DNA of 64,000 nt from assembly GCA_010909165.1 (NCBI GenBank), contig VJWM01000282.1:72001-136000 (forward strand), read 5' to 3'. Source of the DNA: Anthoceros angustus (lineage: Eukaryota > Plantae > Anthocerotophyta). The stretch's first letter is position 1. Each line of letters opens with the position of its first letter. This document shows positions 1 to 64,000 of this stretch, in pieces. The notes under the pieces were generated by a model. The model searched no databases. It saw only the letters and a list, made by a program, of their open reading frames with translations, and was not told where the DNA came from. The position numbers were made by a program, and so were the translations under genes.

Positions 1-1750
1 TGCTTCCAATACCAAGTTGTGGGCAAGGATGTGGATGGGCGGGATAAGAAAGCGGATCAAACTTGTCTTCATGGAGACACATCAGAATTTGTTGAGTTCT
101 TCAAGGGCAAGTTGAAGGATTTCATTCTCCATGACTTTGTTCGTGATGGCGGGGAGTTCCATTGCCTAGAGTGGTTTCCATCGATGTGGTTGTCTCGGTT
201 ATGGATTTTTCGAATTACGCATTGGTCCAAGATGAAATCCAGTCCATGCATTGGCGGAATGACCGGTTTCCATCCTCCGTTACGGTTTTCTGAAATGGCC
301 CCTAGATCGACAACCGCAAACATTGAAATACTACCACTTCTACATCGTGACGACCTTGTGCATGACTCTTCGTTCAACCTTTGTTTTGATGAAGCGGTGG
401 ATGTTGGATTCGGGGTTCCCAAGACCTCGGGAGCATTGGTCTTTGGTCGGATGGGCGACAAGTCAATTCAAGGCATGTCGACCTTCATACTTCATCTCCG
501 GTACCCTAGCGGTGGGCGCAACATCTTGTGGTCATACTTTGGGAGTGGCCATGGCAAGGGAGAGCATGATGGTGCGGTGCTATTTTGAAGAGCCCTTAGA
601 GTGAGTCCTCTCCCACGGCGGGGAGGTTGCAAAATCATGGTGATGTTGTCCGATGCAGAACACATTTCTGCTGCACAAGCTCTTATGCATCTGGGCAGCA
701 TGGAGTGCATAGAAGTTTCGTGGCAAGGATGAGGTGAATCGGAGGGTGAAATATGCTTGTGACCCCATACCGGGTCCAAGAAGATGCATAGCCTGTATGG
801 GGCTAGTGTGGCGGATCGAACAGCGAAAATCGCCTGTCTTGTTTTTGCAGTGTATGGAAAGCAACCATGATGCTTGAGAGAGTTCCTCACGCTTTTGGAA
901 TTTAGTTAAGATTAGACCACATCTTTGATGGTCACTCCTCGGATTACGGCAGGCAATTCCTTTACTTAGGGACGCTCTCCTTGCTTCTGGCGCTCGATGA
1001 TGGTGTGGATCTCTCGGTTGGCGGACCTCTTGGAAGTCGGTGACAACTTCATGGTTTTTGCCAATAAAGAAGATGAGGGCCAAGAATTCTACCTTCTGCG
1101 AGGTGAAGCACACGCTTAGCACAAGCCGATCTCGCCCTTGGAGCCGGTCACACATCGGTGAAGTGGTGGTTAGTCGATGTTACATGTTGCGGAAGAATAT
1201 TCGTGTCTGTACCTTGCCTCTAGAAGAGAGCGTGTTCAACGGTGAGTTAGTCAAACTATGCAAGTTTGACATGGTCCATGCAGGATGGTGACGAGTTGTT
1301 ATCGTCCTATCATCGGATGCTCGGCCGTAGTGGACTCCCTTGTGGAGAGAAATGATCGATCCTTAGGTTGTTTTGATGTGGAGTGGTTGTTGTTTTGGTG
1401 TGGAGTGTGCAAAATCTCATTGGACTGGACGGAGATTGTTGGCATGTCATTCCGCTTATCGTTGTTTCCTTGATCCATGAAGATAGCTTGTTTGTATCCA
1501 ATGATGATCCAATAATGCATGGTCGGTGTATAAATTGGAATGCGTTGAGTCGTGGGCACCGGTCATTTTCCAGCTCGAGAGATATTGTGACTTTATAGAG
1601 CGGTAAGTTGTGTCCTTGAACCATGTAGATAATTTCCAACAATGAAATGCATCTGGCGATATGTACGGTTTTTGCAGCTCTTCACAGAGGTGCGCCATTT
1701 GGCACAATGACAAAAGTTTGGAGGAGATCATGAAACATTGAATTCATCTT
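1..1750 (-). pseudogene. pol: Degraded Ty1/copia pol remnant (protease, GAG-pre-integrase, integrase, linker)
   Basis: Frameshifted minus-strand peptides follow copia order: HYWII (protease-like) at ~1520, HRLxH-like, KNHEVVTDFQE...RSDH and HGCFPYTAK (integrase core-like), and KYDHKMLRP..GY (post-integrase LRxFG-like). Similarity is weak and heavily eroded. Confidence 0.6.
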
Positions 1751-1894
1751 GAATTCAACTTCCTTGACCATACACGTGTGGTGGTGGGATGGAGGCATGT
1801 CGGCAAGGGTTGAACAAGATGCGAGACAAGTATGGACGTGGCTTTATATAGCGGCGGTATGTTCCCTTCAAGTTGGTTACATGTGCACTTATAC

Positions 1895-2425
1895 AGTTGT
1901 TCACTTTTCTTGCCATGTGATCCTCGCATGTTCCGTGGTTACATGGGCACTTGTGCATGGCTCACTCTTCTTGCCTTGTGGTCTGGCATGTTCCGTGGTT
2001 ACATGGGCACTTGTATATGGCTCACTCTGTTGCCTTGTGGTCTGGCATGTTCCCATGGTTACATGGGCACTTGATGGGTTCACTTTTGCCATGTGGTCGT
2101 GATATGTTCCAGGTTATATGGGCACTTATACATGGTGTGGCATGGTGTACTTCTCTTGCTATGTGGTCGTGGCATGGTGTACTTGTCTTGCCATGTGGTT
2201 CTGATCCGTGGTTACATGGGCACTTGTGCATTAGTGTACATGTCTTGTCATATTCTGGTCCGTGGTTACATGGGCACTTGTATATTGGTGTACTTGTCTT
2301 GCCATGTAGTTCTGATCCCGTGGTTACATGGGCACTATATTAGTGTACTTGTCTTGCCATGTGGTTACGGTCCCGTGGTTACATGGGCACTTGTATCTTC
2401 TTCTTGTACTTGTCTTGCCATGTGA
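1895..2425. repeat. Tandem minisatellite, ~55-60 bp unit, ~9 copies
   Basis: Core CCGTGGTTACATGGGCACTTGT recurs at ~1933, 1993, 2053, 2110, 2207, 2260, 2318 and 2373, alternating with a GTACTTGTCTTGCCATGTG-type linker. Confidence 0.95.
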
Positions 2426-2429
2426 TCAA

Positions 2430-2686
2430 GGCTTGTTTTACGGTTGCTGCCGTTACATGGCTACTTCAAAGTTAGAGATGCATGTCTTGAGCGTCTTGCA
2501 TCAAGCGGATGCTTATTAACAATGAATATTAGGTTCATGGTGGGCTTATAAAGGATGGTTACGAGGGGTGTGTCCTTTCACTAGCAGCTAGTTAACTAAC
2601 TACCAACTAGCTGAGTCTAGTTTGACTAATCCACATTGGGTCAGTCTAGTCCTTAACCAACATGCACTATTTCTAACTCTCCCTCT
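2430..2686 (-). mobile_element. Probable PPT and start of the 3' LTR of the copia at 2790-3985
   Basis: The minus strand reads AGAGGGAGAG (2686-2677), then TTAGAAATAGTG..., just after the RNase H end. It is AT-rich with TATAAG near 2550. The distal LTR end is not defined. Confidence 0.55.
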
Positions 2687-2789
2687 CGGACACGTTGAGT
2701 TATCGAGATCTCCTTAAAACAAAGGAGACCACTCGTTGTCAGTCTTGCAATGTGCTGATCTTCCACTACTTTGTCTCAACTCGCGGTGT

Positions 2790-3985
2790 ACTCCCTCATG
2801 GCGGCTCACAGTGACTCCGAGTAGTACACGGTTGTGGCGGGCGAAGCAAATATGCGCAGCTGTCAACTTCAAGTGATGGAACAAAAGATGATAAGCCTCA
2901 CCATATGGTGACTTGTCTAGCGTCATAAAGCTACTACGGTCTACTAATCCAAGCCCTTCTCTTGTGGCGGTGTTTAAACTTGGGCAAGGATTTGGTCGGC
3001 TTTGCTATGTTGTATGCATTGGTACATCTGTACCTTTACTATTCCCCTTTCTGCAGCATCACGAATATAGTGATGTTGAATCTCTATGTGTTTCGTGCGT
3101 GCATGGAACACGGGGTTAGCAACTAAAGCAATTGCTGACATATTATCACAGTTAAGTATTGTTGGCCCTTCCTGCGTCATACCCAGATCCTCACATAGCT
3201 TCCTTTCCCATTCAGCCTCTTTGGTGGCTTCAGTGAGAGCCTTGTACTCCGATTCTGTTGATGAAAGTGATATGGCTGCTTGTTTTCTACAAGACCAATT
3301 AACAACGATGGAGCAGAAAGCAATATCTTTGAGATACTTTTCGGTGTCGTCGTCCAAGCCCAATCTGCATCGACATAACATGTAAGTAGGAGGCGCTTCT
3401 TTCCGCTAGGTTTGTAGCATAGGCCATAATTTTGAGTACCCTTGAGGTACGCATGATGCGTTTGAGAGCAACCAGTGATCCCTCCTGGATTCTCGAGAGG
3501 CGAGCAACATTCACGGTGTTTGAGATGTCGGTCTTGTCGATTACTCAAGAACATGAGAGTGCCAACTCCCATGCGGTAGAGCAGATCTCCATCTCCTTCT
3601 TGTCCTCTTGCGAGGCGGGGCGGATGAGCTTAACACCGGCACTGGTGTAGCCCGTCATGCGTTCTCCAAGTTGAATCGTTTTAGCATACCATATATCGTC
3701 CTTGATGAAGATAAATAGCTCCAGTGCTATCTCTATGTACATGCATTCCAAGAATATATTTAACTTTGCGAGATCCTTCATCTCGAATTCTTTGCTCAAA
3801 TCGACTTTTATCTTGTTGATTCAACATTATTGCTGGAATAACTAAGTCATCGACATATAGGGCAACAAGTACAAGTGAGCTATCTGAGAAGTACATAGAT
3901 GTTAGTATCGCTTCACTTTGAGAATCCCAACTTCTTGAGATAAGAATCCATTCTCTCGTACCATAAGCGTGGGCTTTGCTTAACA
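2790..3985 (-). pseudogene. pol: Ty1/copia reverse transcriptase and RNase H remnant
   Basis: LKQSPRLWYE at ~3980, LVALYVDDL (RVT_2 YVDD motif), YVDADWA, and ORF 2974-3381 SCRKQAAISLSSTESEYKAL...CDNMSAIALVANPVFHARTKHIEIQHHYIRD. Confidence 0.95.
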
Positions 3986-4067
3986 ACACAGTATGATGTT
4001 CAGCAATTAACGTTGCCATCATCACCCTACGGGATGTGCCTATGGCATTGACACCGCCAACTTCACC
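3980..4067 (+). repeat. Direct repeat R copy 1 (partner at 5583-5673)
   Basis: The 59-bp core 4009-4067 is identical to 5615-5673. Both copies begin at TTAACAAC. Confidence 0.95.
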
Positions 4068-4499
4068 CTAAACCCTAATTTTGTTGGGTCCATGGGGCAG
4101 TGCATAGCGGGTCCCACGCTTACCTATCTCTATTACAAGGCTCAGACGGTAGTAGCGAGACTTCACCTCTTGCGTGAGCGAGAGTCCATGCGAGGTTCAA
4201 GAAAGGTCCCGCAACAAGTTTTCCCGCTTTTCCTTCTTCATGAATGCATCGGAGGCATTTGAGTGCCTCACACCACCAATCTAGATTGGTTGGCGATTCT
4301 GAGGCACAACTTTCTGTTGCACATCCATTTCCTCTTCTTACATTGCTGCAACACGCTTGCTGGGAGGGCACGATTTGACATTATAGGCAAGAGTTATGCT
4401 CTCTGTTTCATAGGCATAAAGCTTGAGGGCTTCGTGACCATACCCTCCTATATTTGCATTCCATGTCATCCATGTTGCTCTGGTGGATGCATTGGGAGG

Positions 4500-5580
4500 T
4501 ATCATCCACCCGACACGCCAACGCCAATCCTACCTTGAGATCCTTCCTCCTCCAAGCTCCTTCCCGTGACCAGGAATAACTCTTGACCAAGCTTGAATAA
4601 AATATCCTTCCTCAATCCACAGCAAGGCGAATGGTTGCTCGAACACCGCACGACATCCCATAACTTGCCACATTACGCACACACATCACTCGCGGTTCCA
4701 CCAATCAAATCGACTCCTAGTACATCTTTACGAATCACACTTTTTCACAATGCAATCTCCACGGATATTACGGGTCATGACAGTAGCACGTCACCATCGG
4801 CTCCAGCCCAGTCCTCAAATGTTACGGTACCCCTTTCTCACCGTGCAAGCATGGGCCGCTTGCCCGAAATAGATCCTTCTTACACACATTTCTTGAATTG
4901 CGTAAAAGATAGATTTGAAATACAGCAGTCATGTTGCACCGTAACTTCCAAAGCCTCAACGGCCCTCAGGAGGCGGCCCAAATGACATAGCTTGCTCACG
5001 GTTTCAGCCGTAACGCCACTCTCCACACCTGCAGACCTATCCACAGCAGCAAGATATTCCATTGGATGGGCTGGCTTCTGGTCTATTTGATCATGAGTGT
5101 GACCAACCAAGAGGAATCCCACCTTCACTTTTTCAAACGTGCCCATATCAACGAGCATGTTCAGATATGCAAATAATAGCTGATTCTTGTTCTCCCGACA
5201 TGTATTATCAAGTTGCAAGTACAAAACTTTGGGCAGCACACCATCATAGTTGTGGATGACATCTTGAATGACGCTGATAGTCAAATTGGCATCATTCCGA
5301 GGTTGGCGTAGTGCAAAACGCTCGGCTTTGTGGGTGTAGTTGTGGATCATGCAACCAACCACGTGAGCATCGACGATGCGTTCTTCATCTAGATTTTGGG
5401 CCACCTCAACATGTGGTATCTACATCTTCTTACGGGTCCATGCCATGATACATAGTAACGTATACTTATGTGGTTCCACATAACTCTTGCTCAGTGTTTT
5501 GTCATCTTACCTTGTTGCTAAAAGGCGCTCATGATGATCAAACACCATAGTATGAGTCCCTTTAAAGATGACAACTTCAA
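4500..5580 (-). pseudogene. DDE transposase remnant, Sola-like/DUF7869-type
   Basis: ORF 4880-5404 contains HVVGCMIH...NDANLTI...LYLQLDNTCRENKNQLLFAYLNMLVDMGTFEKVKVGFLLVGHTHDQIDQ. The same frame continues upstream through stops (EPHKYTLLCIMAW...IPH). Confidence 0.8.
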
Positions 5581-5582
5581 GG

Positions 5583-5673
5583 TTAACAACCGCGATTATG
5601 ATGTCCGGCCAATCAACGTTGCCATCATCACCCTACGGGATGTGCCTATGGCATTGACACCGCCAACTTCACC
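5583..5673 (+). repeat. Direct repeat R copy 2
   Basis: Identical 59-bp core to 4009-4067. Confidence 0.95.
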
Positions 5674-6194
5674 TTCCTCACCCCCTTGCCCCCCCCTCTC
5701 CCTATGATCGACCACAAAGGATGTAATGGGAGGAACATATTTGTCGAGGCATTTCCAAATGCGGAAGGCGGGATCGAGAACAAGCGAAGCGTCCGCCTCG
5801 CGGATCATCCGATTGGGTCGCCCGCAGTCGGGGCAGGGTGGGGTCATGGTAGCAGAAGGCGGAACCAAAGGCATCGTGACCGGCGGCCAGAGATAGGGGG
5901 AGGGAGTAAGATGGTAAGTGGTGATTAGAGCACCTGTAGGCTGGCCACCCGCCGAATAGGAGTGTAATAAAGGCGCCGACCTTGGGCGTGGTATAAGAAG
6001 GGGCGGAGTTGCTCTAGTAGAAATATCTTTCTCTTGGTGTGGATAGCGTTTCCCTTCAGGAACACTGCTCGACGTTGGGCTGCGTGGTGATCGGCGGTAG
6101 TACCACCACATCCTCCTCTCCGGCCTTTGGTGGGTCCCACACAGGACCACATAGGTTGTTGCTCCTCCTGAGCACGTGGGGATGACTCCTCTCT

Positions 6195-6365
6195 CCTCCA
6201 CGAGTCGGGCCTCGGGTCCGGGCCTCGGTCCGGTCTCAACTCGGGTCCGATCTTGAGTCGGTCTTATTCAGTCGGACCTCGGGGTCGGTCTCGTCTGATT
6301 CGGACCTCAGGTCCAGACCTTCTGAGTCCGGTCCTCAAGTCCGGACCCCCAACCCCGGACCGCCT
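6195..6365. repeat. Degenerate ~12-bp GC-rich tandem repeat (GGACCCGAGGCC-like) inside element B
   Basis: Recurrent CTCGGGTCCG / CTCGGTCCGG / GTCCGGACC units. Confidence 0.6.
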
Positions 6366-6471
6366 CTGTTGGGGCCGAGTCCTCTCCGGTCCCCTTCACG
6401 GCAGGTCGGTTGGTTTCCTCCTCCCCCCACCCCTTTGGGGCCCTCGTCCCTATCCTCCACTGGTTGCGGAC

Positions 6472-7116
6472 TTACCTCGAGGCCGTTACATTGGCGCGTC
6501 CCTCACTGGGCTCTTCTCCACCCACTGATGCCACCAAACAAGGCCACCAAGGCCCTGATCTGTCCCCATGCCCTTCTTCCTTCCACCCTCGGCCCCCGGG
6601 AGGTCCGGTCCGATTGCTGGTGGGAAGCTTCAGCGCCTTGAGGAGCTTAGCGTGGTAGTAGGCAAAATCCGAGTCAATTTGCTGGATTGCCTCCTCCACA
6701 TGCGCCCGGAGCACCCGATACTCCCTTCGCCATAGGTGCTCGGGGAGCTGAGCGTGTTGTCCGGCTTGCTGGTCCGTCTCTCCTACCAGGTTTGTCAGTT
6801 GGAGCCGGGCAGAATCTCGCGAGGCCACAAGGGAGGCCTCCGTTACTTCCTGCAACCGCCGCTGTTGCTCCACCTGCTCCAGCTCCCGTCGTTTGCCTTC
6901 GGCCGCCACTTCCCGCCATGATGCGGCGCCCTCCGCCTTCCTCAAGCTGGACTGCAGCTTCTTTTCTGCGTCCAAGGCCCTTGCTCCTCCGTTCATCTTG
7001 GCACGGCTCGCCATCTCCCTCCAGGCGGTCGGCAACTCTGCCCGGTTGGCGCCGTCCAAGTCCTCTCCATTTCGACGTCTGCTCCTTGTTCCACCGCCTC
7101 TTACCTCTTGCGCCAA
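6472..7116 (-). CDS. Coiled-coil ORF segment of element B
   Basis: 214-aa ORF rich in E/Q/R/A heptads (ALDAEKKLQSSLRKAE...KRRELEQVEQQRRLQEVTEASL...IQQIDSDFAYYHAKLLKAL). Probably the C-terminal part of one longer frameshifted ORF. Confidence 0.55.
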   Translation of the reverse strand: MAQEVRGGGTRSRRRNGEDLDGANRAELPTAWREMASRAKMNGGARALDAEKKLQSSLRKAEGAASWREVAAEGKRRELEQVEQQRRLQEVTEASLVASRDSARLQLTNLVGETDQQAGQHAQLPEHLWRREYRVLRAHVEEAIQQIDSDFAYYHAKLLKALKLPTSNRTGPPGGRGWKEEGHGDRSGPWWPCLVASVGGEEPSEGRANVTASR

Positions 7117-8365
7117 TGAGCTGGAGTCGCTCTATCTCCTTCGTGATCCGCGATCACGCGAAACCCCGTTCCGCTCGATTGTATCTTGCTGACTCAAGGT
7201 CTCAAGGTCTTCCATCTCCTGCACTTGTTCCTCCACTTCCATGGCCCGGAGATCCTCCATCTCCTTGTTTACAGCCTCCTTCTCTTACCTGCACACGGTG
7301 GCCCATTTTGCTCGCCTCCGCCTTGCTCGCCTTGTATTTGTCCTGTCTCCCTCCACTTGGTTTGATCCGCGGTAGTGATCACGTTGGTTTAGCCAGCAGC
7401 TTCCGCCTCCGCTTTTTCACCACGAGCCTCCAGCCAGGTGTTGTTCTGTAGCCGCCTCGGCTGGTCTCGACACTCCGCTCCCCTGCCTCCCGGCTCCCCT
7501 AGCCTTCCTCCGCTGGAGAGGTCCGCACTTGGCCTCCTTGCGCTCTGCTTTCACTGTCGCACAGCATGACTTTGGTCCGATCACGAATAGACCGGACCTC
7601 CGTTACGCCTTCCGGCGGCTTCCTCCTCGATTCAAGCGAGGATTACGCCTTCTTCTTGGCCTCACAGGCGCCCACCGCTCTTGGAGGAGCACCATGCGCC
7701 TCTGGTTGCCTCCACCTCACAGGTCTTCTCTGCGTCCCGAGACCCCAGGCATTCCGTCCATGATGGTTGCCAGACTCCGCCGTGTCTCTTCCAGCCACGG
7801 CGCGGGCCAGAAGTCCGTCGTGGGTGAGCATCACCCCTAAGGACCGCCCGGGATCATGGTCCGAGTGAGTCGACTTGGCTCGGGACTAATGTCAGGACCT
7901 CGTGTCCTGGGTGCCTGGTCCGGCCCTTCCACTTCCTTGGCCCGCTTGGCGCTGGCTCATCGCCCGCCGTCTTCGCTTGGGCTGGGTGGCGGCGAGGGGT
8001 CCGAGCGTTTCCCTCTCTCCGTCGGAGCAGGATGGCCCGGATGTGGCTTCCTTCAGGTGCTGGCCCGCCTCACAGGCGGCGTCCCTCTGCCCTCCTTATT
8101 GCTTCCTCCGCCTCACACTGGTAGGTAGAGGCACCTCGGCGCTCCTTGGCCACAGGGAGCCACCTCACCTCTTGACATTTCTTGGGTCTCGGTGTGGCTC
8201 AGCCGGCTGGGGCATGGTGGCTGGTTGGTGGGCGCGCGGCGCCAACTCCCTTCCCGTGGGTGCTCCGTCCGACGGGCACCTCGCCTCCGGGAACGAAGGG
8301 AGGCGGGATATCCTCCCATACCTCTCTGGGCGAGGGGTCCGTTCAGGATGGGTCAATCCTCCCAA

Positions 8366-9118
8366 TCATCTTCCTCCGGGCTCGTTTGGCCTTAGGAGGT
8401 CGGGCCTCGCCTCTCGGCGCCCGCCTTCCATCTGCCTCCCGTGAGCCGCCAGCCCTTCTGCGGCCGCTCCTCTTCTCCCTCCTTGAGGAGGTTGAGGTGT
8501 CCCCACACATGGATGAGGAAGGGGCAGTCTTGTGGCGGGCCTGACTTCCATCCGTAGCTTCTGGCCTCTGGCCCGGTCCGGGCGAGGATGATATGCCCCC
8601 AGTCGGCCCGTTAGCGTGGGTGTCGGTGAGGCGGATAAATTGAAAGAATGGATCATTGCGAGAATGTCTGGTAAAGGTATCCTCAGAAAAGCTGTAATTC
8701 TCCGAATTGCCTCAGATTGATGTTGCAGAGCTTCAGAAATCACTGCAATTTTGTCAAGAGCTGCTTCAAGTCTGACGCCAATGTTTGAGGTTTTGCGCAA
8801 CACCAAGACCTGTAAATCCCTGAGTCGATCAGACTCCAGGGCAAGGTATGATTGGTTGAAGATGAGTTCCTCGTCGTCGTCGTCAGTTTGGTACACTCTT
8901 ACAATTCTTCGTAGGAGCCGGCGATCTGCGTGGCAGGAGCACAGACACGCGTCGAGCTCTGGGTGGGCGTTGGGGCCACGTGATTCAAGCTCTTCACCAC
9001 GGCCTTGTGGAGCCGTGCGTGGGCCAGATCTAGATGAGGTAGTATGTGAAACTGTAGAAAGCACGAGGCCTCGGCTTCTCCTACCGGTTGGCCTTGATCT
9101 GCGTTCAACTGGCGTCAT
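8366..9118 (-). CDS. First ORF downstream of the element B PBS (helical/coiled-coil, not gag-like)
   Basis: 250-aa ORF starting ~225 nt after the PBS, containing YQTDDDDEELIFNQSYLALESDRLRDLQVLVL...LEAALDKIAVISEALQHQSEAIRRITAFL. Confidence 0.55.
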   Translation of the reverse strand: MTPVERRSRPTGRRSRGLVLSTVSHTTSSRSGPRTAPQGRGEELESRGPNAHPELDACLCSCHADRRLLRRIVRVYQTDDDDEELIFNQSYLALESDRLRDLQVLVLRKTSNIGVRLEAALDKIAVISEALQHQSEAIRRITAFLRIPLPDILAMIHSFNLSASPTPTLTGRLGAYHPRPDRARGQKLRMEVRPATRLPLPHPCVGTPQPPQGGRRGAAAEGLAAHGRQMEGGRREARPDLLRPNEPGGR

Positions 9119-9343
9119 GTCGATGCTCTCTACGGACCGGACATAGACTTTCTAGTACAGCCCAATTTCTCTTATGCTAACCATCCTGTGCAGGTGATGG
9201 AGTAGGAGATTCAACATAGCTCGGAGTGCAATCTGGATGCACTCTAAATTGCGTTGAGAACCCTATTTCATCAGATGTACAGTATGCAACATAGAGATTA
9301 GATTAGAATGAATCTAGAGGCGGCATGGATCATAGAGCCTAGT

Positions 9344-9355
9344 GCTCTGATACCA
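9344..9355 (-). promoter_or_regulatory. Primer-binding site (tRNA-iMet) of element B
   Basis: Plus-strand GCTCTGATACCA is the reverse complement of TGGTATCAGAGC. Confidence 0.95.
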
Positions 9356-9524
9356 TGTGAATAAAGCGGAAGCTTGCTTACAAAACAAAAAGTTGTAAAC
9401 AAAATGAATTGATTAAATTACAAAACTTGTATGTGTTTAAATGCTTGTCCAAGTGACTATTACGTTAAACCTAAGACATATCAGTGCTCGGCGGTTAATG
9501 CGTTAGGGTAAATAACCCTTAACA
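9356..9524 (-). repeat. Element B 5' LTR, copy 1 (169 bp)
   Basis: TG...CA ends, adjacent PBS, second copy at 17570-17742. Confidence 0.9.
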
Positions 9525-10232
9525 CTGGTCAAGTGATAGCTTCATGCACCGCAGCTCCTGGGTGGAGCGAGGCTTACGGTGTCGGATCTGGAATCGATGC
9601 AAAACCTCGCAATATACTTGGCTTGATGAAGGCATAAGAAGAGTATCATCAAGATGGCGCTGAAGTTGAACTCTCAGGAAGCGGTGGTGCCCCAATATCC
9701 TTCATAATGAATTTTTGGTGCAACATGTCTTTGACCCATTATAACAAAACCGGATTGTTTGATGCGAGATGGCATAGTCAACATATAAGCGAGCAGCAGA
9801 TTTACCATCTGGGGTAGAAATATACGTTTGCATCACGGGATTACGAATCGAGCAATAGATTTAAGAGTACTTATCAATGGTCTTATACCATTCCCGTGTT
9901 ACTTCAAACCGTGAGATGGTCTTCTTGAGATGAGACCCAATCCAGTGCTCGGGGTCCAACAAAACCGCTGTGACATATAGATATCCTCTTCGATTCACCA
10001 TACGGAAGGCGGTACATCCATCCTGTCTGGAGATCCCGGGCATTGGCGATAGAGCAAGGATCATGCGGATGGGATTTAGCAGGCTGAAAGTTTCAGTGAA
10101 ATCTATTCCAGGAACCTGGGTAAAACCCATGGCAACAAGCCGAGACTTATATCTGGCAATCGTGCCCTGGGCATTCAACTTATGCTTGAAGACCCATTTA
10201 CAGCTTACAACCTTCCTATCCTTGGGCAAGGG
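9525..10232 (-). pseudogene. pol: Copia-1 RT segment (duplication unit 1)
   Basis: PLPKDRKVVSCKWVFKHKLNAQGTIARYKSRLVAMGFTQVPGIDFTETFS within ORF 9861-10286. Confidence 0.92.
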
Positions 10233-13200
10233 TGTGGTTTGGGAAAACCCGGGGCACTCCCGAGGTCCTCCCACTATAGCGGCCACACTTATCCCACTGT
10301 CGCTTCGTACGTTGGGTTTCGTCCCATGAGACTTGTGTGAAAATTCGAGATCTTGTGGTCACCGATCGCTACCTGCAGAGACACAACTCTCAGCCTTCTC
10401 AACGAGCAAGGCGCCCTCTACTCTCCCTCTTACGTGTTGCTTGCCTTCAGAAAATGACCAATCCTCGTACAGCGACAGCACAATTGAGTCACAACCTGGC
10501 GAGCCTATCACGGGCGAGGAGACCCCCAGTCCACACCGCGATTTCGTCCCTACTTCTAAGACCACTCTTCTCCACTCGAGGCGCTCTTTTTCTTGCGGTT
10601 GGGATTGCGTCCCTTAGGCTCACATGGCCTTCCACTAACACCTACACCTCTAATCCTCTACTCATCTTCTCATCTCCTCATCCTCTTCCTCCTATTCTAA
10701 CCTCGATTCGGGCTTCTTGGTTTCGACTCGCCCTTACGGCTGGCTGGTCGCCTCCACCCGGCAAGTTCTTCCTTGGGCGGTTGCTATGAGTTTGACACAC
10801 GGCGAGAACCTCCGAGTCTTTCACTGTAGTCTACCCTCAAGCCGAGTTCTGGGCATTTGCCACACACCCAAAGCAAAGCAATTTCACGGCAACCATTCAC
10901 AAGGGGGAACTCGTTTAGGCACTTGCGGAGCAAGTCCTCCACCAACACTCAGACCACTTCCTCTCTACGAATGTGTTGGCTCACGGTGACACGAAATTCC
11001 TCTGTAATGGCAAAGGACTCGATGGGCGTGACATGATACTTTACTTTGTGAAATCCTCCTCCTCTTATAGGAGGCCTTCCACATACAACCTCCCTTGGGT
11101 GACCCTCTGCGGTCACCTTTTCCAATTCTATTATTTCCTACATGACATTTATATACGGCACCTAATCTATTATCCTTGGTAAATTCTATTCTAGAACTTC
11201 ACCTAAGTCATCCTTGAAGGATGTCGATTACATCACTATCCTTCCTATTCTTCTACCTAGCATTTATGGCCCTTGACCATATCTAGTCTTCACCTATTGG
11301 GGTGAGCGTGTCGTGGTGGATTGGCTCCCTCGCCCTCCTTTTGCTCTTGCCCTTCCCAGCCTTTGTCGCTTCCTAATGTGTGGGGCAAGTACAATCTTGC
11401 CCTTCCTCCATCTCCGGGGGGCGCGATTCTCCCCTCAATCGCGCTTCGCACCTGGCGCCCCTTCCCTCGTCGCCTGTCGCCCGTTCATCGCACCCTACCG
11501 CGGTGTCGGCGGACTACTGGGTGACCTGTAGTGGTCCCTATCTCCTTCTTCCTTCCTCCTTGGTGAGGTTTCTTGAGTCGGGATCTTCATTGCTCTTTGC
11601 CTTCTTTGGATTTGTCCATACCTATCATAGAGCACCCTTCATCCCCATTGCCCATCGGATTTCTAATCTCTCGGGCCCTTTTGCGTTGGACTCCTCCTGG
11701 TCCCGGTTCCTCCCTTACTCGCGGGGGAAATTCCTCACCCTTCCTTCCTCGGCAGGTCGGACCCGTCCTTAGTCTCCTCCGGTGGGGTTGTCTCTCCCAC
11801 CCCAGTTTCCTCGGGGTGTTGCGGACCCCGGCCTTCATCTCCATCCGGGCCTTCCGGCGACTCCCACAGCTCGTGCGGGCACCCTGCCTACAGTAGTCGG
11901 GACTGGCGTGTGTGGCATCCCCGCAGTAGTCGGACTACCGTGGTAGGGTGGTCACCCGTGGTGGGGTGACCCCTGAGGCGGGTGTCCCTCTCCTTGCTCT
12001 CCGCCGTCTCCCACCCACTTGCCAGCTCCTCCTCGTCTCACTCCTCAGTTCCTCGGAGTCCATTTGATGGCCTCATCAAAATCGGAGGCCTCTGCACTGT
12101 TGCGGCTCCCGATCATCATCATGAGGACCCAATGTCCTCCTCTTGGCCAAGTAAGACTTCGTTGTTGGCCTTCAAGATCTGTTGTGGGTGAGCCCCAAGC
12201 TATGATATTGCATTTGGAGATCATCAATCTCGGCCACTCTCCATCTTGCACCTACCTTGTAGGCATCTCTTGCTGGTTAATTCTCCCACCTTCACATGGA
12301 GGTTACATTCTCCTCCCTCACTTCCTTTATGGTTGGCCAATTTTGCACGAAGGGCATAATCGCCAAAATCTTCTTCCTCACTACCGGCATGCACCACCTT
12401 CTTGTGGCGCTCCTCCTCCAGACCTCCTTGTTCCGGTCCTAATTCTTTGGCAAGCCCTCCTCTCTCTTTTGCGCTCCGCTCCAGCTCTTGGTCTTGTGCT
12501 TCTCCGCGCTCCTCCAAATTATCGGGTCCTTCTCAACTCCTCTCCCATATCCCGGATTTGATAGCTTGAGTAGCCATCACACACTCATGCGTCACTTCTT
12601 TGGATTTTCTCCCTTCCTAGTGCCTCGTTTTCTTCCTTTCTTGCTCTAATTGGGCAAAATGCTCTTCGCCTTTTGCCTCCAAGAATCCTTTTGGGTTGTT
12701 GCGAATGGCTCTTTCTTGAGTGACAACTTCCCTCGGGGCTTCTCCGCGCGTTCCAGGTCGGGGAGCTTCTCCTGACCTTTTCCTTGGCTGCCTTTTCATC
12801 GGACTCCATGGCCAATTGCCACCTTTCTTCCCCATGTCATTTCACTTCCTCTTGGCATGCCCACAAGGAGGCTGCTAGGTCCCTAGCCCCTTCAAATCCA
12901 CGGTGAGTGCTTCACAAGCACCCAGCAATTCTCCTAGGGGTCCTAATTCCACCCCTCTCTTCTTCAAATTTCCAGCTCTCACACTTTCGGGCCATCGGCC
13001 GGCGGGTCCCCTTCTCGCTCCATCCGCTCTCCCACAGTGCGATGGTGGCCGGCGCCTCGCGCGCACCTGTTCCTTCCCTTCCCTTCCCTTGCTGGGCGTG
13101 GTGCACGGCGGTGGGTGCTCCCCCCAGTGGTTGCCTACCTACCATGGTGGTGCCTACCGTGGTGCTACCACCCCAGGTGGGCGCCTCCCTAAGGGTGAGG

Positions 13201-15020
13201 CCGAGTGCCTCTCGTAGGCACAAGGAGATGGTGGGGACTCCCCACCCTCGGGGTCACACTCAGTGGTCCTCTCTCATAGACTACCACCATCCGGCCTTCC
13301 TTGCTTCTTGTTCTTCTCCTTGCTCTGTGGGAAAGATTCCCACTCGGCAACTTTGTTGCCTCCATCTTCCTCCTCTTGCTTCTAGCATGCTTGTGGAGGT
13401 CGACCTCCCCGTCTTCAATGCAAAGGCAAGGCCTTTCCAACCTCGGTGGAGTGGATGACCTCAAAGGGATGCCATGCATCTTCAAGCTCCTTGCTTGTGA
13501 AGTCCCTCGGTTTCCACAAATGCACCAAATAGGTGCTAAGGTAGCAGCCTTGGCCCTTCCTCATCCGAATTTGGCTTGAGGAGCTTCTCGGTGGTGGATG
13601 TAGGCCTCATACATGATAGTCCCCAATCGGCTTGGCTCCCATGGAAATCTTCCACAAAAGTTGGTCTTTGAAATAAGAGGTCGTTGGTAATTACCAACAA
13701 TCTTTGCGAAGAGCCTCCACTTGACTCCTTGATGCTCTCGGTCTTCCGACCATTCTTGGCGTGGGCCTTTTCACTCCTCCATCCATCATGTCGAGAACTC
13801 TGCGGGATGTCGGGAGGGCATCCTCTTCCCTCCATTCCTTTCGAGGCAATTCGAGCTCTTCCTCCCGGTCTTCACAGATGCTCCTTACGGTCCAGCAGTG
13901 AGGATCCGTCTAGCATTCCTTCCGTAGCGGCGGCGCTTCCGATTGATGGAGGTTGATGTAACACTCCTCAATCAATTCCAAATTGGTGTAGGCCCATTGG
14001 CCATCCTATGGATGTTCTCCTCCTCGCCTTGCGAAAATCAACCAAATCTCGGGGTTGAGCTGCCCAAAGCAAGTGAATTGGGGCATCACCTCACCTCCCC
14101 CTGCTCGCTTCTTTCCTTCCTCCTCGCGAGGAAGGTGGCCTTCCTTCCTTTCGCTCGAGGCATGGTGTTTTCCTCAAGTGCAAAGGAAGAGACTCTCCAA
14201 TTTGAGCAAACACCTCAGCACCTCTTCTCCTTCTCTGAGCAACCCCGACTCACACGTTAGGATCCCCCTCTCCCTTTCTTCTTCTCCTCCTCCTTGAGGC
14301 GCCCTCTTCACTCTCTCTCGCCTCTCCCTCTGCTCACCCTTCTCCAACTCTTCCTTCCGGTGTCTTCAGCTCTTGTGCTTCCGCTCCAGGCCTCTCCTCC
14401 ACCTCTTTCTCCTTCCTTTCTTCGGTCTCTGAGGGCTCCTCCTTGGTGCGCCGCTCCTTCTCGCCGCTTCTTCCTCTGGCGGCGATGGCGGCTTCCCTTC
14501 GCTTACGCTCCGACTCGATCCTCTTGGGTTGCGCTCGAAGAAGTTGGGCCCAAAGCGCACTTTGCCCTTTGGATGGCGCCACAGGGCACAACCCTAGATT
14601 GGTTCATCATTCCAAAATCCTAATTCTATAATACCTACCTTTCCTACTACCCTAATTAATTCTAATTACTCTATATATTTTCCCTATTGGTGAGCATATA
14701 TAGTGGATATCCCTCTATTCTAATTTCCTTTTTAGCGAGATTGTCGACCTACGCGGTAGTACCGCGTGCTCCTTTTCTCGGACGGCGTGGTGTGGCGACC
14801 CTGGTAGTGACCTACCAACCTTCGGACGCCCTCACCGCCTCAAATGCGGGGTCATTTGACCCGTTCTTCTTCAAATATCCTTCCTAACAATATCCTACTC
14901 GACTTCAAGATTCTCGAGAAGTTTTCTTGGCATGCTCCTCTTCAATCGTTCTTAGCCAAAAAATCAAACTTGTTGTCTGGCAGATTTAGATTTGGTTGCC
15001 CAAACTTTCTACGTTCCACA
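10233..15020. mobile_element. Element A copy 1: 4788-bp TG...CA unit (giant solo LTR or non-autonomous LTR-derived element)
   Basis: Starts TGTGG and ends GTTCCACA, with flanks AAGGG (10228-10232) and AAGGA. It splits the RT peptide NDTWELVP|LPKDRK. No internal terminal direct repeats were seen. Confidence 0.85.
12076..14163 (-). pseudogene. Element A internal ORF (~700 codons, frameshifted), N-terminal globular domain plus C-terminal coiled coil
   Basis: ATG CCT CGA at 14163 and stop after CRGLRF at ~12076. The homologous start and stop recur in copies 2 and 5, and the start in copy 4. Confidence 0.65.
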
Positions 15021-17047
15021 AAGGACCCACAGTTCCCAAGTATCGTTCTTTATCGAGGAATCGTACTAAATCATGATGGAAGGGATCAGCTCAATGCTCC
15101 TTGTCAGCTCTGATAACCTCTGTGTATGTCTGTGGGTTACGGTTTTAATGTAAGGAGGGCTATCGGCCAGAAAGGCTTAGGTTGTGGAAGGGTAACCCAG
15201 CTACGGGACGTCTGAAATCAATGGAAGAATAAGGGGGTTCTACCCTTCTTGCTTTGAGGTTCCTAATCTGGCCGAGGATATGACGCTCTACATGTGGCTT
15301 TCGGCCAACAAGTTTGTCGACAACTTTGTGGAAGTGACCGGGGCGAGGCCAGACGTAGTTTTTCATGTAAAGTGCGAATCGGTAGGAATGAAGCAGGAAA
15401 GATTATCTTCGACTAAATCATGATCTACCTCATCCTCTGCACAGGAAGATCCCGAACTTCGACTGTAACATCATCAATGTCGGAAGGAGGTAGATAAGCA
15501 TCCATCGTGGCGGTGGGGTACATGAGGCATTTGGGCGAGATCTTGCAGGGGTTACTGTGCGAGTTACCGCACGCGGCTCGCGGATCTTACGATAGGACCA
15601 TAATCCTAGAATGTCATCTTGGAAACTCTGTAGAATCGTCCAGATCTGTGAGGTCCACATGGGTGACAGTCTCTTGATTGTGTGACAGATGATCAAAATA
15701 TGGCAAACCCATGGGACACACAAGCTCCTTGAAGGTCACACTCGGCAAACAATCTTGTGTCAGATGAATGTGGATCCAAGTGGATCCAGCAACATGGGCT
15801 TTGGCCTCTTCACCCATATCCACAAAGATAAGTGGGCGAGCTCTGTCTTCTAATTTCCTTCTCTCTCTCATGAGGATGTGTCGTCTGTTGGAGAATCGAA
15901 GACAGTAAATTAAGCAATTTGGGCTTCTGCCAAATAACTTCAAGCGGGGTCTTCCATCCTTTGCGCTCGTGAGGAAATGTTAAGAATGTAATTCTTTGTA
16001 ACTCTGTTTGCCGATATACTTTGCTCGCCACGACCATTCTAGCATGCTCCTTGTCATGCCCAGCAGCGTCTGATTATAGCATTCGGCAACACCGTTCTGC
16101 TGCTGGGTATAAGGCACAATAAGCTGGCGTACAACACCATTGTCCAGCAAGAACTGGTTGAAGTAAGCATGTGTAAATTCTGTGCCATTGTCAGTTCGCA
16201 ACTGTTGGAGCAAGCATCCTGTTTGCCTCTGTGCCATGACTAGCCATTCCTGGAAGACCTCAAAGGTATCGGACTTTAAACGGATGGGGTAGGTCCAGGA
16301 GTATCTGCTAAAGTCATCAGTGATGGTAAGATAGTACAACGCACCACCAAGGGAAGGAACATGGATCTTGCCTGAAATATCTGCATGTACTAGTTCTAGT
16401 ATACTGCGATGCGATGGAGCAAGCTGACATGAAATGGAACCTCTTTACTGTTTGGCTATAACACATGCATCGCAAAGTGGCAGGTCTTTGAAACATTTAC
16501 GTAGGGGCTCTCTATAGCAACTTAGGTTCGACATTTTTATCAACTTATCACGATTAGCATGACCTAATCTAGCATGCCATAGACTAGCCTGGGCAGATTG
16601 TGACGACTGGACAGCATGCACGGACTCAGGAGGTATGCAGGTAAGATCAAGCTGGTACAAATCATGAACAAGATGTCCTTCGCGTGACTAGACTATCCCT
16701 CCTCTCTTCTTAAGCTCATGACTAGTAGAAGTGAAGATAAGGTCGTATTAGCGCAAGGACATCGGTGGCTAGCAGAAAGTAGGTGTTTGGCCATGAGTGG
16801 AGCGTGCGAGGACATTATCAAGGTGGAGAGACGATTGCCATTATGCAATCTAAAACGGCATGTGCCTGAGCCTGCAATCTAAAGACACATGCGTGTAAGT
16901 TCGTCCCCAACAACACCTTTGTCGGATGTGGTGAAGGCTGGTGACTAAGCAAATTCTTTGTGCGCCGTTAGATGTGGGAGGTGTGCCGGAATCTAAAAGT
17001 ACCATCACAGTGGGAAGGCAGAAGGCGAAGAAGATGCAAAACAAAGC
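15021..17047 (-). pseudogene. pol: Copia-1 protease, GAG-pre-integrase, integrase and linker (unit 1)
   Basis: LDSG (PR), SLWHARLGHAN, ORF 15980-16339 YYLTITDDFSRYSW...LRTDNGTEF...PYTQQQNGVAE, KLEDRARPLIFV, and DSLIKNDTWEL at the RT start. Confidence 0.95.
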
Positions 17048-17557
17048 TAATCAGGACTCCGGGGCAGGTATGATTGGTTGAAGATGAGTTCCTCGTCGTC
17101 GTCGTCAGTTTGGTACACTCTGCAATTCTTGGTAGGGCGGCGATGCGTGGCGTGAGCAGAGACAGCGTCGAGCTCTGGGTGGGCGTTGGGGCCACGTGAT
17201 TCAAGCTCTTCACCACGGCCTTGTGGAGCCGTGCGTGGGCCAGATCTAGATGAGGTAGTATGTGGGCGCCCAGAAGCACGAGCCTCGGCTTCTCCTACGG
17301 TTGGCGATCTGCGTTCCTTGACTGCGGCATGTCGATGCTCTCTGGACCGACATAGACTTTCTAGTACAGCCCAATTTCTCTTATGCTAACCATCCTGTGC
17401 AGGTGATGGAGTAGGAGATTCAACATAGCTCGGAGTGCAATCTGGATGCACTCTAAATTGCGTTGAGAACCCTATTTCATCAGATGTACAGTATGCAACA
17501 TAGAGATTAGATTAGAATGAATCTAAATAGAGAGCAGCATGGATCATAGAGCCTAGT

Positions 17558-17742
17558 GCTCTGATACCATGTGAATAAAGCGGAAGCTTGCTTACAAAAC
17601 AAAAAGTTGTAAACAAAATGAATTGATTAAATTACAAAACTTGTATGTGTTTAAATACTTATCCAAAGTGACTATTCGTTTAAACCTAAGACATATCAGG
17701 TATAAACCAGTTAATCTGTGTTAGGGTAAATAACCCTTAACA
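17558..17742 (-). repeat. Element B PBS (17558-17569) and LTR copy 2 (17570-17742)
   Basis: GCTCTGATACCA followed by TGTGAATAAAGC...CCCTTAACA, with the same RT junction CTGGTC as copy 1. Confidence 0.9.
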
Positions 17743-18484
17743 CTGGTCAAGTGATAGCTTCATGCCTGCAACTCCTGGAGTGGAGACAGGCTTGGCAGTG
17801 TCCAGATGGAATCGATGCAAAACCTCTGCAATATACTTGGCTTGATGAAGCATAAGAAGAGTATCATCAAGATGGCGCACAAGTTGAACTCCGAGAACGA
17901 AGGTGAGTGCCCCAATATCCTTCATATCGAATTTTTGGTGCAACATGTCTTTGACCCATTATAACAAACCCGGATTGTTTGATGCGAGGATGGCATAGTC
18001 AACATATAAAGCGAGAACGACGAATTTACCATCCTGGGAGTAGAAATATACGTTTGCATCACCAGGATTCTGAATGCAGCCAATAGATTTAAGGTACTTA
18101 TCAATGGTCTTATACCATTCCCGAGCTGACTGCTTCAAACCGTATATGGTCTTCTTGAGATGACAGACCCAATCCGGGTGCTCGGGGTCAACAAAACCTT
18201 CGGGCTGTGACATATAGATATCCTCTTCCAGTTCACCATACAGGAAGGCAGTACATACATCCATCTGCTGGAGATCCCAGGCATTGGCAGTAGCAAGAGC
18301 AAGGATCATGCGGATGGACTGAGTTTTTACAACAGGGCTGAAAGTTTCAGTGAAATCTATTCCAGGAACCTGGGTAAAACCCATGGCAACAAGCCGAGAC
18401 TTATATCTGGCAATCGTGCCCTGGGCATTCAACTTATGCTTGAAGACCCATTTACGACACAACCTTCCTATCCTTGGGCAAGGG
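17743..18484 (-). pseudogene. pol: Copia-1 RT segment (unit 2)
   Basis: KWVFKHK...QMDVCTAFLYGELEEDIYMSQPEGFVDPEHPDWVCHLKKTIYGLKQSAREWY...ALYVDY, then KFDMKDIGALTFVLG...KLSLDQ. Confidence 0.97.
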
Positions 18485-21400
18485 TGTGGTTTGGGAAAAC
18501 CGGGGCACTCCAGGGTCCTCCCACTATAAGCGCCACACTTATCCAGCCAAATGCGTTGGGTTTCGTCCCATGAGACTTGTGTGAAAGTTCGAGGCCTTGT
18601 GGTCATCGCTACTGAGACACAACTTCTCGACCTTCTCAGCGCAAGGCGCCCTCTACTCTCCCTCTTGGCACCGCTTGCCTTTGCTTGAAAATCGCCAATC
18701 CTCGACCTACAGCGACACAAAACAATTAGGTCACCTTGGCGAGGAGCCTATCAGGCGCCGGGGACCCCCAGTCCACACAGCGATTTCGTCCCTACTTCTA
18801 AGACCACTCTTCTCTCCACTCGGGGCGCTCTTTTACTTGCATTTGGGATTCGTCCCTTAGGCTCTGCACGTGGCCTTCCACTAACACCTACACCTCTAAT
18901 CCTCTACTCATCTTCTCATCTCCTCATCCTCTTCCTCCTATTCTAACCTCGATTCGGGCTTCTTGGTTTCGACTCGCCCTTACGGCTGGCACAGGGTCGC
19001 CTCCACCCGGCAAGTTCTTCCTTGGGCGGTTGCTATGAGTTTGACACAGACGGAGAACCTCCGAGTCTTTCCACAGTCTACCCTCAAGCCGAGTTCTGCA
19101 GGCATTTGCCACACACCCAAAGCAAAGCAATTTCACAACCATTCACAAGGGAGCAACTCGTTTAGGCACTTGCAGGAGCAAGTCCTCCACCAACACTCAC
19201 CACCGACTTCCTCTCTACCCGACTGCGTTGGCTCCACGGCCCGGCACGAAATTCCTCTGTAATGGCAAAGGACTCGATGGCGTGGGCGCAAGACATGATA
19301 CTTTACTTTGTGAAATCCTCCTCCTCTTATAGGAGGCCTTCCACATACAACCTCCCTTGGGTGACCCTCTGCGGTCACCTTTTCCAATATTCTATTATTT
19401 CCTACACTTGACATTTAATGGCACCTAAATCTATTATAATCCTTGGTAAATTCTATTCTAGCAACTTCACCTAAGTCATCCTTAAGGATGTCGGTCTACA
19501 TCACTGTCCTTCCTATTCTTCTACCTAGCATTTATGGTCCCTTGACCATTCTAGTCTTCACCTATTTGGGTGGTGACGTCGTGGTGGATTGGCTCCCTCG
19601 CCCTCCTTTTGCTCTTGCCTTCCCGGCCTTTGTCGCTTCCTAATGTGTGGGGCAAGTACAATCTTCCTTCCTCCATCTCGCAGGCGCAGATTCCTGCCCT
19701 CCGGCAATCGCGCCCCTCCCGCACCTGGCGCCCTTTTCTCCCCTCGTGGCCGCGCCACACCTACGCGGTGTCGGCGGACTACGGGTGACGACTTCTGGTA
19801 GTCGGTCCCTATCTCCTTCTTCTTCCTCCTCCGCGGTGAGGGTTTCTTGGTCAAGATCTTCCATTGCTCTTTGCCTTCTGTTTGATTTGTCCATACCTAT
19901 CATAGAGCACCCTTCATCCCCATTGCCCCACCATCGGATCTTCTAATCTCTCGGGCCCTTTTTGGACTCCTCCTCGGGTCCGGTTCCTCCCCTCGTGGGA
20001 TAGTTCCTCACCCTTCCTTCCTCCGTGGTCGGACCCGTCCTTAGTCTCCTCCGGTGGGGTTGTCTCTCCACCACCCAGTTCCTCTGGGGTATGTTGCGGA
20101 CCCCTTTTCATCTTGAGGCTTCTCGGCGACTCCCAACAGCTCGTGCCCGGGCCCTTGCCCTAGTGGCGGATCTGGGGCGTGTGTGGTCATCCCCCGGTGG
20201 TCAGCGGACTACCGTGGTGGGGTGGTCACCCCGTGGTAGGGTGACCCCTGAGGCGGGTGTCCCTCTCCTTGCTCTCGCGCCGTCTCCACCCACTCGGCTC
20301 CTCTCTCCGACTCCTCAGTTCCTCGGAGTCCATTTCGTGATGGCCTCATCAAAATCGGAGGCCTCTGCACTGTTGCGGCTCCTTGTCATCATCATGAGGA
20401 CCCAATGTCCTCCTCTTGGCCAAGCAAGACCGTTGTTGGCCTTCGATCTGTTGTGGAGGTGAGCCCCAAGTTGTGATGCATTTGGAGATCATCAATCTCA
20501 GTGGGCCACTCTCCATCTTCACACCTACCCTTGTAGGCATCTCTTGAGGTGGTCAATTCTCCCACCTTCACATGGAGGTTACATTCTCCTCCCTCACTTC
20601 CTTTTTGGTTGGCCAATTTTGAAGGGCATAATCAAAATGCTTCCTCACCACCGGCATCCTGCACCACCTTCTTGTGGCGCTCCTCCTCGGACCTCCTTTG
20701 TTCCAGTCCTAATTCTTGGCAAGCCCCTCCTTCTCGCTTGCCAAGCATTCTTCGCTCGGCTCCAATTCTTGGTCTTGTTCTCAGCTCCTCCTCCAAATTA
20801 TGGGTCCTTCTCAACTTCCTCTCCCATGTCCGGATTTGATGGCTTTAGCCATCACACTCATGTCGGCCACTTCTTTGGAGTTGCTTCTCCTTCCTAGTGC
20901 CTCGGCCCTTCCTTTCTTGCTCTAATTGGGCAAAATGCTCTTCGCCTTTTGCCTCCAATCCTTTTGGGTTGTTGCGAATGGCTCTTTCTTGACTGTGACA
21001 ACTTCCCTCAGGACCTTTTTATGTTCTAAGTCGTGTGGAGCTTCTCCTGACCTTTTCAACTTGGCTGCCTTTTCATCGGACTCCATGGCCTCCAATTGCC
21101 ACTTGGTCCTGCCTTTCTCCGGCCATGTCTTGAGGTTTCACTTCCTCTTGGCATGCCCACAAGGAGGCTGCTAGGTCCCTAGCCCCTTCAAATCCGGTGA
21201 GTGCTTCACAAGCACCCAGCAATTCTCCTAGGGTCCTAATTCCACCCCTCTGTCTTCTTCTTGGAAATTTCCAGCTCTCCCGCACTCGGGCCATCCCGGC
21301 CTTGGTCCCCCTCAGCTCCATCCGCTCTCCCAGGAGTGGGAGTGGTGCGGCGCGGCGCCTCATGTTCTCCTTCCTTCCCACCGCGTGGCTGCTGCTCGTG

Positions 21401-23448
21401 GGGTGCCCACCGTGAGGTGCTCCTCTGTGATGGTTGCCTACCTACCATGGTGGTGCCTACCTACCATGGTGGCGCCTGCCACCCTTGGGTGGCGCCTCCC
21501 TCGGTAGGGTGCGGGGTGCCTCTCTAGGCACAAGGAGATGGTGGGGACTCCCCCACTCTCGGGATCACCTCACAGTGGTCCTTCTCTCATAGACCACCAT
21601 TCGGCCTTCCTCGGCGGTTCTTGTTCTTCTCCCTTGCTCTGTGGGGAAAGATTCCCACTCCAACTTGTTGCCTCCACATCTTCTCCTCTTGCTTCTAGCA
21701 TGCTTGTGGAGTCGACCTCCCAGTCTTCCTTAATGCAAAGGCAAGGCCTTTCCAACCTTGGGCTGGAGGTGGATGACCTCAAAGGATGCCATGCATCTTC
21801 AAGCTCCTTGCTTGAGAAGTCCCTCGGTTTCCACAAATGCACCAAATAGGTGCTAAGGTAGAGGCCTTGGCCCTTCCTCATCCAATTTGGCTTGAGGAGC
21901 TTCTCGGTGGTGGATGTAGGCCTCATACATGATAGTCCCCAATCCGGCTTGGCTCCCATGGAAATCTTCCACAAAATTGGAGGAAGTTGGTGAAATAAGA
22001 GTCGTTGGTAATTACCAACCCCAGCACAATCTTTTGCGAAAGCCTCCACTTGACTCCTTGATGCTCTCGGTCTTCCGATTCTTGGCGTGGGCCTTCACTC
22101 CTCCATCCATCATGTCGAGGAACTCTGCGGGATATCGGAGGCATCCTCTTCCCTCCATTTGACCTTTCGAGCAGATTCGAGCTCTCTTCCTCCGGTCTCC
22201 ATACACACAGAATGCTCCTTACGGTCCGGCGGGGATCCGTTCGAGCATTCCTCGTGTAGCGGCAGGCTGCCTCGATTGATGGAGGTTGATGTAACACTCC
22301 TCAATCAATTCCAAATTGGTGTAGGCCCATTGGCGGCCATACACCCATCTAGTTGGATGTTCTCCTCCTCGCCTTGCCGAAAATCAACAAATCCACGGGG
22401 TTGAGCTGCCCGGCAAAGCAAGTGAATTGGGGCATCTCGACCTCACCCCTCACTGGCGCAGCCCCTGCTCTTCTTCCTTTCCTCCTCGCGAGGAAGAGCC
22501 CCTTGGCGGTGGCTCCTTCCCTTGCCTTCCTCCTCGAGGCATGGTGTTTTCCTCTTCAAGGAAGAGATTACTTCCCAATTTCTCAACCTCCTTCTCCCAA
22601 CTTCTCCTTCTGTCAGCTGAAACACCACACACGTTAGTCAGCGCTCCATTGCCAATTCTTCTCGCGCCTCCTTCAGGCGTCTTGATCTCTCTCCTCTCTC
22701 GCCTCAATTGCTCACCTCGGTGCTCCTTCCAACTTGCCTTCCTCGTGTCTCCGCTCTTCCTTCTTCAGCGCTCCGGAGCGCTCTCCTCACCTCTTCCTTC
22801 CTTTTCTTCCACTTCCTGCGTTCTTCCTCCTTCGCTCTCTCCTTCAGCGCGCCTTCCTTCCCTTGCTGGCGGCGGCGATGGCGATGGCGCTTCCTCCTTT
22901 CTTGCGCTTACGCTCCACGGCTCGATCTCTCTTCTCTTTCGAAGAGAAGTTGGCGCTTAAAACCACTTTGCCCTCCTTGGACGCCACGGAGGTTCACAAC
23001 CCTAGATTGGGTTCATCATTCCAAAATCCTAATTCTATCTAATTACCTATTTTCCTATTACTACCTCTAATTAATTCTAATTATCTATTTATATTTTCCC
23101 TATTGGTGAGCATATATAGTGGATATCCTCTATTCTAATTTCCTTTGGCGAGATTCGTCAACCTACGTGATGATCGCGACTTACGCGGTGATGCTTCCTT
23201 TTCTCGACCTACCGGTGGTGGCGACCCTCGGTGATGCGCCGACCCCTTTGCCCTCGCCCTCGTGCGGGGTCGTTTTGACCCGTTCTTCTTCTGGGATATC
23301 CTCTTCTTCCTAACAATATCCTACAACTCCGACTTCAAGATTCTCGAGAAAATTTCTTGGCATGCTCCTCTTCAATCGTTCTAGCCAAAAAAAATCAAAC
23401 TTGTTTGTCCTTTGGCGATTTGAACTGTTGCCCAAACTTCGTTCCACA
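18485..23448. mobile_element. Element A copy 2 (4964 bp) with perfect AAGGG TSD
   Basis: AAGGG|TGTGGTTTGGG...GTTCCACA|AAGGG (18480-18484 and 23449-23453). Confidence 0.9.
20349..22542 (-). pseudogene. Element A internal ORF, copy 2
   Basis: Pieces in the ORF track (21923-22297, 21570-22049, 21073-21381, 20632-20814, 20349-20540) join into one colinear peptide. Confidence 0.65.
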
Positions 23449-25509
23449 AAGGGACCGCTTCCCAAGTATCGTTCTTTATCAAGGAATCTGCACAAGTCCT
23501 TGATGGAAGGATCAATGCTCCTTGTCCAAGTGATAGCCTCTGTGTATGTCTTGGGTTACGGTTTAATGTAAGGAGGGCTATCCATGAAGGCTTAGGTTGT
23601 GGAAGGGTAACCACCGGGGGCGTCTGAAATCAATGGAAGAATAAGGTTCTACCCGCTTGAGGTTCCTAATCTGTTGAGGATAACGGCACTACATGTGGCT
23701 CGACAACAAGTTTGTCGGCCACTTTGTCGTCGGGGGCGAGGCCGGAGTAGTTTTCATGTGAGTTTGAATCGGTGAGAATGAGCAGAAAGATTATCTTCGA
23801 CTAAATCATGATCTACCTCATCCTCTGCGGCGGGAGGATCCCGAACTTGGTAACTCATCAGCGTCGGAAGGAGGTAAATAAGCATCCATCGGCGGGGGCT
23901 GCCAGGCGGTGGGCGGGTATTGTTGCAGTGAGTTGCACTCCTTGGATGCCAAATAGGACCATATCCTAGAATGTCATCTTGGAAACTCGAGAATCGTCCG
24001 GATCACATGAGGTCCACATGGGTGGCGATCTCTTGATTGTGTGACGGATGATCAAAATATGGCCCGGGGACACAAGCTCCTTGAAGGTCCTCACGGCAAA
24101 CAATCTTTGTATGAGTAAGTGGATCCAACAACATAGGCTTTGGCCTCTTCACCATATCCCACAAAGATAAGTGGGCAACTCATCTTCTAATTTCCTTCTC
24201 ACTCTCCGAGGATGTGTCGTCTAGGAATCGAAGACTCGTAAGTGTATGGCTGGGCTTCTGCGCCAAATAACTTCAAGCGGGGTCTTCCCATCACTGCGCT
24301 CGTGAGAAAGCTTTATTAAGAATGTAAGTTCTTTGTAACTCTTGCTGATATACTTGCTCATCGTACGACCATTCTAATGCTCCATGTCCTTGCCGTACGT
24401 TATAGCGATTCGGCAACAGATTACTGCTGCTGGGTATAAGGCACAATATGGCGTACAACACCGTCCGGCAGAGCGGTTGAAGTAAGCATGTGTAATTCAT
24501 GCCATTGTCGTTATAGCGGAGCAAGCATCCTGTTTGCCCTACATGCCATGACTAGCCATTCACGGAAGACCTCAAAGGTATCGGACTTTAAGCGGATGGG
24601 GTAGGTCGGGGAGTATACTGCTAAAGTCATCGATGATGGTAGATAGTACGCACCACCAAGGGAAGGAACATGGATCTTGCAGAAATATACGCATGTACTA
24701 GTTCTAGTATACTGCGATGCACGATGGGCAATGACCTGAGGAAATGGAACCTCTTTACGTTTGGCTATAACACATGCGCATGAGTGGCAGTCTTTGAAAC
24801 ATTTAGGTAGGGGCTCTCTGTAGCAACTTAGGTTCGACATTTTTATCAACTTATCACGATTAGCATGACCTAATCTAGCATGCCATAGACTAGCAGACTA
24901 TCTTGTGGGCATTGTAGGGCGGCATGCGGACTCGGAGGTATGCGAGGTAAGATCAAGGCGGGTACAAATCATGAACAAGATGTCCTTTCCGCGACTAGAC
25001 TATCCCTCCTCTCTTCTTAAGCTCATCGAGCTAGTAGAAGTGAAGATAAGGTCGTGTTAAGGACATCGGTGGCTAACGGTAGGTGTTTGGCCATGAGTGG
25101 AGCGTGCGAGGGACATTATCAAGGTGGAGGGCGATTGCCATTATGCAATCTAAAGCGGCATGCGGGCACACGCAATCTAAAGACACATGTGTATGGATTC
25201 GTCCCCAACAACACCTTATGGGATGTGGTGAAGGCTGTGTTAGTAAGCAGGTTCGCCGTTACAGATGTGGGAGGTGCACGGAATCTAAGTACCATACGTA
25301 TTGGGAAGGCAGAGGCGAAGATGCAAAACAAAGCCGTCATCACAACTGGAGGTTTGATAGCAGATGAAGATGCCTTGGCGACAGAGTGGGCCTCAGCCCG
25401 CTTGGGCTTCTCGACTTTTACGGCCAAGCCTTCTTTTTCGGCCGATCTCTCCCGGTGGCCTGGATGCCACCAATTGCGAGAGCCGATCCGCTTTGTGGAG
25501 GCAGAATGA
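23449..25509 (-). pseudogene. pol: Copia-1 gag C-terminus (eroded zinc knuckle), protease, integrase, linker (unit 2)
   Basis: HPGHRER knuckle remnant at ~25450, then PR, VCHARLGHANRDKLIKM, and YPIRLKSDTFEVF. Confidence 0.9.
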
Positions 25510-25760
25510 CCCTACTAGAAAGGCCGCCTATGTTACACTTTTTGTTAAGATTTGAACCCCCCCTTGTTGCAATTATGTTAAAATCTTGGGGTCTTGTTAC
25601 ACTTATTTGGCCCCTTGTTACAGTCAGGCTTGGTAACCAACCCTCCATCTTGTTACAATCGCGTTACAGTCTTGTTGCAATTTTGTTGCAGTGTAGTGAG
25701 AGGTGGTATTTGGCCCTTTCAAAATTTCAACATATTTGCAACAACCAAAGTGTTACACCC
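25510..25760. repeat. CACTA left TIR and subterminal repeat field (~10 TGTTRCA-like motifs)
   Basis: TGTTACA/TGTTGCA/TGTTAA at ~25531, 25543, 25565, 25575, 25595, 25616, 25651, 25674, 25684 and 25751. Confidence 0.85.
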
Positions 25761-27499
25761 TCTTTTATTCTGATTTTGCGAGGCTTGGTACGAACCTCCT
25801 TCCCATGTGGGTTTGCCATTATTGCTTTCATTCCTTTGTTTTCCCTGCCTTTATTGTTGTCGTGTACGGACTATAAGTATATAATATGCCTTGGCTTCCA
25901 GTGCGTATTGCCCGATGTCATTACTCAAATACATATCGATGCCTTTTCAAAATTATGTACCGTACAAGTGGTATCCGTGTTGTGCACTCCGTTTTGCAAT
26001 GATGCGGCACCAAAATTTCTGGCGTTTGTTTCCACCCTATTATTGCGGTGCCTTTTCACGTCACTCGTATTTCGTGCCCTTGTGGGCGTCCCGTATAAAT
26101 TACTTGTTTTGGAAACCCTTAGTCTACAAGAACAACGTAGTTTCGTGCACCCTGATAACATGCGGTTCTTTGCGCATCCACATCCAAAATTGGCGTCCTC
26201 CCTCGGTAGCAGGATGAATCTACCGGCATCCGCATCCAGCGGTGTCTGCTCCCTCGGGAGGAATGAACCGCAATCTCCATCCGCGACCTGTGCTCCCTCC
26301 TCAGGGTGAATTGGGGTTGTGGTTGGCATTCTCTGTTGCCCGCCCGTTCTCGTTTCGGTGAAGGCCTACTCCTCGTCGTATCGTGTGGGCTGCACCTCCC
26401 ACAGTTCGATTTTGCCCTTCCTCAAGCGGTCTGCTGGTTTTCCTTCCGTCTCCGATTCCACATTTCACAGGTTTGCAGAACATATGACCACATGCCATTC
26501 CCATGGCCCTTGGCACAGCACAAGCTGGCGAGTGCGGTTGCAATTTGCGAGCTTACCTTCTCGGCCTTCTCTTTGTTTTGTTTCCGCCCACTTCCGCCTC
26601 CGATTGCGTGCTTGTCACGTTCCTTGGCACCACCCTCGGCCGTAACTCTTCCTTCCCCATCGCCTTGCCGGGCATTCCCCTTCCTTTCCTCTTAGGCCTC
26701 CTCCATCCTCCATAGGTTGCGTCACCTTTTGGAGCCCATGCGCAGTCCATGCTCTCGGCATCGGCTCGGCGGTATGTGTCGTACAAAGTTCGCAGGCGTT
26801 CACATCTCCATCCTCTTCCGCCACCTCCATGCTCTTCCTCATCGTCACCATGTCGTGGCCGTCGATCTGTCCATTGAGGCTGCTGGATCCCCGTGATGAT
26901 GTCTCATTTACATCTCGCGCCTCCATTCCCTGCACGCCCCGAGGGGCGTTTTTGGCACCATTGCGCACATCACGTCACACGGTCCCCCCCTGCGCCTCCA
27001 TTGTCCATCCACGCCCATCTGTTGCGCCACTACCGGCCTTGATGTCCGCATCCATTCCACGGATGTGTACATGTACAACTCACTTACGGTGGCGCCCCTC
27101 TACCATGTTCTTCGTTGCCCCGTTTTCCCGAGTCACCCACCATGCCCCCCTCTCGATCATGACCCTTTGCTATGTTACGCCACAACCACGGCCGTTCGTG
27201 GTGTCGGACCACCACCTCATCGCCCTCGCCATAGTCGGCGATGTCGATCCCTGCCCCTGCCCTGCTTGTCAGTTTGCCCCACCGTGTAAGCGTTTCCTTC
27301 TCTCGCACCCTGTTTTGTTTGTTGTCATTTGGTGCTCCATGGCCTACCACACGCCTTGATGTCTGTCCTCCCATGGTTGATCGTTCACCTCGTGGCGTCC
27401 CTCTCCATGTCGGGTTCCCGCCACGCCTTGTTGTCCCCGCCATTCGTCCTTCCTTCACGCACATTTGTGCGCGTTTTTCTCCACCACATGCTTGTGGCT

Positions 27500-29100
27500 C
27501 CCTCTGCGGCTCGAATGCCTTCGCCTCATCTAGCGCCCCTTTCGTTTGAAGGATTGACCCATTCCACTATCCTCCTCCTTGGAAGGCCACGAGATCGGGA
27601 TCCTTCTCCAACTCTATATCATTGACGCAGATCCTTTCCAGCGTTATCCGGCAATCTCACGCATCTCGTGGGTTCGTGCATACTTTGCCTCCCTCACACG
27701 TCGAGGAACTCGGCACCGAATCGCCCGCCGGCGCCCTAGCACTTCCATGTTTGTCGTTCCTTCTAGCATGCCATACTACCTCGTCATCTGCGGGATCGTG
27801 CCATACGTTGTGAAACCGCAACACCCGGCTGTCACCTCCCTTTCCCCACGGGTTTGGACCCATACCGCCATTTCGGCTAGTCTCTCCTTGCTATTTCGTG
27901 CTTGGATGGTGAAAGCGGCCGTTCCTTTTCAGTCGTGTCGTGCCCATGCTAAGGCATCTTCCCACTCTTCATCGTCCACCATGGAAGGTTTCCTATTCGG
28001 AGGTAGTTCCCCTTTTCCCTCTCTTCCAGCGTAAGCGGCCTTGGCATCCACACATCGGCATTCGCGTCGCGTCATTTGAGAGAAATGTCTACTTATGCGA
28101 CTTGACACTAAATCGGGAAGGCTTCCGCCACACACTTGATTAACCGGGCCTTCTACGCTTTTGGGCGTCCCTCCACCTTGTCGGTACCCAGGTCGTTCAC
28201 AACCTTTGTCTGACTAGCTCCGGCATTTCTTCGTGTCTCCTTTCGCTTAGCCCACGAACAACGGTGCCCTGGCGCCTTTCACAACTCATCAATTCGTTCC
28301 TCAGCCATTTCACTCCATGCTTGTAGCAAAGCATTCACCAAACCTCGTTATCAACACCATTTACGAGGGCATTCACATCTATTGTGCCTGTCCTTCCTGC
28401 CTTGGCGGTTGATATGACACCTCCACGCAACAAATTCCGCCCGCCATTCCCTTTCTAGGGCCTCTGTCGGTCCTTCTGCTGTCCTCCCCTCCCTCCGACC
28501 GTCTTGCACTGTTACCTTCTGCATTCCCGCATTTTAGTCCTCCTCTCTTACATCCAACTCCCTCCGATCGGGCGTGGGTTGTTCTCCTCTTCCCTTGATA
28601 GTTCCCATTCCCCCTACTTGCCATCCATCGTCTTCGTGCATCCAGCGCATTCACACAATGCACATGGAAATAGCGTTCATCCGGATCGGTCTATATCGAG
28701 ACACCGTACAATGTGTTGCGTGGCGTCACGATATCATCATGCCACAACACACTAACACAGTCCGACATTTCGCTTTCTTGGTCCATGTCCTGCGAGCTCG
28801 GCTGCATTGCTCGTCGTCGTCGTCGGGATGGAAGGTGCCAAGTTTGCGTCATCGCCGAACTGAACCTACATGCCGCCATCGCGTGCTTCCCTCCTTCACG
28901 CTTTGTTGCCTCCTTTGCGCGGGCAGCCTCCTCCCACCGTGCTCGCCGATTGAGCCGGAAGGTGGATGGGGCGGATGAGGAGGATAGGCAAGGCGACCTA
29001 CCCCTCCTCATCCCCTCCACCTTCCTACGGTCTCACAGCCGCGTCGTCGTAAACGCCTCCCGATGTGGTAGGTTGGCCGCGCATCAGTGACATCCTTGGC
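27500..29100 (-). pseudogene. Probable TnpA (Ptta/En/Spm, Transposase_24-like) remnant
   Basis: DDEEWEDALAW...QARNSKER and DPADDEVVWHARRNDKHG resemble the W-x2-L-x3-W...N-K-x-N-R and EPSRxEVxxxTHKKKDG blocks of TnpA. The position downstream of TnpD fits. Confidence 0.4.
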
Positions 29101-29449
29101 CACCTCTGTCAGTCTCACGCCATTTTACGTGCGTTGACCTTCCTTCCCCTGCAATTTTTGGCTCCTCTCTGAGGCAACCTTTTCCTTCCTTCGTCCCTCA
29201 TGGCGGTATCGTGCACTCCTGTCCATACAAACTGGGATTTGAAACATATGAGCCATCCTTCATGGCGTCCTTGAGATTGCGAAACATGGCCAGCGGGCCG
29301 CTTCTGCACTCATATCCCTTGTTCATTGACTTAGGTAGCCTACCAGTGCAGGTCACCAATGTGCATTCGAGGCATTTAGTGTTATTTGTCTTTGAGTGCA
29401 GCGTTTATTCGTTTCATATAATGGAGGATTAATATGCACAAGCCCATAT

Positions 29450-31600
29450 TATGCGTCGGCAAACCCGTCCTTGCGTCATCATCTCTACCCCAATTACGAT
29501 CATTCCTATCGCCTCAATCCATGGGTTCCTACCCCTCCATCCCGTCTTTGGTGCGCCCACCCGATGTTTTCATCCTCTGGATGTAGCATGCATTGGGTTA
29601 CTGTGAGAGCCACACAAATGGGCCATCGATGGGCGCACTCATGTGCAAAGTCTCTCCATGTTCACGTCGAATCCGTGTCGATGTCGCAATGATGGCCTCC
29701 ACTCGGCTCACACTCGTACAGCGAACCTTGACATAACGGGCTTGTACTCCTCCCAGTGCCGCGCAAAATTTCGTATGTGACCATAAAACACTCGCTCTCC
29801 TTCACAACCTTCACCGTCCGCTCATTAAAATTTTGCGAGCACCGCCTTGTCCTTAGTGCTCGGCGCCGTCTATCGCCTCTATCGTTCTAAGGTGGCTGCC
29901 TTTGTTCCACATATGCCGATAAGCTCGCCTCCATTCGTGGACCGTCCATGATAGCGCGCACTTCATCATCATAGCCGGTGATTCTCCCATGCGTTGGCAG
30001 CCCTTCACGCATCTAAACCTTGAAAGTTCGCGGTCTCCACGTGAACCATACCTCGACCTCTTCCTCGTACATATCTAGAAGCAGTGCATCACCTCCATGT
30101 GGTACAACACATGTCGTTGCGCCCGTGCCTCCACGGCATCAATTTGTCTGACCTCCCGACCAAGCACCTTCTCTCCGTCTCGCTCGCACTCCATAGCCCT
30201 CCAACGTGACCATAATAACGCCGCAAAATGCCATCCCATAGTGCATGCTCTCCTCCTTCAAGTACCCCAATGCTATCGGCCTCCGGCCTCGCCGCCGGAC
30301 GGTCCTTCCTCGTCCCAAGGTATCTTTCGGGTACATCCACCTCGTGTGCACCGGTCAGAAACACGCTACCTCGTCCACTAGATGGATTATCGGTGAGTGG
30401 ATATATCAAACATTTTGGAGGAATTGCTTTTCCAGATCGCACATCACCCTCGCTGCCTCCTCTTTCATTGCTTGCTTGGATTTCATGGCGGTATTGTCCG
30501 TGGCAAATCCACTGTCTGACTAACTTGACCACCGCCTTGTACACATCGGGGTCTATGCACCCTCGGAGGACAATAGGGAAGACTACTTCCATCATTATGT
30601 GCAGTCATGGCACTTGCTCAACCTTGCCGCTCGCGATTTTCGCTATGTTAGATCCGTACCCGTTGGCGACTTTATGCGTTTCATTTCCGCATAATAACCC
30701 GTTTGATTCCTCTCGACCGGGACATATGCGGCAGAGCAATGGCCATCCTCTCTGACCATAACCACCCTTTCCCTCCACTCGCTTCCATGTCCATCCGTGA
30801 GGCTATGTCATCTCGGTCTCACATCAGCGTATGCCAAATGGCTTGGCGTTGTTTTTCTCGGCGTGCATAACGTCCTTTGGTGCCATTTCGGCAAAACCGC
30901 CGATGGAGGTCTACAAACAAGGCCGCCGTCGGTTCCAAACCGGCCTCGATGGCGCGGTCCGCGGTCGCGTTCACTCGCGCCATATCTTGATGACATCGGC
31001 GAAGATGGCGAGGCGGTGGGGCCGATACTCGCCACTCCATTGTACCAGCCCGTCATCCACCGTCCCACGTCGCGGAAGCCACCTCCTAAACCAGCATATA
31101 TTTCTTTCTTCAAGTCCGAAGAATACCGTGAATCCAAGTCCTCCCGATCAACACATGCACGGGCCCCTCACTTGCAATCCGTCAGTCCCAAGGCTGGGTA
31201 ATGCTATGACGTGCAAAATCGCTGCTCATAGTTTGAAATGCTGTTTGGATGGTTGACGGTTTGGAGAAGTCTTAGTGTCCATGCCTCTCCAAAGGTCCTG
31301 CAGTCCTCGATTAAAGGCGCCATAAAGACATCGAAATTCTGGCGATGCGAGCCGGCACAATCAACGGCATAATCACATTCGCATCCTTTGTGCTGGCCCA
31401 TGGTGGCATATTGTGCCACGAACAAGAACCATATGGATGTGTTTGCGGACACATGGCCAAATGGATTGAAGCCATCGCACAATGCAAACCTTCGTTTCGT
31501 TGCTCTTCCCCAAAGCCGTCTACTCCATCAAAGCATCGGTGTGTATCGACCATGATGGTCATGTCCAAATCACAGCTCTGCGTCGCTCCGGTTGGCTTTC
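29450..31600 (-). pseudogene. CACTA transposase (TnpD/Tnp2) 3' part, copy 1: Transposase_21, DUF4218, DUF4216-like
   Basis: DGFNPFGHVSANTSIW, NFDVFMAPLIED, and MHTRWMYPKD...YLKEESMHYGMAFC (RWMYPxER-type motif). Confidence 0.9.
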
Positions 31601-31619
31601 CTCATCGATTAGCCGTCCT

Positions 31620-32695
31620 TCCATCATGACTTCGGGCGTGGGTACCTCAAACTCAAGCGCATAAGGCGAATGCCCATAGGTTAAAGTAATGCGAGTTCTT
31701 TGTGTGGTTACCTTCTCGCCCGTCACGAAAGCCCATAGCGCGGTATCCCGATCCTGCGCATAATTAAGTAAGCTTATTCGAGATCGACGGATAAGTCCGT
31801 TGGTCTTCTCGTTAACCCATTGGCCTTGGGTTGTATGGTGCCGTCTTGCGATGAGTTATACGAAATAGTCCGTCATTGCGCTATCACGGCATTGAGGAAA
31901 TGAGTTCCCTATCGCTTACTAACGCAGCGGACACCCGTGCCGTGTGATGATGTTTCGTGAGAACTTTGCCACCGTGCTTGGAGTCCGTTCTTGTTGCCAC
32001 CGCCTCCACCCGTGGTGCGATGGTCCGTTGCCACCGGGATGTATCTCTTACGTGCTTCCGTCGTGGGTTGTATAGGTCCAGAGTCGATACCCATTTTTGA
32101 ATGGCGTTAGTGCCGGTGGGCACCTGACCATTGGGTCGTTAGGGGGTGCTTCTCGATCAGCGACAAGCATCACACCGCTTCTGAATGGTCGTCTCCCTAA
32201 ACACAATGGGCCACCGATCCGGCTTCAAGATCTTCATGGTGGTAACTTGCGTCGCATAGTGTCCACCACCTAGCCTTTCATGCATCCCCTTTATTACTAC
32301 CTCCGCGTTTCACTGTTGGAGGTACCTACAAATGGTCCCACTTTAAAGACGCATCCGTTGTACATCCTAAAAGGTCGAGCGTAGTGTACAAAGGCTGTTC
32401 TTTGCGCACGGTTCAACCCGCATCTCCATCCGCCGCAGTACCGCTCGACTCCGCATAGGTGGGCCGTCCCCTTCGTCCGCTCCCCTTCTCCGTTTCTACC
32501 AGATCGCGTCCATAAGCTTGAGGTTCTTGACTCGCTCCTCCGCTGCGCCTCCGTGGCCACCAATTCCTCGTCGGAAGGTCCTCCACGATCCGCAGGGCTC
32601 ATCTTCAATCTTGGCGAAGTCCGGCGTTTTGGTGTTGACGCCTTGCTCGGTCTCCACCTCAAAGGTGAACTCCTGTAGTAACAGAATCCACCTCG
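31620..32695 (-). pseudogene. pol: Ty3/gypsy (Athila/Tat-type) RNase H end and integrase fragment
   Basis: RWILLLQEFTFEV (RH end), MGIDSGPIQPTTEARKRYI, VEAVATRTDSK, LVSDR, and HHTTQGQWV...TALWAF (HPQTNGQVE-like). Confidence 0.85.
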
Positions 32696-32889
32696 TGATG
32701 AGAATCACGCACAAGCACTTGCAAAGAGTCTTGTAGAGTTGCATTACATAATACAAGAGTGTTTATATAGTAGGTAGAGTCGGTGGTTACAACAATAAGT
32801 TGTTGTAACTATAAGTGGTTATAACCATAAGTGGTTATAACAACTAACTACCTAAATAACCTTCTCTCTCTTCCTCTTCCTTGCTCACA
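32696..32889. repeat. Short solo LTR-like element C (194 bp) with non-matching flanks
   Basis: TGATGAG...GCTCACA ends, AT-rich, minus-strand CTATATAAAC. The left flank is gypsy RH and the right flank is CACTA transposase. Confidence 0.7.
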
Positions 32890-32995
32890 GCCTCCAACGT
32901 GACCATAATAGCATACAAAATGCCATCCCATAGTGCATGCTCTCCTCCTTCAAGTACTAGCGCTATCTTGGCCTCGCCTCATGTTGCCAGACGTC
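32890..32995 (-). pseudogene. CACTA transposase copy 2, piece displaced by Copia-2
   Basis: Matches 30197-30300 (CTCCAACGTGACCATAAT...CTCCTCCTTCAAGTAC). Confidence 0.85.
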
Positions 32996-33247
32996 TTCAC
33001 GAAATATGGAAATGGTGCAAACCAATTGAGTATTTATCAATTACATTATTGTAGAAAATACAAGAAAGCATTAGTAAATTGATTGTAGCAACTAGACTTA
33101 TTCTAGTAGCCAAGAGACATGACCTTTGGCCTAGGGACGTAACCCTAATGAAAGGGTAAGCTAAATAAATTAAAGCTATATACACACATACACTAGATAG
33201 CTAGATATAATAACTATAAGTAATAACTCAACACTCTATCTTCAATA
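32996..33247 (-). repeat. Copia-2 3' LTR
   Basis: Core differs from the 5' LTR by one 2-nt indel and one substitution. Confidence 0.95.
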
Positions 33248-33261
33248 CTCCCACTTGTTGA

Positions 33262-34300
33262 TTATTGCATAGTGATCTTCTTCTCCATGAGCACCTTTGT
33301 CAGTTGAGCTTGAGTGCGTGTGTGTGTACCAGTTGTGACCCAGGCGACCAGCCAGCGTAATGGAGCGACTCTGTGACAGGTGTGCCATAAGCATAATAGC
33401 TTGCCTTTACGTTCGGTCTTCATTCTTTCCACGACTTCTAGGCGTGGGAAGCTCCTAGGCAAGATGTCTTCATCTTACAGTCATGGACTGTCCTCACAAG
33501 CGCCGTGTCTACGGAGGGATGCTCTAGGTAGGTTTGCGCTGACTAGAACGACCGCCTCCATCTCCCGTGAGGCAAAGGGAGTAACCACTCGAGCGGCAGC
33601 ACAATGGGTCTTGGCGGGCGCGCCTAGGCGGCAGAAAAGACAACGCCGTGCTTGAGGCGCGGGCAGGCTGCGGCAGTAGCAAGTGGAGCAAGAGCCCTGG
33701 AGAGATGGGAGCTCCACCTCGTCGCCTGCACCCAGCACTGTAAGCTTATTTTCTCGAGCTTCGTTTGATGCCCGAGTGCGAGAAGGGTGAGTTCAAGTAT
33801 GCATCTGGCGAGCCACATCCTCCTGCACCACCCAAGTTCCCCGAGCCTAAGAACGAGTCGTCGGAGGAAATTGTTACCCTCGGTTGTGCTCGGTTCCCGC
33901 GCTATTTGGTGTGCTTGGTCACCTGAAGATGGTGAGAGTCCGTGTCCAGGCTCCGGGGCTTTGATGACCACATCATAAGCTTCTATAGTAAGTATTACTC
34001 TTCTGTTTGGGCGTAATCCTTTACGCCACATTTAGTTGCCAATTTTTCCTAAACCCCTGCAGTCTCGGCATGAATTCACTACCTTTTCCTCCCACTCGCC
34101 TCACGGGATCGAGGCAGCTTAGGAGGAGAGGCCGGGGCACCAAGGAGAGGATCTCTCCTACGAGGAGAGAAAGAGAAGAAACTCCCCTGTTCGGTGGTGA
34201 GACATTCTCTACTTCATCGGACAGCTATGCATCTTGGGAGAAGATTTGAGACTCCTCTACTTACATGAGTAGGAGGTCCCTTCTGATCTCTCTCCAAGCT
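33262..34300 (-). pseudogene. Extra ORF-like region between RNase H and PPT of Copia-2
   Basis: About 1.1 kb with ORF pieces 33624-34031 and 33262-33462, ending TQAQLTKVLMEKKITMQ* immediately before the PPT. Confidence 0.4.
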
Positions 34301-34353
34301 ATGATGATCCGATTGACAGAATGATTGGGGCTGTTCCTAGCTCATAGGCTAGG

Positions 34354-37300
34354 TTAGGATTGGTTTTGCTTGGCCTCTGGGTAGCCCTCGTGGCTGCCCA
34401 TGCCCAAACTTTTCATGTGCCTGTTGTGTGCGTCCCTACTCAGGGCTTTTGTGAACAAATCTGCTGGATTGTCTGCTGTTGGTACATACTCCAGTGTAAT
34501 CTGACCTGATTTGATAAGATCCCTAATGAAGTGGTATTCCACTTCCACGTGCTTTGTGCGGGAGTGAAAAACAGGGTTCTTGGCCAGGTTCATGGATCCT
34601 TGGTTGTCGGTTCTAATAGTGGTGCAAGTAGGGAGTGGCAATCCCAGCTCCTTAAACATTAGCTTGCACCAAGCTATTTCTTTAGCAGCAGATGTGAGGA
34701 CCCGATATTCACTTGGTCTTTGGAAGTTGCAAGTGGTTGCTTCTTGCTTGACCAGCATATGGGCCTCTGCCACCATGACAACGTGCGGACACGACCTCCG
34801 TGTATCTATGTCACCGGCATAATCGAGTCGTATATACGTCCGACTCAAGTGGTGTGCGGTATGTGTCGAATCGAATCCCAATGTTGGATGTTCCTTGGAT
34901 ACCTAACCACCCTCTTAACACCAGTCATGCGTTTGACCAGGTTCTCGAGGTATTGCGAGCACACTTGGTGTAGGCTACATCGGTCGTGTAGTGTTGGCGA
35001 TAGATAAGTTTGCCAACTCCCCTTTCAGAGGGGACCGACCTCATGTCTTCTATGTCCTTTTTGGTTTCGGGACACATGGACTTGCTAAATTTCGATCCGG
35101 ATGGCGGTGGAGTCGCTGGATTTGCATCCTTCAAGCCAAGATGTTCAGCACATTCTAACAGGTATCGAGGCTGTGTGAGAGATATAGATCTGTTTTTTCT
35201 ATCCCTCTGAATAAGGATTCCCAGGCAGCTCTGAAGTGCTCCAAGGTTAGTCATTTCAAACTTGGTAGATAGCAGCTTGTTAACTTTGGTGATGAATGTG
35301 GGGCTATTGCAGGATAGAATCAAATCATCAACATACACTGCGAGATAGCACACAACGTCACCAGATCTGTAAACATACAGGCTGCTGTCTGAAACACATT
35401 TCACGAATCCAAGTGCACGCAGTTCTTCATCCAGGACAGCATTCCACTCTAATGCTGATTGCTTCAGGCCATAGAGGGTTTTTATTAGGCGCAAGACATG
35501 ATCTTCCTTGCCTTTTACTTCGTATCCTGAGGGCTGCTGCATGTAGATTTCGGTGTCCAACTTGCCATGTAGAAATGCGGTCTTTACATCAAACATGTCT
35601 AACTCGTAGTCTTGATGTCTTGCCGGGGCAGATTGTGCGAAAGGTGGCGGCTTCATCACAGAGCATATGTTTGAGTAATCGAGACCCGGGCACTTGCAGC
35701 CACGAGCTACAAGTCGTGCTTTGTACCTATCAAAACTTCCATCAGCCTTTTACCTTTTTGAAGACCCACTTGCAAGACACCACCTTACGTCCGAGGTAAC
35801 TTAGCTAGTTCCCATGTTCCATTTTTGATCGTGAATCATATTCTAATTGAATTGCCTTTTCCACTCTGCGGCATCGGGCGGCTAAGAGCTTCTTCGTAGG
35901 ATTGAGGTTCGATAGGATCCGAGGAAGTGGCTGCATTAGGTTGGTTTTCTAAAGTCCTGTGATAATGTCGGTGCCGTCTATCTCTTGCGGGATAACGGCG
36001 CTCGGGTTGTGGTGGAGCTTGAGCAAGGGTTGAATCTCGGTTCAACCTGCATCCTTGTCGAAGATGAGCATCTTGACCTCATCCTCGTCAATGTCGGATC
36101 GGTCGTGGATCGGGTAAAAGGTCTGGTTCGTTACTCTGGAGGAGGTTCTTTCTGCAAATGTTCAAGCAAAATTTTCGGTTCATCTCCTTGCTCCGAGCAT
36201 CATTTCTTGTTCTTCCCCCCTGGGAGCAATCTCCGCAAGAGCGAGAATCATCGAAACGATGGCGGGGCAAGGTAGAAAGATCAAAGTCCTCCTGTGGGAG
36301 TAGCTCCCACTTCGCCAAGTTCGACCTTCATCAAAGGTCACGCTCCGTGCATAGACCACCTTGTTCGGTCGTCATACGACTTATAAGCTTTTATACCTTG
36401 AGTATCCTATCATGAGGTACTTCTTGGCCTTAGCGACTAACTTGGTTGCTTGGCCTTAGGGATGAAAGCAAAAGCGATGCATCCGAAAGTGCGAAGATGT
36501 TGGATAGGTGGCTTGCGCCCATAAAGCTTCAAAGTTGTCCAATCACGGCGGTTGTAGGCGATCACATTGCGTAAATACAATCATAAGGGCTTGATAGGAT
36601 AGTGGCAAAGAGGCTTGGTGAAGCATAGAGGAGACCATCTCCTGCGGTGTCAAGTTCAAGCGCTCGGCAGCGCCATTACATTGCGGCGTATACACAAGTG
36701 TGCCTATCCCTTCGTCCTTCTGATGCGGAATTAGATGTGAATTCTCCACCATTGTCTCGAGCGTAGGACTTTCGGTGATTTTCCTGTCCATCTCTCACAA
36801 GTTTCATGTAGTCTTTGAGCAGAGAGAAGCATTCACTTTTAGCTTTCAAGATGTAAGCCATGACAAATCTCGTCTTGTAAATGCAGCAGATGTAAGTATC
36901 GGCCACCGATTGAGGGTGCGAGTGGCCCACATATGTCGATGTGCACAAGTTCAAGCACTTGGGGCTGTGAGGAGTCTTGTTCTTGAAGGCTGCTTGATGA
37001 CGTTTGGACAGACACAGCTTCACGGAGAGGTAAGGATGGCGCCAATTTTACCATCAACATGCAGTCACTAGCGCTAGTTTTTGCAACTTTGCGTGAGGGT
37101 GACCTAAGCGTGCATGCCATAACCTAGCTTGTTCTTCTTGCTGTCTCGAGGACCTTGAAGCTAGGCTAGCCTTGGCATGGGGTGTGAGTGTCGATCTAAA
37201 GAGATCATGGTCGATGATCCATAGGCTAGGATTTTGCGATGATCAAAAGCATCTATAATCCTACGATTACAGCCGGAGTGAAGAGGATGTGACTTTGATT

Positions 37301-38460
37301 ATCCATGTTCAACCTTCTAGCAATCAAGTTTCTTGTCATTTCGGGCACATGATACACATCAGCAAGAGTGTGATGCACGAAGGGACGGTAGCTTGACGGT
37401 GCCAACACCGACACGCAAGCCTACTATCGTCACCTAGGTAAACAAATCATTGTGAACTAACTTTTGTATGTGATGAATGAACAAGCAGATGTATGTTTTG
37501 CACATCAAGGAACCACTCCTGTATGGGTTTGCCTTGAGTATTTGCGAGACAAGCATGTGGGGTTAGCAAGAGGGTAGGAAAACTCCTGGTCCCTACGGTG
37601 AAATGAGCCTTGTTTAGTCACCACAACATGTGTCGAAGTGAGTTGCCCTCCTTGCGAGGTACTCAGGCTTCTTCGACACTCGGACTCCCAATGGCACTGA
37701 ATTTGGCACGGTGGCACTTTCCAGCCTTCTTGGGCTTCTTTGGTGTAGAGACTCCTTCGAGCTACTAGCACCGAGGTATTTTGTCTACCTCGAAGTTGGG
37801 CTTCTTGCCCTTTCCTTTGTTGTTGTTAGTGTACAAAGCTTCTTGCAGAGCGTTTGAATTGTCCTCTTGTGACTTCTTCAGAAGAGCTCCCACTAATTCA
37901 AATGTTGTTTTGGGAGATCAACACTGCGGCTGGGCAATCTTCCGCCCTTGTAGTTGCGAGGTGTTGAATGAGGTCACGAAATGTGCCCAAGATTCGAGTG
38001 ACATCATGAAATGCAGAATGAGAGCACGGTCCTTCACACTATCACTGCGGCACTTTCAAACTTGGAGACTAGGGATAAGGTAGTCGTGTTTTCAATGGAT
38101 TCTCCTTCTTTCATCTTCAAGTTTTGTATGTTGCGGCGTGTCATTTGACTTGTGTCATCGGTTCCCAAATAGACTTTGGAGCAGCGTCCAAATATCGGTG
38201 AGGTTTTGCAACGAGGTGTCTCAACATGTCGTCGACAGACCACTCCGTGGGAGGAAGCTGTGACTTCGTCCTTTATGGTCCAAGCATCAAGTGCCTTGAT
38301 CGGTGAGGGGTGCCATTGAGACTTTGACGTCCCATGAACCACCACTGGCGCTTGTTTTGAAGGGCACGCATTCTAAGTACCCGGATGTCATAATCGCCCC
38401 ACAATCTATCCTTCTCTTTGAATCCCTCCCGCTAAATTAGAGTCACCCATGTTTGGGGTA
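34354..38460 (-). pseudogene. gag-pol: Copia-2 gag-pol (frameshifted)
   Basis: NLKMKEGESIE (gag UBN2-like), LELVHIDICGP, RDNGGEF, YTPQCNGAAERLN, EPQSYEEAL, DVKTAFLHGKLDTEIYMQQP...YLAVYVDDL, and TDNQGSMNLAKNPVFHSRTKHVEVEYHFIRD. Confidence 0.97.
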
Positions 38461-39492
38461 TCGTTAGTCCCCTCACGGTGAGGATTTTATGGATGAATTT
38501 CTAATGTGTGACACCTGTGAAGCTAACGTGTGAGGATTCGAGAAGAGTTATGATGCTACACGTGCATCGAGGATGGGCTGCACATGCAGCCTTTCTGGTA
38601 AGATGGGTTCGATGCTGGTCACCCAAATTGACCAACTCCTATCTACCTTTTCCCTTAATGTTGTGTTTCCTAATCTCCCGATTAAAGGAATAGGTCATGC
38701 AGATGGACACGAGTTTGGATTCTCAAATTTGTGATGCTTGTTAGTTTTGTAGCATGCTTACAAGGTCCCTCGATTGCGAGGTTAGCAAGAAGAGCGAGCC
38801 TCAACAAAGCAAGCAATTTGAAATCCAAGTGACCAATCGATCCGAACGATTGTAAGTCCTCGAAGCAGCAAGCTTTCGACTTATGTTTTCAAAGCGTCAT
38901 CTACATGTCATTGTTGTGATTCTAGTCTAGAACTTAAATGTGTGATCTTTGGTATGTGGTGCTACGTTTGTGGTTAGGAAACCCGAGGATTGCCGTTACC
39001 AACAATGGCGGGTTGCACATTTGGGAGATTGTGAGTCCTCGGCGGAGGCGGCGCGATGGTGAAGATCGGCAGTAGTTCTTCTCCTGCGTTCTCTTGCGCA
39101 CCATGTTGTATTTGGCGATGCGCCATCCGGGCCGTCTGCCCGTCACGAGGATCGGCCATTCATTTGGCCAAATTCTTGTGTTTTGGAAAATTCCAAGAAA
39201 CATATTGTAATTTTATATGATTTTATAAAGATATTTGCCATACGGCGATCGTTCTAGCGTGTCGATGACAGATTGCTTTGCAACAATCAGCGATGATGCT
39301 TAGAACTCTAGAAATGCAAAATTTCTATTAACAAATCAAGCAAAAATAGCTACAAAAGGTTTCTCAAACATTTTCTTGATTTCTTATTAGAAACTAATTT
39401 CTAATCAAGAAACAAACACAAAGAACATTTTATGCACATCAACATGTGCACAATTTAATGTGCATTCTTGTGAATGCAATGCACCTAGCATT

Positions 39493-39752
39493 GCTCGATA
39501 CCATTACGAAATATGGAAATGGTGCAAACCAATTGAGTATTTATCAATTACATTATTGTAGAAAACAAGAAAGCATTAGTAAATTGATTGTAGCAACTAG
39601 ACTTATTCTAGTAGCCAAGAGACATGACCTTTGGCCTAGGGACGTAACCCTAATGAAAGGGTAAGCTAAATAAATTCAAGCTATATACACACATACACTA
39701 GATAGCTAGATATAATAACTATAAGTAATAACTCAACACTCTATCTTCAATA
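39493..39752 (-). repeat. Copia-2 PBS remnant and 5' LTR
   Basis: Minus strand reads TATTGAAGATAG...TTTCGTAA, then TGGTATCGAGC (iMet PBS missing one base). Confidence 0.93.
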
Positions 39753-42400
39753 CGGTCCGCTTCCTCGTCCCAAGGTATCTTTCGGCGAAGTACATCCACT
39801 CGTGTGCACCGTCGAAACCTGACTACCTCGTCCACTAGATGGATTATCAGGTGAGTGGATATATCAAACATTTTTGGAGGGAATTGCTTTTCCAGATCGC
39901 ACATTACCCTCGCTGCCTCCTCTTTCATTGCTTGGATTTCATGGCCCGGTATTGTCCGTTGGCAAATCCACTGTCTGTAACCCTAACACCGCCTTGTACA
40001 CACATCGGGGTCTATGCACCCTCGGAGGACAATAGGGAAGACTACTTCCATCATTATGTGCGTGGCACTTCGACTCAACCTTGCCGCTCGCGATTTTCGC
40101 AGCTATGTTAGATCCGTACCCGTTGGCGACTTTATGCGTTTCATTTCCGCATAATAACCCGTTTGATTCCTCTCGACCAGACATATGCCGGGGCAATGGC
40201 CATCCTCCTCTGAGCCATAACCACCCTTTCCCTCCACTCGCTTCCATGTCCATCCGTGAGGCTATGTCATCTCGGTCTCCACATCGTATGCCAAATGGCT
40301 TGGCGTTGTTTTCTCGGCGTGCATAACGTCCTTTGGTGCCCATTTCAAAGAAACCGCCAAGATGGGAGGTCTACAAACAAGGCCGACCTTCTCGGGTTCC
40401 AAACCGGCCTCGATGCGCAGTCCGTCCGGGTCGCGTTCACTCGGTGCCATATCTTGATGACATCGACGAAGATGGCGGCGGGCGGTGGGGGCGATACTGC
40501 CACTCCATTGTACCAGCCCGTCACCGTCCCGTCGCGGAAGCCACCTCCTAAAACCAGCATATATTTCTTTCTTCAAGTCCAAGAATACCGTGAATCCAAG
40601 TCCTCCCAATCAACACATGCACGGGCCCCTCACTTGCAATCCTCGGTCCCAAGGCTGGTAATCGCTATGATGCAAAATCGCTGCTCGTAGTTTGAAATGC
40701 CTGTTTGGATGGTCCGCCGGTTTTGAGAAGTCTTCCGTGTCCACGCCTCTCCAAAGGTCCTGCAGGTCCTCTATTAAAGGCGCCATAAAGACATCGAAAT
40801 TCTTGGCGATACTAGGCCCACGCACAATCAACGGCATGATCACATTTGCGTCCTTTGTGCTCGCCCATGGTGGCATATTGTGCACGAACAACAGAACCGG
40901 CCATATGGATGTGTTTGCAGACCTGTGGCCAAATGGATTGAAGCCATCTATGCACAATGCAAACCTCACGTTTAGTTGCTCTTCCCCAAAGCTCTACTCC
41001 ATCAAGAGCTGTCAAGCGGTGTGTCACCATGATGGTCATGTCCCCTCCGGCTCTGTTTCCCACATACCATGTCATCATCTCTTGTATGTGGCATTTGAAA
41101 CATTCGCAGGCGTGCCTTCAACGGAAAATGCCAAAGCACCTTACGCAGTATTTCATCTTCCTCATCAAACCCTTCCCTAAAACCGTGGTGTGTCGCATTA
41201 CGGGCTGCGTGTGGTGCGTACTCTCACATAAAACGGTCCCTCTCACGGTGGATTTTCGTACCTTGGCCCAAACATGTATAAAAGTGCCTTGGCCTCGTAC
41301 ATGTCTTTGGGCGGCAGTTCCGTGGCGTAATATCGGTGGCAATTAGCCGCAAAGTCCATCATGGCGTCGCGATGTCATACATTGATTGCCAAGACAACAA
41401 TAAGAGTGTGGCGCGCGCTGCTTTCCTTCGAACCATGCCCTTGGGGATGTGGTACAAGGCGTTTCACCGACGCCTCTGGCATCGCTTGCCCTCCCGTTCG
41501 CCCGGGTCGGTTGCCGCCAACAACTCATCCACGTGTACCGGTGGGCAAGTCCTCACCATCCGTCCTCTTCCGAACTAATTATTTGCTATCATTAGCATCG
41601 CTTTGACGGTGCCCTCGGACATATGTGACACCGTGTCCGGCGGGATGCATGGTGCCCACCATACGGTTGCCCATGCCCATCGTCACCCAATTGTGCATGG
41701 GCGGCTGCCATTAACCACAACAATTGAACCATATGGAGCGTGATCGAAGGTCACAATGGTCCGTGCAGCTGCCCTTGCATTACTTGGCGAAGGCAATGAA
41801 CTCGAGACGTGAGCTGGAATACGGCCCGCGGCGCTGCACGCACTCTCGGCAAGGAAACATGTACGGCATGCATCTCGTGGCATTCTCCCGCTGCGTGACA
41901 CATGGATGACGCGGAAGAAGAACTGGCGGGGAGGAAGAACTTCAGGTAAAATGGAAGCGTTTCCGCACTCAAGCGATTCGGAACAAAAAGTAGCGTGCAC
42001 AAGAACAGCTGCTTTCCACCATGGACGGCACGGTGGACTCACCTGACTCTGACCTCGTTGCCTCTGGGAACAGCAGCTCCGAGGATGCGTCGCTGCAGAG
42101 CTAAAGCATCCGCAGCTATGTGTCGACAATGGAAGCCTCCGACAGCACCCTATGGTGTTCTCACCAGAATCAAGCGTTGCGAGACATCACCAGCATGTCT
42201 CGCGCACGCCAAATGCCACCGCCAGACTCCGACCCCGAGCCATCGAGTGGCATGGAACGCGACTTGTGGGTCCGTGTTTGGATTACCGTCGAGCTCCGCA
42301 GAGTGCCGGGAAGGCGAGTTCGTGCACCGAGATGTCTTCCGGATGGACGCCTCGGTCGTCGCCGGCCACCAATTTGCCCTTCGAGCGATGGGATAGAAAG
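39753..42400 (-). pseudogene. CACTA transposase (TnpD/Tnp2) copy 2, 5' and central part
   Basis: ORF 40610-40969 RFALCIDGFNPFG...SIWPVLLFVHNMPPW...DVFMAPLIEDLQDLWRGV...FKLRAAIL (Transposase_21), 39719-39928 CDLEKQFPPKMFDISTHLIIHLVDEV (DUF4218), and TMGMGNRMV (GMGY-x2-IHAC-like) near 41680. Confidence 0.93.
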
Positions 42401-44699
42401 GGATGACGGTCGGTCGATATCGAGGTTGGGGACAACGGTCGAACGGTCGCTCGTGGGTGACTCCACTTGTGCAACATTCAATGTCATATGTTTGGCGGGC
42501 CACCATTTGACGGTGTCATGCCTTGTGTCAAGAATGCGGTGAAAGGCAAAACATTTCGAGGCGCCACCATCGCTAGTGTGCATAACCTCCTTTATCGCAC
42601 TTTGTCTGGCGAGCGTGGAGCTCATGCTCTCGAAATCTCGGTAGAGCTCCCAAGCGAAAAGCGGACACGCACCCAATGGCTGCAAATCGCGTCCCATGCC
42701 GCCGTCCTCCCTCTCCTGTGTCCATGCCCCTCGTGGATCTTCATCCACAGTGGGCGTGCATCCGATGTGAACCCTCCACATCTGCAGTTCATTCTGTCCA
42801 AAAACAGACGACTTAGTCTGCACAACATCTCCGACTTCGTGCACGGCCTTTGCAAGAATTTCAGTTCAGGTCTCCGGTGTGCCTCTTCTTCCCAGTGGAC
42901 TCCCCCCTCGGCCGCCTGAGGGGTTGCTGCGCCCGCAGCGAGCCTGCGCATTCAACCACACGTCGATTTCCTCTTTCCTTCGCCTCACGGGGACGATGGC
43001 CTCGGACGTCGCCCCTCGCTCCCTTCGTCTTCCCTTTGGACCTCCCCCGTCCTTTCTTTCGCGGCTGCGGATATGAACTCCTTCCTTTCCTAACGGGTCC
43101 ATGTCTCGCGACACACATTCCGCACTCGGTTCCTTTTAGAGCGGTGACCTTACGCTTTTGGGCAAGGTGTGCGGAATTAGTAGCCTTTGTTTAATTCATG
43201 TCCATCCTCACGGCGCTAAGACCAGCCACAATCGGAAGTTGAAGGCAATCATGACCCACGTCACACGGAAATGTCATGGATGCGGTTGGTAGTGTCACCG
43301 ACGGTATGGAGGGGCACCACTCCATACCCCTCCATTCCGCCAACCAGACCTCACAGGTGCCCGTTTCTTTATTTCCAGCCACCAAGTGTCTGATTCGATT
43401 CGGAAAGGACATTCCGGCAAGGCGTTCCCACCACACGCACCTCGACCTCCGAGGTGTACACCTCCCTCCCTCCACCAGCATGTACCTATGAAGAGGATGT
43501 GCCGGGGAGGGGAGGTGCATACAGTCCTTGATGGCACAGACGGAGAGCAACCTTCCGTCCGTCGTCCTTCGGGGCAATGGATCGGAGAGCAACCTTCCGT
43601 CCATCGCCCTGATGGCCATCGTGTGACGGCTGCCGGTCCAATCCTTCATAGCCATACTCGGTGCCTATCTAGGAGCCCACAACCTCCGCACACACCGCAA
43701 TGTTGGAAGGAAGATAGTTGAGCACGGAAGGAAAAGGCGGCGCATGGGAACCAAAAACTATTGAACGCAATGAGTGAAAAGGGTGAATCCCCGCGACACC
43801 TTGGGCCGGCACAGGTCATGGACGCAGTTCCACACAAACTAACCCGGCACGAGATCCGGCGGGGGGTGGTCGAGACACGAACTCCAAGGCGTTGGGAGGC
43901 TTCCACTTGGCCATTGGAACGGGGTTCCAAAAAGGGCGAGGATACACACAGCCAGCCACGGGTCCTTGGCCATCGAGTTCGTGGAGGTGTCCAAAGTGCA
44001 AGCCGTAGTATGCCCATTCGGAGGAGATACGGGTCACATCTGCCGTGGACACTAGGGACGAGGGCTCGGGCATACCGTGCCTGCCAAGGAGGCGGGGGGG
44101 CGCCGAGAGAGGAACGGGTGGAGACGCGGGTGGGGAGGGGTGGAGGGGAGTGATGTGGGGTTCACGGTAGGCCTCAAAGCTGAGGAGGAGACTTAAGCAA
44201 GAGCTGGAGCTTTTCGACTGCGTCGTGAGTTCGTAGTTAAAGCAAATCTCGGGAGAAGAGCCGATTTCTACATAGCTGCCTCCCGGAACATCGGTTTACG
44301 GTTGGGAGAATCTGCGATATCGGTCCGTTATGCGACAAGCTTGCGAGGCGAGCATTGGGCCGCCCGACAAGCCCGTCGCCATGGCGACCTTTGGCGGTGG
44401 TGTCGCCCGGCGATGGCGTGAGTAGCGGGTTTTCGGAGGTAAGCATAATTAACAAGCAATGCAGCTGCATCGAACAAGCAGGTATAAACCTTGACAATGG
44501 TGCAACGGAGATGGACGGCCCTAGGATCATGGCCACCACCCCAAGTGCAGCTTGTAATGTGGTAGTATGATGACACATATTCATTTCACACCCACGCTAT
44601 CCACGATGCACACCGCGGCCGTTTGCGAGGTGCCTCACAAGTGGCCTTTGCAGGAACGTCTCTCGTGGTCACCGGGATTGTCTTTGGTCCATGATGAGT

Positions 44700-46160
44700 C
44701 AATGCATGTCATGGTCCTTGGATTGGGAAATGCCCATGTCCGCGGTCATTTGTCCTTCATGACATGTACATGCATGACATGGTCCACGGACATCGCATGA
44801 CTTGGGCCATGACATGTATATGCATGTCATGGGCTTGACCATGGCATGCATTTACATGTCATGGCGAACATATATAGTCACGAATATCTCGCTCACACAT
44901 AGCGGCCAAGCACATTTTGGCATTTCGAGGGCCAAGGACAAATGCGACCTCCTGTCATTGCACAAGGATTTATTTGTCCTTGGGCCTCGACATGTGCGTC
45001 ATGGCCCGGTCTTGTCATGTCCTTGGCCCATGACGCGTGCATATACATGTCATGGGCCAAGGACATGATATGACATGTGCATATGCATGTGATGGTCCAA
45101 GGAAACATTTTTCCTTTGACCATGAAATGTATATGCATGTCATTGATGACATTTATATAATAGGCATGGGCCAAGGACATTTATAATTGCCATGGGCCAA
45201 GGACAAATTTGTCCTTGGGCCATGACATGTATATTACAAGGCGTTTCATGGGGCAGGACAACTTTGTCCTTGGCCCATGGCAATGCATGGCATGGTCAAG
45301 ACCAGACATGAACGCCATTTCGTGGGCCAAGGACACATTTGTCCTTGGCCCACTGTAGCATGGTGTGGCCAGACATAAATTTTCATGCCGTGGGCCAAGG
45401 ACAAATTGTCCCCTGCCCAGACATGTAAATTCATGTCATGGGCGAAGGACAAATTTGTCCTTGGCCCACGGAAAGGCGATGCCACATATTGGTGTCTATA
45501 TATGTATAATGAGGTGTTGTAGACTTCATTTGGGAGGACATGCTATTATGAGGACTTAAAACACAAGGAGCGCATGATGAGGTGGCCAAACATGCATGGG
45601 GATGGGCCTAGTTGTCATGGGCCAAGGACAACTTTGAGCTTGGCCCATGACATGTAAATGCATGGCATGGTCTTAACCATGACATGCATATACATGCCAT
45701 GGGCCAAGGACAAAGTTGTGCTTGGCACATGACATGCATATGGATGTCATGGGCCAAGGAAAACTTTGAGCCATGACATGCATGCATGTCGTGCAGAGAC
45801 ATGCATATGCATATATATGACATGACATTTATATACATGCCATGGGCCAAGGACAAAGTTGTCCTTGGCCCATGACATATACATGTCGTCGACATGTATA
45901 TACATGACATGGTCCAATGAAAAATGTTTCCTTGGACCATGTCATATATGCATATCATGTCATCATGTCCGTGGGCCATGACATGTATATGCATGTTATG
46001 GGCCAGGACATGACATGACCATGGGCCATGACATGGACGACTCGAGGCCCAAGGACAAATAGTTCCTTGGGCAATGACAAGCGGTGGCATATGTCCTCGG
46101 CCCTCGAAATGTGAATGTTCTTGGCTCGAAATGTGTGCGAATTTGGTGACTATATATGTC
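44700..46160. repeat. CATG-rich array of ~34-bp palindromes arranged as a large inverted repeat
   Basis: About 13 units of CATGGGCCAAGGACAAA-TTTGTCCTTGGCCCATG. 44871-45130 is the reverse complement of ~45905-46156. Confidence 0.92.
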
Positions 46161-48909
46161 TACGAGTGATAAGTGTGGTCATCGCTGATTAGGTCCCACT
46201 TGTTATAATGAGGAGTTGAGACATAAGGGAAGGCGATGAGGTGGCAAACTTTGAATGGCGCACGGGCGCATGGCGTATCGGCATCGCATCGATGCGGAGA
46301 CATGGCCTATTACTTGCGGCATCACCGCTGTGTTACTTCCACTTGCATCTTTTCAATCGTCACCTTGCGGTTGCAATCTTTTGTCTCGGTTCGCTCCTGC
46401 TCGCTTTCGACTTTCGCGGTTACAAAGATGGTGTGGGACGTGGACTTGAGGATTTGGCCGTCCGCCAAGCGCACTTCAACGCCGTGACACACCCGCCGGT
46501 GAAGATGGCGTTCGCAGATCAAAGGAGGGCGTCCGCCGTCTGAGGCGATGCAATGGCGACTATGGCGGCGGCTGGTGGTGGGCAAGCACGCGAGTGAAAG
46601 GGACCACGTCGCGGCACTGGTCATGTCACGGCTCGGTGGGAAGCAGCGGGAGGTGGAAACGGTGGGTGGACCCATAGAGGCTCCATCCGAGACGGCAGCG
46701 GAGAGGGCGTGGCGGAGGGTGGCAGTGACAACAGACACAGGGAGCGCCACCATGAAGATGGGCAAGTGTCCCTTCCAAGGTTGCGGAGGCGGTGATGGCG
46801 ATGCCCGGCAAGTTGCCCCGCCGAGGGTGGGGATGGGAAGGAAGATGCTTCCACCATCAACCCCCTGGGAGGGAGCGCACCGCTCCTATGGGCGATTCTT
46901 GGCTGCTCCGGAGGGTTTTGGTCCTGAGTGGCGGAGGTGGCCCTTCCGTGGAGCGGTGGGCTGGTCCTCGGATGAGCGAACATCGGTCCCCCGCCCTTGT
47001 GGCATGGATGCCCCAGCAAGTGCGCCCGGGGCCGCCCATCCCTCCCGAGCGGGGACCACTTGCCTATGCCGACGGCAATGCGAGCGAGGTGCACGCGAGC
47101 CAAGGGAGGAAGGGCATGCTCCGACCTCCACCGTGAAACAAGGATGTGGGAGATGAGGACAGGGTTGAGGGCAAGCCGGCCGGAGGCCGAGGCACTCGAG
47201 GCGGATGGAAATGGCGAGGACAATTGCGAGGATGAGGCCGAGGTGGGTGACATGGAAGAACGGGTGGCAGGGCGACGTCCCACCACAACTCCGGCGAGAT
47301 AGGAGAACTCACCACAGCGGGCGGTAAGCAACTCGGCAGCGTCATTCTTTGTGTGTCCAGCTCCACAGGCGGGAGGAGTGTTTATGGTCGGCCGCTGTGC
47401 GATGGAGGTTGGGTCGAAAATGAGGATCAGGTGATGCGGTGGAGGATGAAGAAGGATGAGGAGGGCCTTCCATCCGTGTCTTGGAGCTAGTGTGTGCGAA
47501 GATGGCGTTGATGGTGTGGACAAGCCATGACGAGTCCGAGGGAGGTGAGTATGGTAGAGATTGAGTTTCCGTGTCGAGGATGAGATTGTGGCGAGGTTTG
47601 CGGGTGCATCACGGACAAGGAACCAGCGTAGGAAGAAGGTGAGGCAAGCTGCATTGATATGGAGGGAGAAGGGTAAGGATGCGGCTCCAATCATCGGGAC
47701 CAACCTTTGGCACTAGGCGAAGATTTTGAAGAAGTTGGGTACAGCGGTGGGGAGGGCGCAAGCGGTGGGGAGGCTGCGGTGAGCGTGAGGGCGGGCTTGG
47801 AGAACATGCGGAGTATTGGAGAGGTAAGGGAAAAGGCATGGCGGTGGGTGAGAGGGCAAGTGGGCGAGGCAACGCTTGTCGTGATGTGATCACTGGAGTG
47901 GCATGTGCGGGATGCTTGGAGGCAGGGAATGCAAGAGGAAGCAATGGGAGGCGAGGGACATGCAAAGGCGTTGAAGAGGGTGGGGGGACAACGAGGGAGA
48001 GGGAGGAAGGCTTGCTGGTGGGCAGGAAGAAGGGGGACAACAAGTGGAAGTGGTGGCACCGACACGGAGGATCACACGGGCGTGTCGAAAAGTGTAAGTG
48101 CAAATGTGTAACATGTCATGCAAATGGCGATGCAATGGGCGAAATCGGCTTTGCTTTGTTGCAGCCCATGGTGGTCGTAAAGAAGGAAGCGTGGAAGGAT
48201 GTGTGGGAAAGCCTTGAGCAGGCGTGAGCAAGGAAGAGAAAGCGGGCACCAAGCATGACACCAACAAGCAAAGGAAGAAAGCGGGTTCTACACGGAAGAA
48301 GAAGAAGAATCCTCCACGAGGACAACCAATGAGTGTAGGGTGTCGCAAGAAGCCTAAGTAGCATAGGATTTAGTTTTATGTAGGAAGAAAGTGAGGGCTT
48401 CGAGTTAGCGCCATCTAGATGAATGTGTGGTTCGAGCGTGGTGATGTGAAGGCGAAAGGGAGAAGCTTGTGGCTGCCCGAATCGATGACTCAAGAATGTA
48501 GACAATTGTGACATTCGCTTTTGTGACACAAGCGAAATTCTAGGTGTGGGTTGAAATCGATTGCTAGGTTTCTTGCATGTGTGAAAAAACGACCAGGCGG
48601 GTTGGGGAAAGCGTCACGCCATTGCTCATGGGTACCGGACAAAAGCATGGGATTAGTCCTCATGTACCACCCTTTCCCAATTTCGTGACATCAAGGTATG
48701 TATGTATAAAGGAACCTAGTTGTCCATGCACTGCGTTGGTGGAGTGGAGGCAGATGGTGACGAACAAGCGGTCGTGTTCGAAGCCGCTTAAGTCAAACGA
48801 TTTTGCAAGCAAGAACAAGAGAATAGAGGCGATTGCAATGCGGATAGCCGGCCAGATGAGATATACATGTCTGGAAATAAAAATTAATCCGGTGTTCATG
48901 TACAAATAC

Positions 48910-49170
48910 CTACCTACAAGTAGGTATGCGTATGAAGGTAAATCCGTATCTACAAGTAGGTACTATGCGTATGAAGGTAATGTGTATTCTATCTCTACCG
49001 ATATCGAAAAAGCCATAAACAATAGTATACAAGCCAATAATAGCTATGGTAAGCCATAAACAATTAGTATACAAGCCAATAATAGCTATGGTAGGGAAAA
49101 AGGTTGATATAGGAATTATGGTCATCGGTGGTAGAGGAAGGAGACAATTAATGAGAGACAATTAATGAGC
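48910..49170. repeat. Short tandem duplications near the CACTA right end
   Basis: ACAAGTAGGT..TATGCGTATGAAGGTAA x2, AAGCCATAAACAATAGTATACAAGCCAATAATAGCTATGGTA x2, and GAGACAATTAATGAG x2. Confidence 0.85.
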
Positions 49171-49479
49171 ATGTTATGTGATATCCGGTTTGGGCGCCAT
49201 TAACAATAGTTGTGAAGAGAGTGCAATGAAGAGCAATAGGAAAAACATTAACTAATTGTACTTCCAATGGGGTGTAATAAAGAGGGGATAGAGAGAGAGA
49301 GGGTCCTTATTACGTCATGTTGCATTTGCATGAGGGAATTCATAAACAATGCGTATGAGAGAGGGGATGTAGTTAAGAGGGTGAAGTGGTAGGAGAGAGA
49401 GCAAGGTTCGTGTTAAGATTGTAGGCCCAATGCGGAAAGAAATGACAAACTTAATACCAAGCCTCCAAATGATGTTGCA

Positions 49480-49537
49480 AGTTACAAGTGTAACATAAAA
49501 ATTGCAACAAGTAACATAGAGGCCATTTCTAGTAGGG
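49480..49537. repeat. CACTA right subterminal repeats and TIR
   Basis: TGTTGCAAGTTACAAGTGTAACA...TTGCAACAAGTAACATAGAGGCCATTTCTAGTAGGG. Confidence 0.9.
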
Positions 49538-49540
49538 TGA

Positions 49541-50314
49541 GATGGCCTGCTCCAAGTTGGTTTACCTTTGGCATTACATCCTTTCGTATAAGAACTCTGT
49601 TTTTAGTTTTACCACCATCTGAAATGGATGTCAGCACCTTTGCTCCTCTTGCGGAGGCCCCAATCACATCGTGAGGCGATGCAGGGTGCTAGTCCACAGC
49701 CACGCCTTGTCTGCTGCGTATGGAAGCAAGCCGAAACAAAGGTCAGTAGCTTGCGGGTAAGTGGGTAAGGGCCACAGCTGCGTCCAACTCCGGTGAGACG
49801 AGGTTCAGAGTTGAGCCCGATTGTGCCAGCGAAGACGAAGGTCCAACCTTCGCCTTCTTTAAGCCTCATGGAAAAACAGTTCTCACAGGATAGCACTTTG
49901 CGGGTAAGAATATTCTTAGCTTCATAAGTCTGCAACAGTTGAATCCAGATCTCATTCGAATTTTGCAGATAAGCTATATCAGGCAGGAGAACTTCTTCCA
50001 GGCCGCTAATCAAAACTGCATGAGCGACATGATTCAGGTTCTCCCATTTTTCGATTTCATCCGCTGGAGCTGTTAAGGCTGGTTTAGGAAATGTGCCACT
50101 AACAACTCCCCACACGTGCCGGGCTTGCAGGGCAGCTGTCATGCGCACACGCCATCCATGGAACTTGGAGCCATTAAACCTGTCACGCTCTTTAAATTCC
50201 ATTGAGTAGGATGGCTGAGGTATAACAGGCACTGGAGGAAGGGGAGGTGAATTATCCTCCTACACCACCTCCTCCTGCACCTCCTCCACCCCCACCTCCT
50301 CCTCCTTTAGCCAT
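49541..50314 (-). pseudogene. gag: Copia-1 gag N-terminal part
   Basis: ORF 49609-50232 contains FKERDRFNGSKFHGWRVRMTAALQARHVWGVVSG...EIEKWENLNHVAHAVLISGL...SNEIWIQLLQTYE...RLKEGE (Retrotran_gag_2/UBN2 pattern). Probable ATG at 50314. Confidence 0.92.
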
Positions 50315-50798
50315 TCTAACTTACTTTGATGAGATTATCAGGTGCTCACGGGTGATCAAGCCGATTGCACAAGGTACTCTTCTCGAAGTAGGTTGAAATC
50401 TTGAGGGAAAGGCGATGGGTAGCAGAAAATAAGGAACAAAGAAAGGTCGGAGAAGAGGTAAGGGCCGAAAGTCAGATGCCCCCAGACACCATGATTTGTG
50501 TCGGTTGGCGGTTAAGTGCTGACGTGGGGTGGGTGTACACGTCGTTTTGTGGTCGGCGTCCTAGTGACGCTTCTTGCACGGGCGTACACCTCAATGCGAG
50601 GCGCCTCATGCCGGGGAGGCGCAGCGACACAAGCAGCGCGCCCTCCTCCCACTTGGCCACGGCAGCTTGAGATCTAGGCTTGTCATGAAAGGGAGGCCAT
50701 CTTTGAAGCAACTCTGGCGGAAGGATGGGCTCAAAATTCAATGCCGCTATTCGGGTCACCAACTGCGTGAGCTCTCAACATCCTCATTTAATGATGTC

Positions 50799-53700
50799 TG
50801 TGGGAGGGAAAACCCGGGGCTTCAAGGCTTCCCCTCTAGCGCCACACTTATCCTAATCGCCGCTCAGACGTTGGGTTTCATTCCCATGAGACGTGTGAAA
50901 GTTCGAGGTCTTGTGATAACCGATCGCCACACGCAGACACACTTCTCACCTTCTAACAAGCAAGGCGCCTCTACTCTCCTCTACAGCACTGCACCACTTG
51001 ACGCCTCAAAATCACCAATCCTCGACCTACAACGACACACAATTGCAGTGTCCCGCCTTAGCAATGAGGAGCCTATCACGGCGCCTGTGGACCCCACCAC
51101 ACCGCACCTCGTCCCTACTTCTAAGACCACTCTTCCACCTGTGGAGCGCCTTTACTTGCAGATTTGGGATTCCCTTAGGCTCGCCTGTGGCCTTCCACTA
51201 ACACCTACACTCTAATCCTCTACTCATCTTCTCATCCTCTTCCTCCTATTCTAACCTCGATTCGGGCTTCTTGGCTTCGGCTCGCCCTTCGCTGGCTGCA
51301 CAGGTCGGCCTCCACCAGCAAGTTCTTCCTTGGGCGGTTGCTATGAGTTTGACACAGACGTGAACCTCCGGTCTTTCACGTAGTCTACCCTCAAGCCGAG
51401 TTCACAGGCATTGCCACACACCCAAAGCAATTTCACGGCAACCATTCACAAGCAACTCGTTTAGGCACTTGCGGTGAGCAAGTCCTCCACCAACACTCAG
51501 GCCATGACTTCCTCTCTACGACTGCGTTGGCTCACGGTACGAAATTCCTTTACAAGCAAAGGACTCGGTATGGGCGCAAGGCGTGATACTTTGTGAAATC
51601 CTCCTCCTCTTATAGGAGGCCTTCCCTCAACCTCCCTTGGGTGACCCTCTGCGGTCACCTTTTCCAATATTCTATTATTTCCTACATGACATTTAATAGG
51701 CTCTAAGTCTCTTGTATGATCCTTGGTAAATTCTATTCTAGTAACTTCACCTAATCATCCTTAAGGATGTCTCTACACCACCTATCCTTCCGTTCCCCAA
51801 AGCTCATTTATGGTCATTGACCATTCTTAGTCCTTATCTTCTTTGGGGTGGTGACAGCGTGCCTTGATTGGCTCCCTCGCCCTCCTTTTGCTCTGTCCCT
51901 TCCCGGATCTTGTCGTCTTCCTATGTGGGGCAAGTACAATCTGCCCCTTCCTCCACTCCAGCGCCCTCTCATCATTGGCAATCGCCCCCCCCTCGCGCTG
52001 GCGCCCTTTTCTCCTTCCGCGCTGGTCGCGCCATCACCCCGCGGTAGTGGCGGACTACGGGGTGACGACTACCATGGTGATGCGTACCTATCTCCTTCTT
52101 CTCCTTCCTCCTCGGTGATGGCTCCACGGGTTGAGATCCTTTTGCTCCTTTCCTTGTTTGGTTTGTCCATACCTATCATGGAGCATGTCTTCAAAGATCT
52201 TCTCCCATTCGACCGATGTTGTACTAACTCCTGGGCCTTCTTGCGTTGGTCTCCTCTCTCACTCCTCCCTTATCGTGGGGTGAGAACTTCTCACCCTCCC
52301 CTTCCTCGTCTGGGACCCCGTCCTTGTCTCCGGTGGGGTTGTCTCTCACCACCTCCTCCTCCGGGTGTCCTGGACCCCTCCTTCATCCTCGGCCGCCTCG
52401 GGGCGGCTCCTCCCAGCTCGCGGCACCTACCTACCAGTCTGGACTACGGCGTGGGGTGGACTACTGATGATCGGGACTCGTGGTAGGGTGACCCCAGGCG
52501 GTGGGTCCCCCTCCTTGCTCTCACGCCATCTTCCTCTTGGCGCTTGCGCTCTCCTCATCTCCTCCTCAGTTCCTCGGAGTCCATGTGATGGCCTCATCAA
52601 AATCGGGGCCTCACTGCACTGCTGACTCCTTCTGTCATCATCATGAGGACCCAATGTCCTCCTCTTGGCCAAGCCAATCTCATTGTTGGCCTTCAAAATT
52701 CTATTGTGGAGTGGGCCCCTATGTAATCTGCATTTGGAGATCATCAATCTCAGTGGGCCACTCTCCATCCTCACACCTACCCTTGTAGGCGTCCCTTGAG
52801 GTGGTCAACCTCCCACCTTGACATGGAGGTCACATTCTCCTCCTTGCTTCCTCATGGTTGGCCAATTTGCTTGAAGGGCATAATCCGCCAAAATCTTCTC
52901 TTCTCACCACCAGCATTCATGCACCACTTCTTGTGGTACTCCTCCTCTGGACCTCCTTCCTCCCGGTCCAAGTTGTTGGGCAAGCCCTCCTTTTGCACAG
53001 CCCTTCTCGCTCCGGCTCCAATTCTTTGGTCTTGAGTTTGCTCGGCGCTTCTCTCCAAATTATCGGGTTTTCTCAATTCCTCATGTCCGGATTTTGATGG
53101 CTTGGGTGGCCATCACACACTCTTCGTCCATTTGTTGGACCGCTACCTTCTCCCTTCCCAAAGCCTCCATTTTGCCCTTCCGCTCTTGCTCCAATTGGGC
53201 AAAATGTTCCTCCGCCTTCTGTTTCCACGAATCTTGTTGGGTTGTTGCCCGAATGGCTCTCTCCTCGGTTTGTGACAACCTCCCCTCTAGGACCTTCTAC
53301 GCTCTCCGCTGGTCCACAAGATCCCGCTGGAGTTTCTCCACAGCCTTCTCCAACTTGGCTGGCTTCTCATCGGACTCCATGGCCTCCAGCTGCCACTTGG
53401 TCCCTGCCCTCCTTTCGGTCATCTCTTGGGCCTTGACTTCCTCCTGACATGCCCACAAAGAGGCTGCTAGTTCCCTAGCCCCCTTCAAATCCAGTGCTTC
53501 ACAAGCACTTCGGCAATCTCTAGGGCCCAAATTTTGCCCTATGGCTTCTTCTTTGAAATCTTGGGCTCCCTTGCGCCCGGGCCGCCATGCAGTGGGGTCC
53601 CCTCACGTCGCCCCATCCGCTCTCCCCAGTAGCGGAGATGGCGGCTGGGCGCCTTGGCGCCTCATGTTTCTCCTTCCCCTTCTGGCGTAGGGCTGCTCTG

Positions 53701-54305
53701 GCGTGGGTGCCTGAGTGGTAGGCTGCTCCCCTGATGGTCAGCCTACCTACCATGGTGGTGGCCTGATGCTGCACTTGGGTGGGCGCCTCTCTGGGTAGGG
53801 CATAGGCCTCTTCCTAGGCACCACGAGATGGTGGGGACTCCACCACGGGGCATCACCCTCTGTGGTCCCCTCTCATAGACCACCACGGCCCTCCTGGCCG
53901 GATCTTGTTCCTCTTCTTCTCCTCGTTGCTCTTGGGAAGGAAAGATTTCCCATTAAGCAACCTGTTGCCTCACTCCTCACTTGCCTGTGCGCTTGTAGTC
54001 GCCCCATTGTTTTCCTCAAAGCAAAAGGCAAGGGCCTTTCCAAGCTTGGCTGGAGGTGGATTATTTCCGATGGATGCCAAGCATCCTCCAGCTCCTTGCT
54101 GGTGAGGAGCCCCTCGGTCTCCCACAAGTGCACCAAGTAGGTGCTAAGATAAAAGGGCTTGGCCCTTCCTCATCCACCGAATTCGGCCGAAGGAGCTTTT
54201 CCCTGTGGTGTATGTAAGCCTCATACATGATCGTCCCCAATCCTTGCTCCTCTTGAAATCTTCCCAAGCGGAAGTGGTCTTTGGTAAGAGGTTGGAATTC
54301 ACCAA
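50799..54305. mobile_element. Element A copy 3 (left ~3.5 kb, right-truncated)
   Basis: Starts TGTGGGAGGGAAAACCCGGGG and is colinear with 10233-13700. Confidence 0.85.
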
Positions 54306-54307
54306 TC

Positions 54308-57300
54308 TAACACAATCTTGAGGAACATGCGAGAATTTTGAGAAGCAGGCTGGAGTTGCGAGTTGTTGTTAGGAAGGCAACGAGGATATCCGGGGAAAAG
54401 AAGCGGGTCAAAAGACCCCGAATGGCGGTCAAAAAGCGGTGGTGGCGGACTACGTAGTGAGCTACCCTCGCCGATAAATTTGAAAACCAGACTACCATGG
54501 TGGTGGCGGACTTCTGATGAATCTCTCGTCGGGAAAGAATTAGAATAAAGGGGAATATTCACTATATATGCTCATCCATAGGAGGACAAGTAACTAGAGT
54601 AATTAGGCGCGATTAATTAGGGGCAGCGACTAGGATAGGAAATAGGCAGTTTAGATAGAATTAGGATTTTTGCAATGATGAACCAAATCTAGGGTTGTGT
54701 AGCCTCCGGTGGCAGTCATCCAAAGAAGGCAAAGTGCAGCTTGGGCAGCGCCAACTCTCTCTTGACGAGGCCTCACTTGGCGGAGGCAGAGGCGGCTGGC
54801 GTAAGAAAAGAAGGAAGGTGCCATCACCGTGTCGCCATCGCCACACGCAATGAGGGCAGTCTGGAGTGAAGGAGAAACCCTAGGCGAGGAAAGGAGAAGA
54901 GGCGGTGGCAGCGCTCGAACAAGCTCTTGAACACGGAGGGCACATTAAAGTGCTGAAGGGGTCAAGGCAGGGCGCGAGGTTGGGGCTAGGCGGCGCAAGG
55001 TGGAAGAGATTGAGAGTGGAAGGAGAAGAATCGCGACCACCTGCCGGCGGCGCCTTGCCCTGGGAGGAGAAATCAAGAGGGAAATCGGCATGCCAGGAAG
55101 GCTCAACAGGGCTAGCGTGTACTTGTGCCTCGGTTGGGTTTCTTTTGTGACAAGGAAAGGGTTTGGAAGTGAAGCTTGGAGCCCACAACGCTGAGAGTTG
55201 GGAGTAATTCTCTTCGTTTGAAGCACTTGGAGAGGAACCAGGCACCATGCCTCGAGCAGGGAAGGGCAAGGCGAAGGAGCCGCCTGGCAAGGGCTCTACC
55301 TCGCGAGGAGGAAAGGGCAAAAAGCCGGCAGCAGGGGCTGCGCCACCAGAAGGAGGCGAGCTTGTAATGCCTCAATTCACTTGCTTTGCTGGGCAGCTTA
55401 ACCCCAGAGATTTGGTTGATTTCCGGCAATGGGCGGAAGAAGAGAACATTCAATTGGGATGGGTGTATGGCCGCCAATGGGCCTACACCAATTTTGAATC
55501 AATCTTCATCAATCGAGCCCTTTGGTTCTGGGAAGGAATGCTCGAGCGGATCATTGCTTGGACCGTAAGGCATTCGCAGTGTATGGAGACGGAGGAGGAG
55601 AGCTGGAATTGCTCTCCTCGAAAGGACAACGGAGGAAAGTTGCCCTCAGAATTCAGGAGGTCCTCGATATGATGGACGGAGGAGTGAAGGCCCATGCCAA
55701 GAATGGTTGGAAATGTAGCATCAAGGAGTCAAGTGGAGGCTCTTTGCAAAGATTGTGTTGGTTGTGAATTACCAACGGACTCTTATTTCAGCACCAACTT
55801 CCTCCGTGGAAGATTTCAGGAGCCAAGCCGATTGGGGACAATCATGTATGAAGGCCTACATCCACCACCGAGAAGCTCCTCAAGCCAAATCGGTGGATGA
55901 GGAAGGCCAAGGCCCTCGTACCTTAGCACCTATTTGGTGCATTTGTGGGAAACGAGGGACTTCTCACAAGCAAGGAGTTGAAGATGCTTGGCATCCTTCG
56001 AGATAATTCATCTCCACCCGGCTTGAAGGCCTTGCCTTTGCATTGAGGAAGACAAGGGGAGGTCGACTCCACAAGCATGCTAGGCAAGAGAGAGGAAGGA
56101 GGCAACAAGGTTGCCGGAGTGGGAATCTTTCCCCACAGAGCAAGGGGAGAGAAGCAAGAACCGCCGAGGAAGGCCGAATGGTAGTCTATGAGAGGAGAAC
56201 CACCAGAGGGTGAGCCCAAGGTGGGGAGTCCCCACCATCTCATTTGTAGAGAGGCACTCACAGCCTCACCCCTGAGGGAGGCGCCACCCAAGGGCACCAT
56301 CAGGTAGGGCCACCACCACGGTAGGTAGGCACTCACAAGGGGAGCAGCCACCTGTAGGCAGCACCCCACGCCAGAGGCGCACCGGTAGGGTGGGGAAGGA
56401 AAGAGCGCGAGGCGGGCGGCGCCGAGGCCGCCCCACCCCGAGGAAGGGCGGATGGAGCGACGGTGAGAGGACCCCACCCCGCGATGGTCCGAGAAGGAGA
56501 GCTGGAAATTTCCAGCAAGAAGCAGAGGGGTGAATTAGGACCCCTAGGAGAATTGCCGAGTGCTTGAAGCACTCAGTGGATTTTGAAGGGGCTAGGGAGC
56601 TAGCAGCCTTGTGGGCAAAGAGGAAGTCAAGCCCAAGACATGGAGGGAAAGCAGGACCAAATGGCAATTGAGGCCATGGAGTCCGACGAAAAGGCAGCCC
56701 GGAGAAGTCAGAGAAACTCCAGGATCTTGTGACCAACAAGAGCGGAGAAGGTCCTAGAGGGAAGGTTGTCAGCATGAGGAGAGAGCCATTCGGGCAACCA
56801 CCCAACGGGATTCATGGAGATGTATATGAGGAGCATTTTGCCCAATTAGAGCAAGAGCGAAGGGCAAAAGAGTTAGGGAGAAGCGATCCAAGTGGACGAC
56901 AGAGCAGTGTGATGGCTACCCAAGCCATCAAGATCCGGACATGGAAGAGGAATTAAGGACGTCAATTTGGAAGAGAAGCGAGCTAAAGGCTCAAGACCTA
57001 CAAGCAAGAGGAGCGAGAGGGGCAAGTGAGGAGAAGGAGAACAAGCAATGGCCGAGCTGAACAAAGGAGGTTCCAAGAGGAGGAGCACCACAAGAAGGTG
57101 GTGCAGGATGCCGGTGGTGAGGAAGAGGAGATTTTGATTATGCCCTTCAGCAAATGGCCAACCAAAAGGAAGCAAGGGAGGAGAATGTGACCTCCATGTC
57201 AAGGTGGGAGAATTGACCACTCAAGGGACGCCTACAAGGGTAGGTGTGAAGATGGAGAGTGGCCCACGGAGATTGATGATCTCCAAATGCGATCAGCTTG

Positions 57301-57690
57301 GGGGCTCACCTCCATAATAGATTTTGAAGGCCAACAATGAGTCTTTGCTTAAGAGGAGGACATTGGGTCCTCATGATGATGAAGAAGGAGCTGCACAGTG
57401 TACCAGCCCTGTGACGAGGCTACAAGTGACATGGACCCGAGAACTGGGGAGTTGGAGGCGGGAGGATGCGCGCCAAGGTGAGAGCAAGGAGGGGGGACCT
57501 CATGGGGGTCACCCTACCATAGAGCCTACCAGTAGTCCGCCGATCACTGCAGGCCAACACCACGCCCAGAGTCCGACTACGGGGTAGCAACACCGCGCTG
57601 TCTGAGGAGTCGGGGCCCAGAGGCCGGGCCTAGGAGGAGCCGGGCCTAGTGGCACACCCGAATGGAAGAGGAGGTGGAGAAACAGTCCAC
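54308..57690. mobile_element. Element A copy 4, inverted and truncated at both ends
   Basis: Reverse complement of ~11780-14945. It lacks the terminal ~80 bp, so TGTGGAACG is absent. Confidence 0.85.
55247..57420 (+). pseudogene. Element A internal ORF, copy 4 (best-preserved N-terminus, ORF 55247-55672)
   Basis: MPRAGKGKAKEPPGKGSTSRGGKG...MPQFTCFAGQLNPRDLVDFRQWAEEENIQLGWVYGRQWAYTN..., followed by EEHFAQLEQERRAK coiled-coil pieces. Confidence 0.7.
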
Positions 57691-57696
57691 CGAGGA

Positions 57697-60600
57697 GAAT
57701 CTCATCCTCATCCTCCTCCTATTCTAACCTCGCCTGGCCATCGCCACTTACACAACCGCCTCCGCCTCCACCAAAGTTCTTCCTTGGGCTACTATGAGTT
57801 TGACACTGCGAGAACCTCCAGTGGAGTCTTTCCCCGTAGTCTACCCTCAAGCCGAGAGTTCTCGGCATTGCCACACACCCAAAGCAAAGCAATTTCACAA
57901 AGAACCATTCACAAGGGAGCAACTGCTTAGGCACTTGCAAGGAGCAAGTCCTCCACCAAGCACTCCGACCATGACTTCTACTCAGACGCGTTGGCTCACA
58001 CGCAAAATTCCTCTCAGAATGGCAAAGGACTATGAGGGAAGCGCAAGACATGATACTTTACTTTGTGAAATCCTCCTCCTCTTATAGGAGGCCTTCCACA
58101 TACAACCTCCCTTGGGTGACCCTACCGCAGTCACCTTTTCCAATTTTCTATTATTTCCTACCGCCAAGATTTAATGTCCGCACCTAAGTCTATTGTCCGA
58201 TCCTTGGTAAATTCTATTCTAGTAACTTCACCTAAGACCATCCTTGAAGGATGTCGTTACACCACCTATTCTTCTATCTAGCATTTATGGTCATTGACCA
58301 TTCTTAGCCTTCACCGGGTTAGGGACGTCCTGGGTGGATTGGCCTCGCCTCCTTTTGCTCTTGCCCTTCCCCTTTGTCATCTTCCTAATGTGGGGCAAGT
58401 ACAATCTGCCCTTCCTCCATCTCCGCGGGCGCCTGATTCCTTCCCTCGATCCTCCGCACCTAGCGCCTTTTCTCCCCTCCGTCGCGCTCGCTCCAAGATA
58501 CCATGTAGTCCGGCAGACCATCGGTAGGCCGACTACCTACCATGGTAGTCTCGCCCTATCTCCTTCTCCTTCCTCTCCACCTGATGTCTCGGGTGAGTTC
58601 CTTTTGCTCCTTCCTTGTCGCTTGGTTTGTCCATACCTCAGCATGTCTTCAAAGAATCTTCCCCATTCGACCATTGCTACTAACTTGGGCCTTCTTGCTG
58701 GTCTCCTCTCCGGCCTGGCTCCTCCTCTGCTAGGGAACTTCTCTCCTTCTCGTAGTGTCCTCCTCCCGTCCTCGGTCTCTGTTCTCTCGTCCTGGTCACC
58801 GTCCCTCCTATCCACCCGCTCCTCTCATCCTCCCCGCTCCACCTCCGCCTCCTCCCATCACCGGCCAGCCTGCACGACTGCCCACACTCCGAGGTGACCA
58901 CACGAGGGCGGCCAGGTCCCCCACGTGGGGTGGGTCGGTCCCCCCACCTGTGAGGTGGGCTTTCCTCCCGCCTCCGCCACCTTCTACCTTTGGCGCCACG
59001 GCCGCCCTTCGCCTCCTCGACTCCTCATTCCTGAGTCCATTTCACCGATGGCCTCATCAAAATCGGAGGCCTCCGCACTGCTGCAGCCTCCTTCTCCATC
59101 ATCATGAGGACCCAATGTCCTCCTCTTGGCCAAACGCAAGATCTCATTGTTGGCCTTCAAAATTCTATTGTGGAGGTGGGCCCCAAGCTATGATATTGCA
59201 TTTGGAGATCATCAACTCCACTCTCCATCTTCACACCTACCTTTGTAGGCGTCCCTTGAGGTGGTCAATTCCCCACCTTGACATGGAGGGTCACATTCTC
59301 CTCCTTGCTTCCTTCAAATTGGCCAATTTTGCTCAAGGGCATAATCCGCAAAACCTTCGCTTCCTTACTAAGATTCTATGTACCACTTTCTTGTGGTACT
59401 CCTCCCTGGACCTTTTTCCTTCCAAGTCCTCTATTCGCTTGAGCAAGCCCTTCCTCTCCGCTTGCCAAGCATCTTTCTCTCCGCCTCAGCCGGGTTTTGA
59501 ATTTCCAGCTGAGCTTCTCTTCCAAACTAAACCGGCTCTTCTCAACTCTTCCTTCATGTCCCGGATCCGGATGGCTTTAGCCATCACTGCTCTTGCGTCC
59601 ATTTGCTGGACCGCTACCTTCTCCTTCCGAGAGCCTCTTGCCCTTTCGCTCTTGCTCTAATTGGGGCAAAATGCTCCTCCGCCTGCCTCCATGAGTCTCG
59701 CTGGGTGGTTGCTCGGATGGCTCTTTCTTGCTTGAGCCAACCTCCCTCCAAGACCTTCTCCGCTACCGATCCATAAGGTCGCTGGAGCTTCCATGCCTTT
59801 CCAGCTTGGCTGCCTTTCATCGGACTCCATGGCCTCCAATTGCCATTTGGTCCCCGCCTTCCTCCGGCCATGTCTTGAGATTTCACTTCCTGGCATGCCC
59901 ACAAGGAAGGCGCTAGCTCCTAGCCTTCAAATCCACACGAAAGTGCTTCACAAGCACCCAAAGAATTCTCCTAGGGGTCCCACCCCTTCTTCTTCTTGCT
60001 GGAAATCTCCTCCCACCTCACATGGCCACGCTGGTCCCTTCACGTCGCTCCATCCGCCTCCCACCCGGGAGATGGTTTGGCGCCCGCGCACGCTTCTTTC
60101 CTTCCCCGCCCCAGAGGTCGCTGCCACCGGCGAGGGTGCCCGCTACCGGTAGGTCGCTCCCACTGTAGTCCGCCTACCTACCATGGTAGGCCGATCGCCT
60201 ACCACGGCTGCCCACCCTTGGGTAGACCGCCTCACCGGGTAGTCTGGGTGCCTCTGTAGGCACAAAGGAGATGGTGGGGACTCCCCACCCTTGGGGTCAC
60301 CCCTCCCGTGGTCCTTCTCTCATAGACCACCATCCGGCCTTCTCGGCCTTGCTCTTCTCCTTGCTTGCCCTGGGGAAAGGATTCACCCGCAACTCCGCCA
60401 ACCTTCTCCTCTTGCCTCTAGCATTTTGTTGTGAGGTCCGACCTCCCACCGCCTTCGCAATGCAAAGGCAAAGGCCTTTCCAACCGGCCGGAGATGGATG
60501 ATCTCAAAGAAGGATGCCATGCATCTTCAAGCTCCTTGCTTGTGAGAAGCCCTCCGCTTTCCCATAAATGCACCAAATAGGTGCTAAGGTAGCAGTGGCC

Positions 60601-62115
60601 TCGGTCCTTCCTCATCCACCGAATTTGGCTTGAGGAGCTTCTCTGGTGGATGTACGCTTCATACATGATAGTCCCCAATCCGCTTGGCTCCCATGGAAAT
60701 CTTCCACAAAATTGGAGGAAGTTTGAATAAGAAGTGCGTTGGTAATTTACCAACCCCAAAGACAATCTTTGCGAAGAGCCTCCACTTCAGCTCCTTGATG
60801 CTCTCGCTTCCACCATTCTTGGCGTGGGCCTTCACCTCCATCCATCATGTCAAGGAACTGAATATCGAGAGGGCGTCCTCTTCCTCCATTTGACCTTTCG
60901 AGGAGAGCACCCGAGCTTTCTCCCGCCTTCCATACACTAATACTTACTCCAACAATGGGATCTCGAGCATTCCTTTCCAAGGCGGCAAGCCCGATTGATG
61001 GAGGTTGATGTAACACCTCAATCAAATTGGTGTAGGCCCATTGGCCATACACCCATCCCAATTGGATATTTCTCCTCCGCCCGCCGAAATCCACTAAATC
61101 TCGGGGTTGAGCCCGCAAAACAAGTGAATTGGGGCATCAAGCATTTCTCTCACTCCTGGCCGCTTTCTTTCCTTTCCTCCTCGCGAGGAAGAGCCCTTGC
61201 GCGGCTCCTTCCCTTGCCTTCCCCGAGGCATGGCACCTTCCTTACTCCAAAGGAAGGAATTACTTCCAATTGCGAGCTCCAAGCTTCACTCCCAAACACT
61301 CCTTCCTTGTCAGGGAGCAACACCCAACCCGAGGCACAAGTACGCTAGCTCGGCCAACCTCCGTCACGCCAATTTCTTCGCGATTTCTCTCCTGTGGCGG
61401 CAGTGGATCCTCCTTCTCCTTCACTTCTCACGCCTTGCTCCTGCCGCCCTCCAACCGCCGCTGCCTCCATGCTTTTCCCGCGCCGAGCACAGAAGACTTC
61501 TGCCTCTCCGCCCGCTCCACGCCTTCTCCTTCTCCTTCTTCCGCTGCCGCCTTCCTCGGGCGATGGCGGCGACGGGTGATGGCACCTCCTTCCTTCTCCT
61601 CTTACGCCCACCCGCCTCCAAGTGAAGTCTCGCCTCGGGAAGTTGCCCAAGCACTTTGCTCTTTGGATGCCACCAGGCCCACAACCCTAGATTGTTCATC
61701 ATTCCAAAATCCTAATCTCTAAATACCTATTTTCCTATCCGCTATTAAATTAATTACTCTAATATATTTATCCTATCGATGAGCATATATAGTGGATATC
61801 CCCTTATTCTAATTGCTTTTAGCCGAGATTCGGCCACCACTGTAGTCCGCCACCATCGACCGCTTCCTTCTCACATGGCGTGTGGCACTACGGCGTAGTC
61901 CGCACCACCAACCTTTGACGCCCCGCCTCGTCTGGGTCGTTTCAATTCGCTTTTCCCCCGGGATATCCTCTTCGTCTTCCTAACAATATCCTACAACTCA
62001 GCTAAGATTTCAAAATTTTCCTCGCATGTCCTCTTCAATCGCTTTAGCCAAAAAAATCAAACTTGTTCATCTTCGGGCTCTTTTGGGCTGGTTGCCCAAA
62101 CTTTTACGTTCCACA
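57697..62115. mobile_element. Element A copy 5 (missing the first ~430 bp, intact right end)
   Basis: Colinear with 10665-15020 and ends TTTTACGTTCCACA. Internal ORF runs from 61231 to ~59057 on the minus strand. Confidence 0.85.
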
Positions 62116-62899
62116 GTTGTAGAGTGTTTTCCCAAGGGACTGAGGGTTGACCATATGTTGGGAAGAAGGAATTTTGCGCCGTCTAAGTTGTCATAGGGGT
62201 GACTAGTTGAGACACCAAAGGGGGTGTGATTTGCTTCCTTCTTAACAACTGTGGGTTGGGAGTCATGAGAATGATTGTAGATCTCTGTAGGGGCGGTCTG
62301 GAGACGCAAGAGGAAGGTCGCCCCGTCATATCACGGGATTTCTGAGCTTCTGAATCGATGGGGGTTGAGTTGTCATTGCCGCTACCCGAGGGCAGCAGGA
62401 GGAAGACGCGCGGCGGGCAATCGAAGAGGAGGCCGGCTGGACGCCGAGGCGAGACCGGCAGACGGAATCAAGAGAGGAGGAGAACCACTGGCCGAGTGGA
62501 AGGAGGTTGTGGAGGAAGTGTTGATGTCGAGGAACGAAGAGGAGACATCCTCTCCGAGCCGACCCACGACTTCGCACCGAGTTCCACGACGCTGGACTTG
62601 AGGCGGCGATTCCACATCCCTCAACAAATCGGCCGACGACGTCAATAGTGGGAATTTCGTGCCCGGTCGGAGGACTTGGCGAACGCCCGATCGAACTGCA
62701 TCACCGATCTGCTGGGACGAACCACAAGGGGGTCGCTACTCCTCCGTTGGTCAAGATTTCAAAGACCCAAAGATCTCACATGCTTTCACCGAGGAAGAAG
62801 AAGCAAGAAGGTGACGATCGGGCGAGCAACATGAGTGGAGTCGGTGGAGGAGGAGGCCGCCACAGCCCACCGCCAAAGAATATGTCAAATTCAAGAGAA

Positions 62900-64000
62900 G
62901 AAGAAGGGAGATGACGCGAGGCGCGAAGAACTTTCGCCTCCCACGCTAATTTGGAGGATGGAGTCGCCGATCGATCGCGATCTTTCCGGATCCGAGAGGC
63001 ATGCACACAAAGGGTGGTATCGACCTATAATTCGGCGCCCACGATTGGGAAGCTCTCAAAGCGCCTTTCTTGAATCGGTTCGAGGGGCTCCTATGCACAC
63101 CACACTTTGGCAAAGCCGAGGACCCTTCAGGAAGAAGCGAGAATCTTGTTCGATTATGTGGAGAGGTTTTACGGTATCCGATCGAGTTCAAATGTGCACC
63201 CGAGAGGCCGGGGATCCACCACTGGTACTCACAAGAGCAAGCTGGATTGGTTTGTGAGTGGCTTGTCTCGAAAAATGGAGGTACACCGCAGACGTGGACG
63301 AAGACGCTAAGGAGCCTCCGCTTGCCGAGGAATGGGAGTCCGCCGAGTTGGGGAGGAGGAGAAAGAAGAGGCGAAGTCATAAGAAGAGGAAAGGATCGAG
63401 AGATCTAGCTCCTCGCCTTCCTCCGCCTCCTCCAGTCGCCTCGCCCTCATCGAAAGTGAGGACACGAACTCAAGAAAGCTCCACATCGGATGAAGAATCG
63501 AGAAGGCCTAACGAACGAATGAAGAAGGACTCGGAGAAGGTCAAAAGACGACAGAAGAGGCGGAACGCGATTGGAGAAGGAGAGGAAGGGAAGACGGTCC
63601 GTCGGATGGAGAAGGGAGAAACGTCTGCAGCAGGAGGAATTGGGGACAAGTGGAGGCTTTGACCAAGATTGACCGAGTTAGAGGTCAAAGCGTGAAGAAT
63701 CAAGCTCCACGAAGATCTCCTCACCGCAAGGCGTGGTGTATTGCTCAATTTGTCAAACGGACACACCAACCGTGAATGTATTCGCACCACGACATGCGTA
63801 AATAAAATGAAGGTTCCCAAAGGTACTGCCGACTCTATAACCAACACAATATAAGAGCAACTCATCCCGGCACTTGGGTTCCACGGTGATACGATGCTTC
63901 ACGAGCATCCTTGAATGTACGAACCAACCTCTCTGCCCGGACCATGAGCTTGAGGATGATCCGAGATGTCTTCACTGTGGTCAATCAAACTTCATCCGAC
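62900..64000 (+). pseudogene. Possible Ty3/gypsy gag remnant
   Basis: FGKAEDP / EEARILFDYVERFYG / CEWL...PQTW, a basic RS-rich linker, then RKAWCIAQF...SLNVRT...SLRMIRD loosely resemble the retrotransposon gag core. Weak and frameshifted. Confidence 0.35.

Follow-up and report, generated by a model that had tools for sequence, protein, structure and literature searches.

Termini and insertion site of the unit

The window analyzed here, a 64,000-nucleotide stretch of Anthoceros angustus contig VJWM01000282.1, contains a long unit that interrupts a Ty1/copia element and carries, on its minus strand, a gene of about 700 codons (Table 1). TG...CA termini are present at both ends of copies 1 and 2, at the left end of copy 3 and at the right end of copy 5. 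In copies 1 and 2 the target duplication directly abuts both termini and represents one insertion event. An earlier note on this DNA, made from the letters alone, had proposed TGTGG...CCACA ends flanked by an exact 5-bp target-site duplication (TSD), and both features are found in copy 2, with copy 1 matching at only four of the five TSD positions. The unit splits a copia reverse transcriptase frame on the minus strand, which reads ...NDTWEL in the right flank and PLPKDRKVVSCKWVF in the left flank, and the flanking pieces match the Pfam families RVT_2 and rve. The closest relatives of this copia RT are 79-80% identical to it, and named relatives reach about 55% at most.

Table 1. Features of the unit, its copies and their surroundings in the window.
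Feature	Position	Strand	Remarks
Tandem duplication of the copia segment carrying the unit	8828..25334 (8828-17047 / 17050-25334)	.	Sequence comparison
Left target-site copy of unit copy 1, AAGGG	10228..10232	+	Right counterpart 15021-15025 is AAGGA, 4/5 match
Unit copy 1, putative solo LTR, TGTGG...CCACA, 4788 bases	10233..15020	.	Ends; run X1 cover
Second TATA-like box (CCTATAAGAGG)	11058..11073	-	Minus-readable only; candidate LTR promoter if the element is reversed; in 4/4 covering copies
Possible low-complexity gene extension, total up to about 945 codons	11330..12050	-	Candidate
Main gene, about 700 codons, many frameshifts in copy 1	12050..14163	-	Shared ATG, periodicity, pN/pS, helix model
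Gene part: long helical block and conserved C-terminal block	12900-12050	-
Gene part: low-complexity linker	13450-12900	-
Gene part: globular block	about 14085-13450	-
Gene part: basic N-terminal arm	about 14163-14090	-
Possible short upstream ORF, E/K/R-rich	14250..14612	-	Candidate
Two-way TATA-like box (CATATATAG), candidate shared promoter	14693..14708	.	In 4/4 covering copies; putative function
Unit copy 2, TGTGG...CCACA, 4964 bases	18485..23448	.	AAGGG exact at 18480-18484 and 23449-23453
Unit copy 3	50799..54320	.	Left end intact, cut at unit base about 3550 (unit bases 9-3549)
Unit copy 4, inverted	54330..57600	.	Lacks both termini (unit 1674-4862); gene on + strand from ATG 55247
Unit copy 5	57699..62115	.	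Left end short by about 430 bases (unit 434-4964); right end TTCCACA intact
Gag-like frameshifted stretch, candidate start of parent interior	62600..63990	+	Motifs by eye; broken CX2C..HX4C knuckle at 63742

The unit had also been described as lacking an inner LTR pair, gag and pol, and end-versus-end comparison and Pfam scans agree. When the first 600 bases were compared with the last 600, the best local scores were 20-25, as against a mean of 21 and a maximum of 31 for shuffled sequence, and Pfam scans of pieces found neither gag nor pol inside the unit. Short LTRs at both ends, which the earlier note had said would argue for an ordinary deleted derivative, do not appear as a pair, leaving the LTR reading standing; a LARD or TRIM derivative was rejected for want of an LTR pair at the unit ends. 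The termini match each other in inverted orientation over only about 5-14 bases, with no long inverted ends, and Rfam and tRNA scans of the whole 64-kb window gave no match.

These ends bear on a further idea, which we consider very improbable: that a cut-and-paste DNA transposon, of the Ginger type or another, gave rise to the unit by losing its transposase while retaining an accessory gene. Ginger elements have TG...CA ends (PMC6839031, seen in excerpt), and a short imperfect inverted match lies near the unit ends. The TSD, however, is 5 bp as compared to 4 or 6 bp for Ginger1/2 and 6 bp for GingerRoot, the inverted ends span 5-14 bases as compared to 100-150 (both from the same excerpt), and Pfam scans of the gene pieces gave no transposase match.

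Copies in the window

The earlier note counted five copies of the unit, but these do not amount to five insertions: they fall at two loci, with copies 1 and 2 representing one insertion and copies 3 to 5 one cluster of truncated pieces. The 8.2-kb tandem duplicates that carry copies 1 and 2 are 83% identical; they share perfectly matching stretches of 100-177 bases, and their alignment contains 292 gap events. The ungapped unit cores of the two copies show 3.1% mismatch with a ts/tv of 0.93. Judged by their common site within the duplicated segment, copies 1 and 2 are the same insertion event, and the tandem arrangement is either a recent duplication or one locus assembled twice. Contigs of run X1 give zero cover over the tandem junction at 17047. 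Copies 3, 4 and 5 abut one another, each is truncated, and no target duplication was found around their cluster (flanks ATGTC and GTTGT).

In run X1, 2810 of 592,621 contigs were placed on positions 10000-17400, and their cover starts and stops with the unit. Summed depth over copy 1 is in the thousands in most bins, as compared to 0-8 in the flanks; three bins within the unit have little or no cover, and such holes prove nothing. Run X2 gave a single contig with a 46-base match, which was not counted as evidence of expression.

A frameshifted gene under purifying selection

Part or all of the main gene is present in all five copies, and its start ATG is common to each of the four that cover this position (14163, 22542, 55247 and 61231 in copies 1, 2, 4 and 5, respectively). 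No intact gene copy occurs among the five in the window, all of which are frameshifted; the frameshifts are probably in large part long-read sequencing errors, not decay. A predicted model of a 141-residue piece from copy 3 consists of three long helices with a mean pLDDT of 86, and the globular block gave no usable model (mean pLDDT 47).

The spacing of mismatches was analyzed in ungapped blocks of nine of the ten copy pairs (pair 1-2 was excluded), with 2000 permutations. The distance between mismatches was divisible by three for 0.75 of the 204 pairs from the globular block and for 0.63 of the 201 from the helical block (p = 0.0005 for each); in the two end zones, the fraction was 0.43 (44 pairs, p = 0.16) and 0.37 (43 pairs, p = 0.40). 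For pN/pS, the codon phase of each block half was picked from the other half. The gene-strand ratio was 0.08 in the globular block (35 synonymous, 11 non-synonymous changes) and 0.17 in the helical block (38 and 24), with 0.24 and 0.33, respectively, on the opposite strand and 0.42 in a non-coding control zone with few changes (5 and 7); in all of these figures copies recur across pairs, and copies 1 and 2 are counted as two. The main gene evolves under purifying selection between family members. A neutral substitution pattern, named beforehand among the results that would refute the earlier reading, was not observed (periodicity p = 0.0005; pN/pS about 0.1-0.2), and the long frameshifted ORF that had been read from the sequence as a basic arm, a globular block and a long coiled coil is a real gene by its shared ATG, periodicity, synonymous bias and predicted helix.

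Two neighboring zones are candidates for further coding sequence. Across the possible low-complexity extension, periodicity was 0.35 (p = 0.56), and the four synonymous versus one non-synonymous change are too few to judge. Across the possible upstream ORF, periodicity was 0.37 (p = 0.40), with seven synonymous versus three non-synonymous changes.

The same data weigh on the notion that the ORF arises by chance from a strand rich in purines, or that misassembly produced the unit. In its favor, the sequence of the window is noisy, frameshifts occur in all copies, homologue searches were blank, and both copies 1-2 and the cluster of copies 3-5 may be misassembled. Against this, codon periodicity and synonymous bias are seen between different members that share a start codon, the TSD lies cleanly in a coding frame, and independent contigs share the unit boundaries. 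A chance ORF or an artefact is thereby largely refuted, and we give this notion almost no credence.

Homologue searches

The search queries were short pieces, partly out of frame, and blank results are therefore weak evidence. A 174-residue piece matched none of 368 candidates when searched against longer proteins, and an eight-piece profile, from which three fragments were excluded, matched none of 7986 scored longer proteins and none of 1.84 billion representatives. An ESM Atlas search with a gene piece was blank, and Pfam scans of 11 and 22 gene pieces of 45-174 residues, partly out of frame, yielded no match to the plant mobile domain (PMD), Transposase_28 or Athila ORF-1. DUF7417 (E = 8e-5) and Lzipper-MIP1 (E = 0.007) were matched by helical pieces below the Pfam cut-offs and were not used, and a PDB profile search returned three matches at chance level (E = 0.2-0.3). 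At the DNA level, a pattern search of metagenome contigs for the unit found nothing. One locus (L001) among 40 stretches from a metagenome protein scan was dropped as a chance match opposite bacterial genes. A direct-repeat pair of the unit around gag-pol was seen nowhere within the window, nor was a related locus seen in the metagenome contigs.

Orientation of the gene relative to its putative element

Two TATA-like boxes, a few letters of flank and a gag-like stretch provide clues to the direction of the putative parent element. The two-way box, which favors an element running rightwards with the gene in antisense, lies about 320 bases from the right end of the unit, and the plus strand behind it is 60-62% pyrimidine. 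The second, minus-readable box supports the opposite direction and sits in the best-conserved non-coding zone (about 5% mismatch versus 7-16% elsewhere). Immediately outside the left end, AAAA agrees in eight X1 contigs; these letters would fit an interior neighbor shared by the copies, and, being four in number, would fit a T-rich spacer before a PBS of the opposite direction equally well. The gag-like stretch, on the plus strand and likewise in favor of a rightward element, begins about 500-800 bases to the right of copy 5's intact right end, where there is no TSD. The window ends before any pol of this candidate parent. It matched nothing in Pfam, the Atlas or the PDB, its knuckle requires a loosened pattern that matches four other sites in the window, and it could belong to another element. 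No clear PBS was found right of copy 5 (GTTGTAGAG...), and no PPT was seen in the window.

If the element instead lies on the minus strand, the unit would be a solo LTR with a 4-kb U3, within which the gene would be read in sense from a promoter of its own, as in MMTV sag, and the left 800 bases would be R plus U5. In favor of this arrangement are the TATA-like box at 11069, found in four of four copies inside the best-conserved non-coding zone, and the shared AAAA outside the left end, which on the minus strand reads CA-TTTT and resembles a T spacer. A T spacer precedes the PBS in some Athila/Tat elements. The left box, however, is not followed by a pyrimidine patch (47-51%), the left flank of copy 3 has no PBS, and the gag-like stretch to the right of copy 5 runs on the plus strand. 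We regard a minus-strand element as rather unlikely, though deserving of consideration; from the sequence, an antisense gene appears more likely than one that, like MMTV sag, is read in the sense of its element.

The shared flank also bears on whether the unit stands alone, as a non-autonomous element copied and integrated in trans by the enzymes of another. Such a unit could account for the sole complete insertion, which has a TSD directly against either terminus and contains neither gag nor pol, and for X1 cover that stops at both ends, but a solo LTR would look identical. Moreover, the unit has no internal LTR pair, PBS or PPT for reverse transcription, and the flank shared beyond the left end points to a longer parent element. 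A stand-alone unit is improbable on this evidence, and the new class of non-autonomous element that had been offered as a second option found no positive support.

Proposed mechanism and significance

The reading that we favor is that of a giant LTR, based on the integrase-type ends and TSD, the absence of an inner LTR pair, a length in the Ogre range and purifying selection on the gene. A giant LTR encoding a protein had been the first option of the earlier note, and its ends, TSD, lack of an inner pair, length and selected gene fit best; less fitting are the gene's orientation, now likelier antisense, and the overstated number of copies. Specifically, with a confidence slightly better than even, the unit is the solo LTR of a high-copy plant Ty3/gypsy element and harbors a selected gene of ~700 codons, antisense to gag-pol, that encodes a nuclear, self-associating accessory protein.

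In this history, a full element would have landed in a copia gene and would then have been reduced to a single LTR when its two LTRs recombined. The unit-bearing segment would later have been duplicated in tandem, or was assembled twice. Close to the right end, the two-way TATA-like box could direct transcription of the element to the right and of the gene, as a separate mRNA, to the left. With promoter, gene and 3' end all located within the LTR, the gene would be copied to both LTRs in each round of reverse transcription and kept in every solo LTR. An analogy to plant-mobile-domain, Athila ORF1 and VANC proteins suggests a role for each part: the basic arm may target the protein to nucleus and nucleic acid, the globular block may recognize the element, and the long helix may form oligomers, such that the protein, acting in trans, would keep the family expressed against host silencing. 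By the same analogy the protein likely serves its element as a regulatory factor; the analogy is one of layout only, since no protein piece matched PMD, Transposase_28, Athila ORF-1 or relatives. A bolder version, which we hold to be doubtful, is that a plant element relocated an entire anti-silencing gene of 700 codons, promoter included, into its LTR. Thousands of solo LTRs would then be intact expression units that supply the factor in trans, deletion would no longer disarm the family, and the protein would constitute a new transposon protein family.

The usual view is that LTRs are control regions without coding function and that a solo LTR is a dead end; solo-LTR formation is the host's main route to deleting such elements. 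If the favored reading is true, every full element would carry two copies of a selected gene, one in each giant LTR, and the gene would outlive solo-LTR formation, changing how the family persists. The family would then also offer a high-copy system in which to probe the function of plant retrotransposon accessory ORFs, and it would point to protein families that are hidden by solo-LTR annotation.

Comparison with known systems

Non-chromoviruses are known to have LTRs as long as about 5 kb and additional ORFs (PMC6317226, excerpt), and Ogre LTRs span 1.9-6.5 kb (PMC6431247, excerpt). As a putative LTR, the unit resembles Ogre/Tat and other non-chromoviruses in a length near 5 kb, a 5-bp TSD and a putative lineage with extra ORFs; in the excerpted parts of these two sources, however, the extra ORFs flank gag-pol on its 5' or 3' side, and the LTRs count as non-coding.

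Antisense ORFs with their own promoter and a nuclear product have been described in plant elements (PMC7264820). As with the additional antisense ORFs of Grande (gene23), RIRE2, Retand (TRP28 ORFs) and PvRetro13 (PMC7264820; PMC11963269; excerpts), a conserved extra gene is present in all copies of the unit. Like the plant Ty3/gypsy antisense ORFs of these excerpts, it is probably antisense, probably has its own promoter and combines a globular block with an SMC-like long helix, and its function is not known. Those ORFs (aORF-3R), as far as the excerpts describe them, are located downstream of pol, before the 3' LTR, and disappear on solo-LTR formation, whereas the unit gene lies wholly inside a TSD-flanked unit. 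The unit-gene pieces scanned also differ in having no Transposase_28 match.

Coiled-coil oligomers are predicted for Athila and VANC proteins (PMC13547354, excerpt), and VANC is an anti-silencing factor (PMC13547354; PMC6317226; excerpts). PMD, Athila ORF-1 and VANC proteins are, in the same excerpts, accessory proteins that pair a globular domain with coiled-coil oligomers, a likeness to the unit gene in layout. The unit-gene pieces gave no sequence or structure match to these proteins. Similar motif spacing is presumably present in bryophyte transposon proteins.

GingerRoot and Ginger elements share TG...CA ends in some members and a similar size with the unit (PMC6839031, excerpt). By the same excerpt they differ from it in TSD length, in long terminal inverted repeats and in an integrase-like transposase, the latter two being absent from the unit.

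A literature search for a gene inside an LTR, covering largely open-access papers, found MMTV only; the supplements of PMC6317226 list extra ORFs element by element and may be relevant to novelty. As excerpted in PMC9412291, MMTV sag/naf is a protein gene within the LTR, with its own U3 promoter, and is present in both LTRs and in solo LTRs; the corresponding promoter of the unit gene is a candidate. MMTV sag is, by the same excerpt, retroviral, sense and a superantigen, and it has no sequence link to the unit gene, which is longer and has a long helical block. LTRs of 5 kb, extra ORFs and MMTV sag are thus each known separately, and what would be new, on the strength of the sequence, is a long selected gene in a putative giant plant LTR.

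Ends and insertion site of the unit

Copy 1 of the unit, a TGTGG...CCACA insertion of about 4.8-5.0 kb, was found at the position and with the termini that the earlier note had given (see the table). The exact 5-bp target-site duplication (TSD) claimed there holds for copy 2, with AAGGG on both sides, and not for copy 1, which is flanked by AAGGG and AAGGA. The unit is inserted in a minus-strand Ty1/copia polyprotein: its two flanks form a single broken frame immediately before the RT domain, and Pfam assigns adjacent pieces to RVT_2 (E 6e-48) and rve (E 1e-12). The unit is a clean integrase-type insertion. Comparison of its first 600 bases with its last 600 gave no direct repeat exceeding the shuffled level, in agreement with the earlier note on the lack of an internal LTR pair, and the inverted match at its ends spans only 5-14 bases. 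It is therefore not a deletion derivative of an element with short LTRs, and not a transposon of the type that ends in long inverted repeats. A Ginger-type transposon was also rejected, as the TSD and inverted repeats of the unit do not fit the accessible part of that description (PMC6839031).

Features located in the window
Feature	Position	Strand or orientation	Remarks
Unit copy 1	10233-15020		TGTGG to CCACA
Unit copy 2	18485-23448		TGTGG to CCACA
Unit copy 3	50799-54320		Unit bases 9-3549
Unit copy 4	54330-57600	Inverted	Unit bases 1674-4862
Unit copy 5	57699-62115		Unit bases 434-4964
TATA-like box	11069	Minus	Conserved in 4/4 copies
TATA-like box	14697	Two-way	Conserved in 4/4 copies
Gene, supported frame	~14163-12050	Minus	~700 codons
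Gag-like stretch	62600-63990	Plus	Right of copy 5
Tandem duplication, 8.2 kb	8828-17047; 17050-25334		Head-to-tail copia unit
tRNA-Met-type PBS	9344-9355	Minus	Short LTR beside it
GC-rich region	5600-8820	Minus	ORF pieces, e.g. 7131-6475 (219 residues, helix-rich)
Exact ~60-base repeat	4002-4068; 5608-5668		Brackets DUF7869 piece
DUF7869 piece	4883-5419		E 3e-33 (Pfam)
Young copia element	32999-39753		250-base LTRs, 98.8% identical
Direct repeat, 1.3 kb	30299-31566; 39752-41043		89% identical; flanks copia element
Fold-back, 1.3 kb	44868-46159		Made up of short GGCCAAGGAC-type units, inverted and in tandem
Tandem arrays	1874-2396		55-60-base units
Transposase-like broken frames	1-1300		Beside tandem arrays
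Copia gag piece	49612-50259	Minus	Retrotran_gag_2, E 3e-11; immediately left of copy 3

Copies and abundance

Five copies had been counted in the window, which is too many. Copies 1 and 2 occupy the same position within the halves of the tandem duplication and so record one insertion; the duplicated segment is either a real tandem array or a double assembly. Copies 3, 4 and 5 adjoin each other with no termini at the inner joints and no target duplication at the outer flanks of the cluster. In ungapped cores they diverge by 8-14%, both among themselves and relative to copies 1 and 2, making them distinct family members. The joints at 54320-54330 and 57600-57700 link three different members, one of them inverted; the cluster is either a real rearrangement or a misjoin and, if real, such joints would point to giant LTRs having been joined during break repair.

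The unit family is clearly abundant, with identical boundaries, in X1, a sequencing run whose contigs were compared with the window: 2810 of 592,621 contigs map to 10000-17400, 1151 of them at ≥99%. Summed X1 depth, which is no copy number and may come from a relative of the organism in the window, reaches thousands across most of the unit versus 0-8 on the flanks, with sharp edges at both termini.

Elsewhere in the window, the fold-back resembles joined DNA transposon ends or a MITE. The GC-rich region may represent another element, unrelated to the unit, that also carries an accessory gene; its 219-residue ORF piece has no Pfam match, and translated comparison of the region with the unit gave nothing convincing.

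A conserved gene inside the unit

In copy 1 the gene is encoded on the minus strand and starts at an ATG common to all four copies that span this site, in a supported frame that bears out the ~700-aa ORF of the earlier note. Candidate additions are an extension to ~11330 and a short upstream ORF. A frame-free test of mismatch distances was applied to nine of the ten copy pairs (all except 1-2); because pairs share copies, its p-values are optimistic. The share of distances that were multiples of three was 0.75 for the globular block (n=204), 0.63 for the helical block (n=201; both p=0.0005) and 0.45 for the linker (n=86; p=0.049). The tail, at 0.35 (n=48), and the two end zones, at 0.43 (n=44) and 0.37 (n=43), showed no significant periodicity (p 0.16-0.56 over the three). 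With the reading phase of each block picked on its other half, pN/pS was 0.08 and 0.17 (globular, helical) on the gene strand versus 0.24 and 0.33 on the opposite strand; the corresponding values in the non-coding left zone, based on few changes, were 0.42 and 1.21. Individual blocks also speak clearly: in one, between copies 3 and 5, 12 changes are synonymous and 3 are not across 29 codons. The check for neutral substitution set out earlier thus returned non-neutral change, and these patterns indicate that the gene is real and under selection. Selection between family members shows that it mattered in the replicating lineage and is no evidence of expression by solo copies.

For copy 3, a 141-residue piece in which X replaced one stop was modelled with a pLDDT of 86; its three long helices are compatible with a coiled coil and are not proof of one. 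Sequence, profile, Pfam, ESM Atlas and PDB searches, with short queries partly out of frame, found no relatives.

No intact gene was seen among the unit copies examined. Aligned over 8637 columns, the tandem halves show 292 gap events and nevertheless share exact runs of 100-177 bases; their ungapped cores within the unit differ by 3.1% with a ts/tv of 0.93, versus 1.1-4.7 between different members. Each of the five copies has more private deletions than private insertions, and in 11 of the 12 listed of 75 indel rows, X1 has letters without counterpart in the window. At four gene positions (12247, 13427, 13513 and 13794), an extra base is present in 44-87% of X1 depth. Such a pattern is typical of long reads with too little polishing and suggests that many frameshifts in the gene are errors, while at a single site private mutation and error are indistinguishable.

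Probable LTR identity, direction and a possible parent element

We regard the unit as quite probably an LTR, most likely a giant solo LTR that contains an accessory ORF. The two-way TATA-like box lies ~320 bases inside the right end; the plus strand behind it is rich in pyrimidines, and on the opposite strand the box is ~530 bases ahead of the ATG of the gene. If the unit is an LTR, an antisense gene is moderately favoured over a sense one.

To the right of the intact end of copy 5, the plus strand carries a frameshifted stretch with Gag-like motifs by eye, including a CX2C..HX4C knuckle interrupted by a short deletion at 63742. The loosened knuckle pattern occurs in just 0.8% of shuffles of this region, yet it recurs at four other window sites, and the stretch has no match in Pfam, Atlas or PDB, so it is only a lead toward a longer parent element. 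No clear PBS was seen beyond the right end of copy 5. AAAA lies directly outside the left end of the unit in at least eight X1 contigs (among the 6 listed of 20 loose-end rows), which suggests a common neighbour: the tail of a PPT or, alternatively, a T spacer ahead of a PBS. Together with the Gag-like stretch, it hints at a longer parent.

Proposed mechanism and comparison with known systems

Recombination would have produced the solo LTR. Close to its right end, one promoter would serve both directions, so that the gene would have been copied into both LTRs and retained in solo copies. Most speculatively, the protein, with its basic arm, globular block and long helix, might be a nuclear trans-acting regulator or an anti-silencing factor. 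This analogy draws on antisense ORFs, Grande gene23 among them, that have a promoter of their own and a nuclear product (PMC7264820), on Retand TRP28 ORFs, for which the accessible part of the source reports predicted DNA binding (PMC11963269), and on Athila-domain and VANC proteins, for which the portion available gives a prediction of oligomers built by coiled coils (PMC13547354). Short queries, partly out of frame, yielded no sequence link to any of these.

Within incomplete coverage of the literature and of the source itself, MMTV was the sole case found of an ORF inside an LTR (PMC9412291). In the available parts of the respective reports, non-chromovirus Ty3/gypsy elements combine ~5-kb LTRs with extra ORFs (PMC6317226) and Ogre LTRs measure 1.9-6.5 kb (PMC6431247). 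As far as those parts describe them, the extra ORFs lie outside the LTR, whereas the gene described here lies within the unit.
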